Source of the DNA: Prolixibacteraceae bacterium
Lineage (GTDB): Bacteria; Bacteroidota; Bacteroidia; Bacteroidales; Prolixibacteraceae
Assembly: GCA_029975525.1 (NCBI GenBank)
Contig: JARKOX010000037.1
Coordinates: 15,909-79,908 of the forward strand
Reading direction: 5' to 3'
Length of the DNA: 64,000 nucleotides
The notes under the pieces are model-generated. The model did no database searches. It was not told the DNA's origin and saw only the letters and a program-made list of their open reading frames with translations. A program made the translations under genes and the position numbers. Positions 1 to 64,000 of the stretch are shown in pieces. Within the stretch, counting starts at the first letter, position 1. Each line of letters begins with the position of its first letter.

Positions 1-1
1 G

Positions 2-2941
2 ATCCGCGAAGGGCTGGTGATGTCGCTGACCAACTATATCGGGTCGCTCCATTCCAATATTCTGATAGAAACTCCCGATCACTGCAAGCTGATCAAATTT
101 GAAAGCCCCATCGTCACCAATACCGACCTGGGGAAAATCAAAGACCTCAAAGACGAGATGTTCAGTCACCAGACCATCCCGATGGTTTTTCCGGTGAAAC
201 AAGGTTTCGAAGGGTTCAAAAATGCTTTTGAAAATCTGCTGGTGCAGGCAGAAAAGGTGGTCGACGAGCGTAAAAACTACATCATTCTTACCGACCGACC
301 GGTTTCAGAGGAGTATGCCCCCATCCCGTCGTTGCTGGCTGTGGCGGCGGTCCACCACCACCTGATCCAGACCCAAAAACGGATGCAGGTGGGCATTCTG
401 GTCGAAACGGCCGATGCCCGCGAAGTGAACCACTTTGCCCTGCTGCTGGGGTATGGCGCCAGTGTGATCAATCCCTACCTGGCTTTTGCGGCGATCGACC
501 ATCTGGTGCAGCAGGGAAAAATCGGGCTGGAATACAAGGAAGCCCGCAAAAATTATATCAAATCGATAGACAAAGGGCTGCTCAAAGTCTTTTCAAAGAT
601 GGGGATCTCCACCTTGCGCAGCTACCACGGAGCGCAGATTTTTGAGGCGGTGGGCGTCAGCCGCCAGCTGATCGATAAATATTTTGCCGGAACGGCTTCG
701 CGGATCGACGGGATCGGATTGGAAGAGATCTATCGCGAGGTGATGATGTTTTACGAAAGCGGATATCCGGCCGCCAAAGCAGCTGAGCCATTCCGGTTCG
801 AGAGCGCAGGCCACTATGCCTGGCGGAAATATGGCGAGCATCATGCCTGGAATCCGGAAACCATCGGTCTGCTGCAGTGGTCGACCCGCACCAACGATTA
901 CAGCAAATACAAGGAGTTCAGCGCGCTGGTCGACCGGGAGAATGCACGTCCGGCCTTTATCCGCGGATGTTTCCGGATAAAGAAAAATCCCATTCCGGTT
1001 GACGAGGTGGAGCCGGTGGAAAATATTATGAAACGGTTTGTCACCGGCGCCATGTCATACGGCTCCATCAGCAAAGAGGCACACGAGGCGCTGGCCGTTA
1101 CGATGAACACCATTGGCGGGCGCAGCAATACCGGCGAAGGGGGCGAAGATCCCGCCCGCTTCGGCACCATCCGGCAGAGCGCTATCAAACAGGTGGCCTC
1201 CGGGCGGTTTGGCGTGACCAACAACTACCTCACACACGCCACCGAACTGCAGATCAAAATCGCCCAGGGTGCCAAGCCCGGCGAAGGCGGACAGCTGCCC
1301 GGCTTCAAGGTGAATGAAATTATTGCCAAAACGCGCAATTCCACCCCGGGGATTACGCTGATTTCGCCGCCGCCGCACCACGATATTTATTCTATCGAAG
1401 ACCTGGCCCAGCTGATTTACGACCTGAAGTGCACCAACCCGCGGGCGAAAGTATCGGTGAAACTGGTTGCCGAAGATGGCGTGGGAACCATCGCAGCGGG
1501 CGTTGCCAAGGCCTATTCCGACCTGATTATCATTTCGGGCGGCGAAGGCGGCACCGGCGCCAGTCCGGCAAGCTCTATCAAACATGCCGGGTTGCCGGCC
1601 GAGTTTGGCATTGCCGAAGCCCAGCAGACGCTGGTCATGAATAACCTGCGTGGAAGGGTGAAGCTGCAGGTTGACGGCCAGCTGAAAACCGGGCGCGACA
1701 TCGTGATCATGGGCTGCCTGGGCGGCGAAGAGTTTGGCTTTTCGACCGCGGCGCTGATTGTGCTCGGCTGTGTGATGATGCGCAAATGCCACCTCAACAC
1801 CTGTCCGGCCGGTATTGCTACCCAAAATCCTGAGCTTCGCAAGCGATTCATCGGCAAATCGGAATATGTGATCAACTATTTCCGTTTTGTCGCCCGGGAG
1901 ATCAGGGAATATCTGGCCGAAATGGGGGCCACCCGGTTCGATGAGATCGTCGGGCGGACCGACCTGCTCGAAGTTGATCCCAACGTGATGAACTGGAAGA
2001 TGAAAAACGTTGATTTTTCGCGCATCCTTTTCCTGCCCGCGGAAGCCCAAAAATATGACATCCGCAACACCTTTCCGAATATCAAATCAATAGAGGAGCA
2101 TCTGGATCATCAGCTGATTAAAGAGGCCGGCAAGGCGATCAAAGGGCAGGAGAAAGTCTGGATTTCGCACGAAATCGGGAATGTCGACCGCACCATCGGG
2201 GCGATGCTTTCGGGAGAAATATCGCTCCGTTACGGCGAAAAGGGGCTTCCGGAAGATACCATCAACTGCACCTTCCGGGGAACTGCCGGACAGAGTTTCG
2301 GCGCTTTCCTGGTGAAAGGGGTAACCTTCAGGCTGGAGGGCGACGCGAACGATTATATCGGGAAAGGACTTTCCGGAGGGAAAATTATGGTGGTGCCGCC
2401 CCCGGGAGCCACTTTTAAACCCGAGGAGAACATCATCGTGGGAAACACTTCGCTTTACGGGGCTACCAGTGGCGAAGCCTACATCCGCGGGGTGGCCGGC
2501 GAACGTTTTTGCGTGCGTAACTCGGGCGCCAAAGCGGTGATCGAAGGTACCGGCGACCACTGCTGCGAATACATGACCGGCGGCCGCGTGGTGGTGCTGG
2601 GCAAAACCGGACGTAACTTCGCCGCCGGGATGAGCGGTGGGATTGCCTATGTGCTCAACAGCGACGGCGATTTTGACTATTTCTGCAACAAAGGGCTGGT
2701 TGACCTGGTCCCCGTTGAAAATATCGCCGATATCCGGGAGCTGCAAACGCTCATCAGTAACCACCTGCTCTACACCCAGAGTTCGCTGGCCGCTTCCATT
2801 CTGACCAACTGGGAAGAGTATCTGCCCCGCTTCGTGAAAGTGATTCCGTTTGAATACAAAAAAGTTCTTGAAGAACAGAAGCTGAAAGAGCTGGAACAGA
2901 AACTTCAGCTTACGGAAGACGATCCGCGGCGGCACGAATAA
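2..2941 (+). CDS. gltB: Glutamate synthase large subunit, C-terminal about 975 aa (5' end cut by window edge)
   Basis: The frame is open from base 2, so the Met at 17 is internal. FMN/Fe-S domain motifs 'GEGGEDP', 'KIAQGAKPGEGGQLPG', 'ISGGEGGTGASP', 'CHLNTCPAGIATQ'. C-terminal GXGXG domain 'GDHCCEYMTGG'. Followed by gltD. Confidence 0.95.
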   Translation: MREGLVMSLTNYIGSLHSNILIETPDHCKLIKFESPIVTNTDLGKIKDLKDEMFSHQTIPMVFPVKQGFEGFKNAFENLLVQAEKVVDERKNYIILTDRPVSEEYAPIPSLLAVAAVHHHLIQTQKRMQVGILVETADAREVNHFALLLGYGASVINPYLAFAAIDHLVQQGKIGLEYKEARKNYIKSIDKGLLKVFSKMGISTLRSYHGAQIFEAVGVSRQLIDKYFAGTASRIDGIGLEEIYREVMMFYESGYPAAKAAEPFRFESAGHYAWRKYGEHHAWNPETIGLLQWSTRTNDYSKYKEFSALVDRENARPAFIRGCFRIKKNPIPVDEVEPVENIMKRFVTGAMSYGSISKEAHEALAVTMNTIGGRSNTGEGGEDPARFGTIRQSAIKQVASGRFGVTNNYLTHATELQIKIAQGAKPGEGGQLPGFKVNEIIAKTRNSTPGITLISPPPHHDIYSIEDLAQLIYDLKCTNPRAKVSVKLVAEDGVGTIAAGVAKAYSDLIIISGGEGGTGASPASSIKHAGLPAEFGIAEAQQTLVMNNLRGRVKLQVDGQLKTGRDIVIMGCLGGEEFGFSTAALIVLGCVMMRKCHLNTCPAGIATQNPELRKRFIGKSEYVINYFRFVAREIREYLAEMGATRFDEIVGRTDLLEVDPNVMNWKMKNVDFSRILFLPAEAQKYDIRNTFPNIKSIEEHLDHQLIKEAGKAIKGQEKVWISHEIGNVDRTIGAMLSGEISLRYGEKGLPEDTINCTFRGTAGQSFGAFLVKGVTFRLEGDANDYIGKGLSGGKIMVVPPPGATFKPEENIIVGNTSLYGATSGEAYIRGVAGERFCVRNSGAKAVIEGTGDHCCEYMTGGRVVVLGKTGRNFAAGMSGGIAYVLNSDGDFDYFCNKGLVDLVPVENIADIRELQTLISNHLLYTQSSLAASILTNWEEYLPRFVKVIPFEYKKVLEEQKLKELEQKLQLTEDDPRRHE

Positions 2942-2985
2942 ATGAAAATAACAGGGGATTGAACGAATATTAAAGGCTGAAAAAA

Positions 2986-4410
2986 ATGGGAGATCCGAAA
3001 GGTTTTATGACTATCGCCCGCAAGGAGGGGGGATACCGTCCGGTTAACGAACGCATTTTTGACTTTGGAGAGGTTGAACAAACGCTGAATGAAGAGGACC
3101 GCAAATTACAGGCTGCCCGATGTATGGATTGCGGGGTGCCGTTTTGTCATTGGGGATGCCCGGTAGGGAGTAAAATCCCGGAATGGCAGGATGCGCTCTT
3201 CCGCGGCCGCCCCGACGAAGCCTATTTGATCCTGCACTCAACCAACAGTTTCCCGGAGATTACGGGCCGCATCTGTCCGGCGCCCTGCGAAAAGTCGTGT
3301 GTGCTGGCTATCCACGAGGAGGCGGTTACCATTCGCGAAAATGAGTCTTCAACCGTTGAAAAGGCATTTGACCTGGGGATTGTTAAACCGCGCCTGCCCA
3401 AAATCCGGACCGGCAAAAAGGTGGCGGTTATCGGCTCGGGGCCGGCCGGGCTGTCGGCTGCCGATCTGCTGAACCAGGCTGGCCACCAGGTGACCGTTTT
3501 TGAAAAAAATGATGCGCCGGGCGGCTTGCTGCGTTACGGGATTCCCGACTTCAAGCTGAATAAAGGTGTGATCGACCGCCGGTTGGGGATTTTTGTTGAG
3601 GAGGGAGTTGTGTTTCGCACCGGCGTAACGGTTGGCCTTGATATTTCAAAAGAAGCACTGCTGGAAGAATTTGACGCCGTGGTGCTGGCTACCGGAGCTG
3701 AGCAGCCCCGCGACCTGCCGGTGGAGGGCCGCAACCTGAAAGGGGTCTACTGGGCCATGGAATATCTGACGCAGCAGAATAAGATAGTTGCCGGCCAGCA
3801 AATTCCCGATGAGGAGCGGATGCTGGCAAAAGGGAAAAAAGTGCTGGTGATTGGCGGTGGCGATACCGGCTCCGACTGTGTGGGCACGGCCATCCGCCAG
3901 CGTGCCGAAAAAGTGATCCAGATCGAAATCCTGCCCCGGCCCGCCGACCAACGCGGGGAAAATAATCCGTGGCCCTACTGGCCCAATGTGTTGCGCACCT
4001 CCAGCTCGCACCTCGAAGGGTGTGAGCGCCGCTGGAGCCTCTCCACCAAACGGCTGACCGGCGAAAACGGCGAACTCCGCCAGGCCGAAGTTGTGCAGGT
4101 GGAGTGGCGGAAAGATCCAGAGGGGAACTGGCTGATGGAAGAGATCCCCGGAACCGGTGAGGTGATCGAGGTCGACATGGTTTTGCTGTCGCTGGGATTT
4201 ACCCGGCCGGTGCACGCCGGCCTGCTCGATGCGCTGGGAGTGGAGTACGACGCCCGCGGAAATGTGAAGGTAAACGCCCGGAAGCAGACCTCGGTCGATA
4301 AGATTTTTGCCGCCGGCGATATCGAAAAAGGTGCCAGCCTGGTTGTTCATGCCATTCAGGCCGGAAGGGTCGCAGCCGCCGGCGTCGACGCTTTCCTGCG
4401 GGAGAAGTAG
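2986..4410 (+). CDS. gltD: Glutamate synthase small subunit (NADPH-dependent oxidoreductase)
   Basis: 'CMDCGVPFCHWGCP' Fe-S motif. Two dinucleotide folds, 'VAVIGSGPAGLSAA' and 'VLVIGGGDTGSDC'. Lies 44 nt downstream of gltB. Confidence 0.93.
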   Translation: MGDPKGFMTIARKEGGYRPVNERIFDFGEVEQTLNEEDRKLQAARCMDCGVPFCHWGCPVGSKIPEWQDALFRGRPDEAYLILHSTNSFPEITGRICPAPCEKSCVLAIHEEAVTIRENESSTVEKAFDLGIVKPRLPKIRTGKKVAVIGSGPAGLSAADLLNQAGHQVTVFEKNDAPGGLLRYGIPDFKLNKGVIDRRLGIFVEEGVVFRTGVTVGLDISKEALLEEFDAVVLATGAEQPRDLPVEGRNLKGVYWAMEYLTQQNKIVAGQQIPDEERMLAKGKKVLVIGGGDTGSDCVGTAIRQRAEKVIQIEILPRPADQRGENNPWPYWPNVLRTSSSHLEGCERRWSLSTKRLTGENGELRQAEVVQVEWRKDPEGNWLMEEIPGTGEVIEVDMVLLSLGFTRPVHAGLLDALGVEYDARGNVKVNARKQTSVDKIFAAGDIEKGASLVVHAIQAGRVAAAGVDAFLREK

Positions 4411-4612
4411 CCGCGCCTGCCGTGAAGAGGAAAAACTTTTGCCGGTGTGTAATTTTGATGATACAACTTTCAGGGAGGTTGCCAGATTAGTCAATTTTTT
4501 TTAGCGCAACATTTTCTTGATCAAACCGAAACCATTTCAGCAACCTCTTTTTGGGGAAAAGCGTCGAAGGTTACGTTCATTTCCCTAATTTTATCCGGAA
4601 TAAAACCAACTT

Positions 4613-5500
4613 ATGAAAAATATTCCGGTTATCTCTGTCTTCGGCCGTTCGTTGGCCGAAACCTACGAAAAAGCGCTGGTCGCCCTGTACAACCAGGGGA
4701 CACGGTTTAAAACCCAGTACGACAAGCCCGGCGACCCGTTGAGCATCGACTGCACCATGAATCTGACCATCCTGGAGCCTGAAGCCGACCCGGTGATTCA
4801 CCTGGCCTTTCCGGGAGGCATCGACGACCTGAAGGAATATGTGCTTGAGCTGCAGGGGTTGAAGGACCACTGGGTGAAAAATATGAACGACCCCTCCGAC
4901 ACACGCTGGGAATATACCTATCACGGACGGCTGAAGAATTACGGGGTGTGGCGCGAACGGCAAAACGGGACGTCGGTTGAGGCCGGCCCGTTTAAAGTGG
5001 ACCAGATCGAAAAGGTGATTGCCAAACTGTCGGCGCAGCCGTTTACCCGCCAGGCGCAGATGATCACCTGGATGCCCGCCATCGACAACGACTGCTACGA
5101 CCCGCCCTGCCTGCAATCGCTCTGGTACCGCATCCTCGAAGATGAAGAGGGTATTTACTGGCTCAACTGTAACATCCGTTTTCGCAGCAACGACGCCTGG
5201 GGAGCCAGTTTTATGAATATGTTCGGATTTATTCAGTTTAACCGCGAGGTGATTGCCGCCGGAGTTTCGGCCCGCACCGGCCGGACGGTGAAGCTGGGGC
5301 GGCTCAACTGGCAGGCCGACTCTTACCACATCTACGGAAAAGATATCCAGGCTGCCCGGGAGCGGCTCTTCGACCGCCTCGACGAACTGTCGCTGGAAGA
5401 GCGGACGATGAATTTCAACGACCCGTTTATCCGCGACATGTATGAAAGTGCCGGGCCGGTCATCCTCCGGAAGATTGAGCAGCACGACAGCCGGCGCTGA
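4613..5500 (+). CDS. Thymidylate synthase-family protein, divergent (archaeal-like)
   Basis: Collinear with ThyA core motifs. 'DQIEKVIAKLSAQPFTRQAQMITW' matches ThyA 'DQI..V...L...P.SRR.I.SAW'. 'DPPCLQS' sits at the catalytic Cys position. 'FRSNDAWGASFMNM' matches 'QRSxD..LG.PFNI'. 'ADSYHIYG' matches 'GDxHxY'. Confidence 0.6.
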   Translation: MKNIPVISVFGRSLAETYEKALVALYNQGTRFKTQYDKPGDPLSIDCTMNLTILEPEADPVIHLAFPGGIDDLKEYVLELQGLKDHWVKNMNDPSDTRWEYTYHGRLKNYGVWRERQNGTSVEAGPFKVDQIEKVIAKLSAQPFTRQAQMITWMPAIDNDCYDPPCLQSLWYRILEDEEGIYWLNCNIRFRSNDAWGASFMNMFGFIQFNREVIAAGVSARTGRTVKLGRLNWQADSYHIYGKDIQAARERLFDRLDELSLEERTMNFNDPFIRDMYESAGPVILRKIEQHDSRR

Positions 5501-5762
5501 GAAAAGATCCCCGCTGGAGAAAGCGTTTGGGGCAATTGCGGAATGCTCCCCGGCTCAGTTTGATGTTTTTCTTTAAAAAGGAAGAGCCGGTCTGCTTGAA
5601 GCCAGAGCGTACCAACGGAGTGTGGACGCTGAACAGGCCTGTCGGATATCAAACATAAATCCTTGCTGTTCATATTGGTTCATAAATAAACCGGGCGGTC
5701 GTCTTGTAAAAGGGTTTAAATCAGGACTTTTTTCCTTACTTTTAAAGGAAATCAGCCAGCCG

Positions 5763-6179
5763 ATGGGTTATGCCTATTCCTATAAATGCAGCCGTTGCAG
5801 CTACGAAGAGTACTTCAAGCAGGGATACGGTTTTCAGGTGCGGCCGCAGTCGTTTGACGACTACATGGGGGCCAACCGCAAGCTTTTTCACTACAAGATT
5901 CACGATAAAATTATTTCGTTGTCGAAAGTTCATCCCGACCTGCAGATTGAAGCGGCTTTCCAGGTTTACAAGTGTCCGCGCTGTAACCGACTGCACAACA
6001 AGATACAGGTAAGTCTGGTTTCCGGCGAAGGTAAAAACCACGATGCCGAGTTTCGATGCACCGGCTGCCACACCCGGCTGCGGCTCACCAATATCCACCG
6101 GTTACGGCGGGCTGCCTGTCCTGCCTGCGGTGGACAGACCTTCCACCGGGAGGCTCTTCGCGATGTGTTGTGGGGCTGA
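5763..6179 (+). CDS. Hypothetical Cys-rich protein with four CxxC pairs (two predicted zinc ribbons)
   Basis: ORF-track ORF 5622..6179. The internal ATG at 5763 (MGYAYSYKCSRC...) is preferred as start. Motifs CSRC, CPRC, CTGC, CPAC. No family recognised. Confidence 0.5.
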   Translation: MGYAYSYKCSRCSYEEYFKQGYGFQVRPQSFDDYMGANRKLFHYKIHDKIISLSKVHPDLQIEAAFQVYKCPRCNRLHNKIQVSLVSGEGKNHDAEFRCTGCHTRLRLTNIHRLRRAACPACGGQTFHREALRDVLWG

Positions 6180-6213
6180 TTTTTCCCCGGGCGATTCGTT
6201 TCAGCAGAAGAAA

Positions 6214-7584
6214 TTACACAAAAAGACTGGCCAGCAGGGTGAAGCCCAGTCCGCAAAAAGCGATGATCGTCTCCATGACCGTCCAGCTCTGAAGTGTCTG
6301 CTTTTCATTCATGCCCAGGTATTTTCCAACCAGCCAGAATCCGCTGTCGTTGACATGCGAGAGCAGGGTAGCGCCCGAAGCGATGGCGATCACCACCAGG
6401 GCGCTTTCAGGCATGGTAAGGTTGAGTTCCGGCATGACCGGGGCAATGATGCCGGCGGCAGTGATCATGGCAACGGTGGCCGAACCCTGGGTGACCCGCA
6501 CCACGGCTGCCAGCACCCACGCCAGCAGGATGGGCGACATGGAGGATCCGGCAATTGATTCGGCCATCATTTTGCCGATGCCGCTGTCTACCAGGATCTG
6601 CTTCAGCACACCGCCGGCGCCGGTGATCAGGATGATGATTCCGGCCGGTCCCAGCGCTTTGGTGCTCAGTTCAAGGATACGCTGGCGCGGCATTCCGCGG
6701 CGCAGGCACAGGAAGTAGATGGCAACCAGCGTGGCAATGATGAGCGCGGTGAACGGGTGCCCGCAAAACTCCAGGATGTCGGTAAACAGGGAGGCAGCCA
6801 GCACTTTTTTATCCACCAGCACGCCGGTGAGGGTGTTCAGCAATATCAGCAACAGCGGTATGCTGATGATCAGGAAAATGGAGCGGAAGGAGGGGAGCGC
6901 CTGCTTTTTCTCCGGATCGCCTTCTGCCGCGATGGCAAAAAACTCAGCCGGCGGGAGAAGATTGATTTTTTGGGAAATGTAGCGGCCCCAGAACGGCCCG
7001 GCAATAATGGCGGTCGGCAATCCGAGGATGACGCCGAAGAAAATCACCCACCCCAGGTCAACCTTGATGATGTCGGCCACAGCTACCGGCCCGGGTGTGG
7101 GCGGAACGAAACTATGGGTAACCGCCAGTCCTGCCAGCAGCGGAATCCCGTAATAGAGCAGCGACCGTTTGGTGTCGCGCGCAAGGGCATATACAATCGG
7201 CACCAGGATGATAAAACCCACATCCAGAAAGATCGGGATGCCCACCATAAAACCGGTGAGGACCATGGCCCAGGAGGCCTTCTCTTTTCCGAATTTTTTG
7301 ACCAGGTATCGCGCCATCGACTCCGCCCCACCCGAACTCTCGAGCATTTCGCCGAAAATGGCGCCCAGCCCCACCACCGTTGCCACAAAGCCCAGCGTGC
7401 CGCCCATCCCCTCCTGGATGCTTTTCAGGATGTTGCCCAGCGGCATTCCCGACAGGATCCCAACATAAATGGCAGTGATGAGCAGGGAGATGAAGGCGTT
7501 GATTTTCAGCTTCAGCACCATGAATAAAAGCAGGGCCACGGTTGAGGCCACCAAAAACAGGATGAAAGGTACCGACATGATCAT
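6214..7584 (-). CDS. GntP-family (gluconate/organic acid:H+) permease
   Basis: 456 aa polytopic membrane protein. The N-terminal pattern 'LLITAIYVGILSGMP...IQEGMGGTLGFVATVVGLGAIFGEMLE' and 'HSFVPPTPGP' are typical of GntP/GntT transporters. Confidence 0.85.
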   Translation of the reverse strand: MIMSVPFILFLVASTVALLLFMVLKLKINAFISLLITAIYVGILSGMPLGNILKSIQEGMGGTLGFVATVVGLGAIFGEMLESSGGAESMARYLVKKFGKEKASWAMVLTGFMVGIPIFLDVGFIILVPIVYALARDTKRSLLYYGIPLLAGLAVTHSFVPPTPGPVAVADIIKVDLGWVIFFGVILGLPTAIIAGPFWGRYISQKINLLPPAEFFAIAAEGDPEKKQALPSFRSIFLIISIPLLLILLNTLTGVLVDKKVLAASLFTDILEFCGHPFTALIIATLVAIYFLCLRRGMPRQRILELSTKALGPAGIIILITGAGGVLKQILVDSGIGKMMAESIAGSSMSPILLAWVLAAVVRVTQGSATVAMITAAGIIAPVMPELNLTMPESALVVIAIASGATLLSHVNDSGFWLVGKYLGMNEKQTLQSWTVMETIIAFCGLGFTLLASLFV

Positions 7585-7888
7585 TGGTTTAGTCTGTTCG
7601 TAAAAATAGCCGTTTCCCTTTTACAAACTACCCTCTCTGTAAAAAACAGCAGCGGTTTGGAAGGAGTGGGTTTTTGGCATGGCTTCTGGGCCGGTCGTAA
7701 CTAAAACCGAAATGAGGAAACCGCTTTTGCGGAAGTCAAAAGTTGATTTTATATTTTAAAGGCACTGGATTCAAAAAAGTGAATATATTTAGGTGAATTT
7801 AAAACCCGGGAAAAGCACCTGCAATATTTGTGTACAAGATGTTAAGTGCTACCCCACAAACAGGCCTATGGTAACTAAAAATAAACGT

Positions 7889-8542
7889 ATGAAAAAAATT
7901 ATTCTTTGCCTTTCTTTTTTCCTGATCATGGTTGTTGGCCGTGCAAAAGAAAAAAATAACGAATTTATTTATGTGAGCCTGAGCTATAATCATCTGGCTA
8001 CAAAAATGATGCACGACCCTTACGTGGAATATGCTTATGGCGGCGTTGATCTGATGAATGCCCTGCAGGGGGGCGGTTTGCAATTGGCCAAGCCGTTGCG
8101 GCATGAGAATTTACGGCTTTGCGTGGGCGGAATTTTGCTTTACGAAAGTTTTGGCTCCGATCTCAGGCCCAAAGAGCACACCACCAGGGGAGGCGGTTTG
8201 TATGGAGGGGTGCAGTTTATCCCGGTTATCGGAAGAATTGGGAATGGAGAAAAACCAGTGATTGTCAGGCTGAACAGCATGCTGGGAGTCGGTTTTTTTT
8301 CATTTGCCGAGACAAAAGTATTAATTGACAATGCCTATCCGGGATTGACTCCCCAATATGCGATTGATGAGAAAAATCGGTTATCCGGGCCGGGATCAAT
8401 TATGGAGTTCGGCCCAACCATCGAGAAAAAGAGATTGTCGCTTTCGGTTACCGGCAAAACATTAATTACCGGAGGCAATCAGCTGAATATTACAACCCTT
8501 GGAAGCTCTGTCTCCCTCTGCTATAAATTCAACCTTTTGTGA
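7889..8542 (+). CDS. Hypothetical secreted, beta-rich protein
   Basis: The internal ATG at 7889 gives the signal-peptide-like N-terminus 'MKKIILCLSFFLIMVVGRA'. The upstream part of ORF 7793..8542 looks non-coding. No family recognised. Confidence 0.5.
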   Translation: MKKIILCLSFFLIMVVGRAKEKNNEFIYVSLSYNHLATKMMHDPYVEYAYGGVDLMNALQGGGLQLAKPLRHENLRLCVGGILLYESFGSDLRPKEHTTRGGGLYGGVQFIPVIGRIGNGEKPVIVRLNSMLGVGFFSFAETKVLIDNAYPGLTPQYAIDEKNRLSGPGSIMEFGPTIEKKRLSLSVTGKTLITGGNQLNITTLGSSVSLCYKFNLL

Positions 8543-8692
8543 GAAAAAGGATTGGGATATTCTTGACCTTTTGCTGGCTGGGCATCTTGCGATTAAATCC
8601 GAAGGCCGCTTTTTTGATTAATAGCTGATCTTTTTCGCAAGCACCCCGAAGATACAGCGGGAAGGCAAAGACAATTTCCGGAAAAGATGAAT

Positions 8693-9571
8693 TTATCTGG
8701 AGCTTAACTTGGTGGTAACCCGGTTGCGGTACTGCCGGGGCGAAAGTCCCATTCTTTTGTTGAAGTCGCGGGTAAAATAGTAGGGGTCCGAATAACCCAG
8801 CCGGAAGCTGATCTCTTTGATCTTCAAAGAGGTGTAATCGAGGAATTCGCACGCTTTCAGAATTTTGAGATGCGAAAAGTAGCTGAGCGGCGGATATCCG
8901 GTGAGGTTGCTGAACAGCGTGGCAAAATAGGTGGGCGAGTAGCCGGCCACCTGCGACAGCTGCTTCAGGGTGAGTTTTTTGTCCAGGTTTTGTTCCAGAA
9001 ATCCGGTTACCCGTTTTACCATCAGGCTGGCCTCGTTGTCGGCTTCGTTCCCGGTTTTGTGGGCATACAGAAAGGTGGCCAGCAGGTGCCCGAAACAGAA
9101 GTGGATATACTCCAGGTTTTCGTTGTGAAACCCGCGCGACAGGTTGTTGAAAAGCTCGTCGAACAGCATGGCGCGGTTGGCCACCAGGTTGCTCACCGAA
9201 GGCAGCAGTTGGCGCACGACCGAAAAATTTTTGCTCAGCAGGTTGGTTTTGGCTCCCCTGAACCCCGCAACCAGCAGATGGCAGTCGCCGGTTTGATCTG
9301 CACAAAGCTGAAACTCCGACAGCTCGGGGACAACACAAAAATGATCGCCCGGGAGGGTGGTCCGCTCCCCCGAGATAAAGATCCGGGCTTTCCCTTTGGT
9401 GCAGTAGATCAGCAGATGAAAAGTGCAGGTTGCCGGAAATTCCCATTTTTCGCCGGCCGGAATAACCAACTCCCCGGTTTCGCAAAGGTAGAGGTCGCTG
9501 ACAACCGGGTTCTGCTGCTGCTCGTCAATAAGTGGTTCAGGAACTTGAAAATACCTGATTTTTCGGATCAT
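8693..9571 (-). CDS. AraC-family transcriptional regulator (cupin-type sensor domain plus C-terminal HTH)
   Basis: C-terminal 'LTLKQLSQVAGYSPTYFATLFSNLTGYPPLSYFSHLKILKACEFL...ISFRLGYSDPYYFTRDFNKRMGLSPRQYR' is a classic AraC double HTH. Divergent from the corrinoid operon. Confidence 0.9.
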   Translation of the reverse strand: MIRKIRYFQVPEPLIDEQQQNPVVSDLYLCETGELVIPAGEKWEFPATCTFHLLIYCTKGKARIFISGERTTLPGDHFCVVPELSEFQLCADQTGDCHLLVAGFRGAKTNLLSKNFSVVRQLLPSVSNLVANRAMLFDELFNNLSRGFHNENLEYIHFCFGHLLATFLYAHKTGNEADNEASLMVKRVTGFLEQNLDKKLTLKQLSQVAGYSPTYFATLFSNLTGYPPLSYFSHLKILKACEFLDYTSLKIKEISFRLGYSDPYYFTRDFNKRMGLSPRQYRNRVTTKLSSR

Positions 9572-9655
9572 AAAACTGGTTTTGGAAGAATAAAAAAAGT
9601 AATATTTTACATCTTTTTCAAAGAAAATACTATTTTTTCAACTGGACAGTTCCGA

Positions 9656-9663
9656 TACTTTTG
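9656..9663 (+). promoter_or_regulatory. Candidate Bacteroidota -7 promoter box (TACTTTTG) for the corrinoid operon
   Basis: Exact match to the TAnnTTTG consensus, 24 nt upstream of the ATG at 9687, within the 115-nt divergent intergenic region. Confidence 0.4.
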
Positions 9664-9686
9664 CTAAAAACCTAAATCAGAAGACC

Positions 9687-10355
9687 ATGAGTGAATTGTT
9701 GCAGAAATTATCCGATTGTATTGAGTTCGGAAAAATTAATAAAGCGGCTCCGTTTCCGCCCCAGATGAAAGGATTGGACGGCGCCGATGAAATCACCCGC
9801 CAGCTGCTTGAGGCGGGAACAAATCCCCAGCAGATTCTGACCGAAGGCCTGATGCCCGGCATGGAGCGGGTTGGAATCAAATTCCGTGAGAACAAGGTGT
9901 TTGTGCCCCAGGTGCTGATGTCGGCAAAGGCGATGAATACGGCCATGGTGCACCTCAAACCGTTTTTTCTCTCGGGCGATGTGAAACAGAAAGGCACTTT
10001 TATCATTGGCACCGTGGAGGGCGACCTGCACGATATCGGCAAAAACCTGGTTTCGATGATAGTGGAAGGAAACGGCTGGAAAGTGGTCGACCTGGGAACC
10101 GACGTCAAGGCCGAACAGTTTGTGGCCGCCCTGAAAGAGCATGCCGGCGCATTTGTCGGCCTGTCGGCGCTGCTGACGACGACCATGGTTAACATGGAGA
10201 AGATTACCAAAGCGATCAAGGAGGCTGTTCCGCAGGCCAAAGTGGCGGTGGGCGGCGCACCGGTAACCCTGGATTTTTGCCACAAAATTGGCGCCGACGC
10301 CTATTCGGCCGATCCGCAGGGCCTGGTCGAATACCTCAATGCGCAGGTTGCCTGA
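9687..10355 (+). CDS. Corrinoid (cobalamin)-binding methyl-carrier protein, MtaC/MtbC-like
   Basis: N-terminal helical cap followed by a Rossmann B12 domain. It carries the 'DxHxxG' motif ('GDLHDIGKN'), 'SxL' ('LSALLTTT') and 'GG' ('VAVGGAPV'). Confidence 0.9.
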   Translation: MSELLQKLSDCIEFGKINKAAPFPPQMKGLDGADEITRQLLEAGTNPQQILTEGLMPGMERVGIKFRENKVFVPQVLMSAKAMNTAMVHLKPFFLSGDVKQKGTFIIGTVEGDLHDIGKNLVSMIVEGNGWKVVDLGTDVKAEQFVAALKEHAGAFVGLSALLTTTMVNMEKITKAIKEAVPQAKVAVGGAPVTLDFCHKIGADAYSADPQGLVEYLNAQVA

Positions 10356-10422
10356 TCCGGCTGGCAGGGAGTTCGGAGAGACGCCGAAAGTCCCCCTTCG
10401 TTAAATTAATAATCTGAAATCG

Positions 10423-12042
10423 ATGAAAGGATTGGAGTTGATCAGGGAAGCGATCTCCCTGAAAGAGACAGAACGTGCCCCGTGGGTTCCGTTTGTGGGA
10501 GTTCATGGCGGCTTTTTGGTTGGTGTCGATGCCGAAACGTACCTGAAATCGGCCGAGTTGATGACGCGGGGCATCAGTAAGGCTGTTGAACTTTACCAGC
10601 CCGACGGGATCCCGGTGGTATTTGACCTGCAACTGGAGGCTGAAATTTTGGGATGCCAGCTTCGGTGGAGCGACACCAACCCGCCGGCGGTGATCTCGCA
10701 CCCGCTTTCCGAAGGGAAAAAGCTGGGCGACCTCTCTCTTCCGAAACCGGAAGAGGGGCGTATTCCGGTTGTGCTGCAAACCACCCGTAATGTGCGGGCC
10801 AAATTTCCCGAACTGGCAATCTACGGATTGATTACCGGACCTTTTACCCTGGCGCTCCACCTGCTGGGAACCGATATTTTTATGAAGCTTTACGAAGCGC
10901 CCGGCGAAGTGGCTGAAGTGATGGACTTTTGCACCCGCGTGGGACTGAAGATGTCCGAATATCTGATTGATGCCGGCTGTGATGTGATTGCGGTTGTCGA
11001 TCCGATGACCAGCCAGATTGATCCCGACACCTTTGAGCAGTTTGTCTCTCCTTATGCCACGCGGATCTTCAGTTTTATCCGGGAAAGAGAGAAGCTCAGC
11101 TCCTTTTTTGTCTGCGGGCACGCCCAGCAAAATATCGAGGTGATGTGCCACTGCCGTCCCGACAATATTTCGATCGACGAAAATATTCCGCTGGATTTTG
11201 TGAAGGAGGTGGCGCTGCGCGAAGGGATCAGTTTTGGCGGAAACCTGAAACTGACGGTGGTGTTACTGATGGGAAGCGAAGATGACGCCCGGCAGGATGC
11301 CCTGAGCTGTTTGGATCTGGGCGGAAACAGGGGGTTTATTCTGGCACCGGGATGCGACCTGCCGATGGAAACCCCTCCTTCCAATGTGCAGGCAGTGGCG
11401 GGACTGGTCCACGATCCGTACCAGCGGGAGATCGCCCGGGCGCTCGACAGCAACGGAAACCGGCTCGAAATCTTCAATATGAAAGATTACGGCCAGTCCG
11501 ACAAGGTGATTGTCGACATCATTACGCTCGACTCCGAATCGTGTGCGCCCTGCCAATATATGGTGGAGGCGGTGAAAAAAATCGCGCCCCATTTCGAAGG
11601 GGTGGTGGAGTGGCGCGAACATGCCATCAAGCGGATGGAAGCGGTTACGTTTATGTCGTCGCTGATGGTGAAAAATATTCCCACCATCTGCATTGATGGG
11701 AAAATTGCCTTTGTCTCCAAAATTCCGCCGCAAAACCTGCTGATTCAGGCTATTCAGAAACGGATCAACGAGAAGCTGCGGCTCAAAATCAAATCGAAAC
11801 ACAGCGAAATCCTCATTTTGGGCGAGAGCCAAGAGAGCTGCCGGGAGCTGAACGAACGGGTGCAGCGTGCCATTACCGAGCTGGGAAAAGAGATCACCGT
11901 TTCGGTGGTGGCCGATCCTGCCCAGATGGCCTCTTTCGGGGTGACCAAAGGACCGGCTGTGGTGGCCGTGAGCTACCGGCTGAAATCGGAAGGGACAGAA
12001 CCTTCGCTGGAGGTTGTCAAGGAGTGGATCAAGGATTTGTGA
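10423..12042 (+). CDS. URO-D/MtaA-CmuA-family methyltransferase fused to two C-terminal thioredoxin-like domains
   Basis: Residues 1 to about 345 are uroporphyrinogen-decarboxylase-fold-like, with candidate Zn ligands in 'FFVCGHAQ' and 'LAPGCDLP'. Residues from about 353 to 539 are two Thioredoxin_3-like repeats. The first has 'SCAPC' (Cys codons at 11542-11544 and 11551-11553) and the second has a degenerate motif. It is a single uninterrupted ORF. Confidence 0.8.
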   Translation: MKGLELIREAISLKETERAPWVPFVGVHGGFLVGVDAETYLKSAELMTRGISKAVELYQPDGIPVVFDLQLEAEILGCQLRWSDTNPPAVISHPLSEGKKLGDLSLPKPEEGRIPVVLQTTRNVRAKFPELAIYGLITGPFTLALHLLGTDIFMKLYEAPGEVAEVMDFCTRVGLKMSEYLIDAGCDVIAVVDPMTSQIDPDTFEQFVSPYATRIFSFIREREKLSSFFVCGHAQQNIEVMCHCRPDNISIDENIPLDFVKEVALREGISFGGNLKLTVVLLMGSEDDARQDALSCLDLGGNRGFILAPGCDLPMETPPSNVQAVAGLVHDPYQREIARALDSNGNRLEIFNMKDYGQSDKVIVDIITLDSESCAPCQYMVEAVKKIAPHFEGVVEWREHAIKRMEAVTFMSSLMVKNIPTICIDGKIAFVSKIPPQNLLIQAIQKRINEKLRLKIKSKHSEILILGESQESCRELNERVQRAITELGKEITVSVVADPAQMASFGVTKGPAVVAVSYRLKSEGTEPSLEVVKEWIKDL

Positions 12043-12117
12043 TGACCGGTTCGGATTCGCCGGAATTCAACTATTTTTATCTGGCGGCTGAAAAATAATA
12101 CCCAAAAAATTCGGAAG

Positions 12118-13020
12118 ATGAATAAAATCAGTGAAGAGGCATTCGGAAAGGTGCTGGTATCCGATGGGGCCTGGGGGACGTTTCTCCAGCAAAAAGGGAT
12201 GAAACCCGGCGAGTGTCCCGAGGCGTGGAATATAACCCATGCGGACGATGTGTTGGATATCGCCCGCAGTTATGTGGAGGCAGGCGCCGATATGATTGAA
12301 ACCAACAGTTTTGGCGGCAGCCGTTTTAAGCTGGAAAAATATGGCCTTGGCGACCGCGTTGACGAGGTGAACCGGGCGGCGGCGGCCCTCAGTCGCCAGG
12401 CTGCCGGAACCGGCCGGCGGGTGCTGGGATCGATGGGGCCTACCGGGAAAATATTGATGATGGGCGACGTGACGGAAGCGGAACTTTACGACGCTTTCCG
12501 CGAGCAGGCGGTAGCCCTCGAAGCAGGCGGCGCCGACGCCATTGTGGTGGAGACCATGACCGATCTGGAAGAGGCGTGCATCGCCGTGCGTGCTGCGCAC
12601 GAAAATACCCGGCTGGAGGTGTTCTGTACCATGACTTTTGACAAACTGCTCACCGGCGGTTACCGCACCATGATGGGGATCGCCCCGGCCGAAATGGTGG
12701 AGCCGCTGCTGGCAGCCGGTGCGTCGGTAATCGGAGCCAACTGCGGAAACGGTATGGCCGGCATGGTGGAAATCGTCCGCGAGATCAGAAGCGTAAACAG
12801 CCGGGTGCCGGTGCTGGTCCATGCCAATGCCGGCATGCCCGAATACCGCGACGGCCAAACGGTTTTTCCGGAGACTCCCGGCGAAATGGCAGCCAACGTG
12901 CAGGCGCTGATCGCTGCCGGCGCCAATATCATCGGCGGCTGCTGCGGAACCACACCGCTCCATATCCGCCTTGTAAAACAGGAGGTTGACCGGTTGTGTG
13001 ACCGGAGTAATTGTTTTTGA
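12118..13020 (+). CDS. Homocysteine S-methyltransferase-domain protein (MetH N-terminal module-like)
   Basis: Pfam S-methyl_trans-like TIM barrel. Zn Cys-triad positions are conserved: 'IGANCGNG' and 'IIGGCCGTTPLHI'. 'ADMIETNSF' is typical of the MetH Hcy domain/BHMT/MmuM. Confidence 0.85.
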   Translation: MNKISEEAFGKVLVSDGAWGTFLQQKGMKPGECPEAWNITHADDVLDIARSYVEAGADMIETNSFGGSRFKLEKYGLGDRVDEVNRAAAALSRQAAGTGRRVLGSMGPTGKILMMGDVTEAELYDAFREQAVALEAGGADAIVVETMTDLEEACIAVRAAHENTRLEVFCTMTFDKLLTGGYRTMMGIAPAEMVEPLLAAGASVIGANCGNGMAGMVEIVREIRSVNSRVPVLVHANAGMPEYRDGQTVFPETPGEMAANVQALIAAGANIIGGCCGTTPLHIRLVKQEVDRLCDRSNCF

Positions 13021-13098
13021 TCCGAAGAAACTTCCGGAGGCGATTTGTAAAAATTCAGTTTGGATATTAACTGGTTTATTCCTGGAAGTACCTGGGTT

Positions 13099-14001
13099 AT
13101 GCAGAAGATACCTTTTCATATTATTTCCGGATTTCTGGGAAGCGGCAAAACCACTTTTCTGAAGCAGATACTCGGGCAGATTCCGGCCGGCGAAAAGATC
13201 GGGGTGGTGCAGAATGAGTTTGCCCCGGCCAACATCGACGGCACGGAATTAAAACAGGCCGGCCGCGATTTTCAGCTGCTGGAACTCAACAACGGTTCGG
13301 TGTTTTGCGCCTGCCTGCTGGGCGACTTTGTCGATTCGCTCAACCGTTTTGTCGACCGTTGCCAGCCCGACCTGGTGGTGCTGGAAGCGTCCGGCCTCTC
13401 GGATCCCACGTCGGTGGCCGAAACACTCTCCCTGCCGCCGCTCTCCGAAAAAATTTACCTGGCAGGCAACTGGTGTGTGGTCGATACCGTTAATTTTAAC
13501 CGTGGCGGACTGATGCGGCAGCGGATCATTCACCAGGTGCGCGCGGCCGATGTTGTGCTGCTCAACAAGGCCGACCTGGCCGGCGACAAAATTGCCGGCG
13601 TCAAAGCGGAAATCCGGCAGATCAACCCTTTTGCCGATCTGCGCGAAACCTCGTTTGGCCAGGCTTTCTTTCAGGAAGAGCTCCAGCCGGTGAAGAAGTT
13701 CTATTTTGACCGGGTGGCGCCGCTGGGACGCCCCGATATTCAATCGATGGTTATTAAAAGCGGAAAACGGTTGACCCGCGACCGTCTGGAGAAATTCCTG
13801 AACCAGTGGGCGCCGCTGGCCTACCGGATCAAAGGGTTTGTCGCCCTGGCCGATGGCGCTTCGGTGGCCGTGCAGTGCACCCTCGGCACGGTCGAAATTA
13901 AACCGGTGGAATGGCTGGCCGGCCCAACCGAACTGGTTGCCCTCACCGACCGGTTTACCCTGCCGGAGTGGAACCGCTCGTTCCGGGAATATGCCGGATG
14001 A
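13099..14001 (+). CDS. COG0523/CobW-family G3E GTPase (putative metallochaperone)
   Basis: Walker A 'GFLGSGKTT', Walker B-like 'LVVLEASGLSDP', 'LLNKADL' (NKxD), and a CobW_C-like tail. The usual CxCC motif is 'CAC' here. Start chosen at the ATG at 13099; the ORF track starts at 13060. Confidence 0.8.
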   Translation: MQKIPFHIISGFLGSGKTTFLKQILGQIPAGEKIGVVQNEFAPANIDGTELKQAGRDFQLLELNNGSVFCACLLGDFVDSLNRFVDRCQPDLVVLEASGLSDPTSVAETLSLPPLSEKIYLAGNWCVVDTVNFNRGGLMRQRIIHQVRAADVVLLNKADLAGDKIAGVKAEIRQINPFADLRETSFGQAFFQEELQPVKKFYFDRVAPLGRPDIQSMVIKSGKRLTRDRLEKFLNQWAPLAYRIKGFVALADGASVAVQCTLGTVEIKPVEWLAGPTELVALTDRFTLPEWNRSFREYAG

Positions 14002-14058
14002 AACGGGGGCTGACACCGCTTTATCCGTCAGTTTTTTACTGCTTCCGGCCGTCGGCCG

Positions 14059-15618
14059 CTATTTCTCCGGACCAAAAATCTCCGGGCTATCCGGATTTCT
14101 GTAATCGAAAAAATTAATTCCTTTTTGTTGATAAAGTTTCAGCATTGAATTCATCCGTTCGAGGAAACGTTCGCGGTTTTTGGCGTGGCTTTCCGTCCAG
14201 GCTGCTTCGGCCAGCGCCGACAAACGCGGATAAAGCATAAATTGCAGCCGTTCGGGGGTGTGAATCGTTTCGCTCCACACATTGGCCTGGATCCCTTTTA
14301 CCAGTGGGTCGGTTACCGATATTCCGTCTGAGAAATAGTTGTCGGGAAAATCGTACACCGCTTCAATGGGCGCATAACTGCCCTGCCATTTGCGGCCGTG
14401 CGTGTGCGTTTTGTTTTGAACAAAATCAAAATAGAGCGGGATGCGCGGGCATAAAACGACCTCGTAATGTTGGGCAATCGCCTTGTTTAGCAGGGGTTTC
14501 TGGTCGTGGCGCCACCACATCACCAGCGTGTTGGTGTTCGGAAGTCCTGCAGTAACCACCTCATCCCAGCCCACCACTTTTTTTCCGATCGTTTGAATGG
14601 AGTCGGCCATCCGGTTCAGGAAATAGTGCTCCACCTCGACCAGGTTTTTCAGCTTTTGGGAGTTCATCAGTTGCTGCACCTCGGGCAGCGCCGACCAGTG
14701 TTCGTTTCCGAAATGAACCTCGTCGCCGCCGATGTGAATATAGTCAGAAGGGAAGAGCCCGGTCACTTCGCGCAGAATGTTGGTCAGGAAGGTGTAGGTG
14801 CCTTCTTTTCCGGGGTTGAAGGTGAAGTCGGGATATCGCTCCGAGCCGCCCCCGTTGAATTCGGGATAGGCTTTGACCGCCGCAGTGGCGTGTCCGGGCA
14901 TGTCGATTTCGGGGATCACTTCGATAAACCGCTGGCGGGCATATTCCACGATTTCGGCAATTTCCTCCTGCGTGTAGAAACGGGCAGGAGCAGCAGGGTC
15001 GGTGTGGTTGCCGATTCCGCCGGTGGTGGTTAGCCGCGGATACTGTTTGATTTCGATTCTCCAGCCCGGGACGTCGGTCAGGTGCCAGTGGAATTTATTG
15101 AGTTTCTGCAGGGCCATCAGGTCGAGGATTTGTTTGACCTGCTCTTTTCCGAAAAAATGACGCGATTCATCGAGCATAACCCCGCGCCATCCGAAACGGG
15201 GCTGGTCTTCTATCACCGCACAGTTGAGCGTACCTCCCGGCTGTGCTTCGTTCAGCAGCTGAAGCAGGGATTGCAGTCCGTAAAAACAGCCCTGGTCCGA
15301 GCCGCCTTCAACCACTACTCCGTTTTTGCCGATCGTCAGTTTGTAGGCTTCCGCCCCGCTGATCTGCTTGGTGCGCACCAGCCGGATAAAGCCATTTCGG
15401 GATTTTTCGTTTACGGTTATTCCGTAAAAATCTTTTGCCGACCGGGCAAAAACCGGAATCAGGGCGGCCAGCTCTTTTTCGGCAGCCGAAATGGTTAGCT
15501 TTGCCGGAACAGCCAGTTGGCCTGGCTGCGGCTGGTAGCGGTTGGGAAATGGGGTGATTGGCTGTGCGTTACACCAAAGCAGTAACAGGGTGGCTAAACT
15601 TGTAAAAATTAGACGCAT
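14059..15618 (-). CDS. Beta-N-acetylhexosaminidase, GH20
   Basis: Signal peptide. 'FHWHLTDVPGWRIEI' and the catalytic 'HIGGDEV' motifs. Confidence 0.9.
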   Translation of the reverse strand: MRLIFTSLATLLLLWCNAQPITPFPNRYQPQPGQLAVPAKLTISAAEKELAALIPVFARSAKDFYGITVNEKSRNGFIRLVRTKQISGAEAYKLTIGKNGVVVEGGSDQGCFYGLQSLLQLLNEAQPGGTLNCAVIEDQPRFGWRGVMLDESRHFFGKEQVKQILDLMALQKLNKFHWHLTDVPGWRIEIKQYPRLTTTGGIGNHTDPAAPARFYTQEEIAEIVEYARQRFIEVIPEIDMPGHATAAVKAYPEFNGGGSERYPDFTFNPGKEGTYTFLTNILREVTGLFPSDYIHIGGDEVHFGNEHWSALPEVQQLMNSQKLKNLVEVEHYFLNRMADSIQTIGKKVVGWDEVVTAGLPNTNTLVMWWRHDQKPLLNKAIAQHYEVVLCPRIPLYFDFVQNKTHTHGRKWQGSYAPIEAVYDFPDNYFSDGISVTDPLVKGIQANVWSETIHTPERLQFMLYPRLSALAEAAWTESHAKNRERFLERMNSMLKLYQQKGINFFDYRNPDSPEIFGPEK

Positions 15619-15905
15619 GGTATTGTTATTTTAATAAGCCTGTTTAAGGCTCCCTCAGATTTTGAAAATCCCTCAAAACTACTGTTTTTTTTGATTTTGG
15701 CTGATTTGAGAATTTTCTCCGTTGTGGAACCGTTCCTGCCGCTGGTCAGCACTTTCTCAATAACTCTTATTTGATGGTTTTAAAAATAACATGAATTTAT
15801 AGATTTGTATATCAGTTGTTTATGTGATTTGAGAATGCCTTTGAAATGCCCCGGAATAAATTATGAATATGCCAAATAAAATATTGGTGATCATTTTATA
15901 GTTCT

Positions 15906-18341
15906 TTATTGATTATCAAAATTTACAACAATATCTCTTGTCCTTGATTTTGGAAAAACTATCAACTGTACTATTTTGCCGTTTTGAAAACTGCATTTGA
16001 CAGTAGTATTTCCGGGTGCATGCAATTTAAAATCAACATCCCATTCTTTGGGCCAGGCAGGAAACAATATGATTTTATCTTCGATGGTTTGCATTAACAT
16101 TTCTTGAAGACCGATCATTCCGCTTCCTCCCCAGTTATGATCTGGAACCCAGTCGTGACCAGGGCCCCAAAACGTTGGAAAACGGCGTTCGCTGTCCTGT
16201 AACTTTTTGATATTATAATCAGCTGCTTCTTCAGTCATTCCCATTCGGGCAAAGAAAATACCGTCTTGATGCCAGCTTTGCACCATATTTTTAGGAAATT
16301 TTCCATGTTTCCATGTGTTTCTGAAAATAGTCATATCATCTTTTCCAAGATAAAAACGATTAAACGGGAAAAGGGGATAAAATTGAGGGCATTCCACATT
16401 CTGGTATTTCAACCACGACCATGCGGGTTTTATTATTCTATCGCCATCTACCTCATCATAATCAAAATCAGGAATACTATTTAAGTATTCCTTGTAATAT
16501 TTTCTTTTTTCAGTATCGAGGTATTTTTCGTCCAGTATCAGCAATGCTTCAAGGCAAGCTTTCAGACCTGCTGTCAAATCTGACGGATTTTTTGCCCCCC
16601 GATATGATTCGCATGAAGTAGATGGATAAATCACAAGTTTGCCATTTTCATCAAGTTCATTCCCGTTACGCATCTTCTGGCGCAACCGGTAGTGTTTATC
16701 GAAGAATATTAACGATTGTTCTATAAAAGGGATATAAGCAGAAATGTCGTTCCCAGTGAAGCGATGGTATTCCAAAATCATATAAGCATGTTCTACTTGC
16801 GATTCCCAATGATAAGCAATTGATCCGTTGGCCATTATTCCTTTCTCTACTACCTCTCCAAAACCAGTTGCAGCATTTGCACGCGGATCGCCAAAGGGTA
16901 TTTCCTCTCCTCTGATACGATAGTTGTAATCATTCTGCCAACCCCATCCATCTCCCATAGCAATTCCGGGAACACTGGTATATTCGCAATAAATTGCTCC
17001 TTCGTGTCCAAAATATTTCTTTACCCGCGCTGTAGCGCCGGGCAGCCCTTTTCTATAGAGTTCAAATTGGGGCAAAATGGCATCAAAATCCCCGGATTTA
17101 AGCATTGGCCAATATAACAAACGTTGATTCTGGGCTGTAAAAACTGCCCCGCCCCATTGCCGCCAGTCTGGATCGTGAACTACCTTTTCGTTTACCAGCA
17201 CCGGATCAAATGTTAGGTTTCCTCCGTTGAATTTTGCCGGATATTCGCCAAATACATTTCCTCCTAGCTGGTAACGGAACAACTGATAATTTCGCCCCAT
17301 TTGCCAAACTGGATTTTTGGGATCCGGATTTTTAGACTGAATAAAAATGTAACTTCGGTTCCAGAACTGATGCCACCAGTCAACTGTTTTTTCAAACGTC
17401 TGTTCTGGATTTTTAGTGGCGGCATCCTTTACTTTCGAAAGGTTTTCTTTCCATTCTTCAATAGTTTCGGTCTGCCCGATATTGGTTGCAATTAAAATCA
17501 AGTGATTTTTTTGAGGGTTCTTAGTTTTCAGTTTCCATGATTTAAACGGAGTTTGTTGATAGATGCCTTCTCCGACTTCACCGAATACGAAATTTTCGCC
17601 AAACAATATGCCCCCAAAAGTGCGATTTTTCAAATCGTCGGTAATCTCTGCGGCATATTCTTCCAAACCCTGTTGTTCAATAAGCACTTCAGGGATAAGT
17701 TTATTCGTGGGATTTCTGTGAAAGAATGTTATCCCATCGGTAGTTTGTTCAATGATATCTTTCGACCGAATTACTTTCCCCGGATAACCTTCCAGGTTAA
17801 ATGCGGAAAAACGTTCCTTTTTCTGCGGTTCGCCCGACAATTCCATACTTTCGGTACGCCAGCTTTCATACGAAACCGTGACATCAGTATTTTGATTCGA
17901 CTTTACATCGATATAAATTACCGGGTGAAAAACATCGATCCACAGTTTCAGCTTCGTTTTGAGCACGTCTGGAGAGCCATTTTTTTCAGATTCAATTTCG
18001 ATATATCCGTCTTTTAGCTTCAGCTCCTGACGGAAAAAAGATTCGCCTTCAAACGGATCTGGGCTTAGATGTAAGCGAAACCTTCCGAGTTTTAAATATT
18101 GGCCGTTTTCGTCCATGCTGCCACTTCTTTGTAGATAAAAAAGAATATCACCGTTTTCCACCCAAACATTACAGCCAATGTCTCCGCCAACTAGCGGCAT
18201 CGATTCTGAGGCATTTTTGCTTTGTGTCCTCCAGATAATGTTATATTGTTCGTAATTTTCCGGAACATTTTGCTTTATGGTACATGCCTGAATTAAAAAC
18301 AATCCAGACAAAACAATCCGGCTAAGCTTAACTTTTTTCAT
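15906..18341 (-). CDS. Putative glycoside hydrolase, unassigned family (beta-sandwich N-domain plus (alpha/alpha)6-like; resembles DUF5703-type PUL proteins)
   Basis: 811 aa with a lipoprotein signal ('LFLIQAC'). The N-terminal 'MPLVGGDIGCNVWVENGDILFYLQRSG' pattern is analogous to the GH95/GH65-type N-domains. Located in the PUL. The family call is from memory only. Confidence 0.55.
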   Translation of the reverse strand: MKKVKLSRIVLSGLFLIQACTIKQNVPENYEQYNIIWRTQSKNASESMPLVGGDIGCNVWVENGDILFYLQRSGSMDENGQYLKLGRFRLHLSPDPFEGESFFRQELKLKDGYIEIESEKNGSPDVLKTKLKLWIDVFHPVIYIDVKSNQNTDVTVSYESWRTESMELSGEPQKKERFSAFNLEGYPGKVIRSKDIIEQTTDGITFFHRNPTNKLIPEVLIEQQGLEEYAAEITDDLKNRTFGGILFGENFVFGEVGEGIYQQTPFKSWKLKTKNPQKNHLILIATNIGQTETIEEWKENLSKVKDAATKNPEQTFEKTVDWWHQFWNRSYIFIQSKNPDPKNPVWQMGRNYQLFRYQLGGNVFGEYPAKFNGGNLTFDPVLVNEKVVHDPDWRQWGGAVFTAQNQRLLYWPMLKSGDFDAILPQFELYRKGLPGATARVKKYFGHEGAIYCEYTSVPGIAMGDGWGWQNDYNYRIRGEEIPFGDPRANAATGFGEVVEKGIMANGSIAYHWESQVEHAYMILEYHRFTGNDISAYIPFIEQSLIFFDKHYRLRQKMRNGNELDENGKLVIYPSTSCESYRGAKNPSDLTAGLKACLEALLILDEKYLDTEKRKYYKEYLNSIPDFDYDEVDGDRIIKPAWSWLKYQNVECPQFYPLFPFNRFYLGKDDMTIFRNTWKHGKFPKNMVQSWHQDGIFFARMGMTEEAADYNIKKLQDSERRFPTFWGPGHDWVPDHNWGGSGMIGLQEMLMQTIEDKIILFPAWPKEWDVDFKLHAPGNTTVKCSFQNGKIVQLIVFPKSRTRDIVVNFDNQ

Positions 18342-18445
18342 TTGTCAAAATTAATTGTTCTTTTAAATGGCTTTTAATTCTCCTACTTTAGTCATTTTCC
18401 TGTGAGAGGAACGGTTCTTATAGTTGTTAAGTCAGTTAGGAAATT

Positions 18446-20707
18446 TCATTTCTTTTTCAGACCATAAAAATTATATTGCTTTTCCTCTGTTTCAACAGGT
18501 TCAATTTTGAGATCAGCCGTATTTTTAGTGTATAAAATCATTTCTTTCCCTTTTTCAATATTCAGAACAAAAGTACTTTCACTTGCTTTTTTTATTTTGC
18601 CTCCGGAGATTTTGAATGTACCATTAAATTCGGGCTCAATGATGCAAAGTTCTCCTGTGTTATTTTTTACCCTGACCCAAACTACTTTACCATTTTCTTT
18701 TTTTGCTGAAACTTCAAACCCTCCTTCTGCTCTCAGGTTGTGAAAAACAACATCTTTCCAGCTATCGGGAACTCCGGGGAAAATACGGATTTTATCGCCC
18801 CAGCTTTGAATAAGCATATCCAGCAACATTCGGCATAACCCCCCATAGGTTTCGGAACAAGGATTTCTGCCTTCAGCATGAAAGGTATTTGGATAGAAAT
18901 TGGGAGAAGCCAAGGCAAGGTTCAAATGTTTTAATGCGTTTTCGCCGTCTTTTACAGACGAATACATTGAACTTATTACAGCTTGTGTCCATGTATTGGG
19001 AATAGCAGGCGATCCCCAATATTTTAATGATCGAAGTATGACTTCCCTGTTTTGTGGCTGATCCCAATTAGTCAAGTAATACGGATAAATCTGGAACAAA
19101 TGACACCAATGGCGATGCATTAGAGGCGCTGATAATTGCGCCGAACACATATAACCGTTTTCATCGACAGGAAACGGTAATAAATGATCAACCACGTATT
19201 GCCACTTTAATTCCAAAGAGTCTTTTAAGTGTAACTGTTTATTTATTTTCAATAGTGTTTGGCAACCCCATTTCAACGACGAAAGATCGTAATTTGTATC
19301 TGTAGCTTCAGTTGATTCAGGAGAATGCCCGTAAGGTGTATGGACAATTCCGTTTTCATCGGTATATACCTCGTGTAACATCAAATTTACGGAACGTCGT
19401 AAAAGCGGGAAGAAATGATTTTTTAAATAGTCTTCATCCATTGAGACCCTATAATATTCCCACAAATAGTAGCACAAATAAGTCAAGTTGGAGCGTTCGG
19501 GGGCTTCGGGAGACGGCCACGTAAGGGTGCTTTCGTCCATGTCAGGCCCGGTGCAACGAGAAACCCCGGCCGAATTGTACTGCCATTTTTCAGGAGCAGC
19601 AGCAATGAGTTTGTCGTTCATTTTAATCAGATAATCGGGCAATGTGGAAGCTAGTTTCAGTTGATTGGAAATATGCAGCGAGCTGTATAGCATTTGAGTA
19701 TTCAGGTTCCACCAGATGCCAGGCCAGCTTGTTTGTTTATACCACGGTCCCATTAAATCACAAAGCGGGCCTTCTTCTCGCATCATACTTGCAAATTTAT
19801 ATTGCTGGATCCAATATACACTTTCCATTCTTGTATGCGGTACCGATATAAAACTACGGGTGTAAAAATCATTCCACCATGCACGGTGTTTTTTGATTTC
19901 CTCATCCGTTTTTTCTGGAATTGAGATCTCTTTGATTTTTTCCACTGCCAGTTCTACCGATTCTTTTCCGGGATAGCTGTCCTGGATGGTCACAAACAGC
20001 CTAGTTTTTCCGCCGAAGATTTTTGTAATCTTCCAGGCAATGGTGTAGCTGCCGCCGGCATCCCTTTTCTGAGTGCAAACATGAATCCCATCGATAAACG
20101 ACCATTCAGGTAATGGATTCAGGTAGCGTTTTCCTACCTTTGGATTCCGGAATACAATGGATGCATCGGGATGATACATCCAGTAGCACTGAAGTCCCAG
20201 AGGAACTTCCATTTCGACCATAATGGCATTATAATCGCGAAAAACAAGCGTTTTAAGTGTCATGTCACCTTTTTCGGGGACAGTAATATTCAGTCCGGTT
20301 TCGGCATTGTACAGATCAAGGCGACCGTTTGCATTCGAAAAAGGATAATTCATTTCCAACGTGAAATGGCCGATGGGAAGGCGTCCGTTATCCACAATAC
20401 TATTGGCATTGGAATTCCGGTGTTCCACCACATCCGCTCTGCCGATGTCCAACCTGAGTTTCTCACCTTCTGGGGCATAAAGTAAAGCACCTAACAATCC
20501 ATTTCCCAGAAACGGTGCAGCAAAATAATCATCGGGCATCCTCTCCCAAATCAGATCGTGCCTAGATAGAAATTCCTTCCAGTTTACCTTATCTGTAACC
20601 ATCCCGGATCTTGTTCCGGCAAAAATGTGAGTATTTAGTAAGAATAGTAAAATACTCACATATTGCGCTTTCTGCCATATCTCAATGGGAATGGATGATT
20701 TCTCCAT
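18446..20707 (-). CDS. Putative glycoside hydrolase, GH95-like fold, unassigned family
   Basis: 753 aa with a signal peptide. The N-terminal 'FLGNGLLGALLYAPEGEKLRLDIGRADV' echoes the GH95 'PLGNGRMAAM...' motif. Located in the PUL between two other hydrolases. Confidence 0.5.
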   Translation of the reverse strand: MEKSSIPIEIWQKAQYVSILLFLLNTHIFAGTRSGMVTDKVNWKEFLSRHDLIWERMPDDYFAAPFLGNGLLGALLYAPEGEKLRLDIGRADVVEHRNSNANSIVDNGRLPIGHFTLEMNYPFSNANGRLDLYNAETGLNITVPEKGDMTLKTLVFRDYNAIMVEMEVPLGLQCYWMYHPDASIVFRNPKVGKRYLNPLPEWSFIDGIHVCTQKRDAGGSYTIAWKITKIFGGKTRLFVTIQDSYPGKESVELAVEKIKEISIPEKTDEEIKKHRAWWNDFYTRSFISVPHTRMESVYWIQQYKFASMMREEGPLCDLMGPWYKQTSWPGIWWNLNTQMLYSSLHISNQLKLASTLPDYLIKMNDKLIAAAPEKWQYNSAGVSRCTGPDMDESTLTWPSPEAPERSNLTYLCYYLWEYYRVSMDEDYLKNHFFPLLRRSVNLMLHEVYTDENGIVHTPYGHSPESTEATDTNYDLSSLKWGCQTLLKINKQLHLKDSLELKWQYVVDHLLPFPVDENGYMCSAQLSAPLMHRHWCHLFQIYPYYLTNWDQPQNREVILRSLKYWGSPAIPNTWTQAVISSMYSSVKDGENALKHLNLALASPNFYPNTFHAEGRNPCSETYGGLCRMLLDMLIQSWGDKIRIFPGVPDSWKDVVFHNLRAEGGFEVSAKKENGKVVWVRVKNNTGELCIIEPEFNGTFKISGGKIKKASESTFVLNIEKGKEMILYTKNTADLKIEPVETEEKQYNFYGLKKK

Positions 20708-20734
20708 GTTTTGTTTTTATCTGGTTTACTTGTA

Positions 20735-23143
20735 TCACATCATTTTTTTCAGATCACGTGACTCTCCCGGTTTTAAGGTTACTTCCAACGTTTTTTCGTT
20801 ATATTGAACCGTGCATGTTCCTCCTTTCGGAGAAGAGATTACAGCCGTTTTCAGCAATTGGTTATCCCAGCTGATATCCATAAAAAATCCGCCCCTTGCC
20901 CGCAGGCCTTTAACTCTTCCTGAAGACCAGGCATCAGGCAGCGCAGGTAAAAGATGGACAATATAATTGCCGTTGTTATCTTTTCTGTGGCTCTGGATCA
21001 GCATCTCTGCCATTCCAGCGGTTGCCCCGAAGTTGCCGTCGATCTGAAAGATACTTCTTGCATTTAACAGGTTGGTTTCCATACCCGAAGAAATCAACGA
21101 CCTGAGCGACTGTACTGCCTTTTCCCCATCATACAACCAGGCATACATAAGCATGGCATGTGCTGCGGCCCAGCCACCACCACCCTGTCCGTTTTTTTGC
21201 CGCCAGTCAAGGCTTTTGCGGGCTGCTTCATATAAATTTGACGTTTCCGACGTAAATAGCGCAAATGGATGTAACCCCAGTAAATGTGAAAGATGGCGAT
21301 GTCCAGGTTCGTTTTCAACCATTTCATCTCTCCATTCCATAAGTTTTCCGTTTTTATCCACCGTAAATTCCGGGAGTAAATGCTGCGCTGTTTCAATCTG
21401 CTCGCAGATTTGCTCTGTAGTCCCAAGAATTTCCGCCGCTTCAAGTGTGGCCTGAAAAACCGCCCTGATCACTGAGAGATGATAGGTGGAAGTGGCTGTG
21501 ATTCTAATTTGCCTTCCTGTTTCCTGATCGATATATGCATTTTCGGGCGATGCTGAGGGGACAAAATGCAATCTGCCCTCTTGGTCAAGGATCAGTACAT
21601 CCAGGATAAACTTGCTGGCTCCTGACAGCAATGGGAACAATTCATTTTTTAAAAAATCATGATCCCTTGTGAATTCGTAATGATCCCAAAGATTCATGAC
21701 CATCCACGCACCAGCTAGCGGATCAAGCACGCCGTTGATAAATTGGGATTCCGGAGTTGAAGCAGAGGGTGTAAATCGGCCAAGCGGATTGGTGGCAAGA
21801 CATGCAAACCAGCCATCTGAACCATACATCTCCTTAGCCAGTGGTCTGCTCAGTTCGGCAAGTGCAGTAAACCAGTTGATAAGCGGGCGGTTGGTCTCCG
21901 AAAGATTCGTTACATCCGACGGCCAGTAATTCATCTGCAGATTCACATTGAGATGATAATCTGCTTCCCAGGGGGCCCATTCCCTTTCATTCCACTTGCC
22001 CTGTAAATTGGCTGGAAGTATGGCAGGATTTCGGGAACTTCCCATCAATAGATAACGACCAAACTGAAACAGTTTAATCATCAGGTTGTTGTCTTCGGCG
22101 CCTGCACCAAATGCTGCAAGTTGTTTATCCAGAGGGATGGTATCATTTGATGATGGTCCGAGATCCAGACTCACCCTGTTGAAGATTGTACTATGCTCAC
22201 GAACATGTGCACTTTTCATTTCATCCCACGATTTTTCCTGAACCGCCGTTAAAATATTATCTGCCCTTTTTCCTGGATCCAGTGAAGAATCAAAATTAAG
22301 TTTCTGTAGGTTATAGTCAGTGGTAGCTGTAAAGACCACTAAAATATCATCGGTTTCATTTATTTTAAGGATCTGACCTTCTGGATTTATCTGTCCTCCC
22401 TTGCTCTTTACGGCTAATCGTCCGGCAAAGCGCATATGTTTCCCGCCTGGACCTGAACTTCCCGCATTGTCATCATAGGCATCAGGCGCTTCAATATCGA
22501 CAATCTGCCCATCCATATGTATCCTTCCATCTGGGAAAACTGAAAACGATGCGTCTTTAAACCGGCTCAGTGCAAGCGCTAAATTCAGTTTTTCTTTTCC
22601 TGTAGAGGTGATTCTGACACACAGTACGTCATCTTCTGCAGAAATAAAAGCTTCCTGGGTAATTTTTGTTTCTCCGGAAAGATACTCAACACGCGAAATT
22701 CCAGATACCATGTCCAGTTCTCTCCGGTAATTCGAAATCGGGCCAGCCAAATCCAAATCGACCAAGAGGTCACATAAGGGTTCATACGACCTGAAAGATG
22801 TAGGGCGAACCGTTAGTTTTTCCACACCAAAATCATGAGCTTCGGCAAGTTTTCCTGCCATAACCAGTTTTTGGATCTTTTTGAGGTTTTTGAAATAGTT
22901 TTCCGGTACCGGATTAATCTGGGTTCCGGCCCATAAACTTTCCTCATTCAGCTGAAAACGGCTGGTATCGGTACCGCCGTAACACATGGCCGCCATCCGG
23001 CCATTACCAAGCGGAAATGCGTCGGCCCATTTTTCTGCAGGCTGATCATACCAAAGCTTGACCTCCTGGTGTTCCGGTGAGGAACATGACAAAATGAGAT
23101 GACTTAGCAGAAAAGAGAGAATTATTGGTGCAATAGTTTTCAT
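20735..23143 (-). CDS. GH95 alpha-L-fucosidase-family glycoside hydrolase
   Basis: Lipoprotein signal ('LILSCSS'). Classic GH95 N-terminus 'LWYDQPAEKWADAFPLGNGRMAAMCYGGTDTSRFQLNEESLWAG'. About 800 aa. Confidence 0.85.
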   Translation of the reverse strand: MKTIAPIILSFLLSHLILSCSSPEHQEVKLWYDQPAEKWADAFPLGNGRMAAMCYGGTDTSRFQLNEESLWAGTQINPVPENYFKNLKKIQKLVMAGKLAEAHDFGVEKLTVRPTSFRSYEPLCDLLVDLDLAGPISNYRRELDMVSGISRVEYLSGETKITQEAFISAEDDVLCVRITSTGKEKLNLALALSRFKDASFSVFPDGRIHMDGQIVDIEAPDAYDDNAGSSGPGGKHMRFAGRLAVKSKGGQINPEGQILKINETDDILVVFTATTDYNLQKLNFDSSLDPGKRADNILTAVQEKSWDEMKSAHVREHSTIFNRVSLDLGPSSNDTIPLDKQLAAFGAGAEDNNLMIKLFQFGRYLLMGSSRNPAILPANLQGKWNEREWAPWEADYHLNVNLQMNYWPSDVTNLSETNRPLINWFTALAELSRPLAKEMYGSDGWFACLATNPLGRFTPSASTPESQFINGVLDPLAGAWMVMNLWDHYEFTRDHDFLKNELFPLLSGASKFILDVLILDQEGRLHFVPSASPENAYIDQETGRQIRITATSTYHLSVIRAVFQATLEAAEILGTTEQICEQIETAQHLLPEFTVDKNGKLMEWRDEMVENEPGHRHLSHLLGLHPFALFTSETSNLYEAARKSLDWRQKNGQGGGGWAAAHAMLMYAWLYDGEKAVQSLRSLISSGMETNLLNARSIFQIDGNFGATAGMAEMLIQSHRKDNNGNYIVHLLPALPDAWSSGRVKGLRARGGFFMDISWDNQLLKTAVISSPKGGTCTVQYNEKTLEVTLKPGESRDLKKMM

Positions 23144-23564
23144 TTAGTGAGATTTTTAAAAATTATTCAAATTATTTCCACGCACAAATTTTCAATCTAC
23201 GATCTATAAATCCCATAATTACGCTTGTTTTTCAACCTGATTTTCAACAGTATGGAATAATTATTTATCCATTTTTCTTTTATATAAACATCGGTTTTTA
23301 AACTGTTTTACTATAAGAGGCTTCTTCAGGTTGATGACAGAAGTCCTGAACAGTTTTTTTGTAATTACCTTTTTTTTAACGTTAATTCGTTCATCTGATC
23401 ATTACACGCAAGCAGACTTGATATTTGTTTCTTTAAGTAATTCCGGCAAAATCGGGGTATGATTATGCCTTAGGTGGTAGGGATCCTTTACTCCCTCGGG
23501 GAAAAAACATATCCAGTCAAATCCGTGAAAAGAAATTATTCGTTCGGAATATATTTTTCATTCC

Positions 23565-23607
23565 AAAAAATGGGAAGCTGATCCAACTATTTGAGATCAG
23601 CTTCCCA
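23565..23607 (-). terminator. Rho-independent terminator downstream of susD
   Basis: Perfect 13-bp stem (23571-23583 TGGGAAGCTGATC / 23595-23607 GATCAGCTTCCCA) with an 11-nt loop. On the minus strand it is followed by TTTTTT (plus-strand A6 at 23565-23570). It starts 9 nt after the susD stop. Confidence 0.8.
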
Positions 23608-23615
23608 TTAAAGTA

Positions 23616-25322
23616 TTAGTTATATCCCGGATTTTGTTCGAGAACAGCTTCGGTGTTTCGTTCGATTTCAGAATAAGGAATAGGCCACAGGTTATGGTAA
23701 TCTTGAATGGATGTTCCTGCGCACTCATAAGTTCCAGTTATGTCGGTATATGAATAATTATATTTTCGGTTACGTTCTGCCAGTTTTTCGGTACGGCAAA
23801 GCGTCAGCATACGTGGTTCTTCATAATACAGTTCCCGTAAACGTTCGTCGAGAATATAATCAAGATCCATTTCTGAGGATACTGCCGGTTTGGCATTTGC
23901 ACGTGCCCGGATAACATTGATGTCGGCTGCGGCAGCCACTTTGTTATTCTTCCCGACATAGGCTTCTGCGCGTAACAAATATGTCTCTGCCAGACGAAAC
24001 ATGTACATGTCGCGAAATGTGCTGTTCCCGTTATTAGTCACCAAATGTTCACCGAATGCGGTCAGCAAAGGATTTCCATTCGCATCCCTCTGCCAGTAAT
24101 CCTCCGGAATATCACCCATTACTTTTTTCATCACAAACGGGAACCATTGCCGAGCTGTTGCTTTTTCTGAATATCCATCGGCAACAAACCATTTCCCGAA
24201 AGCAAGCGAGGCCGGATTATCTATTTTAAAATCGCGTATGATGTTATGTTCCGATATACGCATGTCATTCGGGTCGTCTTCCCATATTCCAAACATCACA
24301 TAGTCTGTCGGGTGCATCCATGCTATACTGCGGCCTCCTTTTTCAGCCGTGACGCCCCTGAAAGCCGTAGTTGTTTTCCCACCCGCAGTAACATTGATAT
24401 TTTGATAAAAAGGATTAAATTTCCATGGCCAACTATCATTTCTCATAGACGCCGGATTAAGATAATCGTACTGCATTATCCAGAGTGATTCCTTGTTTCC
24501 CGAGCTCCTGTTTTGGTTACCTGTTTTGAATAAGTCTGAATAAACATCGCCGGGCTGCTCAAGTTTGGAACCAAAGCGTTCTGTCATCAGTTCCATTGCA
24601 GGATAGTCAATTACTGCTGATGCTGCTGTGATTGCATTATCAAACTCACCCAGTGCAATATAGATCTCCGAAAGCAGGTGTTGCGCCATCTGTTTCGAAA
24701 TTTTACCGTCTTTGATCGCATCAATATTTTTCAGTAATGATACTGCTTCCTCCAGATCTTTTTTCGCTTGTGTGTAGGTTTCTGTTCGGCTAGAACGTAC
24801 AAAATCGCGGCGAGGTGCGGTGATTTCTTCCGAATATAAAGGAACTCCACCAAACAAATTAGCCAGGATACGGTATGCGAATGCCCGGAAAAATAGCGCT
24901 TCTCCCCGTAGTACATTCTTGTCGACTTCCGGGATGTCAGCATTGCTGATGCGCGTTAGAATTAAGTTTGCCTGATTAACCATAAAAAACGAGTTGTTCC
25001 ATACATGATTTAATAATGCATTTTCGGGAACCATTGTGGCAGCATATGTGTTGAGCCTATCGAAAGCAGCTGTGCAATATCCCAGATCGGTGCCATGATA
25101 AAGTGAGAAAAAGCCATCATCTGTGGAATAAATAAATATATCACCAGGTCTACGATATAACATATTTACTGCCGCCTGAAAATCGGAGGCCGTAACTAAC
25201 GAATTTTCTGCTGTATAAATAGCCAGTGGTTCTTCTGTCAGAAATTCGTTTTCGTTGCAGGACATGAGGGTAAATAAAGTTATCAAACTCAATAATCCCG
25301 TTATTTTAAATGTTTTTTTCAT
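23616..25322 (-). CDS. susD: SusD/RagB-family outer-membrane glycan-binding lipoprotein
   Basis: Lipoprotein signal 'LMSCNENE'. TPR-like SusD motifs ('LRGEALFFRAFAYRILANLFG', 'LLRAEAYVGKNN', 'ERLRELYYEEPRM'). Lies 12 nt downstream of susC. Confidence 0.9.
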   Translation of the reverse strand: MKKTFKITGLLSLITLFTLMSCNENEFLTEEPLAIYTAENSLVTASDFQAAVNMLYRRPGDIFIYSTDDGFFSLYHGTDLGYCTAAFDRLNTYAATMVPENALLNHVWNNSFFMVNQANLILTRISNADIPEVDKNVLRGEALFFRAFAYRILANLFGGVPLYSEEITAPRRDFVRSSRTETYTQAKKDLEEAVSLLKNIDAIKDGKISKQMAQHLLSEIYIALGEFDNAITAASAVIDYPAMELMTERFGSKLEQPGDVYSDLFKTGNQNRSSGNKESLWIMQYDYLNPASMRNDSWPWKFNPFYQNINVTAGGKTTTAFRGVTAEKGGRSIAWMHPTDYVMFGIWEDDPNDMRISEHNIIRDFKIDNPASLAFGKWFVADGYSEKATARQWFPFVMKKVMGDIPEDYWQRDANGNPLLTAFGEHLVTNNGNSTFRDMYMFRLAETYLLRAEAYVGKNNKVAAAADINVIRARANAKPAVSSEMDLDYILDERLRELYYEEPRMLTLCRTEKLAERNRKYNYSYTDITGTYECAGTSIQDYHNLWPIPYSEIERNTEAVLEQNPGYN

Positions 25323-25334
25323 GTCTCTTCGATT

Positions 25335-28300
25335 TTAAAAGTCAAAGTTAATGCCTAATGAATATGTTCTCAAAAGTGGGTAATCTCCTCCCAATCCTGT
25401 ACTTGTTTCCGGGTCCCATCCATCCCAATCGGTAATGGTAAAGAGATTGGTGCCTGTTAAGTGAATCTTGAAGTTGTTCACACCAGCTTTTTTCAAAAGT
25501 TCAGATGGTAAGCGGTATGATAAGGTAAGATTTTGTAGACGCACAAAACTTCTCTGAATATACGGCGAATATGCATTACCCAACGCTGCCGTAAAATATC
25601 CGGGCTGTCTGTAACGTGCATTCGGATTTTCCGGTGTCCAGTAATCCCATTTAAAACTATTGTTCTGATAAATATTATCTGGATTAGACAGTCCACTGGC
25701 AGGTTGTGCGTAATAATAATCCTTTCCGCCCTGGATAGAATTGATGAACGCCTTCAGTTCCCAATTCTGATAATGAAATACGTTTTCTATACTGAAACGG
25801 TACGATGGATCAGTATAGCCAAGAATTGTACGGTCGTAAGCAGCTGTGTAGGCGCCGTCAGGCTTTCCGTCAGGTCCGCTGATATCCCGAACTTTATACG
25901 TTCCGTAGGTGAAACCTTGTGGTATAATACCTGCCTGGTGATCCGCTATTTGCCACATTCCGATCTGTTCAAAATCATAGGCTACTCCATAAGGATGACC
26001 AATGAAAATTTTACTTGACACGAGGTCATCCTCTTTGCCGTCGCCATCATGGTCAATACCAAGAATACTGATCACTTTATTCCGGTTTTGAGAGAAATTT
26101 ACTGTAATATCCCAGCCAAAATTTTTTGTTTGGACAGGAATTCCGGTGATTGTGAGTTCAGCACCGCGATTCGCCAGTTTTCCGATGTTGGTCGGAATCG
26201 AGCTGATGTTATTGTTTAGTACTGGGATGTTTATGTTGTAAAGTAAATCAAATGTATTTGACCGGTAATATTCGATATTGCCAAAAATTCTGTTGTTCAA
26301 TATGTTGTATTCCAAGCCAACATTAAATGCATTTGTAGTTTCCCATTTCAGATTGTCGTTCGCCATGGCATTGAGGTATACACCCTTTTCGGCAGATGCT
26401 CCATCTCCATACAAATAAGCATCCATTGAACTCAACTTGGCCAAAGTCTGATAACGCCCTACAGTACGGTTACCATTTGAACCGTAGGAGATCCTAAGTT
26501 TCAGGTTATCCACCCATTCCAGATTGTCTTTTATAAAATTTTCTTCGCTAATGCGCCATGCTGCGGCTACAGAAGGAAACCAGGCGAACTTGTTGTTTTT
26601 TCCAAAACCTGAGAATCCGTCGCGACGAATTGTTCCCGTAAAGCTGTAGCGGCTGTTGTAAGTGTAAGCAAGGCGCAGCATGGTATAAAGGCTCGTTTCC
26701 TTCCATGCATCAGAAGAAATAACTTGTCTTTCAGCATTCGCTGCCCCAAGATAATTGTATCCCAATGCATCGTTTGAAAAATCCGAACCAGAGGCGTTTG
26801 TACGTTCCCATTCCCTTTCTTCAGCACCGTAAACCAATGTGGAATGGACATCATGTTTCCCGAATGACTGCTTATAGGACAGGATATGGTCAGCCGTCCA
26901 ACTGTACTGGCTGTCGTTCTGTTTGTTTCCCGAACCAAGCAGTTCTGCACCCCATGGATTGAATGTAAAATCCTTGTCCATTATCAGGTTTTGAGAAAAG
27001 TTCAGTCGATAGTTCAGTCCTTTTACAAAAGGAATATCCATATCGGTATAGAAATTACCGAAGAAATTGTAACGCTTGTCGAGATTGTCCTGCTGACGTG
27101 CTAGTGCCGGATTCAACGTACCCTTATACGGATAAATGATATAATTCCCTGTTTCCTCATCCACGGAAGGAACAACCGGAGGTAGGGTGCTACCCATACT
27201 TGCAATACCCGACCAGTCGCTCAGGGTAAAAAAAGTCTGAGCACCTACTTTGAGCCAGTCGGTGATTTTCGTGTCGAGGTTGAGACGGATGTTATATCGT
27301 TTGTAGGTATCATTGATCACCAGATTTTCCTGGTCAGTCAACCCGACAGATATGAAATAATTACTCAGTTCGCTCCGCCCCCTGACGCTGATGTTGTGCA
27401 TTTGAATGTATGGATGATCGTTTGTACCCATTTCCCACCAGTCGGTTTCCACACCAGCAATGTAACCATTCACTGCATTCGCGTCCATGAGGAATTTAGT
27501 AACGTCCCACGTTGGGTTGGGCTGTAATAAGTCTGGACCTGTGCGACTCAATTCAAGCCACCTGTCAGCAATCAGTTGCAAAAAACCTTCCTTATCCATT
27601 GGCCGCATTTTGTTGTTGGTAGATTCCTGTATGGTGTAAGAACCAGTATATTCAATAACAGGTTTACTCATGGTTTTGACTGTCTTGGAAGTAATAAGAA
27701 TGACACCATTACTAGCTTGTGAGCCGTAAATTGCTGCAGCACTGGCATCCTTTAAAACATCTATTGATTCAATGTCATTTGGGTTTATATCCACTAGACT
27801 CCCCCGATAGATGATACCATCCAATACAATCAACGGACTTTGCCCTCCGGATATAGAAGTACGCCCGCGAATAGTTATGGAAGGATCGCTGCCTGCTGTA
27901 TTTACAGCACCCACATTCAGTCCGGGGATGGTTCCCTGCAACGATTGTCCTAAACTGATATTCGGAGATTCCTGTAGTTTGGTTAAATCAGCACGAACAA
28001 CGGAACCCGTTATATCACTTTTTTTCATGGTTCCGTAACCAATTGCCACGACCTCTTCAATGCCGATGGCATCTTCCACCAATTTTACATTGATTGAAGC
28101 TTTTCCTTCAACGGCAATTTCCTGCATCTTCATCCCGACAAACGAAAACACCAGCGTGGCTTCTGCAGGGATATTGCTTAAGGAGTAGTTTCCGCTCACA
28201 TCGGTAACCGTCCCATTAGTAGTTCCTTTAAGCAACACAGTTACTCCAGGTAATGGTTGGTCAGCTTGGTCGGTGACTTTACCCGTAACGGTTTTGTGCT

Positions 28301-28688
28301 GTTGCACAGCCACTGCGTCTGCCTGGGCAGTGGTCAGCACAATTTGGCGGTCTATGACCAGGTAGCTTACGTTGGTGTGGTCAAACAGCCTCGAAAGAAT
28401 GGCTTCGATGTTTTCCTGCTTTACTTCGATGTCCACCTTGCGCTCCACGTCAACCAGCTTTTGGTTAAAGAGGAAATAAAACTCGCTTTTGTCTTCGATT
28501 TCGTTCAGCACATCAATTACCTTGCTTCCTTTCATATTCAGTGAAAGGCGCGTTTGCTGCGAATAGGTTGTCGTGGCCCAGGCCTGGGCTGCCAACACCA
28601 AAAGAAAAAATACACTTAGCCGCATAATTTTCCATAGTTTAGTTAGGTTCGGAAATGGCTCCGCCCCACAAATCCGTTTTTTTTTCAT
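25335..28688 (-). CDS. susC: SusC/RagA-family TonB-dependent transporter with N-terminal STN (anti-sigma signalling) extension
   Basis: STN domain 'VIDVLNEIEDKSEFYFLFNQKLV...ILSRLFDHTNVSYLVIDRQIVL'. CarbopepD_reg-like 'VTGKVTDQADQPLPGVTVLLKGT'. Plug 'ITIRGRTSISGGQSPLIVLDG', 'DIESIDVLKDASAAAIYGSQASNGVILITSK'. C-terminal 'LGINFDF'. An alternative start at 28625 (MRLSVFF...) is possible. Confidence 0.92.
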   Translation of the reverse strand: MKKKRICGAEPFPNLTKLWKIMRLSVFFLLVLAAQAWATTTYSQQTRLSLNMKGSKVIDVLNEIEDKSEFYFLFNQKLVDVERKVDIEVKQENIEAILSRLFDHTNVSYLVIDRQIVLTTAQADAVAVQQHKTVTGKVTDQADQPLPGVTVLLKGTTNGTVTDVSGNYSLSNIPAEATLVFSFVGMKMQEIAVEGKASINVKLVEDAIGIEEVVAIGYGTMKKSDITGSVVRADLTKLQESPNISLGQSLQGTIPGLNVGAVNTAGSDPSITIRGRTSISGGQSPLIVLDGIIYRGSLVDINPNDIESIDVLKDASAAAIYGSQASNGVILITSKTVKTMSKPVIEYTGSYTIQESTNNKMRPMDKEGFLQLIADRWLELSRTGPDLLQPNPTWDVTKFLMDANAVNGYIAGVETDWWEMGTNDHPYIQMHNISVRGRSELSNYFISVGLTDQENLVINDTYKRYNIRLNLDTKITDWLKVGAQTFFTLSDWSGIASMGSTLPPVVPSVDEETGNYIIYPYKGTLNPALARQQDNLDKRYNFFGNFYTDMDIPFVKGLNYRLNFSQNLIMDKDFTFNPWGAELLGSGNKQNDSQYSWTADHILSYKQSFGKHDVHSTLVYGAEEREWERTNASGSDFSNDALGYNYLGAANAERQVISSDAWKETSLYTMLRLAYTYNSRYSFTGTIRRDGFSGFGKNNKFAWFPSVAAAWRISEENFIKDNLEWVDNLKLRISYGSNGNRTVGRYQTLAKLSSMDAYLYGDGASAEKGVYLNAMANDNLKWETTNAFNVGLEYNILNNRIFGNIEYYRSNTFDLLYNINIPVLNNNISSIPTNIGKLANRGAELTITGIPVQTKNFGWDITVNFSQNRNKVISILGIDHDGDGKEDDLVSSKIFIGHPYGVAYDFEQIGMWQIADHQAGIIPQGFTYGTYKVRDISGPDGKPDGAYTAAYDRTILGYTDPSYRFSIENVFHYQNWELKAFINSIQGGKDYYYAQPASGLSNPDNIYQNNSFKWDYWTPENPNARYRQPGYFTAALGNAYSPYIQRSFVRLQNLTLSYRLPSELLKKAGVNNFKIHLTGTNLFTITDWDGWDPETSTGLGGDYPLLRTYSLGINFDF

Positions 28689-28743
28689 AAATTTGGAACA
28701 TTAAGTAGTTAAACAATTAAATACGTGTAACACTGCTTGATAC

Positions 28744-28773
28744 AACAGGAGCGTGGTGCCAACACCTCCTGTT
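28744..28773 (-). terminator. Strong hairpin between fecR stop and susC (terminator-like, poor U-tract)
   Basis: 8-bp arms AACAGGAG (28744-28751) / CTCCTGTT (28766-28773) plus an inner GTG/CAC extension. Begins 2 nt after the FecR stop codon (28776-28778). Confidence 0.45.
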
Positions 28774-28775
28774 TT

Positions 28776-29843
28776 TTATTTAAATTCTTTCAGTTTTTCA
28801 GGATTGATTTTTAAGATTATTTGTCGTTTCCGGTATACCCCGTCGGGGCTGCTTACCCTTTCTGCCTCTGTGTAAGAGATAGGCGTTGTCAGGGCAAGGA
28901 GTTTCAGAACCTCATCCAACTGTTCGTCAGCAAAAGTGGCGTGAAAGGTGTATTTTTTCAGTTGAGGGGCTGCCACTACGATTTCAGCATTGTACCACCG
29001 GCTTAACCTTTGGGCAACCTGTTCCATGTTTTCATTCCGGAATACCAGTTTGCCTTCGGTCCAGGAGGTGTACTGGGTTGCTATAACCTCTTTGTTGACA
29101 ATTCTTTGCCGGTTGGTATCAAAAGTTATCTGCCGGTCGGGAGTGAGTGTTGCGAGGTGTTTCCCGTTGTTTTGTGAAATGTCAACGGCGCCGCGTAACA
29201 GGGTTACCTCTTCGGTTGGCTCTTCCGGATAGGCTACCACATTAAAGGTAGTCCCTAATACTTTGATGTCGAGATTTTCAGTATGTACATAAAAAGGGGA
29301 CTCCTTCCGCTGTTTTACATCGAAGTAGGCTTCCCCTGCCAATTTTACCTGCCGTTCTGTCCCAAAGCGGACGGGGAATTTCAGGGTTGAGCCACTGTTG
29401 AGAAAGCCGGTGGTACCGTCGGGGAGTTCAAACTTGGTGCGTACCCCCAGTGGGCACTGGATTTCGGCATAGGCGTTGCCAACCGTAGAGCTGTCGCGGT
29501 GAAGCCACCAGTAAACGAGGAAGGAGAGTGCCAGCGGGACAATCAAAATAGCTGCTGTGCGCCTGAAAAGCTCCCAGCCTGATTTTATTTTTCGACTGCT
29601 GTTCTCATCAAGTTTGATGCGGTGTTGTATTCTGTCGAGAAGGTAGTCCACATCTCCTTCCGGCAGTTCGTCGTGCCCCCATTCAAGCCAGTGTTGCTCC
29701 ATCGCCTGACGGATATCCTCCCCTTTTTCGAGCTCTTTCAGGAGGAGTCTATAATCCTTCCGAGAATAGTTTCCGGAGAAAAAACGTTTCAATATATCTG
29801 TGCGTGCTGTCATCAGCTTTTTTTCAGAAAGTTGAAAAAACAA
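28776..29843 (-). CDS. FecR-family anti-sigma factor / transmembrane sensor
   Basis: Central TM segment 'AAILIVPLALSFLVYWW'. FecR domain ('VKLAGEAYFDV', 'LDIKVLGTTFNV'). C-terminal DUF4974-like 'VAQRLSRWYNAEIVV'. The start may be the internal Met at 29813. Confidence 0.88.
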   Translation of the reverse strand: MFFQLSEKKLMTARTDILKRFFSGNYSRKDYRLLLKELEKGEDIRQAMEQHWLEWGHDELPEGDVDYLLDRIQHRIKLDENSSRKIKSGWELFRRTAAILIVPLALSFLVYWWLHRDSSTVGNAYAEIQCPLGVRTKFELPDGTTGFLNSGSTLKFPVRFGTERQVKLAGEAYFDVKQRKESPFYVHTENLDIKVLGTTFNVVAYPEEPTEEVTLLRGAVDISQNNGKHLATLTPDRQITFDTNRQRIVNKEVIATQYTSWTEGKLVFRNENMEQVAQRLSRWYNAEIVVAAPQLKKYTFHATFADEQLDEVLKLLALTTPISYTEAERVSSPDGVYRKRQIILKINPEKLKEFK

Positions 29844-30011
29844 TTAAAATTTGTGTCCAAAGTCGGATCGTAAGATGAAGTCCGCCTTTATTGATATATA
29901 GGGTTGAGAATTCCAATTCCCCTAGTTGAAACAAAAAATAAAAATCACGGGTGGTCAGGCCGCTATTTTGAGGGGGTGTCAGGCAACTGTGTGCAGCCGG
30001 TTTTTTTCGTA

Positions 30012-30605
30012 CTAATTTTTCAGGAACAGCAGAAAAAAGAGTAGGCCGGCCCCACTTTCATTATCCAGACCTCTCCTGAGTGACTTCATCGCTTCGGTCA
30101 GGTGGTTCTCAACCGTTTTGGGAGAAATACCCAGTTTTCCGGCAATTTCTTTCACCGGTATCCCCTCTTTTTTTCGCAGGAACACAATCTCTTTTTGACG
30201 GGGAGGAAGTTCGTCAATGAGTTGGTCAACCAGTTCCAGCAACGACTGGTAATTGGTACGTTCGTCCAGTTCGTCGTTAAAATGGAGCGAAGCCTCCACG
30301 ATTTGACGACGGTAGGCTTGTTCACGACTGATCTTCAGGAAGAGGTCGCGAATGTGGCGGTAAGCAATTGTGAAAAGATAGGCCTGAAAAGAGCACTCTG
30401 TTTTGAGGGATTCGCGGTTGTTCCAGATCTTCAGAAACACTTCCTGAACCACCTCTTCCGCTTCAGGTTTCGATTTAAGGTACCCCAGTGAAAAATGGTA
30501 GAGCCGCTTCCCGTACAGGTGAAACAGTTCGTCAAAAGCGTGCGGGTCGCCTTTTTTTAAGGCTGCCACCCATTGTTTGTCGATATTTTCTGATTTAGTT
30601 TCCAA
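30012..30605 (-). CDS. ECF-type RNA polymerase sigma-70 factor
   Basis: Region 2 'EVVQEVFLKIWNNRE...AYLFTIAYRHIRD' and region 4 'LPPRQKEIVFLRKKEGIPVKEIAGKLGISPKTVENHL'. Upstream of fecR and susC. Confidence 0.9.
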   Translation of the reverse strand: METKSENIDKQWVAALKKGDPHAFDELFHLYGKRLYHFSLGYLKSKPEAEEVVQEVFLKIWNNRESLKTECSFQAYLFTIAYRHIRDLFLKISREQAYRRQIVEASLHFNDELDERTNYQSLLELVDQLIDELPPRQKEIVFLRKKEGIPVKEIAGKLGISPKTVENHLTEAMKSLRRGLDNESGAGLLFFLLFLKN

Positions 30606-30650
30606 CTAAAAAAATGAGCGAAAGTCAAATTAAGTAATAATAAACAATAT

Positions 30651-32336
30651 TCAGAACGGGGTGTGCCCTTCTTTCAGGATTTCGTGCAGGCTGATTTTTT
30701 GAAAAACCATGTCGGCCTGACTGCTTTCGTACAGGATTCCGATGGTTTGTTCGTCCACTGCCGTCAGCGAAGAGTAGCCGCGTCCGGTGCCTTCATCCAG
30801 TAACAGCCAGTATTCCGGCGGCCAGGTTTTTCCATCATCCCGACTTATTTTGATGGTCATCTGGTGACGTCCTTCGCGGGAGTTGGGATTGGAGAAGAGG
30901 AGCAGGGTCTGTTTTTGTCCGTCCTGGTGAAATTCATGTTTAAAAAGGGAAGCCATACAAACCGGTTCAGTCAGCGTGGTGCGGGAGGTGGGGTGTTCGG
31001 TCCAGGTTTGTCCCAGGTCGCTGGTAACCGCCACTGACCTTCCGTTGGTTCTGGTTTTACTGTGGTTGCGGTTATCGCGGATGTTCAGCATTAAACTTCC
31101 GTCGGAGAGCTGCGCCACGGCACATTCGGTGGTGTTGGTGGTGGCCGGGCGGCTGGTTGTCCAGGTTTTGCCGCCATCTTGGCTAAAGGTGATGTTGGAG
31201 AAGGGTTCTCCGGTTTCATCGCGTCCCTGGGTGGGGAAAACCAGCGTACTGTCGGCGAGGGTAATGCCGTTTCCGGGCGCCGGCGCCCACAGCCACCACG
31301 ACTCCGGTTTGCATACACGGGTGAGGTTTTCGGGGTCACTCCAGGTTTGGCCGTCGTCGCTGCTGCGGGTAATCAAAAATTGCGAGGTCTCTTTGACGCC
31401 GAAGCCGGGTTGCGATCCTTTGTCGCGCCACTGGTGGTTCCACACGGTGCTGTCGGCGGTGAGTCCTTCGCGCCACCTGCCGGTCGGATCGATTACGCCG
31501 TGCATCCAAAGTCCGGCCAGGAAAATGTTGTCCGAATTTTTGTCAACCAGGATGCAGGCGTCACTCACACCGTTAAATTTTTGAGGCAGCCCGCCCCATT
31601 CGCCCCTGTCGAGGGCGATTTGCATCGGTTTCCATGAGTTGCCGCCGTCGGTGCTGCGCTGCACCCCGATGTCGATATCGCCCTGCAGATCGCGGGCGCT
31701 GGTCCGGCGCGCGTCGTAAATGGCCAGCAGCGTGCCGGCGTTGGTGGTGGCCAGTCCCGGAATCCGAAAGGTGTGTACCCCGTCGTCGCCGTGTTGCCGC
31801 AGCGCCACGCCAAAACGCTGCACGATCTGCTTCTCTTCTCCGGCAGGTTTGAGGGTGCCGCGGCTGGTGACGATCTTCTCGCACGACGCATCGGCAAAAT
31901 GGAGCAGGTTGGCATGGTCTTTCAGTTTGACGCCCAGCAGCAGGTGGTTTTTTCCGGCAGCCAGCCTCACGGTTCCCTGAAACCGCAGTTTGGCAGCCGG
32001 TTGTGCGGGTTTTCCAAACAGCGAAATATCAGCCGGAATCGCAGTGGCGTTGATCTCACTGTGATCGCCGCACCAGAAGAGCGAAAAACTGTCGAGGTCG
32101 TTCAGGTCGGTCGTGCCCGCCGTACTGATGACCACCTCCCGGAGCGTGGTTCCGGCGGTAACGTCGTCGGTTGTGATTTCCATGCGCAACATTTCGTTGA
32201 ATGCTTTTCCTTTCAGCAGCGGGAGTTGCCGCTGCCGCTGAACGACCTGAATGCCGGCGATGACCTGGCTGCTGGCGCAAAAGCCTGTCAGGAGGAGAAT
32301 CAGCCAGACCGGAAGAAGGTGGTTTATCGTTTTCAC
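30651..32336 (-). CDS. nanH: Exo-alpha-sialidase, GH33, with N-terminal accessory domain
   Basis: 'FRIPGL' (RIP motif). Five Asp-box/BNR repeats: 'STDGGNSW', 'SSDDGQTW', 'SQDGGKTW', 'TSDLGQTW', 'SRDDGKTW'. Signal peptide present. Confidence 0.9.
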   Translation of the reverse strand: MKTINHLLPVWLILLLTGFCASSQVIAGIQVVQRQRQLPLLKGKAFNEMLRMEITTDDVTAGTTLREVVISTAGTTDLNDLDSFSLFWCGDHSEINATAIPADISLFGKPAQPAAKLRFQGTVRLAAGKNHLLLGVKLKDHANLLHFADASCEKIVTSRGTLKPAGEEKQIVQRFGVALRQHGDDGVHTFRIPGLATTNAGTLLAIYDARRTSARDLQGDIDIGVQRSTDGGNSWKPMQIALDRGEWGGLPQKFNGVSDACILVDKNSDNIFLAGLWMHGVIDPTGRWREGLTADSTVWNHQWRDKGSQPGFGVKETSQFLITRSSDDGQTWSDPENLTRVCKPESWWLWAPAPGNGITLADSTLVFPTQGRDETGEPFSNITFSQDGGKTWTTSRPATTNTTECAVAQLSDGSLMLNIRDNRNHSKTRTNGRSVAVTSDLGQTWTEHPTSRTTLTEPVCMASLFKHEFHQDGQKQTLLLFSNPNSREGRHQMTIKISRDDGKTWPPEYWLLLDEGTGRGYSSLTAVDEQTIGILYESSQADMVFQKISLHEILKEGHTPF

Positions 32337-32374
32337 AGGTTTGATCTTTTGAGGATGTGACGATTTTGATCCAA

Positions 32375-32986
32375 TTAGTGGTCCACCAGGTGGCCGGGGA
32401 GTTTACGCTCCTGTTTTCTGGTTCTTCGCAGTTTTTTGGGACAGTACCAGAGCCAGAAACCGGTTCCGGTGAAGAGCAGCAGCGCTATGCCGGTTACCGA
32501 GGTGTAAATCAGTTTGATTTGACCGTTGCCGGTGTTGAAGTATCGGTCGAGGATGGATCCGTCGTGGATATTTTCAATCAGGTCGGAGCGGCGGTGCTCG
32601 AGGTGAAGCAGCTGGCCGGTGGCGCCGTCTAACTGCAGGCCGGTGTAGTTGGCGGCAAAAACGAATTTGACCATCCCTTTGTCGGGGCGGATGTCGATTC
32701 GTTCCAGTTCGGTGCTGAAGTCAGCGCCAAATTTTTCGCGGAGGAACCGGCAGGCGTTTTGGTGCAGGCTGTCCACCGGAAGCCAGTCGGCCAGGTTGGT
32801 CGAACTGCCCTGATAGGAGCGGGGCAGGATGAGGCCGCCGCTGTGTTTTTTCCAGCCCAGCAGCAGGCCGGTTGCCGAGATGAAAAAGAAACAGATAAAC
32901 AACAGTATGCCGGTGGTCCGGTGGATTTTGCGGGTCAGGCGTAAAAAGCCGGCCTGCCGGCTGCGGGAACTTTTTTTCAGATGCAT
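32375..32986 (-). CDS. PepSY-associated TM-helix family membrane protein
   Basis: 'LTRKIHRTTGILLFICFFFISATGLLLGWKKH' N-terminal TM pattern plus a C-terminal TM segment. About 200 aa, as in the small PepSY_TM proteins. Confidence 0.6.
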   Translation of the reverse strand: MHLKKSSRSRQAGFLRLTRKIHRTTGILLFICFFFISATGLLLGWKKHSGGLILPRSYQGSSTNLADWLPVDSLHQNACRFLREKFGADFSTELERIDIRPDKGMVKFVFAANYTGLQLDGATGQLLHLEHRRSDLIENIHDGSILDRYFNTGNGQIKLIYTSVTGIALLLFTGTGFWLWYCPKKLRRTRKQERKLPGHLVDH

Positions 32987-33071
32987 AGAACAGGTCAGGT
33001 TTTGGTAATTGCCGCAATGGTACTCGGTTGGGTTTAAAACTGGTGGTTTGCCCGGTTTTAACCGATCCGTT

Positions 33072-33665
33072 TTAACTCTTCTGCGGATATAATGTTTGAT
33101 GTTGGTTTAGCATTTCAATGAACTGCCGGATTCTTCCGGCGCGCAACGCGGGTTGCCTGGCGGTTTGAATCCGGTAAAGGAGGGCATACCGGTTGGTTTT
33201 GTCGAGGGTTTCAAAAAAGGCGCTGGCTGCTGGATTTTTCTCCAGCGCTTCCCTGAAATCATCCGGAATTTCGATGGTTCGTTGCGAGTCGTAGGCAGAG
33301 TCCCAGGTTCCGTTCTGTTGCGCCACTCCGATCACGGCCAGTCCGGCAGGTTTCATCTCGCCGCTGGCCATGAGGGCCAAGGCTTTTTCCTTGTTGATTT
33401 TCGACCAGGCGCTTTTGGGTTTTCGGGGGGTAAAGCGCTGCAGCCACGATTGGTCGTCGTATTTGTTCAACAGCCCGTCGATCCAGCCGTAACAAAGCGC
33501 AACGTTCACCGCCTCGTCGTAACTGATCGATTTGAGGCTGCTCTTTTTGCGGGCCAGCCTGAGCCAGATTCCGGGCTGGGTGGCGCCGTTTTCTTCGAGC
33601 CAGCCCGCCCACTCCTCGCTGTCTGTAAACAGGCACACCGGTAAATTTTGATATTGCTGCTCCAT
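33072..33665 (-). CDS. YdeI/OmpD-associated (OmdA) family protein
   Basis: 'EWAGWLEENGATQPGIWLRLARKKS...ISYDEAVNVALCYGWIDG...RFTPRKPKSAWSKIN' matches the YdeI family pattern. Confidence 0.7.
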   Translation of the reverse strand: MEQQYQNLPVCLFTDSEEWAGWLEENGATQPGIWLRLARKKSSLKSISYDEAVNVALCYGWIDGLLNKYDDQSWLQRFTPRKPKSAWSKINKEKALALMASGEMKPAGLAVIGVAQQNGTWDSAYDSQRTIEIPDDFREALEKNPAASAFFETLDKTNRYALLYRIQTARQPALRAGRIRQFIEMLNQHQTLYPQKS

Positions 33666-33774
33666 TTTGTTGCTGTCGCTCTATTTCTCCCGATCTTTCA
33701 AAGTAAATTAAAAAAATAGCAGGAGACAACTGTTTCTGGCTCCTGCCGGTTGAAAAATGAGGGGGTGAAAAGAC

Positions 33775-34164
33775 TTATTTGCGGGAGTGCAGGGCGATAC
33801 GGTTTCCTTCGGTGTCGAGGAAAAGCCCCATGTAGCCGATCTCTTCCGTGATCAGGGTTTTGTCGCGCAAAACCACTCCGCCGGCCGCTTCAACGCGCGC
33901 CAGCTCGTTGGCCAGGTCGCCCGAGTGCGCCGTGAAGTAGAGCAGCGTGCCGTCGGTCGAAGGTTTGTAGTGCTCCTGCTGAAAAACCAGCGCGCCGCTG
34001 CTTCCCAGGCCATTTTCCAGCCACGGGAAAAACGCCATCTCTAAATGGCCCATCAACTGGCGATTCATTTTAAACCCAAAAACGGTTTCGTAAAATTTGA
34101 TCGCCCGATCCAGGTTGGCGGTTGGAATTTCGAACCATCCAACCACATTGTTTTTCATTTCCAT
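33775..34164 (-). CDS. VOC/glyoxalase-family protein
   Basis: 'VGWFEIPTANLDRAIKFYETVFGF' is a typical glyoxalase/bleomycin-resistance N-terminus. Start moved to the ATG at 34164, because the ORF-track extension to 34389 has no family-like sequence. Confidence 0.75.
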   Translation of the reverse strand: MEMKNNVVGWFEIPTANLDRAIKFYETVFGFKMNRQLMGHLEMAFFPWLENGLGSSGALVFQQEHYKPSTDGTLLYFTAHSGDLANELARVEAAGGVVLRDKTLITEEIGYMGLFLDTEGNRIALHSRK

Positions 34165-34395
34165 CGCTACAATGTTTTTAGTTAGCCATCTTAAAAACCG
34201 GCAATTTTCGGGGGGTGATTTCCTGCCGTTTTTCAAAGTTAGCGATTCTTCCGCAAAGTACCGGCAGCGGGGAAGCTGCGCAGAAAACCTGGCATATGAA
34301 GGAATTGTGATTTTCTTCCAGATTGAATCCGGGAGAGGTTCTCTTTTGCGTTGCAAGCCGGAAAAGTGTATTTTTGAAATCTGTTTCAAAAAATC

Positions 34396-35319
34396 ATGAA
34401 GACAAAATGGCTCAGTATAACAGGGTGCATGCTGGTGGGCAGCATGACACTGCTGGCAACCTGCGGATTAACGCAAAAAGAGGGTGACGACCGTCCCAAA
34501 ACGGAAAGCACCCCTGTTTTTTACACTTCGGTGCCGGTTCCCGACTCGATGACTTTTGTGGGCGAAACCGTTCCGCTTCACCGTTTTGAAGTGCACGAAA
34601 GTATGGAGCGCGAGTTGCTGGTAAATTCCTATTTTCATTCGCAGACCATCCGGTTTATCAAAATGGCGCCCCGTTTTTTCAGTATCATCGACCCGATTCT
34701 GAAGGAGAACGGGATTCCTGCCGATTTCAGGTATCTGGCGGTTGCCGAAAGTAATCTCGATCCGAAGATTGTCTCTCCGGCCGGCGCTGTGGGATTGTGG
34801 CAGTTTATGAAAGAGACGGCTGTGGAATACGGCCTGGAGGTGAACAACGAGGTGGACGAGCGTTACCACATTGAAAAATCGACCCGCGCCGCCTGCCGTT
34901 TCCTGCAAAGCGCCCACGAACGTTACGGAAACTGGACGCTGGTGGCAGCGGCCTACAACTCGGGACGCACCTTTGTGGTGCGGCAGATGACCCGCCAGCG
35001 CACCAGCAACTATTTCGACCTGCTGCTGGGCGAGGAGACCGAACGTTATCTCTTCCGGATCATGGCGCTGAAACTGATCCTGGAAAATCCCGAAAAATAT
35101 GGTTTTAAAATCGACGAAGCGGAAAAATATCCGCTCTGGCAAACCCGCAAGGTGGCAGTCAGCGGCGCAGTTCCCGACTTTACCGATTTTGCTGCCGGTT
35201 ACGGGATCAGCTACAAAACGCTCAAATATTACAATCCCTGGCTGCGCGATGTCCAGCTGGTCAACAAAGCCGGGAAAACTTATCTGATCGACATTCCGGT
35301 GGAAACCGCCGCAAAATGA
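34396..35319 (+). CDS. Lytic murein transglycosylase (SLT domain), MltD-like
   Basis: 'YLAVAESNLDPKIVSPAGAVGLWQFMKETA' contains the catalytic Glu-Ser motif and 'GLWQFM'. 'AAYNSG' also present. Signal/lipoprotein N-terminus. Confidence 0.85.
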   Translation: MKTKWLSITGCMLVGSMTLLATCGLTQKEGDDRPKTESTPVFYTSVPVPDSMTFVGETVPLHRFEVHESMERELLVNSYFHSQTIRFIKMAPRFFSIIDPILKENGIPADFRYLAVAESNLDPKIVSPAGAVGLWQFMKETAVEYGLEVNNEVDERYHIEKSTRAACRFLQSAHERYGNWTLVAAAYNSGRTFVVRQMTRQRTSNYFDLLLGEETERYLFRIMALKLILENPEKYGFKIDEAEKYPLWQTRKVAVSGAVPDFTDFAAGYGISYKTLKYYNPWLRDVQLVNKAGKTYLIDIPVETAAK

Positions 35320-35352
35320 CGGACTGGCGGAGCTAAAACAGAGTTTTAAAGT

Positions 35353-38223
35353 ATGCAACAGTTAGAAAATGAGATCATGCTTGCCGGAGATGAGCTGGGC
35401 GGCGAAGAGAAGATCCTAGTGCAGGGGGCGCGGGTGCATAATCTCCAGAAGATTGATGTGGAGATCCCGCGCAACAAGCTCACGGTAATTACCGGGCTGA
35501 GCGGAAGCGGAAAATCGTCGCTCGCCTTTGATACCATCTACGCCGAAGGGCAGCGGCGCTACATCGAAACGTTTTCGGCCTACGCCCGATCTTTCCTCGG
35601 AAATATGGAACGTCCGGACGTGGACATGATTACCGGCCTCAGTCCGGTGATCTCCATCGAACAGAAGGTGACCAGCCGGAATCCGCGTTCAACGGTCGGA
35701 ACCGTCACCGAGATTTACGACTTCCTGCGGTTGCTCTTTGCCCGCGCTTCCGAAGCTTTTTCGTACAACACCGGCGAAAAAATGGTGAAATACACCGACG
35801 AAAAGATTATTCAGCTCATCAAGGAGAAGTTTGCCGCGAAACGTATCCACGTGCTGGCGCCGCAGGTGAAAGGCCGTAAAGGGCACTACCGCGAGCTGTT
35901 TGAGCAGATTCGCCGAAAAGGGTTTTTGTATGCCCGGGTGGATGGCGAAATTGTGGAGCTGACCCACAACTACAAGGTCGACCGCTATAAAAACCACTTC
36001 ATCGAGATGGTCATTGATAAGATGGTGGTTGACGAAGCGTCGGACAAGCGGCTGAAGGAGAGCATTCAAGTGGCAATGGTACAGGGGCGCGGCATCATCA
36101 TGATCCTCGACCACGACAGCGGTGAAGTGAAATATTACAGCCGCCAGTTGATGTGCCCCACAACCGGCATCTCTTATGCTGAACCGGCGCCGCACAACTT
36201 TTCGTTCAACTCGCCCCAGGGAGCCTGCCACAAATGCAACGGGCTGGGACGAATTGCCGAAATCGATCTGGATAAAATTATTCCTGACAAATCGCTCAGT
36301 ATCGGCAAAGGCGGGATTGTTCCGCTGGGGCCGCAGAAAAATTCGCTCATCTGGTGGCAGATTGAGGCGTTGGGCGAAAAATATGATTTTACCCTAAAAA
36401 CGCCGATCCGGGATATTTCGGAAGAAGGGCTCGACGCCGTGCTGTTTGGCACCAGCGAGCGGATCCAGCTGAAGAATACGCCGCTGGGGGCCAGCCTCAA
36501 CTACCTGATGACTTACGAAGGATTGGTGAAATATATTGAAAGTCAGCGCGAAGATAACCCTTCGCAGAAGGCACAGAAGTGGGCCAACCAGTTTGTCAAA
36601 ACCATCGACTGTCCGGAGTGTGGGGGGATGCGCCTCAAAAAAGAGTCGCTCTGGTTTAAAATTGATGGCAAAAATATTTCAGAGATTGCGCAGATGGACC
36701 TGACCGAGATGGGGCAGTGGTTCGAAGGGCTTGAAGAGCGGCTCAGCGATCGGCAGCAGAAGATCGGCCGCGAGGTGATCAAGGAGATTCGCGACCGGCT
36801 GGGGTTTCTGCTGGGAGTGGGGCTGAACTACCTTTCGCTCGATCGTCCGGCGCGCACGCTTTCCGGCGGCGAATCGCAGCGGATCCGGCTGGCCACACAA
36901 ATCGGCTCGCAACTGGTCAACGTACTCTACATCCTCGACGAACCGAGTATCGGGCTGCACCACCGCGACAACCTGCGGCTGATCCACGCGCTGGAACAGC
37001 TGCGCGACTCGGGGAATTCGGTCATTGTGGTGGAACACGACAAGGAGATGATGTTGCACGCCGACTATGTGGTGGATATGGGACCGCTGGCTGGCCGGCA
37101 TGGCGGCGAAGTGGTGGCTGCCGGCACTCCGCAGGAGATCCTGCAGGCCAGTACCCTTACGGCCGACTACCTTACCGGTCGGCGGAAAATTGAGATTCCG
37201 CAGGTGCGCCGTCCCGGAAATGGTCATTTCCTCCGGCTGAACGGCTGCGCGGGAAATAACCTGAAAAAGGTAAACCTGGAAATTCCGCTGGGGAAATTTA
37301 TCTGTGTGACCGGCGTCTCCGGAAGTGGCAAATCGACCCTGATAAACGAAACGCTGCAGCCGGTGCTCAGCCAGCATTTTTACAATTCGGTACAGGATCC
37401 GCTTCCGTACGAAACGGTGGAGGGGTTGCAGCACATCGACAAGGTGGTGGAAGTTGACCAGTCGCCGCTGGGGCGTACTCCGCGGTCGAACCCGGTAACC
37501 TACACCGGCGTTTTTTCTGATATCCGTTCCCTGTTTACCCAGCTGCCCGAATCGAAAATCCGCGGCTACCAGCCGGGTCGGTTTTCGTTCAATGTAAAAG
37601 GCGGCCGTTGTGAAGAGTGCCAGGGCGCCGGCGTTCGTGAGATTGAAATGAATTTCCTCCCCGACGTTTATGTCCATTGCGACAAATGCAACGGCAAACG
37701 TTACAACCGCGAAACGCTGGAGGTGCGCTACAAGGGAAAGTCGATCTCCGACGTGCTGGACATGACCATCAACCAGGGGGTGGAGTTTTTTGAGAGCATT
37801 CCGTCGATAGCCCAAAAGTTGAAGATGGTGCAGGAGGTGGGGCTGGGCTACATCACGCTGGGGCAACCCTCCACGACTTTGTCGGGCGGTGAATCACAGC
37901 GGGTGAAACTGGCTGCCGAGCTGGCGAAACGCGATACCGGCAAAACCCTTTACATTCTTGATGAGCCGACCACCGGCCTCCACTTTGAAGACATCCGCGT
38001 GCTGCTGATGGTGCTCAACCGGCTGGTGGAGAAGGGGAACACGGTCGTGGTTATCGAACACAACCTGGATGTTATCAAGGCGGCCGACCATCTTATCGAC
38101 CTGGGACCGGAAGGCGGCCGCGACGGCGGACGGATCCTTTGCACCGGAACTCCCGAAGAGGTGGCGCAGATGGAGGGCTCTTACACCGCTCAGTTTTTGA
38201 AAGAAGAGCTCGAAGCAAATTAA
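35353..38223 (+). CDS. uvrA: Excinuclease ABC subunit A
   Basis: 956 aa. Two ABC ATPase modules ('[14 protein letters not shown]', '[13 protein letters not shown]', 'LSGGESQR' twice) and zinc-finger CxxC pairs. Confidence 0.97.
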
Positions 38224-38373
38224 GTTTGAAAAATTACAGAACGGCAGGTAGAAAGGAGTTCCTGCTGTCGGAACATATTGTACGCTGAATTTTTATTACA
38301 CGCAAACAGGGCTGGATTGAGCCGCTTTGCAGGATGTTCCGCGGAACATCCAACCAATAAAAAACCAAAAAAA

Positions 38374-40044
38374 ATGCAGATGAAACAAGTTGAAATTTAC
38401 TGCCGGAATACCGGCACCCGGCATGCTTACCCGATGGGGGTTAGTTTAACCGAAGTTTGCCGTGATTTGGATATTAATCTGAAAACAGCTGTTTGCGGCG
38501 CCCTGGTCAACAACAAGCTCAAAGAGCTTTCGTTTTCCGTTGTGAAGTCGAAAACCGTTGAGTTTATCGATATGACGCATCCCGACGGCCGGCGGATGTA
38601 TATCCGGTCGCTCCTCTTTGTGCTTTATGCAGCTGTGCGTGAAGTTTTTCCGGACATCTGCCTCAATATTCAGCACGGCATTTCAAACGGCTATTATGCC
38701 GAACTGGAGGGGTTGGGCCGGCCGATTTCCGAGTCGGACCTGTTTGCCATCCAGCAGGAGATGCAGACGATTATCGACCGCAACACCCCGTTTGAAAAAC
38801 GGGGAATCCCAACCGAAGAGGCAGTGGCCATTTTTAGACACCAGGGGCTGGAAGCCAAAGCCAAACTTTTCGAACAGCAGGGAACCCTCTATTCCTATGT
38901 TTATGCGATGAACGGCCTCTCCAATTACTTCTACGGGCACCTGCTCCCCTCCACCGGATTTATTACCAATTTTGGCGTGGAGTTGTATTACGAGGGAATT
39001 TTGCTGCGGGTGCCGCATCCGACCGATTTCAAAACCCTGCAGGATTCGCTGAAGCAGGAAAAGCTTTTCGGCGTTTACCAGGAACACAAAGAGTGGGCAG
39101 AGATCCTCAATGTCGCAACCATCGGCGATCTCAACGAATTTACGTTGCAGGGCAGGAGCGGCGACATTATCAAAATTTCGGAAGCGTTGCACGAGAAGAA
39201 AGTTGCTGAAATTGCCAACCAGATCAGCCAGCGGCGCGACGAGGTGAAAGTGGTGCTGGTCGCCGGCCCTTCGTCGTCGGGGAAGACCACCTTCAGCAAG
39301 CGGCTGGGCGTCCAGCTGGCCGTTAACGGATTGTGGCCTTACCAGATTTCGCTTGATGATTATTTTGTGGACCGCGAGCACACCCCCCGCGACGAGAACG
39401 GCGAATATGACTTTGAAGCGCTTGAGGCGATCGACATTGAGTTTTTCAACAGCCAGCTGCTCGACCTGTTTGCCGGAAAAGCGGTTCAGATTCCCCGTTT
39501 CGATTTTCACTCCGGTCAGCGCTATTTCGATGGCCCGCCGCTTCAGCTCAAAAAGGGAAACATCCTGATCATTGAGGGAATCCACGGGATGAATCCCGGA
39601 TTGTTGCCTCACATCGATCCCCAAAATACATTCCGGATTTTTCTGTCGGCGCTCACCCAGGTTTCCATCGATGAGCACAACCACATTTCCACAGCCGACA
39701 ACCGGCTGATCCGCCGCATGATCCGCGACAGCAAATACCGCGGTTATCCCGCCCGCGAAACGATCCGGCGGTGGCCGCTGGTGCGCAAGGGCGAAGAGCG
39801 GAATATTTTTCCCTACCAGGAAAATGCCGATGCCATGTTTAACTCGGCGACGCTTTACGAGCTGGCCGTTTTGAAGAAATATGCCGAACCGCTGTTGCAG
39901 TCGGTGACCGAAAACCAGGAGGAGTACGTGGAGTCTACCCGGCTACTCAAATTTCTCTCCTACTTTAAACCGATGGACGATGCGGAAATTCCCCCCACGT
40001 CGCTGTTGCGCGAGTTTTTGGGCGGAAGCAGTTTTAAATATTAA
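38374..40044 (+). CDS. Uridine/nucleoside kinase-family protein with long N-terminal TGS-like extension
   Basis: P-loop 'VAGPSSSGKTTFSKRL' followed by 'IIEGIHGMNP' (PRK/uridine kinase fold). About 300-aa N-terminal domain. Start moved to the ATG at 38374 (MQMKQVEIY...). Confidence 0.7.
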   Translation: MQMKQVEIYCRNTGTRHAYPMGVSLTEVCRDLDINLKTAVCGALVNNKLKELSFSVVKSKTVEFIDMTHPDGRRMYIRSLLFVLYAAVREVFPDICLNIQHGISNGYYAELEGLGRPISESDLFAIQQEMQTIIDRNTPFEKRGIPTEEAVAIFRHQGLEAKAKLFEQQGTLYSYVYAMNGLSNYFYGHLLPSTGFITNFGVELYYEGILLRVPHPTDFKTLQDSLKQEKLFGVYQEHKEWAEILNVATIGDLNEFTLQGRSGDIIKISEALHEKKVAEIANQISQRRDEVKVVLVAGPSSSGKTTFSKRLGVQLAVNGLWPYQISLDDYFVDREHTPRDENGEYDFEALEAIDIEFFNSQLLDLFAGKAVQIPRFDFHSGQRYFDGPPLQLKKGNILIIEGIHGMNPGLLPHIDPQNTFRIFLSALTQVSIDEHNHISTADNRLIRRMIRDSKYRGYPARETIRRWPLVRKGEERNIFPYQENADAMFNSATLYELAVLKKYAEPLLQSVTENQEEYVESTRLLKFLSYFKPMDDAEIPPTSLLREFLGGSSFKY

Positions 40045-40056
40045 TTAGCTGATACG

Positions 40057-40097
40057 AAAAAGGGCAGCGGAGCTTTGTTGGCGCCGCTGCCTTTTTT
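40057..40097. terminator. Bidirectional intrinsic terminator between convergent kinase and ZIP genes
   Basis: GGCAGCGG (40063-40070) / CCGCTGCC (40084-40091) stem, extendable with one mismatch. Flanked by A5 (40057-40061) and T6 (40092-40097). Confidence 0.75.
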
Positions 40098-40128
40098 CAT
40101 GACTGCTGTTTTCAGCAACCGGATACAA

Positions 40129-40902
40129 TTAATGTGCATGCCCGGCATGTTCGTGTCCTCCGTTGATCAGGAACATCAGGGTGAGTCCTGCCAGGATGAA
40201 GAGGATTTGTAACAGTGCATTGCGGCGGGAGCGGTCTTTGTTTAATTCGGGAATCAGGTCGCTGCCTGCCAGGTAGATGAAACTTCCGGCGGCAAACGGC
40301 AGGATGTAGGTGATGGCCTCTTGCATGTGGCTGCCCAGCGCCAGGGTGATCAGCGTCCCGACGATGGCGCTGCAGGCCGAATAGAAGTTGAGCCAGAGTG
40401 CCCGTTTCCGCGAAAACCCGGCGTGGATCAGGATTCCGTAGTCGCTGATCTCCTGTGGAATTTCATGCAGGATAACCGCCAGGGTTGTTGCGATCCCGAT
40501 TTCCGGAGAAACCAGCCAGCCGGCAGCTATCAGCACGCCGTCGGTAAAATTGTGCAGCCCGTCGGCCACCAGGCTCAGGTAGCCGAAGGCGCTGGCGTGT
40601 CCCTCCTGCTGGGCCACATGGTGATCGTGGTGCCAGTGCAGCAGTTTCTCCATGGCCAGCATGGTCAACACTCCCGTCAGGATCAGAATGCCAATCGCTT
40701 CGCGGGAGGGAATCGCTTCAAACGACTCGGGAATCAGGTGAAAGAAGGTGTTCCCGAGCAGGGCGCCGACGGCAAAACTCACCAGGATAAAGACAATCCG
40801 TTGCAGACTCTCCTTCCGGAAGAAAAGAAACAGCACGCCTACCAGGGAGATCAGGCTTACGGCAATGGTGCTGAGCAGGGCAAAAGGCCAAATGTAGTTC
40901 AT
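40129..40902 (-). CDS. ZIP-family divalent metal transporter (ZupT-like)
   Basis: 8-TM pattern. 'HNFTDGVLIAAG' and 'HEIPQEISDYGILI' signature helices IV/V. Histidine-rich loop 'HWHHDHHVAQQEGH'. Confidence 0.88.
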   Translation of the reverse strand: MNYIWPFALLSTIAVSLISLVGVLFLFFRKESLQRIVFILVSFAVGALLGNTFFHLIPESFEAIPSREAIGILILTGVLTMLAMEKLLHWHHDHHVAQQEGHASAFGYLSLVADGLHNFTDGVLIAAGWLVSPEIGIATTLAVILHEIPQEISDYGILIHAGFSRKRALWLNFYSACSAIVGTLITLALGSHMQEAITYILPFAAGSFIYLAGSDLIPELNKDRSRRNALLQILFILAGLTLMFLINGGHEHAGHAH

Positions 40903-40930
40903 TGCTTTCTTTTATGGGTTTTTACTGACG

Positions 40931-41332
40931 TTATGATTTGCAGTGATTGCACTTTCCTTTGAGCATAATTTCTGTCTCCGACACATCAAATCCGGAGGGT
41001 AAAGTCATGGTGGCTTCGGAAACCGGCTCAACACAAAATACCTGGTTGCAGGAGCTGCAGTGGAAATGGACGTGTTCGTGCTGGTGTATGCCCGGGAGGT
41101 TAAGGGCATAACGCACTTCGTTTTTGTCGATCACAATTTGGTGGATAACCTCTTTTTCGATCAGGGTTTTAAAGGAGCGATAAAAGGTGGTCCGGTCGTG
41201 CCGGTTACCCAGGATAGTCTTGATTTCGGCCTCGGAGAGCGCCCGCGAGGCCTGCAGCATCACCTCCACGATCCCCTCGCGGCAGCTGGTACTTTTCAAA
41301 CGGTGGCTGTGTAATACTTCTGATGGATTCAT
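40931..41332 (-). CDS. Fur-family metalloregulator (Zur/Mur/PerR-like; specificity unresolved)
   Basis: wHTH N-domain. 'HQHEHVHFHCSSCNQV' and C-terminal 'CNHC' are typical Fur-family metal sites. Start set at the ATG at 41332, because the ORF-track start at 41362 lies inside the palindromic operator candidate. Lies 28 nt upstream of the ZIP gene. Confidence 0.85.
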   Translation of the reverse strand: MNPSEVLHSHRLKSTSCREGIVEVMLQASRALSEAEIKTILGNRHDRTTFYRSFKTLIEKEVIHQIVIDKNEVRYALNLPGIHQHEHVHFHCSSCNQVFCVEPVSEATMTLPSGFDVSETEIMLKGKCNHCKS

Positions 41333-41346
41333 CGTTCGCTTTTTTA

Positions 41347-41397
41347 TGCAACCGGGTTGCAAATGTAATGAAACAAATTAAATGCAACATGGTTGCA
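41347..41397. promoter_or_regulatory. Two copies of the palindrome TGCAAC-N3-GTTGCA (candidate operator) in the fur/sod divergent region
   Basis: TGCAACCGGGTTGCA at 41347-41361 and TGCAACATGGTTGCA at 41383-41397, 36 bp centre to centre. On the minus strand a TACATTTG (-7 consensus TAnnTTTG) box at 41360-41367 abuts the first palindrome. Confidence 0.55.
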
Positions 41398-41519
41398 AAG
41401 AAGATTGGAAATTATTCCTGACTGGTTGGCAGAAGAAAAATTTGGGAAGCATGATGAAACAAAACTGCGCGGCTGTTGTTTAGGAATTAAAGACAAGTTA
41501 ATCTTTAATTTTAAACGCA

Positions 41520-42119
41520 ATGGCATTCGAATTACCTAAATTAAGTTACAGTTACTCCGCATTAGAACCGCATATTGACGCCCGTACGATGGAAATACAC
41601 CACACGAAGCATCATGCGGCATACACCAATAATTTAAATGCTGCCGTTCAGGGAACGAACGTGAGCAATAAGCGTATTGAAGAGATTATGGCCGTGGTGT
41701 CCAAACTACCGGTCGCGATCCGGAATAACGGGGGAGGTTATTACAACCACAACCTCTACTGGGAAATATTAACTCCGGGTGGAGCCAACGCCCCCCACGG
41801 AGTATTGCTCGATGCAATCAACGACTCTTTTGGTTCGGTTGACAGTTTTAAAGAGGCTTTCGTCAAGGCTGCGGTAACGCGCTTTGGCTCTGGTTGGGCT
41901 TGGTTAATTCAAAAGGAAAACAAACTGGTGGTTTCGTCAACCCCCAACCAGGATAATCCGCTGATGGATGTGGCTGAAGTTCAGGGCACGCCAATTTTGG
42001 GGATCGATGTGTGGGAGCACGCGTATTACCTGAATTATCAGAACCGCCGTCCGGATTATGTAGAAGCATTTTGGAACCTCATAAACTGGGACGAAGTCGC
42101 CAGGCGGTTTAAAGGTTAG
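41520..42119 (+). CDS. sodA: Superoxide dismutase, Mn-type signature
   Basis: 'IHHTKHH', '[13 protein letters not shown]' (Gly-Gly, no active-site Gln here), '[10 protein letters not shown]' (Gln in the C-domain, Mn-type), 'DVWEHAYYL'. Confidence 0.9.
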
Positions 42120-42136
42120 TTGATTTTTGGTTTTTT

Positions 42137-42171
42137 CCCCGGAACAGTGGTTCCGGGGTTTTTCTTTTTTT
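42137..42171 (+). terminator. Intrinsic terminator after the first SOD gene
   Basis: 9-bp GC-rich stem CCCCGGAAC (42137-42145) / GTTCCGGGG (42150-42158) with loop AGTG, followed by TTTTTCTTTTTTT. Confidence 0.85.
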
Positions 42172-42203
42172 ACAGAACTGAACCCTTTTTGGTTAACTTC
42201 GTT

Positions 42204-42263
42204 ATAATTGTACAAAAACCGATGTCAACATTTATTTGTAGAACCTTTAATCTGTACAATTAT
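42204..42263 (+). promoter_or_regulatory. 11-bp perfect inverted repeat bracketing the second SOD promoter/5' leader and overlapping its ATG
   Basis: ATAATTGTACA (42204-42214) and TGTACAATTAT (42253-42263), with a 38-nt spacer. The right arm overlaps the start codon at 42262-42264. Confidence 0.5.
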
Positions 42264-42843
42264 GGCTTTTGAATTACCGGCATTACCGTATGCCCACGAT
42301 GCGCTGGAACCATACATCAGCGCGGTTACCCTCCAGTTTCATCATCTGAAACACCACCAGGCTTATGTCAACAACGTGAATAACCTGATTGTGGGAACCC
42401 CTTTTGAAAATGCCACCCTCGAAGAGATCGTCAGGAAAGCCGATGGCGGCATATTCAACAACGGCGCCCAGGTTTATAACCACACGTTTTATTTTGAACA
42501 GTTTGCTGCCGACGGCTGCCGCGAACCGCAAGGAGAGCTGAAAGCCGCGATTGAAAAGGATTTTGGTTCGACAGAGGCGTTCAAGGAGCAGTTTAACAAA
42601 GCAGCAGCCACCCTGTTTGGTTCAGGTTGGGCCTGGTTGGTCAAAACAGCCGACGGCAGGCTGGAGATCGTTCAGACTTCCAATGCCGGCTGTCCCCTGC
42701 GCGACGGAAAAACGCCGCTGCTTACCTGCGACGTGTGGGAACATGCCTATTATCTTGACAAGCAGAACCTGCGCCCCAAATACATCGAGGATTTCTGGAA
42801 AGTGGTAGACTGGCAGGTGATTTCGAAACGTTTTTCGGCCTGA
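42262..42843 (+). CDS. sodB: Superoxide dismutase, Fe-type (or cambialistic) signature
   Basis: 'FNNGAQVYNHTFYF' (N-domain Gln, Fe-type), 'VQTSNAGCPL', 'DVWEHAYYL'. Start set at MAFELPALPY (ATG at 42262). Confidence 0.9.
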   Translation: MAFELPALPYAHDALEPYISAVTLQFHHLKHHQAYVNNVNNLIVGTPFENATLEEIVRKADGGIFNNGAQVYNHTFYFEQFAADGCREPQGELKAAIEKDFGSTEAFKEQFNKAAATLFGSGWAWLVKTADGRLEIVQTSNAGCPLRDGKTPLLTCDVWEHAYYLDKQNLRPKYIEDFWKVVDWQVISKRFSA

Positions 42844-42870
42844 AATCTTCTCGTTTCGCTGATTTTTAAA

Positions 42871-42878
42871 TAGTTTTG
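42871..42878 (+). promoter_or_regulatory. Candidate -7 promoter box (TAGTTTTG) for the small wHTH ORF
   Basis: Exact TAnnTTTG match, 53 nt upstream of the ATG at 42931. Confidence 0.35.
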
Positions 42879-42930
42879 GATTGATTTCCTTTCTGAAACG
42901 AAAAATTATGAATCTTAATCATTTGAAATT

Positions 42931-43104
42931 ATGAGCGCAGAAAAAGTACTGGAAGTAATGAAAGCTGCCGGAAAAGCTTTAAAAGCCGGTGAAATTGCCG
43001 AAGCCGCCGGCCTCGATAAAAAAGAGGTGGACAAAGTAATGAAAACGTTGAAAGCCGAAGGCAAAATTGTTTCGCCCAAAGTGTGTTACTGGGAGCCCAA
43101 ATAA
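42931..43104 (+). CDS. Small (57 aa) winged-helix DNA-binding-like protein, absent from the ORF track
   Basis: Hand translation: [60 protein letters not shown]-like '[28 protein letters not shown]' plus a wing. Has its own candidate promoter and a terminator directly downstream. Confidence 0.6.
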
Positions 43105-43121
43105 TCCCGGGAAATATTACC

Positions 43122-43165
43122 AAAAAACCGGGGCTGCTTCAGGAGAGGCAGCCCCGGTTGATTTT
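43122..43165. terminator. Bidirectional intrinsic terminator (small ORF / MFS transporter)
   Basis: 10-bp stem CCGGGGCTGC (43128-43137) / GCAGCCCCGG (43148-43157). A6 upstream and TTGATTTT downstream. Confidence 0.85.
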
Positions 43166-43177
43166 AATACAGATCTG

Positions 43178-44590
43178 TTATTTCCACAGTCGTTCCATCT
43201 CTTCCAGCGTTTTGCCTTTGGTTTCAGGAACATATTTCCACATGAACAGAGCGGCCAGAATTCCCATCACGCCATAAATCCAGTAGGAGAATCCCTGGTG
43301 GAACAGGCCGGTGAGGAAAGTACTCTTGTCCATCATCGGGAAGGTCCAGCTCACGAGGTAGTTTGAGATCCACTGGGCCGCCACGGCAACCGCCATGGCC
43401 CGTCCGCGGATGCGGTTCGGGAAGATTTCGGCCAGCAGCACCCAGGTTACCGGTCCCCAACTTACGGCAAAACAGGCGACATACCCCAGCATGAAAATGA
43501 GGGCTGCCAGTCCGAGTTTCTGGAAAAAGAAAGCAAATCCCAGTGCAAACATAAAAAAGGCCATTCCCAGCGCGCCGATAATCTGCAGCGGCTTGCGCCC
43601 GAATTTGTCGACCGTAACAATGGCCAGTACCGTGAACGACAGGTTGATAATGCCAACAATAATGGTTTGCAGCAGGGCGGTGTCGGTCCCTGATCCCATG
43701 TTTTTAAAGATTTCGGGAGCATAGTAAAGTACCACGTTAATCCCGACAAACTGCTGGAATGCCGACAACAGCACGCCAATCACAACAACCAGCATTCCGT
43801 AGGAAAATAGTTTTCCCGAATGGAGAACGAGCGTTTCTTTGATCTCCTCCAGCACTTTGCGGCCGGTTTCTGCCCCGTTGATTTTGGTCAGTACGCTCAG
43901 CGCCTTTTCGGGGCGATCGCGTAAAACCAGGTAACGCGGGGTTTCAGGAACAAAGAAGAGCAGGATTAAAAAGAGGATGGCCGGAATGATTTCCGAAGCA
44001 AACATCCAGCGCCAGCCGATGGCGTTGAGCCAGCTGTCGTCGCCCTGCAGGGCAATGGCATAGTTGACAAAATAGACCACCAGCATCCCAAAGATGATGG
44101 CGAACTGGTTCCATGAAACCAATTTGCCCCGGATATTGGCCGGTGCCACCTCGGCAATGTACATGGGCGACAGCATGGATGCCAGCCCTACGCCCACACC
44201 GCCGATGATGCGGTAGATCACAAAGGCTGTAACGAACGTGTGATCGCCTTTTCCGATGGGGGCCAGAAACATTTCAGGAATTGCCGAGCCGATCGCCGAA
44301 ATCAGAAACAGGACTGCAGCCAGGAGTAAGCCGTTGCGGCGCCCCAGTTTCAAACTGACCAGCCCGCCCATCAACCCGCCAATGATGCAACCGATGAGCG
44401 CACTCGACACCACGCGTCCCAACATCGAATTGGCTGCGGTTTCGGACAACCCGTAAGGTTCAATGAAAAATTTATCGAGCGAACCTACCGTTCCTGATAT
44501 CACCGCCGTGTCGTACCCAAAGAGTAGCCCGCCGAGGGTTGCGACCAGGGTCAGGGAGAACACGTAACGTAAACTTCCTTTTTCTTTCAT
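43178..44590 (-). CDS. xylE: MFS sugar porter (xylose/H+ symporter-like)
   Basis: 12 TM segments. 'LLFGYDTAVISG', 'LKLGRRNGLL', 'PETPRYL', 'PETKGKTLEEME' sugar-porter signatures. Adjacent to xylA and xylB. Confidence 0.85.
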   Translation of the reverse strand: MKEKGSLRYVFSLTLVATLGGLLFGYDTAVISGTVGSLDKFFIEPYGLSETAANSMLGRVVSSALIGCIIGGLMGGLVSLKLGRRNGLLLAAVLFLISAIGSAIPEMFLAPIGKGDHTFVTAFVIYRIIGGVGVGLASMLSPMYIAEVAPANIRGKLVSWNQFAIIFGMLVVYFVNYAIALQGDDSWLNAIGWRWMFASEIIPAILFLILLFFVPETPRYLVLRDRPEKALSVLTKINGAETGRKVLEEIKETLVLHSGKLFSYGMLVVVIGVLLSAFQQFVGINVVLYYAPEIFKNMGSGTDTALLQTIIVGIINLSFTVLAIVTVDKFGRKPLQIIGALGMAFFMFALGFAFFFQKLGLAALIFMLGYVACFAVSWGPVTWVLLAEIFPNRIRGRAMAVAVAAQWISNYLVSWTFPMMDKSTFLTGLFHQGFSYWIYGVMGILAALFMWKYVPETKGKTLEEMERLWK

Positions 44591-44764
44591 AATCTTGATT
44601 TTGAAAAAATCCCGATAACTGAGCCGCTCTGAAGTTGCGGAAACCGGATTTGCGGTTCTCTGCGGGCGAAGGGATTAAATTCCCACGTTACCTACACGTC
44701 GCCAAACCGGACTCCCGTACTTCAACGCAGTGTTCAGATTTTTGCCGGAGCAAATTACCGGATC

Positions 44765-46090
44765 TTAGATATACCAGTTAATAAGCTGTTCAAGCAATTC
44801 CTGTTTGCCGCTAACCTGTTTGGGGTCGCCAACTTCGCGGGCGGCCTGGTACAGGTCGGTCAGTTTCAGTTTGCCGTTTTCAAAATCGGCGCCTTTACCG
44901 GCATCGAATGAGGCATAACGGTTTTTGCGCATTTTCAGGTAGTCCGACTCCGACAGGATTTTGTCGGCGATTACCAGCGAGCGGGCAAAAATATCCATAC
45001 CGGTTACGTGGGCGATGAAGATGTCTTCCAGGTCGGTTGAGTTGCGGCGCGTTTTGGCGTCGAAGTTGACTCCGCCGTTGGTGAAACCGCCGGCCTGCAT
45101 GATTTCGAGCATCGCTTCGGTGACTTCATAAATATTGGTCGGGAATTCGTCGGTGTCCCAGCCATTCTGGTAGTCGCCTTTGTTGGCATCGATCGACCCC
45201 AGCAATCCGGCATCGGCTGCCACCCGCAGTTCGTGGGCAAAGGTGTGGCCGGCCAGGGTGGCGTGGTTGACTTCAATATTCAGTTTGAAATCTTTTTCCA
45301 ATCCGTATTTATGGAGGAATCCGATGACGGTGGCCGTGTCGTAGTCGTACTGGTGTTTGGTCGGTTCCATGGGTTTCGGTTCAATCAGGAAGGTGCCTTT
45401 AAAACCTTGCTGACGGCCGTAATCGCGCGCCATTCCGAGGAACATGCCCAGGTGGTCGAGTTCACGTTTCATGTCGGTGTTGTGCAGGCTCATGTAGCCT
45501 TCACGACCTCCCCAGAAAACGTAGTTGCTGCCGCCAAGGGCAATGGTTGCGTCAATGGCATTCTTAATCTGTACGGCGGCATTGGCCACCACGGCAAAAT
45601 CGGGGTTGGTTGCCGCGCCGTTCATGTAACGCGGATTGGAGAATACGTTGGCGGTTCCCCAAAGCAGGTTGATACCGGTAGCCTGCTGGCGTTCTTTGGC
45701 GTATTCTACCAGTTGGGCCAAACGTTTTTCGATCTCGAAGACCGAACCGTCGCCTACCACGTCGGTGTCGTGAAAACAGTAGAAGGGAACGCCCAGTTTG
45801 CTGATGAATTCAAAGGCAGCATCCATGCGGTTTTTGGCCGCATCCATAATATCGGTGGCTGTTTCCCACGGAAAAGATTTGGTGCCGGGGCCAAACGGGT
45901 CGCCACCGGTTCCGCAGAAGGTGTGCCAGTAAGCTACTGCAAAGCGGAAGTGCTCTTTCATGGTTTTGCCGGCAACAACTTTGTTCTCGTCGTACCATTT
46001 GAAAGCCAGCGGATTTTTCGACTGCGGACCTTCGTATTTGATTTTCCCGATTCCCGGGAAAAACTCTTTGTTTCCTTTAAAAAATTCCAT
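44765..46090 (-). CDS. xylA: Xylose isomerase
   Basis: 441 aa, class II XylA. '[20 protein letters not shown]', 'FCFHDTD', '[16 protein letters not shown]', '[18 protein letters not shown]'. Confidence 0.96.
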
Positions 46091-46136
46091 AGTGTTATCT
46101 TTTTAAATAGGTTATTTTGAAATGGTTACAGCTTTT

Positions 46137-47615
46137 TTATTTTTCCAGTGCGGTTTTCCATCTTTCATAGGCTGCCTGATATGCTGCAGCTTTTGAGTGG
46201 TCGGGTTCGATGGTTTCCAGCTTGTTGAGGTTGGTGAAGGCTTCGGCAAATGAGGCGTAATATCCCGATCCGATACCTGCGCCGCGTGCGGCACCGATGG
46301 AACCGTCGGTGTTGTACAGTTCGATGGTGGCGCCCGAAACACCGGCCAGGGTTTCACGGAAGAGCGGGCTGAGGAACATGTTGGCTTTCCCGGCCCGGAT
46401 AACCTGCGGATGGATTCCGATGGTCTGCATGATGTCCATGCCGTATTTAAACGAGAAGACAATTCCTTCCTGGGCCGCACGTAGCAGATGGCCGGAGTGG
46501 TGGATGTTGAAATTGATCCCCGACACCGACGCGCCGGTATCTTTGTTTTTCAGTACCCGTTCGGCGCCGTTCCCAAACGGAAGGATGGTGAGCCCTTCAG
46601 AGCCGATCGGGACTGTGGCTGCCAGCCGGTTCATCTCGTCGTAGGAAAGTTGGTCATTGCCCAGGTTTTTCTTCAGCCAGGCATTCAGGATGCCGGTTCC
46701 GTTGATGCAGAGCAGTACCCCCAGCCGCGGGTTCTGGCCGCTGTGGTTGACGTGGGCAAATGTATTTACCCGCGAAGCCGGATCAAATTTGATTTCGTCG
46801 CTCACACCGTAAACTACTCCCGATGTTCCGGCGGTGGTTGCCACCTCTCCGGGGTTAAGCACGTTGAGCGACAGGGCATTGTTGGGCTGGTCGCCGGCGC
46901 GGTAGCTGACTTTTGTTCCGGGAGCCAATCCCAGTTCGGCAGCGGCAGTGGCCGATAGTTGTCCCTGTTCGCCAAAAGTGGGGACGATTTCAGGGATTAC
47001 CGATTCGTCGAAACCGTAGTGGTCGAGCAGCAGCCGGGCAATTTTATTTTCTTTGAAATCCCAGAGAATTCCTTCGGAAAGGCCGCTGACCGTTGTGCGG
47101 ATATCGCCGGTCAGCTTCATGGCGATGTAGTCGCCGGGGAGCATGATTTTGAAAACCTGCTGAAAATTTGCCGGTTCGTTTTCTTTTACCCATTTCAGTT
47201 TCGAGGCGGTAAAATTTCCGGGCGAATTGAGAAGGTGGGAGAGGCACCGTTCCTGGCCGATTCCGGTAAATGCGCTGTCGCCGGTGGCTGCCGCGCGACT
47301 GTCGCACCAGATGATGGAAGGACGGATTACCTGGTGGTTTTTGTCTACCATTACCAATCCGTGCATCTGGTAAGAGATGCCGATTGCTGCAATCTGCTGC
47401 GGATCGGGTTTGGCAGCAGCCAGTACGTCGGCCAGCGCCAGTTTCAGGTTTTCCCACCAGAGGGCAGGATCCTGCTCCGCCCATCCGGGACGGGAAGCTA
47501 CAATTTTCATCTCCTGCTTCGGATAAAAGGCCGAGGCCAAACATTCTCCGGTTTCGCCGTTAACCAGCGAAGCCTTCACGGACGAACTTCCGATGTCGAA
47601 TCCAAGTAAATACAT
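46137..47615 (-). CDS. xylB: Xylulokinase (FGGY family)
   Basis: 'MYLLGFDIGSSSVKASL' N-terminal FGGY motif, 'GISYQMHGLV', and C-terminal 'GAARGAGIG'. Lies 46 nt upstream of xylA. Confidence 0.9.
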   Translation of the reverse strand: MYLLGFDIGSSSVKASLVNGETGECLASAFYPKQEMKIVASRPGWAEQDPALWWENLKLALADVLAAAKPDPQQIAAIGISYQMHGLVMVDKNHQVIRPSIIWCDSRAAATGDSAFTGIGQERCLSHLLNSPGNFTASKLKWVKENEPANFQQVFKIMLPGDYIAMKLTGDIRTTVSGLSEGILWDFKENKIARLLLDHYGFDESVIPEIVPTFGEQGQLSATAAAELGLAPGTKVSYRAGDQPNNALSLNVLNPGEVATTAGTSGVVYGVSDEIKFDPASRVNTFAHVNHSGQNPRLGVLLCINGTGILNAWLKKNLGNDQLSYDEMNRLAATVPIGSEGLTILPFGNGAERVLKNKDTGASVSGINFNIHHSGHLLRAAQEGIVFSFKYGMDIMQTIGIHPQVIRAGKANMFLSPLFRETLAGVSGATIELYNTDGSIGAARGAGIGSGYYASFAEAFTNLNKLETIEPDHSKAAAYQAAYERWKTALEK

Positions 47616-47668
47616 GTCAGCGGTTTAAATTAATGAACTACTTAACTGTTCTGTTCTGGTATGTTCGT

Positions 47669-47676
47669 CAAAAGTA
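47669..47676 (-). promoter_or_regulatory. Candidate -7 promoter box (TACTTTTG on minus strand) for xylB-xylA
   Basis: Plus strand CAAAAGTA at 47669-47676, about 54 nt upstream of the xylB ATG (47615). Confidence 0.35.
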
Positions 47677-47726
47677 GCAGACAAAGTGTCTGTTTGATTT
47701 TATTTGGGAATGTTTTAGAGCATGTT

Positions 47727-48722
47727 TTATAACGACGAGCGCAGTTTCAGGGTAGTCGGGACTGTAAATTTCACTGGCTGCCCGGTGTTTACGAATTCGG
47801 CCGACATTTGTCCCAGCATCTCAAAATTGGTTGAAATAACGGTGACGCCGTTTTTGACATATTTTTTCATGGGGGTTTCGTTGTAGGAAATTACCCCTAC
47901 TTCGCGCCCGGCTTCGAGGCCCTGTTCGGAACAGAGGTCGAAGAATTTTGCCAGCGTGCGGTCGCTCACCAGCATGTAAAGGTCGCCGCGCTGCAGCTGA
48001 AATTCTTCGGGCGAATAGATCACCTGGTGGTTGATGTGGTAGTCGCGGCAAAATTTTTCAAAAAAGCGGACCGAATCCTGCGGATGGTATGTAAACGGCG
48101 GGTAGTAGAAGATGAAGCGGTCGTACCGGCGGATACGTTCCTCGTTTTCGGCCAGGCAGCGGTAAACCGCCTCGCCAAAATCCTGTGCAACGTAAGAGTG
48201 ATTTTCCGAAGTGTGAATTTTCCAGTCGATCACAAGCAGCTTCTCTGGCGGGATTTTTCCGATGATTGCCGGCACTTTCGGATGGTCAAAGTTCATAACA
48301 ACATAATAGCTGTATTTGCCGACACTCTCCTTGATGATGTTTTCGAATACGCGGATATTGTAGTGGTGAAAATGAAGATCGACGCTGATATCTTTGCGGA
48401 GTTGGTCGCGGAAAGCGTGGTAGAGCACCTCTTTGTAGGCTTTGAAGGTGTCGAGAAACAGTAAAACTTTGGTGATTTTTTTGGTAACAAAGTAACCGCG
48501 GTTGGGGACCGATTCCACCATTCCGCGCTGTTTCAGCTCGGCGTAGGCTTTAAAAACCGTGTCGCGCGAGAGCTGGCACTCTTTAATCAGCTGGTTGACC
48601 GAAGGGAGCATCTCTCCCGGTTTCAGCTGGTTGCGGTTAATAGCGTCCAGCACGGCATCGACCAGCTGCTGGTACTTCAGGATATTGGAGTTTGGCTCGA
48701 TCAAAAATTTGAAATCTGCCAT
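47727..48722 (-). CDS. GntR-type wHTH regulator fused to periplasmic-binding-protein (LacI-like) sugar sensor domain
   Basis: N-terminal 'LPSVNQLIKECQLSRDTVFKAYAELKQRGMVESVPNRGYFV' (GntR HTH) followed by about 260 aa of PBP-like domain. Immediately upstream of the xyl genes on the same strand. Confidence 0.8.
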   Translation of the reverse strand: MADFKFLIEPNSNILKYQQLVDAVLDAINRNQLKPGEMLPSVNQLIKECQLSRDTVFKAYAELKQRGMVESVPNRGYFVTKKITKVLLFLDTFKAYKEVLYHAFRDQLRKDISVDLHFHHYNIRVFENIIKESVGKYSYYVVMNFDHPKVPAIIGKIPPEKLLVIDWKIHTSENHSYVAQDFGEAVYRCLAENEERIRRYDRFIFYYPPFTYHPQDSVRFFEKFCRDYHINHQVIYSPEEFQLQRGDLYMLVSDRTLAKFFDLCSEQGLEAGREVGVISYNETPMKKYVKNGVTVISTNFEMLGQMSAEFVNTGQPVKFTVPTTLKLRSSL

Positions 48723-49058
48723 ATTTCAGAAATAAAATCGTTTGTTAGTAAAAAAGTACAGACTTCGGGTGTTTGATAATCCGTTGCTTACCAGTTGTTT
48801 GTCGATGGGTTTGTTTCAGCGGCCCATCACCGGTTGAAAACGCTTCTCCCTCCCGGAAATGCTCCGCCCCGTTCTGTTCTGTTCTTCAAATGTAACGGTT
48901 TTCGGCAAATAGCGCTATTTTAACATTCATTAATTATTGGGCGGGCAATAGCGGTTTGGTAAAAACCGTTTGGGTATAAAAGGATGAAGAGGAACATCCA
49001 CGTGGTTAAGTTTGGTCAGCATTATTTCTATTTTTCAGTTCCGCTTTCATCCTTTTTT

Positions 49059-50633
49059 TTATTCATTGGCGCGCTGAAAGTCAAGATCGTGAAAATCAAA
49101 GCTGAAATCGGTGAGCGGAGAGATGGCTTTCATGTGGAGGCCGGTTGCTTTTCCGTTCTCATCGAGGCTGAAGAGGGCAAAAGCGTCGGCATCCATGCTG
49201 CGGTCATTCCATTTTACCACGAAGGTATTTCCTTTGTAGAACAACATCTCTCCGCACAGCTTGGGTGAACGCAGCGAACGGAACCAGAGTTTTCCGTTCT
49301 TTTCTGTGATTACAATTTTTCCAAACCAGTTGTCGGTGTAGGCGCCGGAGTAGATTTTCCAGTCGGGTTTTGCCGAATTGTTTTGTGCGGATTCGATCTC
49401 CTGCCAGATTTTGCCGGTGATTTTTTGGGCTTCTTCTTCATTCTTCCTCACCTTTTCCAGGTTGCTCTGCACCCAATCGGGCCCTGCAATTCCGAGATAG
49501 CGGTCTTTGATGGTGTTGGTGATGGCAGAAAAGGCAGCGCCCTGTTGTTGGTTGGTAAAAACAATGATTCCGAGCTGAAGTTCGGGAATCAGGGTAAACT
49601 GGGTAACAATGCCGGCCAGTCCGCCGGTGTGCGATAGCTGTTTGTATCCTTTCACATCGCTGATGAACCATCCCAGTCCGTAACTGCCAAAATGGGTGTT
49701 GTAACTGTTGCTGCCCCTCACCGGAATGATGGTTTGCGGCGTCCACATCTCCTCAAGGACAGCCTTGCTAAAGAGTTTTCTGTCGGGATTGTCCCCGATT
49801 TTCCCGCTGTTCAGCAAAGCAATCGCCCATTTGCTCATGTCCACAATGTTGGTGTAAATACCGCCGGCCGCGTTGGCTACGTCGCTGAGCGATTTCGGAA
49901 TAACCTGCACCCGGCCGTTTACCGGGGCATGGGCGTCAAGCAGGTTTGATCTGTCTTTCAGGTGGTGGTAGCTGGCTGCGCTTTGGTTCATCTGCAGGGG
50001 TTGCATGATGCGCGTTTCCACAAAATTTTCCCACGAAGTGCCCGACACCCGGGCCACTACTTCTCCGGCAACGATGTAAAGCAGGTTGTCGTAATCGTAT
50101 TTGGTCCGAAAATCGGAAACAGGTTTCAGAAAACGCAGGTTGTGAATGATCTCCTGTTTGGAGAAGGTGGCCGAATCGGGCCAGATCATCAGGTCGCCGG
50201 CACCCAGTCCCAGTCCGCTCCGGTGCGTCAGCAGGTCTCTGATGGTAAAGTGGGCTGTTACATAAGGATCGTACATCCGAAATTCGGGAATAAAGTCGAT
50301 CACCCGGTCGTCCCATTTCAGCTTTTTTTCCTCAACCAGGATTCCCAGTGCGGCGGCGGTAAATACCTTGCTGTTGGAAGCGATGGCAAACAGTGTGTTT
50401 TCGTCGGTTTTTTGCCGGGTTGTGAGCGACCGGACACCATATCCCCGGGCATGGATCAGCTTTCCGTCTTTTACTACCCCGACCGCAATGCCGGGAACAT
50501 CGAAAGCCTTCAGGGTGCGTTCGGCCAGTTGGTCAATCTCTTCGGAAGTGATTCCCTGCGATTTGACCTGGGCGGTCATCAGGATCGTCAGCAGGATGGC
50601 AAACAGAAATCTCAGGCGACAGATCGGATTCAT
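49059..50633 (-). CDS. Serine hydrolase, beta-lactamase/PBP family with C-terminal lipocalin-like (DUF3471-like) domain
   Basis: Signal peptide. SxxK 'ASNSKVFTAAA', a Y-x-N-like 'YDNLLY', and 'HTGGLAG' (KTG-like region). Confidence 0.8.
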   Translation of the reverse strand: MNPICRLRFLFAILLTILMTAQVKSQGITSEEIDQLAERTLKAFDVPGIAVGVVKDGKLIHARGYGVRSLTTRQKTDENTLFAIASNSKVFTAAALGILVEEKKLKWDDRVIDFIPEFRMYDPYVTAHFTIRDLLTHRSGLGLGAGDLMIWPDSATFSKQEIIHNLRFLKPVSDFRTKYDYDNLLYIVAGEVVARVSGTSWENFVETRIMQPLQMNQSAASYHHLKDRSNLLDAHAPVNGRVQVIPKSLSDVANAAGGIYTNIVDMSKWAIALLNSGKIGDNPDRKLFSKAVLEEMWTPQTIIPVRGSNSYNTHFGSYGLGWFISDVKGYKQLSHTGGLAGIVTQFTLIPELQLGIIVFTNQQQGAAFSAITNTIKDRYLGIAGPDWVQSNLEKVRKNEEEAQKITGKIWQEIESAQNNSAKPDWKIYSGAYTDNWFGKIVITEKNGKLWFRSLRSPKLCGEMLFYKGNTFVVKWNDRSMDADAFALFSLDENGKATGLHMKAISPLTDFSFDFHDLDFQRANE

Positions 50634-50817
50634 AACAGCATGTTTTTTTGATTTTTAAAATTAGGATTCTCTCCTGATTCAAAAAAGGGTTGCCGATAAA
50701 ATCAGGCGGCTTTTTTATCGCTTTTTTAGTTTGCTGAAAAGCCGGCTTTTATTTTCGTCAGGGCGATAACTTTCGCCGGATACTTTTTAATTTTGTTTTT
50801 CACCTAAACCTTCGATT

Positions 50818-51390
50818 ATGCTGAAAGAGTTGTTTCAAAAAAACCGCAGCTACCGGCGGTTCGACGAGTCGGTGCGGATCAGCAACGACCAGCTGCGTTC
50901 GTGGATTGAGCTGGCCCGGTTTTCGGCCTCGGGCCGGAATATGCAGCCGCTGAAATATGTCACCTCGGTTGATAAAAAGCTGAATGCCGAGATTTTTCAG
51001 CACCTGGCCTGGGCCGGTTACCTGACCAACTGGAAAGGGCCGTCAGAAGGCGAACGCCCGGCGGCCTACCTGGTTGTGTTGCACGATAAATCGCTGAGTT
51101 CACAATATTTTTGCGACGATGGGATTGCCGTTCAGAGTATTTTATTGGGGGCGGTGAATGACGGTTTTGGCGGTTGTATTCTCGGTTCGGTTAACCGCGC
51201 CAAAGTGGCCCGGCTGTTCAACCTGCCCGCACATCTTGAGATTTTGTGGGTGGTGGCGTTGGGTAAACCGGTTGAAAAGGTTGTGCTGCACGATCTGGAA
51301 GGTTCCGATATCAGGTATTGGCGCGATGAGGAGAATGTCCACCATGTTCCGAAACGTACGCTCGACGAACTGATTGTGGCCATGAAATAG
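50818..51390 (+). CDS. Nitroreductase-family protein
   Basis: 'NRSYRRFDES', 'ARFSASGRNMQPLKY' and 'DDGIAVQSILLGA' are typical of the FMN nitroreductase fold. Confidence 0.85.
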   Translation: MLKELFQKNRSYRRFDESVRISNDQLRSWIELARFSASGRNMQPLKYVTSVDKKLNAEIFQHLAWAGYLTNWKGPSEGERPAAYLVVLHDKSLSSQYFCDDGIAVQSILLGAVNDGFGGCILGSVNRAKVARLFNLPAHLEILWVVALGKPVEKVVLHDLEGSDIRYWRDEENVHHVPKRTLDELIVAMK

Positions 51391-51421
51391 CGGGTGATTA
51401 TTCAGCGCCGAAATATCCTAT

Positions 51422-51454
51422 AAAAAACAAAGGATGGCTCCGGCCATCCTTTTT
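51422..51454. terminator. Bidirectional intrinsic terminator (nitroreductase / proline dehydrogenase)
   Basis: AAAGGATGGC (51429-51438) / GCCATCCTTT (51443-51452) stem, loop TCCG, with flanking A-run and T-run. Confidence 0.75.
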
Positions 51455-51462
51455 CGTATGGG

Positions 51463-52374
51463 TTATCCCCGGTGGAACAGGGCTTTGATAATGTGGCTCG
51501 CAATCTGGGGGTTCTCTTTCAACCGCCGGGTGGAGTAGCCGAACCAGTCTTTTCCGAAAGGCACGTACACGCGCATCAGGTGACCGGCCTGTACAATGGA
51601 GGCGCGCAGGTCGGGTGTAACCCCGTATAACATCTGGAATTCATGTTTATCTTCCGGGATCTGGTATTTTTTAAGGAGTTTGCTGGCTTCGTCCACCAGG
51701 TATTTGTCGTGGGTGGCGATGCCTACATACATTTTGTTCTTCAGCATCAGGTCGAGTAACCGCAGGTAGTTGCTGCGGATTTCCTGAAAACCTTTGTAGG
51801 CGATTTCGGCCGGTTCAATGTAGATTCCTTTACAAAGTCTGAAGTTTAATGGCGTTTCTTCCGAGTGAATATCCATCAGCGACTCCACGTCGGAGAGGGT
51901 GCGCCGCAGATAAGCCTGCAACACCAACCCGACGTTGTGCGGGAATTCGGCCTGCAGCCTGCGGAAAAGCAAAATCTCCCGGTCCACACACTGCGAATCT
52001 TCCATGTCGATTCGGATAAAACAGTTTTTTCCGGCAGCTTTTTTTACGACTTCCCGCAGGTTGGCGTAACATACCTCCTCATCGAGCAGCAGCCCGAACA
52101 TTGTCGGTTTTACCGAAAAATTCCCCCGGATACCTTCTGCGCAAAACCGTTCGATAATGGCTAGATAACGGTCCTTGTTTGCATCGGCTTCTTCGAGGTT
52201 TTGGATAAATTCTCCAAGCAGATCAATCGTTACAACAATACCTGCCTGGTTGAGCTCGCGCGAAACCCGTAATCCGTCTTCGATGGTTTCGCCGGCAATA
52301 TACCGCCTGGAGAATATCCAGATCAGTTTTTGGGGCATGTAGGGTAACGTGCTGGCAATTAATTTGTTAAACAT
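51463..52374 (-). CDS. Proline dehydrogenase (monofunctional)
   Basis: 303 aa. 'YIAGETIEDGLRVSRELNQAGIVVTIDLLGE' and 'LRLCKGIY' match the PutA PRODH-domain pattern. Confidence 0.8.
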   Translation of the reverse strand: MFNKLIASTLPYMPQKLIWIFSRRYIAGETIEDGLRVSRELNQAGIVVTIDLLGEFIQNLEEADANKDRYLAIIERFCAEGIRGNFSVKPTMFGLLLDEEVCYANLREVVKKAAGKNCFIRIDMEDSQCVDREILLFRRLQAEFPHNVGLVLQAYLRRTLSDVESLMDIHSEETPLNFRLCKGIYIEPAEIAYKGFQEIRSNYLRLLDLMLKNKMYVGIATHDKYLVDEASKLLKKYQIPEDKHEFQMLYGVTPDLRASIVQAGHLMRVYVPFGKDWFGYSTRRLKENPQIASHIIKALFHRG

Positions 52375-52595
52375 TTTAAGTTAATCTTTAATTTGATATT
52401 TGATTTTGGTTTTTGTACTGTGCTAAAAGTAAGCCTACCCTTTTACCCTATTCAATGATGTTTATCAGAATGAATTTATGATTTTACACAGCTTTTGTGA
52501 GTAAGTGTCTGTTATTTAGATATGTTAAAAAAAAGACAGCTTATTCTTTGCTTTTACCTGAAAAAATTATCTTTGTCCGTAAAAACTAAACGCTC

Positions 52596-53195
52596 ATGAA
52601 AGGGACATCTTTAATTGTAAGTATTGTATTGTTTGTAGCAGTAGCCGTTTTGTATGTGCTGCATTTTACGGGCAGTAAATCAGGCGTTTCTGACGCCGCT
52701 GAAGTTCGGGGGGAAGGGAGTGAACATGGAGTGAGAATCGCCTGGATTAAAGCCGACTCGCTGATCCTTAATTATGATCTTGCCCAGGATCTTCACAATG
52801 AATTCACCCAAAAGCAGGAAGCTTTTACAAAAGAATACGGTAACAAACGTTCGACGTTTGAACGCGAAGCTGCTGAATTTCAGCAAAAATTGCAGCGCGG
52901 CGGTTTTCTGACCGAACAGCGTGCGGTGGAAGAACGCGATCGGTTGCTGGGGAAAGAACAGGAAATTATGAAACTCGACCAGGAGTTGTCGGGGAAGCTG
53001 GCCGAATTGCAGGCTGGAAACAACAAGCAGTTGCTGGACAGCCTGATGAGCTACCTGAAGATTTACAACAGCAACCAAAAGTATGATTTCATTTTTAATG
53101 CCGGAGATGTGCTGATTGGACCCGAGGCAACCAACATTACCGCGGAGGTGCTTCGGCAGATGAACCAGCGCTACCAGGCCAACAAACCGAAATAG
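52596..53195 (+). CDS. OmpH/Skp-family periplasmic chaperone
   Basis: Signal anchor plus a long coiled-coil 'FQQKLQRGGFLTEQRAVEERDRLLGKEQEIMKLDQELSGKL', typical of OmpH. Confidence 0.75.
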   Translation: MKGTSLIVSIVLFVAVAVLYVLHFTGSKSGVSDAAEVRGEGSEHGVRIAWIKADSLILNYDLAQDLHNEFTQKQEAFTKEYGNKRSTFEREAAEFQQKLQRGGFLTEQRAVEERDRLLGKEQEIMKLDQELSGKLAELQAGNNKQLLDSLMSYLKIYNSNQKYDFIFNAGDVLIGPEATNITAEVLRQMNQRYQANKPK

Positions 53196-53221
53196 AAGCG
53201 GAATCTGACCTCACATAAAGT

Positions 53222-53248
53222 AATCCGGGGAACTCCCCCGGATTTTTT
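53222..53248 (+). terminator. Intrinsic terminator after ompH
   Basis: AATCCGGGG (53222-53230) / CCCCGGATT (53236-53244), with the T-run continuing to 53248. Confidence 0.8.
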
Positions 53249-53338
53249 ATTGCTGATCCCGGATTGGCAGCGGCAGCGGATCTTCTCCGCCCTTGTTAAT
53301 TTAGGGGGAAGCTTTAATTTTACAGCAAACCGTATCTC

Positions 53339-54526
53339 ATGTTTGCCGATCGTTATCTCCAGAAATCAACTTTCAGCGGCCCGTTACTCAGCGGGTTACC
53401 GCATCCCGACACTTCCCTGCAGGTGGTAATTCCCTGTTTTGACGAGCCGGAAATCCTCCGCACGTTGGAATCCCTGAAGGCCTGCACGCCTCCTCGCGGC
53501 CGGGTTGAGGTGATCGTGCTGATTAACGAACCCGAAGGGTGTGCCCCTGCAATTTCGGCATTTAACCGGCAAACCAGTCTGGATATTCAGGCGTGGGCCG
53601 GCGAGCATTCCGGCAACGCTCTCCGCTTTTTTGCTGCTGGACCGGTGCAGCTGCCCCGAAAGTGGGCGGGCGCCGGACTGGCCCGCAAACGGGGAATGGA
53701 TGAGGCGGTTTACCGTTTTAATGCGGTGGAAAAACCCGATGGGGTGATCGTTTCTCTCGATGCCGACACCCTGGTGCAACCCAATTACCTGGTTGAGATT
53801 GAGAACCACTTTTTGCAGCATTCTACCCATGTGGGAGCGACACTCGCCTTTGAGCACCAGAAGGAGGGGCTGAAACCGCATCACAAAGCCGGCATCAGTA
53901 TGTATGAAAAGTATCTTCACTATTATAAAAATGCAGTGTCGTTTACCGGTTATCCCTATTCGATGTTTACCATCGGATCGGCATTTGCCGTGACCGCCGA
54001 GGCCTACGTGCGGCGGGGCGGGATGAACCGCCGGCAGGCCGGCGAGGATTTTTACTTCCTCCAACATCTGGCTCAGCTGGGAAAAATCGGTGAAATCAAC
54101 AGCACCTGTGTGCACCCGTCGGCGCGGATTTCCGAGCGCGTTCCTTTTGGGACAGGGCCGGTTTTGAAGAAATGGATGGAGGGACGCGAAGATTTACAGT
54201 TCACCTTTAACTTGCAGGCCTTTGTCGATCTGAAGATTTTATTCGGACTGCGTGAGAAATTTTACCGGTTGAAGCCGGAATTGCTTTCGGCAGTAATGGC
54301 GCAGCTGCCGCTTCCGGTGGCGGAGTTTCTGCAGGCCGAAGATTTGCCTGCCCAATTCGGCCAGCTCAGCCGGAACTGTGGCAGCGAGGAGGTCTTTAGT
54401 AACCGGTTTTTTCAGGTTTTTAACGGTTTGGTGATTCTGAAATTTATACATTTTTCCCACCCGCGCCATTATCCAAGAATGTTGCTGGAGACGGAGATGG
54501 ACCGGCTGAAGGAGCTGATGCAGTAG
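53339..54526 (+). CDS. Family 2 glycosyltransferase
   Basis: 'VVIPCFDEPEILRTLESL', 'VIVLINEPE' and 'IVSLDADT' (DxD region). GT-A fold pattern. Confidence 0.7.
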   Translation: MFADRYLQKSTFSGPLLSGLPHPDTSLQVVIPCFDEPEILRTLESLKACTPPRGRVEVIVLINEPEGCAPAISAFNRQTSLDIQAWAGEHSGNALRFFAAGPVQLPRKWAGAGLARKRGMDEAVYRFNAVEKPDGVIVSLDADTLVQPNYLVEIENHFLQHSTHVGATLAFEHQKEGLKPHHKAGISMYEKYLHYYKNAVSFTGYPYSMFTIGSAFAVTAEAYVRRGGMNRRQAGEDFYFLQHLAQLGKIGEINSTCVHPSARISERVPFGTGPVLKKWMEGREDLQFTFNLQAFVDLKILFGLREKFYRLKPELLSAVMAQLPLPVAEFLQAEDLPAQFGQLSRNCGSEEVFSNRFFQVFNGLVILKFIHFSHPRHYPRMLLETEMDRLKELMQ

Positions 54527-54582
54527 TTTTTGCAAAAAAAAGGCGCCGGATTTGCCGAGCGCCCTGCACGAAGAAGTTTTGT

Positions 54583-55407
54583 TTATTTCAGTCGGATGGT
54601 CCTGGTTTGATTGCCGTTGGTAACGGTGGCCAGGTTGTCGCATTCGCCGTTTCCGTAGTCAACCGACCAGGTGCGGTTGTCGCTGGTCGTGAAAATGACA
54701 ATCCCGCTTACGATGCGGTGGCAGGCCATCTTAAAAACCAGTGGCGTCTCTTCCTGAACGGTTTTTGTCACTTTTATTCCGTTTGTCCGAGTAAATTCTG
54801 TTGTTCCCCACGAGATGATCTGGTTGTCCTTTTTTATCCCCATGAGGTTGAGCTGGTATTCGCGGGTGAGCCGGGCCACCCGGTGAGCGGTACCGCCACC
54901 GTTGGGAAAGGTGATGGTGACCTCTTCTTCGATTTCAGCTACCCGGGAGTGATCTTCGCGGTCAATGGTGATGGTTTTGCGGATGGTCCCCTCCACCTTT
55001 TTCCCCTCCACATAAAAGTTGTCGAAGGTTTTTACCCGTTCCGAGGTGGCATTTTCAAAAGAGGTGGCGGTGACGATGATCTTGCCCGAACGGACTTTCC
55101 CGTCTTTTCCGGTACAGCCGGTGCCAAAATCAATGGTCATTTTTTTGGGTTCGGCTGTTTTGTCGTACGTAACCACCGGGCAGGAGTTGAGCAGGTAGTT
55201 GTCTTCTGTCGTCGCCGATTTCAGCTGGCTCATTTGCCGGACCAGCGCTTCGTCGACCAGGGCATCCAGATCAACCAGGATCTCCTCGGTAAGCGTCTCC
55301 TGTTCGGTGAGCCGGGTGTTCTCTTCACTGGCAACCTCCTCCTGCTGACAAGCGCCTGCGGTCAGCAAGACCAGGGCAGCAGCCCAAAATAATCTGAATC
55401 GTTTCAT
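54583..55407 (-). CDS. Hypothetical lipoprotein
   Basis: 'MKRFRLFWAAALVLLTAGAC' lipobox followed by the acidic stretch 'QQEEVASEE'. No family recognised. Confidence 0.6.
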   Translation of the reverse strand: MKRFRLFWAAALVLLTAGACQQEEVASEENTRLTEQETLTEEILVDLDALVDEALVRQMSQLKSATTEDNYLLNSCPVVTYDKTAEPKKMTIDFGTGCTGKDGKVRSGKIIVTATSFENATSERVKTFDNFYVEGKKVEGTIRKTITIDREDHSRVAEIEEEVTITFPNGGGTAHRVARLTREYQLNLMGIKKDNQIISWGTTEFTRTNGIKVTKTVQEETPLVFKMACHRIVSGIVIFTTSDNRTWSVDYGNGECDNLATVTNGNQTRTIRLK

Positions 55408-55789
55408 TGTTCCCGTTTTTTTTGATGTTTGCGTTTGATGCTTTCACACTGCAAGAAGCAACTTCCGCCCCAATATAAAATGTCGAAAAAGTAATCAGGG
55501 AAAATCGGAGGTGGAGTTGCTTTCGGCTTTGAAACAGACGGTTAAAGTTCCGAATTTTCCTGCATTTTTTCCTGTTCCGAAATGACAATAAATGTTAAAA
55601 CCACAGGTCGGATGCTGCTTCAGCTGATCAGTTTTTAAATGAATTTTTATGGGCAGCGATTCATCCCAGCGTGTTGATTCGGTCCGGATTGGTGTTCCCC
55701 ATGAATGGAGCAAAGGCCAACTGCACAACGGCTGATTCCGCCGGACAATTGGCCTTTGTTGTCTGGTTTCGGAATAACCCCGAACCGGG

Positions 55790-57019
55790 TTACGCCAGCT
55801 TTTGGATCCGTTCCATTGCGTCGAGCACATTTTCGCGACCGGCAAATGCGGAAAAGCGGAAATAACCTTCGCCCGACGGACCGAAGCCTGATCCGGGCGT
55901 TCCCACCACGTTGGCTTCGCGGAGGAGCTTGTCAAAGAAATCCCACGACTTCATGTTGTTTTTGGTTTTCACCCAGATGTAGGGGGCATTTTCGCCGCCA
56001 AATACCTGGTAGCCGCTCTTTTTCAGGCTCTCTTTCATGATGCGGGCGTTCTCCATGTAGTAGTCGATCACCTCCTGCACCTCGCGCTGTCCCTGTTCGG
56101 TGTAAACGGCAGCGGCAGCTTTCTGAACCGGATAGGAGACTCCGTTGAATTTGGTGGTGTGGCGACGGTTCCACAATTTTTTTACCTGAACGGCATTGCC
56201 TTCACTATCGGTGGCAGTCAGTTCCGAAGGAATAACCGTGTAGGCCAGGCGCACGCCCGTAAATCCGGCTGTTTTCGATAAACTGCGGAATTCGATGGCC
56301 ACTTTTTGAGCCCCTTCAATTTCGTAAATCGAGCGCGGAATTGATTCGTCGCGGATGAACGCTTCGTAGGCGGCGTCGTACAGGATAATGCTGTTGTTGG
56401 CCAAGGCGTAGTCAACCCATTTTTTCAACTCCTCTTTGGAGGCCACTGCACCTGTCGGATTATTGGGATAGCAGAGGAAAATTAACTCGGGAACTTCGGT
56501 CGGAAGTTCGGGGATGAAGCCGTTTTCGGCGGTACAGGGCATGTAGATGATGCCGTCGTAATAGCCATTGGCCTGGATGGCGCCGGTTTTTCCGGCCATT
56601 ACGGTGGTGTCGGCATACACCGGGTAAACCGGGTCGCAGATGGCGATTTTGCTGTCGGAACCGAAAATTTCCTGGATGTTACCGGTGTCACATTTCGACC
56701 CGTCGGAGATAAAAATATCGTCGGGGGAGATGTTGACTCCCCGCTGGTGGTAGGCATTTTCGGCAATGGCTTCGCGCAGGAATGCGTAGCCCTGTTCGGG
56801 GCCGTACCCTTTGAAGGTTTCGGCTTTGCCCATTTCGTCAACCCCTTCGTGAAACGCTTTGATGACGGAAGGTACCAGCGGGCGGGTCACATCGCCAATG
56901 CCCATGCGGATCACCTTTTTTTCGGGATTGGCCTGTACAAACTCGTTGACCCGGCGGCCGATTTCGGGGAAAAGATAGCCCGCGGCCAGCTTCAGATAGT
57001 TGTCGTTAATTCTTGCCAT
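55790..57019 (-). CDS. dapL: LL-diaminopimelate aminotransferase
   Basis: '[27 protein letters not shown]...[12 protein letters not shown]' is the characteristic DapL N-terminus. '[13 protein letters not shown]' is the PLP-Lys motif. Confidence 0.9.
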
Positions 57020-57172
57020 GTTATCTGTCTTTTTAAATATTTTTCAGTTCAGGAAAAGGCAAAGATAAAAATTCATCCCTTAACGCGTGAATGGGTGCAT
57101 GTTGAGCGCAGAGATTTGAAGTAGAAATAAGAGATGGGCCGGAAACGATGGATCATTGTTGGGTGTGCAGCG

Positions 57173-58792
57173 TTATTTCAACCGCATGCCTTTGACGGCT
57201 TCCCGGGCCACGTGATTCTCCGGATCGATGGAGAGGATTTTTTCCCAGAAGATTTGAGAATTCGGAAGGTCATTTTTTATGTAGTAATAATAACCGAGGT
57301 ATTGGTACGATTCGATCAACTCTTTTTTGTTCTTTCCTGAGTTTTCGAGGATGGCAATCACTTTTTCGTAGAATGGTTTTGCCAAACCCAGCTCACTCTC
57401 CGGATCCAGGATTGCATGGATCCGGGCTCGCCAGAAGTAGCCGAGGTAGCTGTCGGGAGAGCGTTTGATCACCTCGGCAAAAAGAGAGTCGGCGGTGTGA
57501 TAAAAAGTTTTGCGTGCCTCCGCTTCTGCCGGATTTTGAGCAATCGCAGCTGAGTCAATTTTTCCGGCGGCAAAATAACAATCCCGTCCCCAAAGAAAAA
57601 GATCGGAAGTGGCAACTCCTTTGGAACCGAAATGTTTTTCGAAGTAAAGGGCAGCGTCTTTATATTTTCCCATTTTTTCATACAGCTGGATGACCTCCCG
57701 GTTAACCTCTTCGGAGGAGTCGCCTAAGTTGGCTGCTTTGAGAAAGTTCGCCACAGCCAGCGAATCCTGACCGTTTTTGGCCAACAGGCGGCCATAATAT
57801 TTATAATCGGAGGGGATGATATTCGCAGGATCTGCTGTGTTCATAAAAGCCTGCATCTGTTCCAGCCCTTTCTGAAATTTTTCGGTTTCGTACAAGTTGT
57901 AAGCTGTCAGTCGTTTCAGGATATGATTGCCGGGGTTTTGCGAGATGATCCGCTCGATCTCTTCCAGCGATTTTTGATAGTTTTTGTTAAAAAAGAGCGC
58001 ATAAGAGTAACGAATCTGGTCATTCAGGGTAGCTTCGGGCGATTGTACATATTCGGCATACAGTCTGACGGCTTCGTTGTATTGTCCCTGGTCATAAAAA
58101 ATATCACCGGCCAGCTTCAGGTAAGGCGGAAAGTGTGCATCAATCGCTTTTAGTTTATCGAGGTATGCTGTGGCCTGTTCGTAATTCTGGGCTTTATAAT
58201 GGATCCACGCTACTTTCAGGTAGGCTGGTTTGCAGGTGGGGTCGAAATAGATGGCAATTTCAAAGCGGGTGGCCGCCTCTCCGGAAATGCCTGACTCTTC
58301 CAGCAGGATGTCTCCTTCGGTTAAATAGAGGTCGGTGTATTTTTCGTCCACATCCTTCCCCTGGTTCAGGTAGTCGAAGGCTTTGGCGATTTGTTTATTG
58401 GCAGCATATGCTTTGGCGATTGCAACATAGAGTGCCGGATTTTTTTTAGCGTTTTTGGCAGTCCGGGCTTTTTTAATCAGCTCTTCGGCCTGATCCGGGG
58501 AGGCAGACAGTAATAATCCGGCTTTTCCGGCCATACACAACGGGTTGGGAACAGCAGCGGTAACACCCTTTTCAAAATAGAAGGCTGCTGAATCAGTTTG
58601 CCCCAGCAGACGACAGGCTTCGCCCAGGTAGTAAAGTGCCTCGCCCTGGGTCTGCACATTAGACAGCTGCTGGCGGAAGTCGGTTTTAGCCGTCAGGTAC
58701 ATTCCCGCATTTAACGCCTCACGCCCGGTGGTTTGTGCCGTCAATGAAGCGTAGAACAAAAAAACAATAAAGAAAGCAGCAGACGTTTTCAT
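57173..58792 (-). CDS. Tetratricopeptide-repeat protein (secreted)
   Basis: Signal peptide. Repeated TPR-like A/Y/L-rich 34-mers throughout. Last gene of the exbB-tonB operon. Confidence 0.75.
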   Translation of the reverse strand: MKTSAAFFIVFLFYASLTAQTTGREALNAGMYLTAKTDFRQQLSNVQTQGEALYYLGEACRLLGQTDSAAFYFEKGVTAAVPNPLCMAGKAGLLLSASPDQAEELIKKARTAKNAKKNPALYVAIAKAYAANKQIAKAFDYLNQGKDVDEKYTDLYLTEGDILLEESGISGEAATRFEIAIYFDPTCKPAYLKVAWIHYKAQNYEQATAYLDKLKAIDAHFPPYLKLAGDIFYDQGQYNEAVRLYAEYVQSPEATLNDQIRYSYALFFNKNYQKSLEEIERIISQNPGNHILKRLTAYNLYETEKFQKGLEQMQAFMNTADPANIIPSDYKYYGRLLAKNGQDSLAVANFLKAANLGDSSEEVNREVIQLYEKMGKYKDAALYFEKHFGSKGVATSDLFLWGRDCYFAAGKIDSAAIAQNPAEAEARKTFYHTADSLFAEVIKRSPDSYLGYFWRARIHAILDPESELGLAKPFYEKVIAILENSGKNKKELIESYQYLGYYYYIKNDLPNSQIFWEKILSIDPENHVAREAVKGMRLK

Positions 58793-58801
58793 CGCTATGT
58801 T

Positions 58802-59746
58802 TTATAAACTGTTGTTTACGTGTATCAACCGCAGAGGTTGTGTCGCCGGTAATATTCCCGATTTGAGGATGATGCGCTGGCCGCGGTCGCTGGTAATGAA
58901 CGAGGTAAAACCCGTGGTGAGCCCCACCCGCGGATCGGCCAGGATGGCGTAAATGTGGCGTGTGTAGGGATACTGCCCGGTTGCCAGATAGGCCTGGTAG
59001 GGCTGGTAGCTGTTGGCTTCAGTGGCAGTTTCTCCCCCGCTGACGGCAACTACCTTGATTTTATTAAGAAAGCCAACGGCGAGCGAGTCTTTGCGGTTGC
59101 TGATCCAGCTGACCCCGATAATGCCAAGCGCATTGGGAGTTTGGGATACATAATCGATTACCGCAGGGTTGTTGTTGACGGCTGCTAAGTCAGGCGACAA
59201 CTGCTTGTTGCCACAAATTACGTTGACGGCATATTGGGCGGTGCTCGATTGCGGATTGTCGAAAATAACCTTGATCGGACCGAGGGGAGACGCAGGGTTC
59301 AGTTCCATCCAGTTTTTTACCTCCCCGGTCAGGATGGCCTGAATCATTTGGGTCGTCATCAGGGTGTCCGGGTTTTGGGGGTTTACAATAAAGGCAATCG
59401 CATCGGTAGCGATCCGCACTTCTTTCGGAAAAATGTTGATGCTTTTAAAGTAGTCGGCCTCCTCTTTTTTGAGGGGGCGTGCCGCAATGATCATCCGGAC
59501 GCTGTCTTTCAGCAACCCGTTAAAGGCGTTTACTTCAGGACAGGGGATGCCGATGATGGTTGCCGCCTGATAAATATTTTCAAAAACATCAATTTCATTT
59601 TGTACAAGTGGGCCGAATGTTTCATCGACTGCAATGGTGATGAGGCCACTGGTGGGAGTGTCCCGGTGTTTTTGGCTTCTGTTCTGGCAGGAGACGGATA
59701 ATAAAATCACGGAAGCCAGAAAAAATGTGTGGAAATTACTCTTCAT
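58802..59746 (-). CDS. PstS-like periplasmic substrate-binding-domain lipoprotein (orphan, no ABC partners nearby)
   Basis: Start set at MKSNFHTFFLASVILLSVSC (ATG at 59746). Type-2 PBP-like alternating beta/alpha pattern. Occupies the position that I recall, from memory only, being held by a PstS-family gene in comparable Bacteroidota exbBD-tonB clusters. Confidence 0.55.
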   Translation of the reverse strand: MKSNFHTFFLASVILLSVSCQNRSQKHRDTPTSGLITIAVDETFGPLVQNEIDVFENIYQAATIIGIPCPEVNAFNGLLKDSVRMIIAARPLKKEEADYFKSINIFPKEVRIATDAIAFIVNPQNPDTLMTTQMIQAILTGEVKNWMELNPASPLGPIKVIFDNPQSSTAQYAVNVICGNKQLSPDLAAVNNNPAVIDYVSQTPNALGIIGVSWISNRKDSLAVGFLNKIKVVAVSGGETATEANSYQPYQAYLATGQYPYTRHIYAILADPRVGLTTGFTSFITSDRGQRIILKSGILPATQPLRLIHVNNSL

Positions 59747-59960
59747 CGCCGGTTTGTTTTTTGGATTTAAGAAGGCGGTAAACCCGGAATCCGGCATAGC
59801 ACAGCAGCAGCATGCCCAAGGCATATCGGGGGTATCCGCTTATGTTTGCAACAAATTCCGGTAATAACAAAAGCGATACTCCCATGCCGACATACAGTAA
59901 AATCATGATGATTCCGAAGATTTTTGTAAACCAGTTTGAATAGGTTGTCAGAGCGTTCAT
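59736..59960 (-). CDS. Small two-TM membrane protein
   Basis: 74 aa with two hydrophobic helices ('IFGIIMILLYVGMGVSLLLL', 'ALGMLLLCYAGFRVY'). Overlaps the PstS-like start by 11 nt, which suggests translational coupling. Confidence 0.5.
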   Translation of the reverse strand: MNALTTYSNWFTKIFGIIMILLYVGMGVSLLLLPEFVANISGYPRYALGMLLLCYAGFRVYRLLKSKKQTGDEE

Positions 59961-60005
59961 GAGTTTAAGTTATTAGGATACGGTTAAAAATTTCCAACGA
60001 TGTAT

Positions 60006-60824
60006 TTACTGAAGTACAAAATTGATCGGTACCGTGTAGGATACTTTTACCGGTTTTCCCCTCTGTTTGCCAGGGTTCCATCTGGGGAGGCTGTTAACCA
60101 CCCGCAATGCCTCCCGGTCGAGTGCGGGATCAACGCCCCGGGTTATCTTGGCCTGGGTGATGCTGCCATCCACGTCGACCACAAAGGAGACGTAAACCCT
60201 TCCCTGAATACCGTTTTCCTGTGCAACAACCGGATATTGGATCTCCTTGGCGATAAATTTGCGCAAAGCTTCTTCACCTCCCGGAAATTCAGGCATTTGT
60301 TCCACGATATAAAATACCTGGTTCTCTTCCGGCTCCTGGGTAATCTCTTTATTGGCATCCAGCTCGGCCACATCGATGCCGTGCGTTTCGTCGGTTCCTT
60401 TTACGTCGGCAATGGAGATGGCCACTTTGGTTTCACTTAAGGTTTCCTGGGTTTTGATTTCTTCCTCCTCTTTAACCTCTTCGTCGGGTTTGATAACCGG
60501 CGGGGTAAATTTGATGGAGCTTTTCAGTGATGGCGGGGGCGGAGCGGTGATGACAGGCTGTTCTTCCTTGGGCCGGTTTTGTTCAACTTTCAGGTCGGCC
60601 AGGCTGGTGACCTCTACCATCCGTTGCTTTTTTTCGGGCAGTACTGTTTTGATCACCCCGGGCAACAGGATGGCGGTAACAAAGAGGATGGAAACAATGA
60701 CCAGGGCTTTGGTATGTCGCCTGTCGGACAGCTTCCGCAGAACGTAGGCGCCGTATTCCTTGTTTTTCCCCTCAAAGACGATTTCGCACCACTCTTTTGA
60801 ATTTATGTCGATATTCTTTTGCAT
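60006..60824 (-). CDS. tonB: TonB-family energy transducer
   Basis: N-terminal TM anchor, Pro/Glu/Lys-rich linker 'PKEEQPVITAPPPPSLK...PPVIKPDEEVKEEEE', and C-terminal TonB_C 'GIQGRVYVSFVVDVDGSI...PRWNPGKQRGKPVKV'. Start moved to the ATG at 60824. Confidence 0.88.
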   Translation of the reverse strand: MQKNIDINSKEWCEIVFEGKNKEYGAYVLRKLSDRRHTKALVIVSILFVTAILLPGVIKTVLPEKKQRMVEVTSLADLKVEQNRPKEEQPVITAPPPPSLKSSIKFTPPVIKPDEEVKEEEEIKTQETLSETKVAISIADVKGTDETHGIDVAELDANKEITQEPEENQVFYIVEQMPEFPGGEEALRKFIAKEIQYPVVAQENGIQGRVYVSFVVDVDGSITQAKITRGVDPALDREALRVVNSLPRWNPGKQRGKPVKVSYTVPINFVLQ

Positions 60825-60852
60825 TTCCTGTTTTTTAAAGGGGGTGTTTTTT

Positions 60853-61488
60853 TTACGGATTCGGGATACCAGGAGTTGACAGTTTTGCAATCAACCCTTT
60901 GTCGTAATCAGTGATGTCAACGATGGCATACCGGGCAATGTTGCAGATCTGCATCTCATCGAGAATATCAACCAGGTTTTCATAGGTTGCTTCATCGGTA
61001 GATTTGATCAGTACAACCGGCGCCGTTTTGTTGCTTTTTATTTCCGAAGCCTTTTTTTTGAACTCCTCTTCTGTTATTATCCGGTTTGTCATTTGTTCCT
61101 TGAGTTGTTTCATCTGAGCAACTACTTCCTGGTTTCGTTGCAACAAAACCCTTCGGATTCCATCGGGCGCAAACGAGGTTTCGATCACCTGGGGTTCCTG
61201 CTCTTCTGTGCCAATTCCAAAGTAGTAAAACACTTTGTTTTCTGCTCCGAGAATGATTGTCACAGCCGTTGAGGCCTTCACCTTGTTCTGCTCTTCTTCG
61301 GCTACCTTGTCTTTTGAAGGCATGCTGAGTTCCATGGTCTGAGGTTTACTCATGGAGGTTGAGAGCATGAAAAAGGTGATCAACAGAAAGCCCAGGTCAC
61401 ACATCGGTGTAAAGTCAATCCGGGTCGACAGCTTTTTGGGCTTTCCTTTTTTACCCGGCTCTTTGCTGCTGGTGCTTATTTCGGCCAT
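60853..61488 (-). CDS. exbD: ExbD/TolR-family biopolymer transport protein (long form)
   Basis: 'IDFTPMCDLGFLLITFFML' TM segment with the conserved Asp, followed by the ExbD periplasmic domain. Confidence 0.85.
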   Translation of the reverse strand: MAEISTSSKEPGKKGKPKKLSTRIDFTPMCDLGFLLITFFMLSTSMSKPQTMELSMPSKDKVAEEEQNKVKASTAVTIILGAENKVFYYFGIGTEEQEPQVIETSFAPDGIRRVLLQRNQEVVAQMKQLKEQMTNRIITEEEFKKKASEIKSNKTAPVVLIKSTDEATYENLVDILDEMQICNIARYAIVDITDYDKGLIAKLSTPGIPNP

Positions 61489-61500
61489 CGTGGTTATTTT

Positions 61501-62109
61501 TTAAAGATCTTTGGGCATTGCCTCCAGGTTGGTGATCAGGTGGTACCTGTTTTCACGCAGCGACTGGAGGGTGTTCATCACATTTTTAATTTTTGGATAC
61601 GGAGTGGACCGGTCGGCTTTTATGGCCAGGGTTATCGAAGGATTGACTTCGCGGACCAGCCGGACCCACTCTTTAAACTGGTTGTTTGTCGAGTCACAGG
61701 GGATTCCCAGTGCATTTTCCGGCATTCCCCTGAGAATGGAAGGCAGGTCTAAAAATGCCTTGAGCTTTTCGGCCGGAACCCCAAACGAATTGGTCAGGCT
61801 GAACTCTTTCGATTCTTTTGCGGTGAAAGAGAGGTGGTACACCTCGCCGAATCTTTTGAGCAGCTCCGCACGTTTTTCCTGGTTGTCAATTCCTATAAAC
61901 ACTCTCCCTTCCGGATCAACGAGGATCTCCAGAATATTGGTTTCCGGAATTTTGATTTCAGAAACCGATGACGGGGCTGCAACGATTACCGCTTCCGGCT
62001 TGATAAAGTTTGCCGTCAGCAAAAGAAAGGTAAGCAGCAGAAAAGCCACGTCGGTCATGGCCGTCATGTCAACGGCCGTGCTTTTTCGTTTTATTTTAAT
62101 TTTAGGCAT
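61501..62109 (-). CDS. exbD: ExbD/TolR-family biopolymer transport protein
   Basis: 'VDMTAMTDVAFLLLTFLLL' TM segment with the conserved Asp, followed by the ExbD domain. Confidence 0.85.
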   Translation of the reverse strand: MPKIKIKRKSTAVDMTAMTDVAFLLLTFLLLTANFIKPEAVIVAAPSSVSEIKIPETNILEILVDPEGRVFIGIDNQEKRAELLKRFGEVYHLSFTAKESKEFSLTNSFGVPAEKLKAFLDLPSILRGMPENALGIPCDSTNNQFKEWVRLVREVNPSITLAIKADRSTPYPKIKNVMNTLQSLRENRYHLITNLEAMPKDL

Positions 62110-62136
62110 TGAATCAATTGTTTACTCGTTGTGAAC

Positions 62137-62943
62137 TTAGTGTGTGGCCGCATAAGTCTGCACAATACTGAAGCCTGCTTCGTCAATGCTGTAGGTCAGT
62201 TTGTCGATCTGGGTGGTAAAATAGTTGTAGGCAATGATGGCAATCGCAGCCGTACTGATACCGAGGGCGGTGTTCACCAGGGCTTCGGAAATTCCGGCTG
62301 CCAGTGCAACCGAGTCGGGTGCTCCGGCATTGGCCAGAGCGGCAAAAGCACGGATCATCCCCAAAACGGTTCCCAATAGTCCCATCAAGGTAGAAATGGA
62401 GGAGATGGTAGCCAGGATTACCAGGTTTTGTTCCAGCCCCGGTAATTCCAGCGAAGTGGCTTCTTCGACCTCTTTTTGGATCGCCAGCAGTTTTTGGTCT
62501 TTGGTCATATCCTGCTCTTTTTCTACCGACTGGTATTTTTCCAACGCCGCGTGGATAACATTCGCTACCGAGCCTTTCTGTTTGTTACATTCCGCAATTG
62601 CCCGGTCAATGTGTCCCTGGGAAATCTGGGTTTTGATTTCCTTTACAACAAAGATGACCGACCCGTTTCCTTTGGCTTTTTTCAGGGCAAAAAAACGTTC
62701 GAATGAAAAGGTGAGCACAACCATCATCAGGCACATCAGTATCGGAACGATGTATCCGCCCTTGTAGATGATTCCAAAATAATTTCCTGGCAATGGCTGG
62801 TTGGCTGGATCATTCCCCTGAAAATGGGACGGATTTCCAAATACAAAATGGTAAGCCAGGATCGCAATCACAAAAGTTGTGAGAATAACGACCACCGGGA
62901 GTCCAATTTTAATTCCTTTTGCCGAGTTTTCCTTGTTTTTCAT
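62137..62943 (-). CDS. exbB: MotA/TolQ/ExbB proton-channel protein
   Basis: Three TM segments. 'ISTLMGLLGTVLGMIRAFAAL' is the signature. Start preferred at the ATG at 62943. Confidence 0.88.
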   Translation of the reverse strand: MKNKENSAKGIKIGLPVVVILTTFVIAILAYHFVFGNPSHFQGNDPANQPLPGNYFGIIYKGGYIVPILMCLMMVVLTFSFERFFALKKAKGNGSVIFVVKEIKTQISQGHIDRAIAECNKQKGSVANVIHAALEKYQSVEKEQDMTKDQKLLAIQKEVEEATSLELPGLEQNLVILATISSISTLMGLLGTVLGMIRAFAALANAGAPDSVALAAGISEALVNTALGISTAAIAIIAYNYFTTQIDKLTYSIDEAGFSIVQTYAATH

Positions 62944-63163
62944 GATGTTGTAATTTTTTATGTGTCTATTTTTTACGTCATTTTTCAATAGCCTGTCGCA
63001 GCTGTTTTCAATACTTTTTAAGTTTACTTCGTAAAACCTTCAAGGTTGTAATCTTTTGATTTTATTGTTTTTCAACTCTTTATACGTTGTTTTAAGCCCT
63101 TCTGTTGTCAGAAAAGATTTTCCTGACAGAAAAAAAGCTGTTGCAGAATAACCGGAGTAAAAG

Positions 63164-63526
63164 TCAGATTTGAAGAACCCGGAGTTTGTTAAATCGCTTT
63201 TTGTAATAGGAGTCGTTATTGGGAGTCAAAATATTCTGGACCAGGTAGGATTCCGTTTTATGGTAGAGGATGTTTTGCAGGATTTGCGCGTGAAGTTGAA
63301 TTTTTAAAATGTGCGAACCGAAAACGACCGGAGTGTCGTTGCCATTGTAGATAGGTTGCTCTTCAACAGGCAGGGAAGTGATTTTTTCTGTCGGGAGTAC
63401 AAAATTTCCATTGACGGCCTCGCATACACAAGTTTTGTTTGAATTTTCTACCGAAGGCAGTCGATGAAAATTTCCGCCAATAAATAGCTGGAGAAATATG
63501 ATTAAAAAAACAAAGTTCGCTTTCAT
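63164..63526 (-). CDS. Hypothetical secreted protein (120 aa)
   Basis: The internal ATG at 63526 gives the signal-like 'MKANFVFLIIFLQLFIGG'. The ORF-track extension to 63793 crosses a compositionally different GC-rich patch. Confidence 0.4.
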   Translation of the reverse strand: MKANFVFLIIFLQLFIGGNFHRLPSVENSNKTCVCEAVNGNFVLPTEKITSLPVEEQPIYNGNDTPVVFGSHILKIQLHAQILQNILYHKTESYLVQNILTPNNDSYYKKRFNKLRVLQI

Positions 63527-63835
63527 TGTTTTGACAATCAGTAGAGTAAAGTTATGGTAAAAACAGATTGAATGGTTACAAGTTGTCTGAAAAAATATGT
63601 TGGCTGAACACCTTTTTTTGAAGTTAAAAATTGTTTGCAGCGTTGAAGAAAACTCAGAAAGTGTGTAAAATCCGGTACCAATAATTTTTACGCCGATCCG
63701 AGGGAAGGCCAGTTGCAAGAGCGTTGAGGATAAGGAAAATCTGGAGTTGAGGTCCCGTGGATGAATATGGCGGGCAGCCGGGCGACCAGCCATTTTTTTA
63801 TCTTTGTTTCTAACTGTAAAATTAAATCAACAGGC

Positions 63836-64000
63836 ATGAAGAAAATAGTTATGTTTTTAGTTGCAGCCGCTATGCTGGCGGCATTTGCGCCTCCCAAAAA
63901 GCAAGGCAACGGCTATGTCAGGATTTTTAACGGAAAAAACCTCGATGGTTGGGTGGTGCACGGTACCGAAAAATGGTATGTTGAAAAGGGGCTGCTGGTT
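63836..64000 (+). CDS. DUF1080 (3-keto-disaccharide hydrolase-like) family protein, 3'-truncated by window edge
   Basis: Hand translation: MKKIVMFLVAAAMLAAFAPPKKQGNGYVRIFNGKNLDGWVVHGTEKWYVEKGLLV... A signal peptide plus the 'FNGKNLDGW' motif typical of DUF1080. Not in the ORF track because no stop codon falls inside the window. Confidence 0.6.
   Translation, partial: MKKIVMFLVAAAMLAAFAPPKKQGNGYVRIFNGKNLDGWVVHGTEKWYVEKGLLV

Follow-up and report, generated by a model that had tools for sequence, protein, structure and literature searches.

Which partners exchange methyl groups with the corrinoid protein of an operon that combines a MetH-type homocysteine module with a URO-D-fold methyltransferase? 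A sequence-only reading of this 64,000-nt stretch of Prolixibacteraceae DNA (the window) had proposed a split MetH whose folate module is replaced by the URO-D-family enzyme, which would load the corrinoid protein for transfer to homocysteine. The domains, synteny and MetH-like logic of that proposal held, while the loading role of the URO-D enzyme, a rationale based on two zinc enzymes and the absence of an activation domain fared less well. In our analysis, the operon probably moves methyl groups without folate. We give a probability of roughly 0.45 to the reading in which the locus forms the conserved core of a corrinoid methyl-transfer system that is modular and resembles MetH but has no folate module, with the corrinoid protein as hub, the homocysteine module as outlet and the URO-D enzyme, which is fused to thioredoxin-like domains (URO-D-Trx), as a second thiol-type enzyme. 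As the earlier reading had supposed, our literature search found no published characterisation of the four-gene operon, and this B12 methyl-transfer gene combination from sediment Bacteroidota is one for which we found no published description.

The AraC gene and the four co-oriented genes lie in the window where the sequence-only reading had placed them, and Pfam matches bear out its domain assignments for all five. The four genes are closely spaced without overlap, with gaps of 67, 75 and 78 nt (the last being 39 nt with a TTG start), and diverge from the AraC gene across 115 nt. The AraC-family regulator (8693..9571, minus strand, 292 aa) has a cupin-like sensor domain at its N-terminus and a double HTH at its C-terminus (Pfam HTH_AraC, 1.8e-20; HTH_18, 2.9e-19; with a weak AraC_binding match, 0.005), and would make the operon inducible by a small molecule. 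Inspection of the AT-rich control region (9572..9686) revealed, 23 nt before the ATG of the corrinoid protein, a TAnnTTTG-type motif (TACTTTTG, 9656-9663) that, judged by the Bacteroides promoter consensus, may be a Bacteroidota -7 element. No Rfam riboswitch was found in the control region or in six related loci.

The same synteny recurs, identically, on 7 independent contigs, and species-representative genomes gave at least 584 matches for the URO-D-Trx protein. We compared 81 distinct, non-redundant loci drawn from such genomes (59-78% identity), in which URO-D-Trx is accompanied by the corrinoid protein (67/81), the COG0523 GTPase (66/81), the homocysteine module (60/81) and the AraC regulator (39/81, each time in the same divergent position and with 48-61% identity). 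Because URO-D-Trx served as the query for collecting all of these loci, the constancy of this protein is partly an artefact. At least 60 of the 81 keep the same gene order, in Prolixibacteraceae, Cyclobacteriaceae and other Bacteroidales, and the order recurs in metagenome loci; at least 16 of the closest relatives have the minimal gene set without additional methyltransferases. The four-gene grouping is not due to chance: its linkage is strong and vertically conserved, and the synteny on 7 contigs and the co-occurrence in 81 loci uphold the claim that the operon is conserved across relatives. Carbohydrate-active and glycan-degradation genes are the recurrent contexts of the related loci.

The first gene of the operon (9687..10355, plus strand) encodes a stand-alone corrinoid carrier of 222 aa, in which a cap domain is joined to a base-off/His-on Rossmann domain that binds B12 (Pfam B12-binding_2, 5e-19; B12-binding, 6e-25). 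The DxHxxG motif noted earlier (GDLHDIGKN) is at least 95% conserved in 69 corrinoid-protein sequences, as are SxL (SALLTTTM) and GG (GGAPV), and the NCBIfam MtgC, pyl_corrinoid and MtbC-like matches all fall under their cut-offs. The third gene (12118..13020, plus strand) encodes a stand-alone MetH-type homocysteine-binding Zn (beta-alpha)8 module of 300 aa (Pfam S-methyl_trans, 8e-71). Its best solved relative is the homocysteine domain of T. maritima MetH (1q7m, 173 bits), with which the NC...GGCCG zinc cysteines align; across 61 sequences, conservation of NCGNG and GGCCGTTP is at least 95%, confirming that all three zinc-binding cysteines are present. Its NCBIfam scores (YitJ N-domain, 265 bits; PRK07534, 242 bits; MetH, 173 bits) are all under the full-length cut-offs.

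No pterin, activation or RamA module was found in the 64-kb window, either by Pfam search of all ORFs of at least 150 aa or by tblastn with Act, RACo and E. coli MetH domains, and no pterin-binding module turned up in the 2.3 Mb comprising the window and the related loci. The earlier statement that no such modules are visible is thus accurate for the window but not for the wider family: in 30 of the 81 loci the gene directly after COG0523 encodes a free-standing MetH activation domain (PF02965, 33.2 bits versus a cut-off of 25), and RACo-type activases occur in a few (L043, L072, L073, L092, L161). These PF02965 neighbours strengthen the description of the locus as a split MetH minus its folate module, given the homocysteine module, the cap/B12 protein and the lack of a pterin module. 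Canonical E. coli-type MetH lies near the cluster in two relatives (L049 and L126, with the C-terminal half about 8 kb away), so the methyl-transfer system is accessory and additional to MetH, which fits an alternative-donor route.

The second gene (10423..12042, plus strand) encodes a protein of 539 aa in which an MtaA-like URO-D domain (residues 6-331, nt 10438-11415; Pfam URO-D, E 2e-57) precedes two stretches matched by Pfam Thioredoxin_3. The first thioredoxin-like domain (about residues 351-451, nt 11473-11775) has an invariant CAPC, is delimited by NCBIfam to residues 369-446 and matches the "HUIPC-motif thioredoxin-like (seleno)protein" model (E 6.7e-10), and the second (residues 462-537, nt 11806-12033) is of the NCBIfam MTH895/ArsE type with a single conserved Cys473. 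The family comprises 4516 clusters at E<=1e-10, of which the best 120 are fused (73-99% identity). A distant relative (P0130) has no CxxC, so the thioredoxin domain may not be catalytic; the AlphaFold model (pLDDT 59) is too poor for placing these domains. The best solved relative of the enzyme is M. mazei MtaA (4ay7; phmmer 2.5e-27; Foldseek TM 0.81), and the closest characterised relatives are the MT2 enzymes MtaA and MtbA. The assignment to the URO-D/MtaA-CmuA methyltransferases stands as to fold and nearest structure, with the qualifications that the MtaA/CmuA family score is 160 bits against a cut-off of 235, that two thioredoxin-like domains are fused, and that His240 of the MtaA His-x-Cys zinc motif is replaced by Phe229, within an F-V-C-G-H motif invariant in 20 aligned family members. 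This replacement makes both zinc binding and thiol chemistry uncertain. Cys231 and Cys311, both typical of thiol-type sites, are invariant. Loss of the second Cys ligand is a mark of O-demethylases among URO-D methyltransferases (PMC10418091), and neighbouring c11-type URO-D paralogues, unlike URO-D-Trx, do not have it. With both Cys ligands kept and MtaA/MtbA as relatives, URO-D-Trx looks thiol-type.

The fourth gene encodes a COG0523 (G3E) GTPase (plus strand, ending at 14001; cobW, 3.5e-37; CobW_C, 5.5e-7) that likely begins at the ATG at 13099 (300 aa), where gene callers on identical contigs place the start, the alternative being a TTG at 13060. Hairpins lie downstream of its stop codon at 14046-14058 and 14081-14095. 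It scores far under the NCBIfam equivalog cut-offs for CobW and ZigA, and a near-invariant NGSVFC[V/A]CLLG in 67 COG0523 sequences (NGSVFCACLLG here) reads CxCL rather than the canonical CxCC. In most related loci the gene is directly 3' of URO-D-Trx or of the homocysteine module. URO-D-Trx and COG0523 form the most persistent pair, being adjacent without the corrinoid-protein and homocysteine genes in L070, L074, L076, L079, L081, L083 and 16 metagenome loci; the GTPase tracks URO-D-Trx rather than the homocysteine module. Two zinc methyltransferases had been offered as the rationale for a COG0523 metallochaperone. The GTPase assignment is sound, but the rationale is weaker than stated because the URO-D enzyme has no zinc His, the GTPase has no CxCC, and the GTPase follows URO-D-Trx. 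The client of the GTPase appears to be this corrinoid-dependent methyltransferase, a pairing for which we found no description in the literature.

From these domains, motifs, synteny and co-occurrences we infer each catalytic step, in which direction and on which substrates it runs, and which enzyme the chaperone serves. The 222-aa corrinoid protein would act as a hub, cycling between Co(I) and CH3-Co(III), on which two thiol-type methyltransferases would dock. In the PF02574 module, a Cys3-Zn site would activate homocysteine, which would then be methylated by the methyl-corrinoid protein to give methionine; the second MetH half-reaction would thus have its own subunit, as it does with MtgE in split MetH. 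URO-D-Trx would catalyse the remaining half-reaction, which does not involve folate, with a partner carrying sulfur or a similarly soft heteroatom, most likely as an MtaA/MtsA-like methyl-corrinoid:thiol methyltransferase that is reversible in principle. In the direction proposed earlier, the net reaction would be X-S-CH3 + homocysteine -> X-SH + methionine; alternatively, the system may be a methyl sink with two outlets, to thiol X and to homocysteine, whose corrinoid protein is loaded by a variable MT1 encoded elsewhere, as in relatives. The GTPase would be a dedicated maturation factor for URO-D-Trx, presumably inserting metal, and the thioredoxin-like domains may keep thiols of the enzyme or substrate reduced or act as a structural lid. 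Co(II) would be repaired by a SAM-dependent MetH-type activation protein or RACo, which must be encoded elsewhere in the genome.

The neighbourhoods of relatives bear on the direction of the URO-D-Trx step. MtaB adjoins URO-D-Trx in only two loci (L096, where it is co-directional, and L146) and O-type URO-D paralogues occur in more than 20, including L092; both are likely loaders. The L092 operon (TrmB regulator, sugar ABC transporter, GH13, URO-D paralogue, corrinoid protein, URO-D-Trx and RACo) has no homocysteine module, and URO-D-Trx is its only MT2 candidate; L161, L080 and L096 also lack the module, yet keep the corrinoid protein, URO-D-Trx and an activase with other probable loaders. 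The arrangements in L096 and L092 support an outlet role for URO-D-Trx, toward which we lean slightly. The loading role proposed earlier is only one option: given its MT2 kinship, its Cys pair and the probable loaders nearby in relatives, URO-D-Trx may equally be a second unloading, thiol-side enzyme.

A linear route, as in the sequence-only reading, is a less probable account that nevertheless has to be taken seriously. Here URO-D-Trx is the MT1 that loads the corrinoid protein from one AraC-sensed donor (a methylthioether such as methanethiol, DMS or MMPA, a methylselenide, methanol or a methoxy compound), and the homocysteine module is the sole outlet, making the operon a folate-independent donor:homocysteine methyltransferase that yields methionine. 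The window has no loader candidate besides URO-D-Trx, and the AraC-controlled unit is self-contained only if this enzyme loads the corrinoid protein, which favours the linear over the two-outlet scheme. The minimal set in the closest relatives, without extra methyltransferases, points the same way. Some members of the MtaA family do load corrinoid proteins (MtsA, CmuA and MtpA), the homocysteine half-reaction is a strong thermodynamic sink, and a canonical MetH alongside fits accessory donor scavenging. Against the linear route, (i) URO-D-Trx is the only plausible outlet in L092, L161, L080 and L096, which have no homocysteine module, (ii) an MT1 specific to one substrate would not usually be conserved as highly between families (60-78%), and (iii) an outlet through methionine alone cannot carry catabolic flux.

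It is improbable that the locus is instead a folate-dependent split methionine synthase in which the URO-D-Trx barrel binds methyl-tetrahydrofolate in place of the MtgD/MetH pterin module. The gene content does equal MetH with the pterin module exchanged for URO-D-Trx and is otherwise complete, with an activation domain, in 30 relatives, and the URO-D fold belongs to the same structural clan as MetE barrels, MetE being among the Foldseek matches. However, we know of no URO-D-family enzyme that uses a pterin, a second folate-dependent synthase would be redundant beside the complete MetH of two relatives, and AraC control and an association with MtaB, O-type paralogues and glycan genes are not what housekeeping folate chemistry would lead one to expect. 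MtoA was considered as a pterin-using URO-D enzyme and rejected, being MtrH-like (PMC8630106). Least probable is a salvage pathway, like that suggested for type 1 mlp clusters, in which URO-D-Trx strips methyl groups from methylselenol, dimethylselenide or methylthio compounds to free usable Se or S, homocysteine merely absorbing the methyl group and the thioredoxin domain reducing selenenyl-sulfide or diselenide intermediates: the HUIPC-type match, the Cys ligands typical of S/Se-type URO-D methyltransferases and the lack of any identified methyl acceptor in type 1 mlp clusters, noted by Kountz and Balskus (PMC10418091), a gap that the homocysteine module would fill, speak for it, but URO-D-Trx is not an Mlp orthologue and has lost the His of the His-Cys-Cys triad, neither the window nor the recurrent neighbours showed any selenium genes, carbohydrate-active genes are the usual surroundings, and Bacteroidota carriers go unmentioned in the mlp paper.

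Comparison with known systems places the preferred reading, a corrinoid hub with thiol-type partners, among several precedents. Like methanogen MtaABC and MtsA/MtsB, the operon pairs a URO-D-fold enzyme closest to MtaA/MtbA with a small MtaC/MtbC-like corrinoid protein; MtaB is next to URO-D-Trx in two related loci, and MtsA illustrates that both loading and unloading of a corrinoid protein with thiol substrates are within reach of a single URO-D enzyme. It differs in the sub-cut-off MtaA/CmuA score, the His-to-Phe change and the thioredoxin fusion, in its Bacteroidota hosts and in the coupling to a homocysteine module and a COG0523 GTPase. To our knowledge, Bacteroidota do not make coenzyme M. 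The type 1 mlp clusters of Kountz and Balskus (PMC10418091) similarly combine non-methanogen MtaA-like enzymes with a corrinoid protein and no H4folate methyltransferase, and methyl-S or methyl-Se substrates are proposed for both; those clusters, however, are mostly from Firmicutes, encode two or three Mlps with intact His-Cys-Cys and always a Ram/RACE activase, and have no homocysteine module, thioredoxin fusion or COG0523, all of which are present here. Anaerobic O-demethylases (Odm/Vdm of Acetobacterium, Dhaf_4610-4612, MtvABC, MtoABCD) share the MT1-CP-MT2-activase logic (CP, corrinoid protein) and URO-D-superfamily methyltransferases, with O-type paralogues and RACo activases in related loci, but their MT2 is pterin- or MtrH-type and passes methyl groups to H4folate or H4MPT, whereas the candidate outlets here are the homocysteine module and the MtaA-like thiol-type enzyme, and aromatic-catabolism genes are absent. 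Core-MetE/MesA-D (PMC7857596, PMC7005905) make methionine from homocysteine with a methyl-corrinoid (protein) rather than methylfolate, as predicted here, using MetE-type barrels instead of a MetH-type PF02574 barrel. The GTPase resembles the COG0523 metallochaperones CobW, ZigA, YeiR and ZNG1 in its G3E P-loop GTPase domain followed by CobW_C and in adjoining a putative metalloenzyme client, and departs from them in CxCL versus CxCC and in scores far below the CobW and ZigA equivalog cut-offs. Finally, the split MetH/MtgBCDE hub of Phaeobacter inhibens and Ruegeria pomeroyi (PMC5764234, PMC12478193) likewise has a stand-alone PF02574 module (MtgE), a stand-alone corrinoid protein with cap and B12-binding domains (MtgC) serving more than one methyltransferase, separately encoded repair proteins, and methionine synthesis linked to demethylation of other compounds. 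It has a pterin-binding MtgD and MttB-family MtgB loaders, in contrast to the MtaA-like URO-D-Trx and COG0523 here, with no pterin module; its repair uses RamA and DUF1638 rather than the PF02965-type activation protein of our operon's relatives; and its genes are dispersed in aerobic Proteobacteria, unlike this tight AraC-linked operon with canonical MetH coexisting in relatives. Thus, a stand-alone homocysteine module working with a stand-alone corrinoid protein that serves several methyltransferases has a precedent in MtgBCDE/split MetH (PMC12478193, PMC5764234).

The operon runs on the plus strand opposite an AraC-family gene (8693-9571, minus strand), from which it is separated by a 115-nt, AT-rich gap (9572-9686), and the gaps between its four co-oriented genes are 67-78 nt. 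The arrangement is as given in the sequence-only reading, and Pfam and NCBIfam searches confirmed all four of its domain assignments. The first gene encodes a 222-aa stand-alone corrinoid protein (CP) with B12-binding_2 (PF02607) and B12-binding (PF02310) domains and a conserved DxHxxG motif (GDLHDIGKN). It is followed by the gene for a 539-aa protein, here called URO-D-Trx, in which residues 6-331 form a URO-D barrel (PF01208, E 2e-57) that precedes two thioredoxin-like domains, and by that for a 300-aa S-methyl_trans protein (PF02574, E 8e-71), the Hcy module. The last gene (13060-14001) encodes a COG0523 GTPase with cobW (PF02492, 3.5e-37) and CobW_C (PF07683, 5.5e-7) domains and a conserved GFLGSGKTT motif.

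The operon is real and strongly conserved, beyond a chance grouping. The exact URO-D-Trx protein occurs with the same neighbours on seven independent assemblies. Its family comprises 4516 clusters at E<=1e-10, and the best 120 of these are all fused proteins of ~539 aa with 73-99% identity. When one genome per species was scanned, at least 584 relatives were recovered. The top 80 come mostly from Prolixibacteraceae (Draconibacterium, Maribellus and Mariniphaga, cultured strains included), Cyclobacteriaceae and further Bacteroidales, plus one KSB1 MAG and one Verrucomicrobiota MAG. Gene order is constant across 81 non-redundant loci, of which 67 contain CP, 66 COG0523, 60 the Hcy module and 39 the divergent AraC gene. 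The B12 motifs of CP, DxHxxG among them, and the zinc and substrate motifs of the Hcy module (61 family members), including its three zinc cysteines, are at least 95% conserved. Orthologue identities between genera are 70-87%, which matches the core-gene range, indicating that the operon is old and under strong selection. The carriers are mostly Prolixibacteraceae and relatives from sediments and wetlands. Because they include cultured organisms (Mariniphaga anaerophila DSM 26910, M. sediminis SY21, Maribellus mangrovi and Maribellus sediminis), the questions raised by the operon are directly testable.

Insertions break the operon in some relatives (L008:11755-12189; L010 and L028, about 12141-14153; L031:11880-14700; L-numbers denote related loci retrieved with URO-D-Trx as the query). 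In one type, URO-D-Trx and the Hcy module are separated by a Y1 transposase. A second type, in Maribellus/Draconibacterium (L010, L028), is a 464-467-aa lipoprotein between the Hcy module and COG0523, in which a putative thioredoxin-type WCGPC motif was read by eye.

The GC content of the methyltransferase cluster (55-57%) matches that of the flanking core genes gltB/gltD (54-56%) and orthologue identities follow taxonomy, so we rejected the idea of a horizontally acquired island. The GC outlier in this Bacteroidota genome is a polysaccharide utilization locus (PUL), with SusC/SusD, GH95 and GH20 genes at 23.6-28.7 kb. The GH95/DUF5703/SusCD/anti-sigma segment (15906-29843) is mostly 40-47% GC in 2-kb windows, compared with 49-57% in the flanks, which include the methyltransferase operon, and this suggests that it was the PUL rather than the operon that was acquired more recently. 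Upstream of the operon, a divergent thymidylate-synthase-like protein (4613-5500, plus strand; Pfam 39.6 bits; archaeal-type TIGR03283 96 bits against a cut-off of 175) precedes a 138-aa zinc-ribbon protein with four Cys (5763-6179, plus strand). Unlike the thymidylate-synthase-like gene, which is not recurrent near the cluster in relatives, the zinc-ribbon gene recurs upstream together with a GntP permease gene in about 15-18 related loci. These two genes were not accepted as members of the system, since they accompany it in the closest clade only, on the opposite strand and at varying distances. A ZIP zinc transporter gene (40129-40902, minus strand) and two tandem Fe/Mn superoxide dismutase genes (41520-42119 and 42208-42843, plus strand) suit a facultative anaerobe; the operon is 26 kb away, and relatives show no linkage between it and these genes. 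Neither the window nor six related loci gave a riboswitch or other Rfam match at gathering threshold, and control by a SAM or B12 riboswitch was therefore dropped.

Among solved structures, the Hcy domain of Thermotoga maritima MetH (1q7m, 173 bits) comes closest to the Hcy module, and the NC and GGCC zinc cysteines of the module fall inside this alignment. With an intact Cys3-Zn site and homocysteine motifs of the MetH type, the module should demethylate methyl-CP and make methionine; by analogy with MetH, this is the least uncertain of the functional assignments. Its counterpart in the split methionine synthase of Phaeobacter/Ruegeria is MtgE, and there one corrinoid protein, MtgC, is shared by the Hcy module, a pterin module and loaders that use glycine betaine (PMC5764234, PMC12478193).

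The sequence-only reading had seen no pterin-binding, activation or RamA-type module, and for the window this observation stands. Among window ORFs of at least 150 aa there is no MetH, MetE, pterin-binding protein (PF00809 included), RACo/RamA reductive activase or MetH activation domain; tblastn of the window for hidden RACo, activation-domain and MtaB genes was negative, and no genes for CoM biosynthesis were seen in it. We also searched 2.3 Mb (the window and 168 related loci) by tblastn with four E. coli MetH domains, and the pterin domain had no match at E<=1e-3. In two loci (L049:20025-21617 and L126:20426-21298, both minus strand), the B12- and activation-domain queries matched, at 49-65% identity, a canonical E. 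coli-type MetH of which only the C-terminal half is present because the locus ends within the gene; in each case the distance to the cluster is ~8 kb. Thus, at least in these two, the cluster is an accessory system and not the sole methionine synthase, and we rejected a sole or housekeeping methionine synthase as the general reading. The coexisting canonical MetH may mask loss of the predicted methionine synthase role of the cluster.

Beyond the window, the picture differs for reactivation. A stand-alone gene for a ~234-aa protein with a MetH activation domain (PF02965, 33.2 bits against a Pfam threshold of 25) and the RxxPGY...SVSG signature lies directly 3' of COG0523 in 30 of the 81 loci (L016:13604-14314 and 29 others, e.g., L020, L057, L084 and L086). 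This protein is predicted to be a SAM-dependent reactivation partner attached to the cluster; genomes that encode it can also hold a full-length MetH with its own activation domain. Because it joins the cluster in 30 loci, the gene set can be described as MetH minus the pterin module, plus URO-D-Trx and COG0523, which reinforces the earlier analogy to a folate-free MetH. RACo-type activases are found beside the cluster in L043, L072 and L073 and in the more distant L092 and L161. In the genome studied here, Co(II) repair would presumably be carried out by a PF02965-type protein or an activase encoded elsewhere.

Of the solved structures, Methanosarcina mazei MtaA (4ay7) is closest to the URO-D domain in sequence (2.5e-27) as well as in fold (TM 0.81); the fold match depends on the 270 N-terminal residues, the confident part of a poor model. 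The N-terminal barrel alone is usable in this model (mean pLDDT 59, residues 273-460 below 50), and placement of the thioredoxin-like domains by structure prediction was abandoned. URO-D-Trx scores below the thresholds of the MtaA/CmuA family (TIGR01463, 159.7 bits against 235.4), PRK06252 (164.5 against 244) and MtaA_Meth (144.7 against 400). The zinc-motif histidine of MtaA is replaced by Phe229 (SSFFVCGH), and Phe229, Cys231, His233, which lies two residues past Cys231, and the second ligand, Cys311 (APGCD), are invariant in 20 aligned family members. Phe-x-Cys also occurs in the next-closest clades, and canonical His-x-Cys is found only in more distant relatives. The first thioredoxin-like domain has an invariant CAPC and a cis-Pro-type IPT motif, and the second keeps a single cysteine; one distant relative has no CxxC. 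These domains could keep thiols reduced or play a structural role. Public annotations name the fused enzyme only as 'thioredoxin family protein', 'uroporphyrinogen decarboxylase family protein' or 'MtaA/CmuA family methyltransferase'.

The canonical metal-binding motif of COG0523 proteins is CxCC. In the operon's GTPase the corresponding NGSVFC[V/A]CLLG, near-invariant in 67 sequences, is CxC-Leu, and this subfamily may have a distinct metal or client specificity. URO-D-Trx and COG0523 form the most persistent pair among the related loci, remaining adjacent where the Hcy and CP genes are missing (L070, L074, L076, L079, L081, L083 and 16 metagenome loci). Such tight pairing suggests that the GTPase matures the atypical metal site of URO-D-Trx rather than both methyltransferases, as judged from genomic adjacency. 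The GTPase had earlier been rationalised by the presence of two zinc enzymes; this rationale is weakened by a URO-D domain that has lost the zinc histidine, a GTPase without CxCC and the pairing with URO-D-Trx.

Further URO-D-family genes lie in or next to the operon at ~13 loci from genomes and a dozen from metagenomes. They are of two types: a canonical MtaA-like protein with HICGD, and a protein of ~340-420 aa that keeps His-x-Cys and has His or Asn in place of the second Cys (L057:4455-5720, L084:9680-10696, L092:8296-9351, L080:8111-9283, L096:964-2187 and L096:12538-13713). According to Kountz and Balskus (PMC10418091), thiol and selenol methyltransferases have a His-Cys-Cys site and O-demethylases lose Cys ligands; by this rule the ~340-420-aa paralogues look O-type and URO-D-Trx sulfur-type. 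The paralogues often adjoin genes for GH120, GH13, GH38-like, GFO/IDH/MocA, esterase and sugar-transporter proteins, and carbohydrate contexts that recur are GH120, GFO/IDH/MocA, 3-keto-disaccharide hydrolase and MFS transporter genes. They could be corrinoid-dependent O-demethylases for methylated sugars; we found no description of enzymes like them. In L092, a distant relative with a single Trx domain, the operon comprises a TrmB regulator, a sugar ABC transporter, GH13, a URO-D paralogue, CP, URO-D-Trx and RACo, with no Hcy module. L096, a glycan-degradation array on a non-methanogen metagenome contig, has URO-D-Trx and COG0523 co-directional with a genuine MtaB (PF12176, 519 bits; L096:4322-5695), along with a GH38-like protein, an esterase/NPCBM protein and three more URO-D paralogues. 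A fragment of a second MtaB is present at L146:20618-21325.

Composition, motifs and linkage come from the loci themselves, and every catalytic step is drawn from the enzyme families. Beside the Hcy module, URO-D-Trx would perform the other, non-folate half-reaction, and the readings differ in its direction. We favour, at a probability of roughly 0.45, a hub in which CP serves both the Hcy module and URO-D-Trx. URO-D-Trx would then act like an MT2 (an unloading methyltransferase), transferring methyl groups from methyl-corrinoid to a thiol as a second sink beside homocysteine, and variable loaders would feed the hub. Several observations point to such an outlet: (i) URO-D-Trx resembles MtaA/MtbA. 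(ii) It retains the Cys ligands. (iii) Its conservation is unusually high. (iv) Some relatives with MtaB or O-type paralogues offer no other plausible outlet. The sequence-only reading had proposed a linear route; taken strictly, URO-D-Trx loads CP and the Hcy module is the sole means of unloading. MtsA, CmuA and MtpA are precedents for loading of corrinoid proteins by URO-D-family enzymes, and the route would make the AraC-controlled four-gene unit self-contained: the window holds CP and two methyltransferases, clear candidates for an MT1 (a substrate-specific loader), namely MtaB and the O-type paralogues, being found in relatives only. We consider the strict linear route rather unlikely, leaning slightly toward an outlet or bidirectional role of URO-D-Trx. 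The hub can be extended to a more specific scheme, which we regard as improbable in its full form: URO-D-Trx with COG0523 would be a hitherto unrecognised methyl-corrinoid:sulfide/thiol methyltransferase that, together with the Hcy module, gives anaerobic glycan-degrading Bacteroidota and their allies a folate- and Wood-Ljungdahl-free means of methyl disposal, with methyl groups from O-methylated sugars or methanol entering via O-type paralogues or MtaB and leaving as methanethiol or DMS and methionine. Assigning the URO-D domain as a pterin methyltransferase by analogy with MtoA was rejected, as MtoA is MtrH-like.

Modular B12 methyltransferase systems have been described in methanogens, in acetogens and, more recently, in marine Proteobacteria. 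To these the operon would add one that is widespread in Bacteroidota, matched at least several hundred times among species-representative genomes, and whose methyl outlet or inlet would be neither folate nor coenzyme M. If the Hcy module works as predicted, it would provide methionine from non-folate methyl donors. A thiol-side outlet through URO-D-Trx could explain how non-acetogenic fermenters dispose of the methyl groups carried by methanol or by methylated glycans of plants and algae, and could account for some sedimentary methanethiol and DMS. Thiol-dependent O-demethylation has long been observed in sediments, and the sulfide/thiol methyltransferase scheme, if true, would give it, and anaerobic demethylation of methylated glycans, a genetic basis. 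The system could bring to light a new sink or source of methyl groups in the anoxic carbon and sulfur cycles. It would also give COG0523 GTPases a new class of client, and it provides a variant of MtaA without the canonical zinc histidine.

The search of the full-text literature returned no published description of this gene combination, the closest being PMC12478193 and PMC10418091. Overall, the earlier interpretation is partly supported: its architecture and its analogy to a folate-free MetH stand, while the direction that it assigned, its zinc argument for COG0523 and its statement on the missing activation domain have to be qualified. The cluster would function like a split MetH/MtgBCDE hub and like MtaABC or MtsAB, yet it departs from the defining features of each. 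With MetH and split MetH it shares the PF02574 barrel with three zinc cysteines and the cap and B12-binding domains with DxHxxG, but the pterin module (PF00809) is missing from the window and the 168 related loci, and the reactivation module (PF02965, or a RamA/RACo partner) is missing from the 64-kb window although present beside the cluster in relatives. The URO-D fold is nearest to MtaA of the MtaA/CmuA family (TIGR01463), soluble CoM methyltransferases with a His-x-Cys...Cys zinc triad, whereas URO-D-Trx lacks the His and scores under the cut-off. In three-component demethylases MT2 delivers the methyl group to H4folate, H4MPT or CoM; the cluster has no such outlet, no pterin- or MtrH-type enzyme for this scheme having been found, and its candidate acceptors are homocysteine and a thiol. 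The GTPase shares the G3E P-loop domain and CobW_C with COG0523 metallochaperones but not CxCC. Membership of the type 1 mlp clusters was rejected because zinc triad, architecture and hosts all differ (PMC10418091). Thus, the operon, uncharacterised as far as we could find, is a variation on modular corrinoid methyltransferase systems that extends the known paradigm and does not break it.
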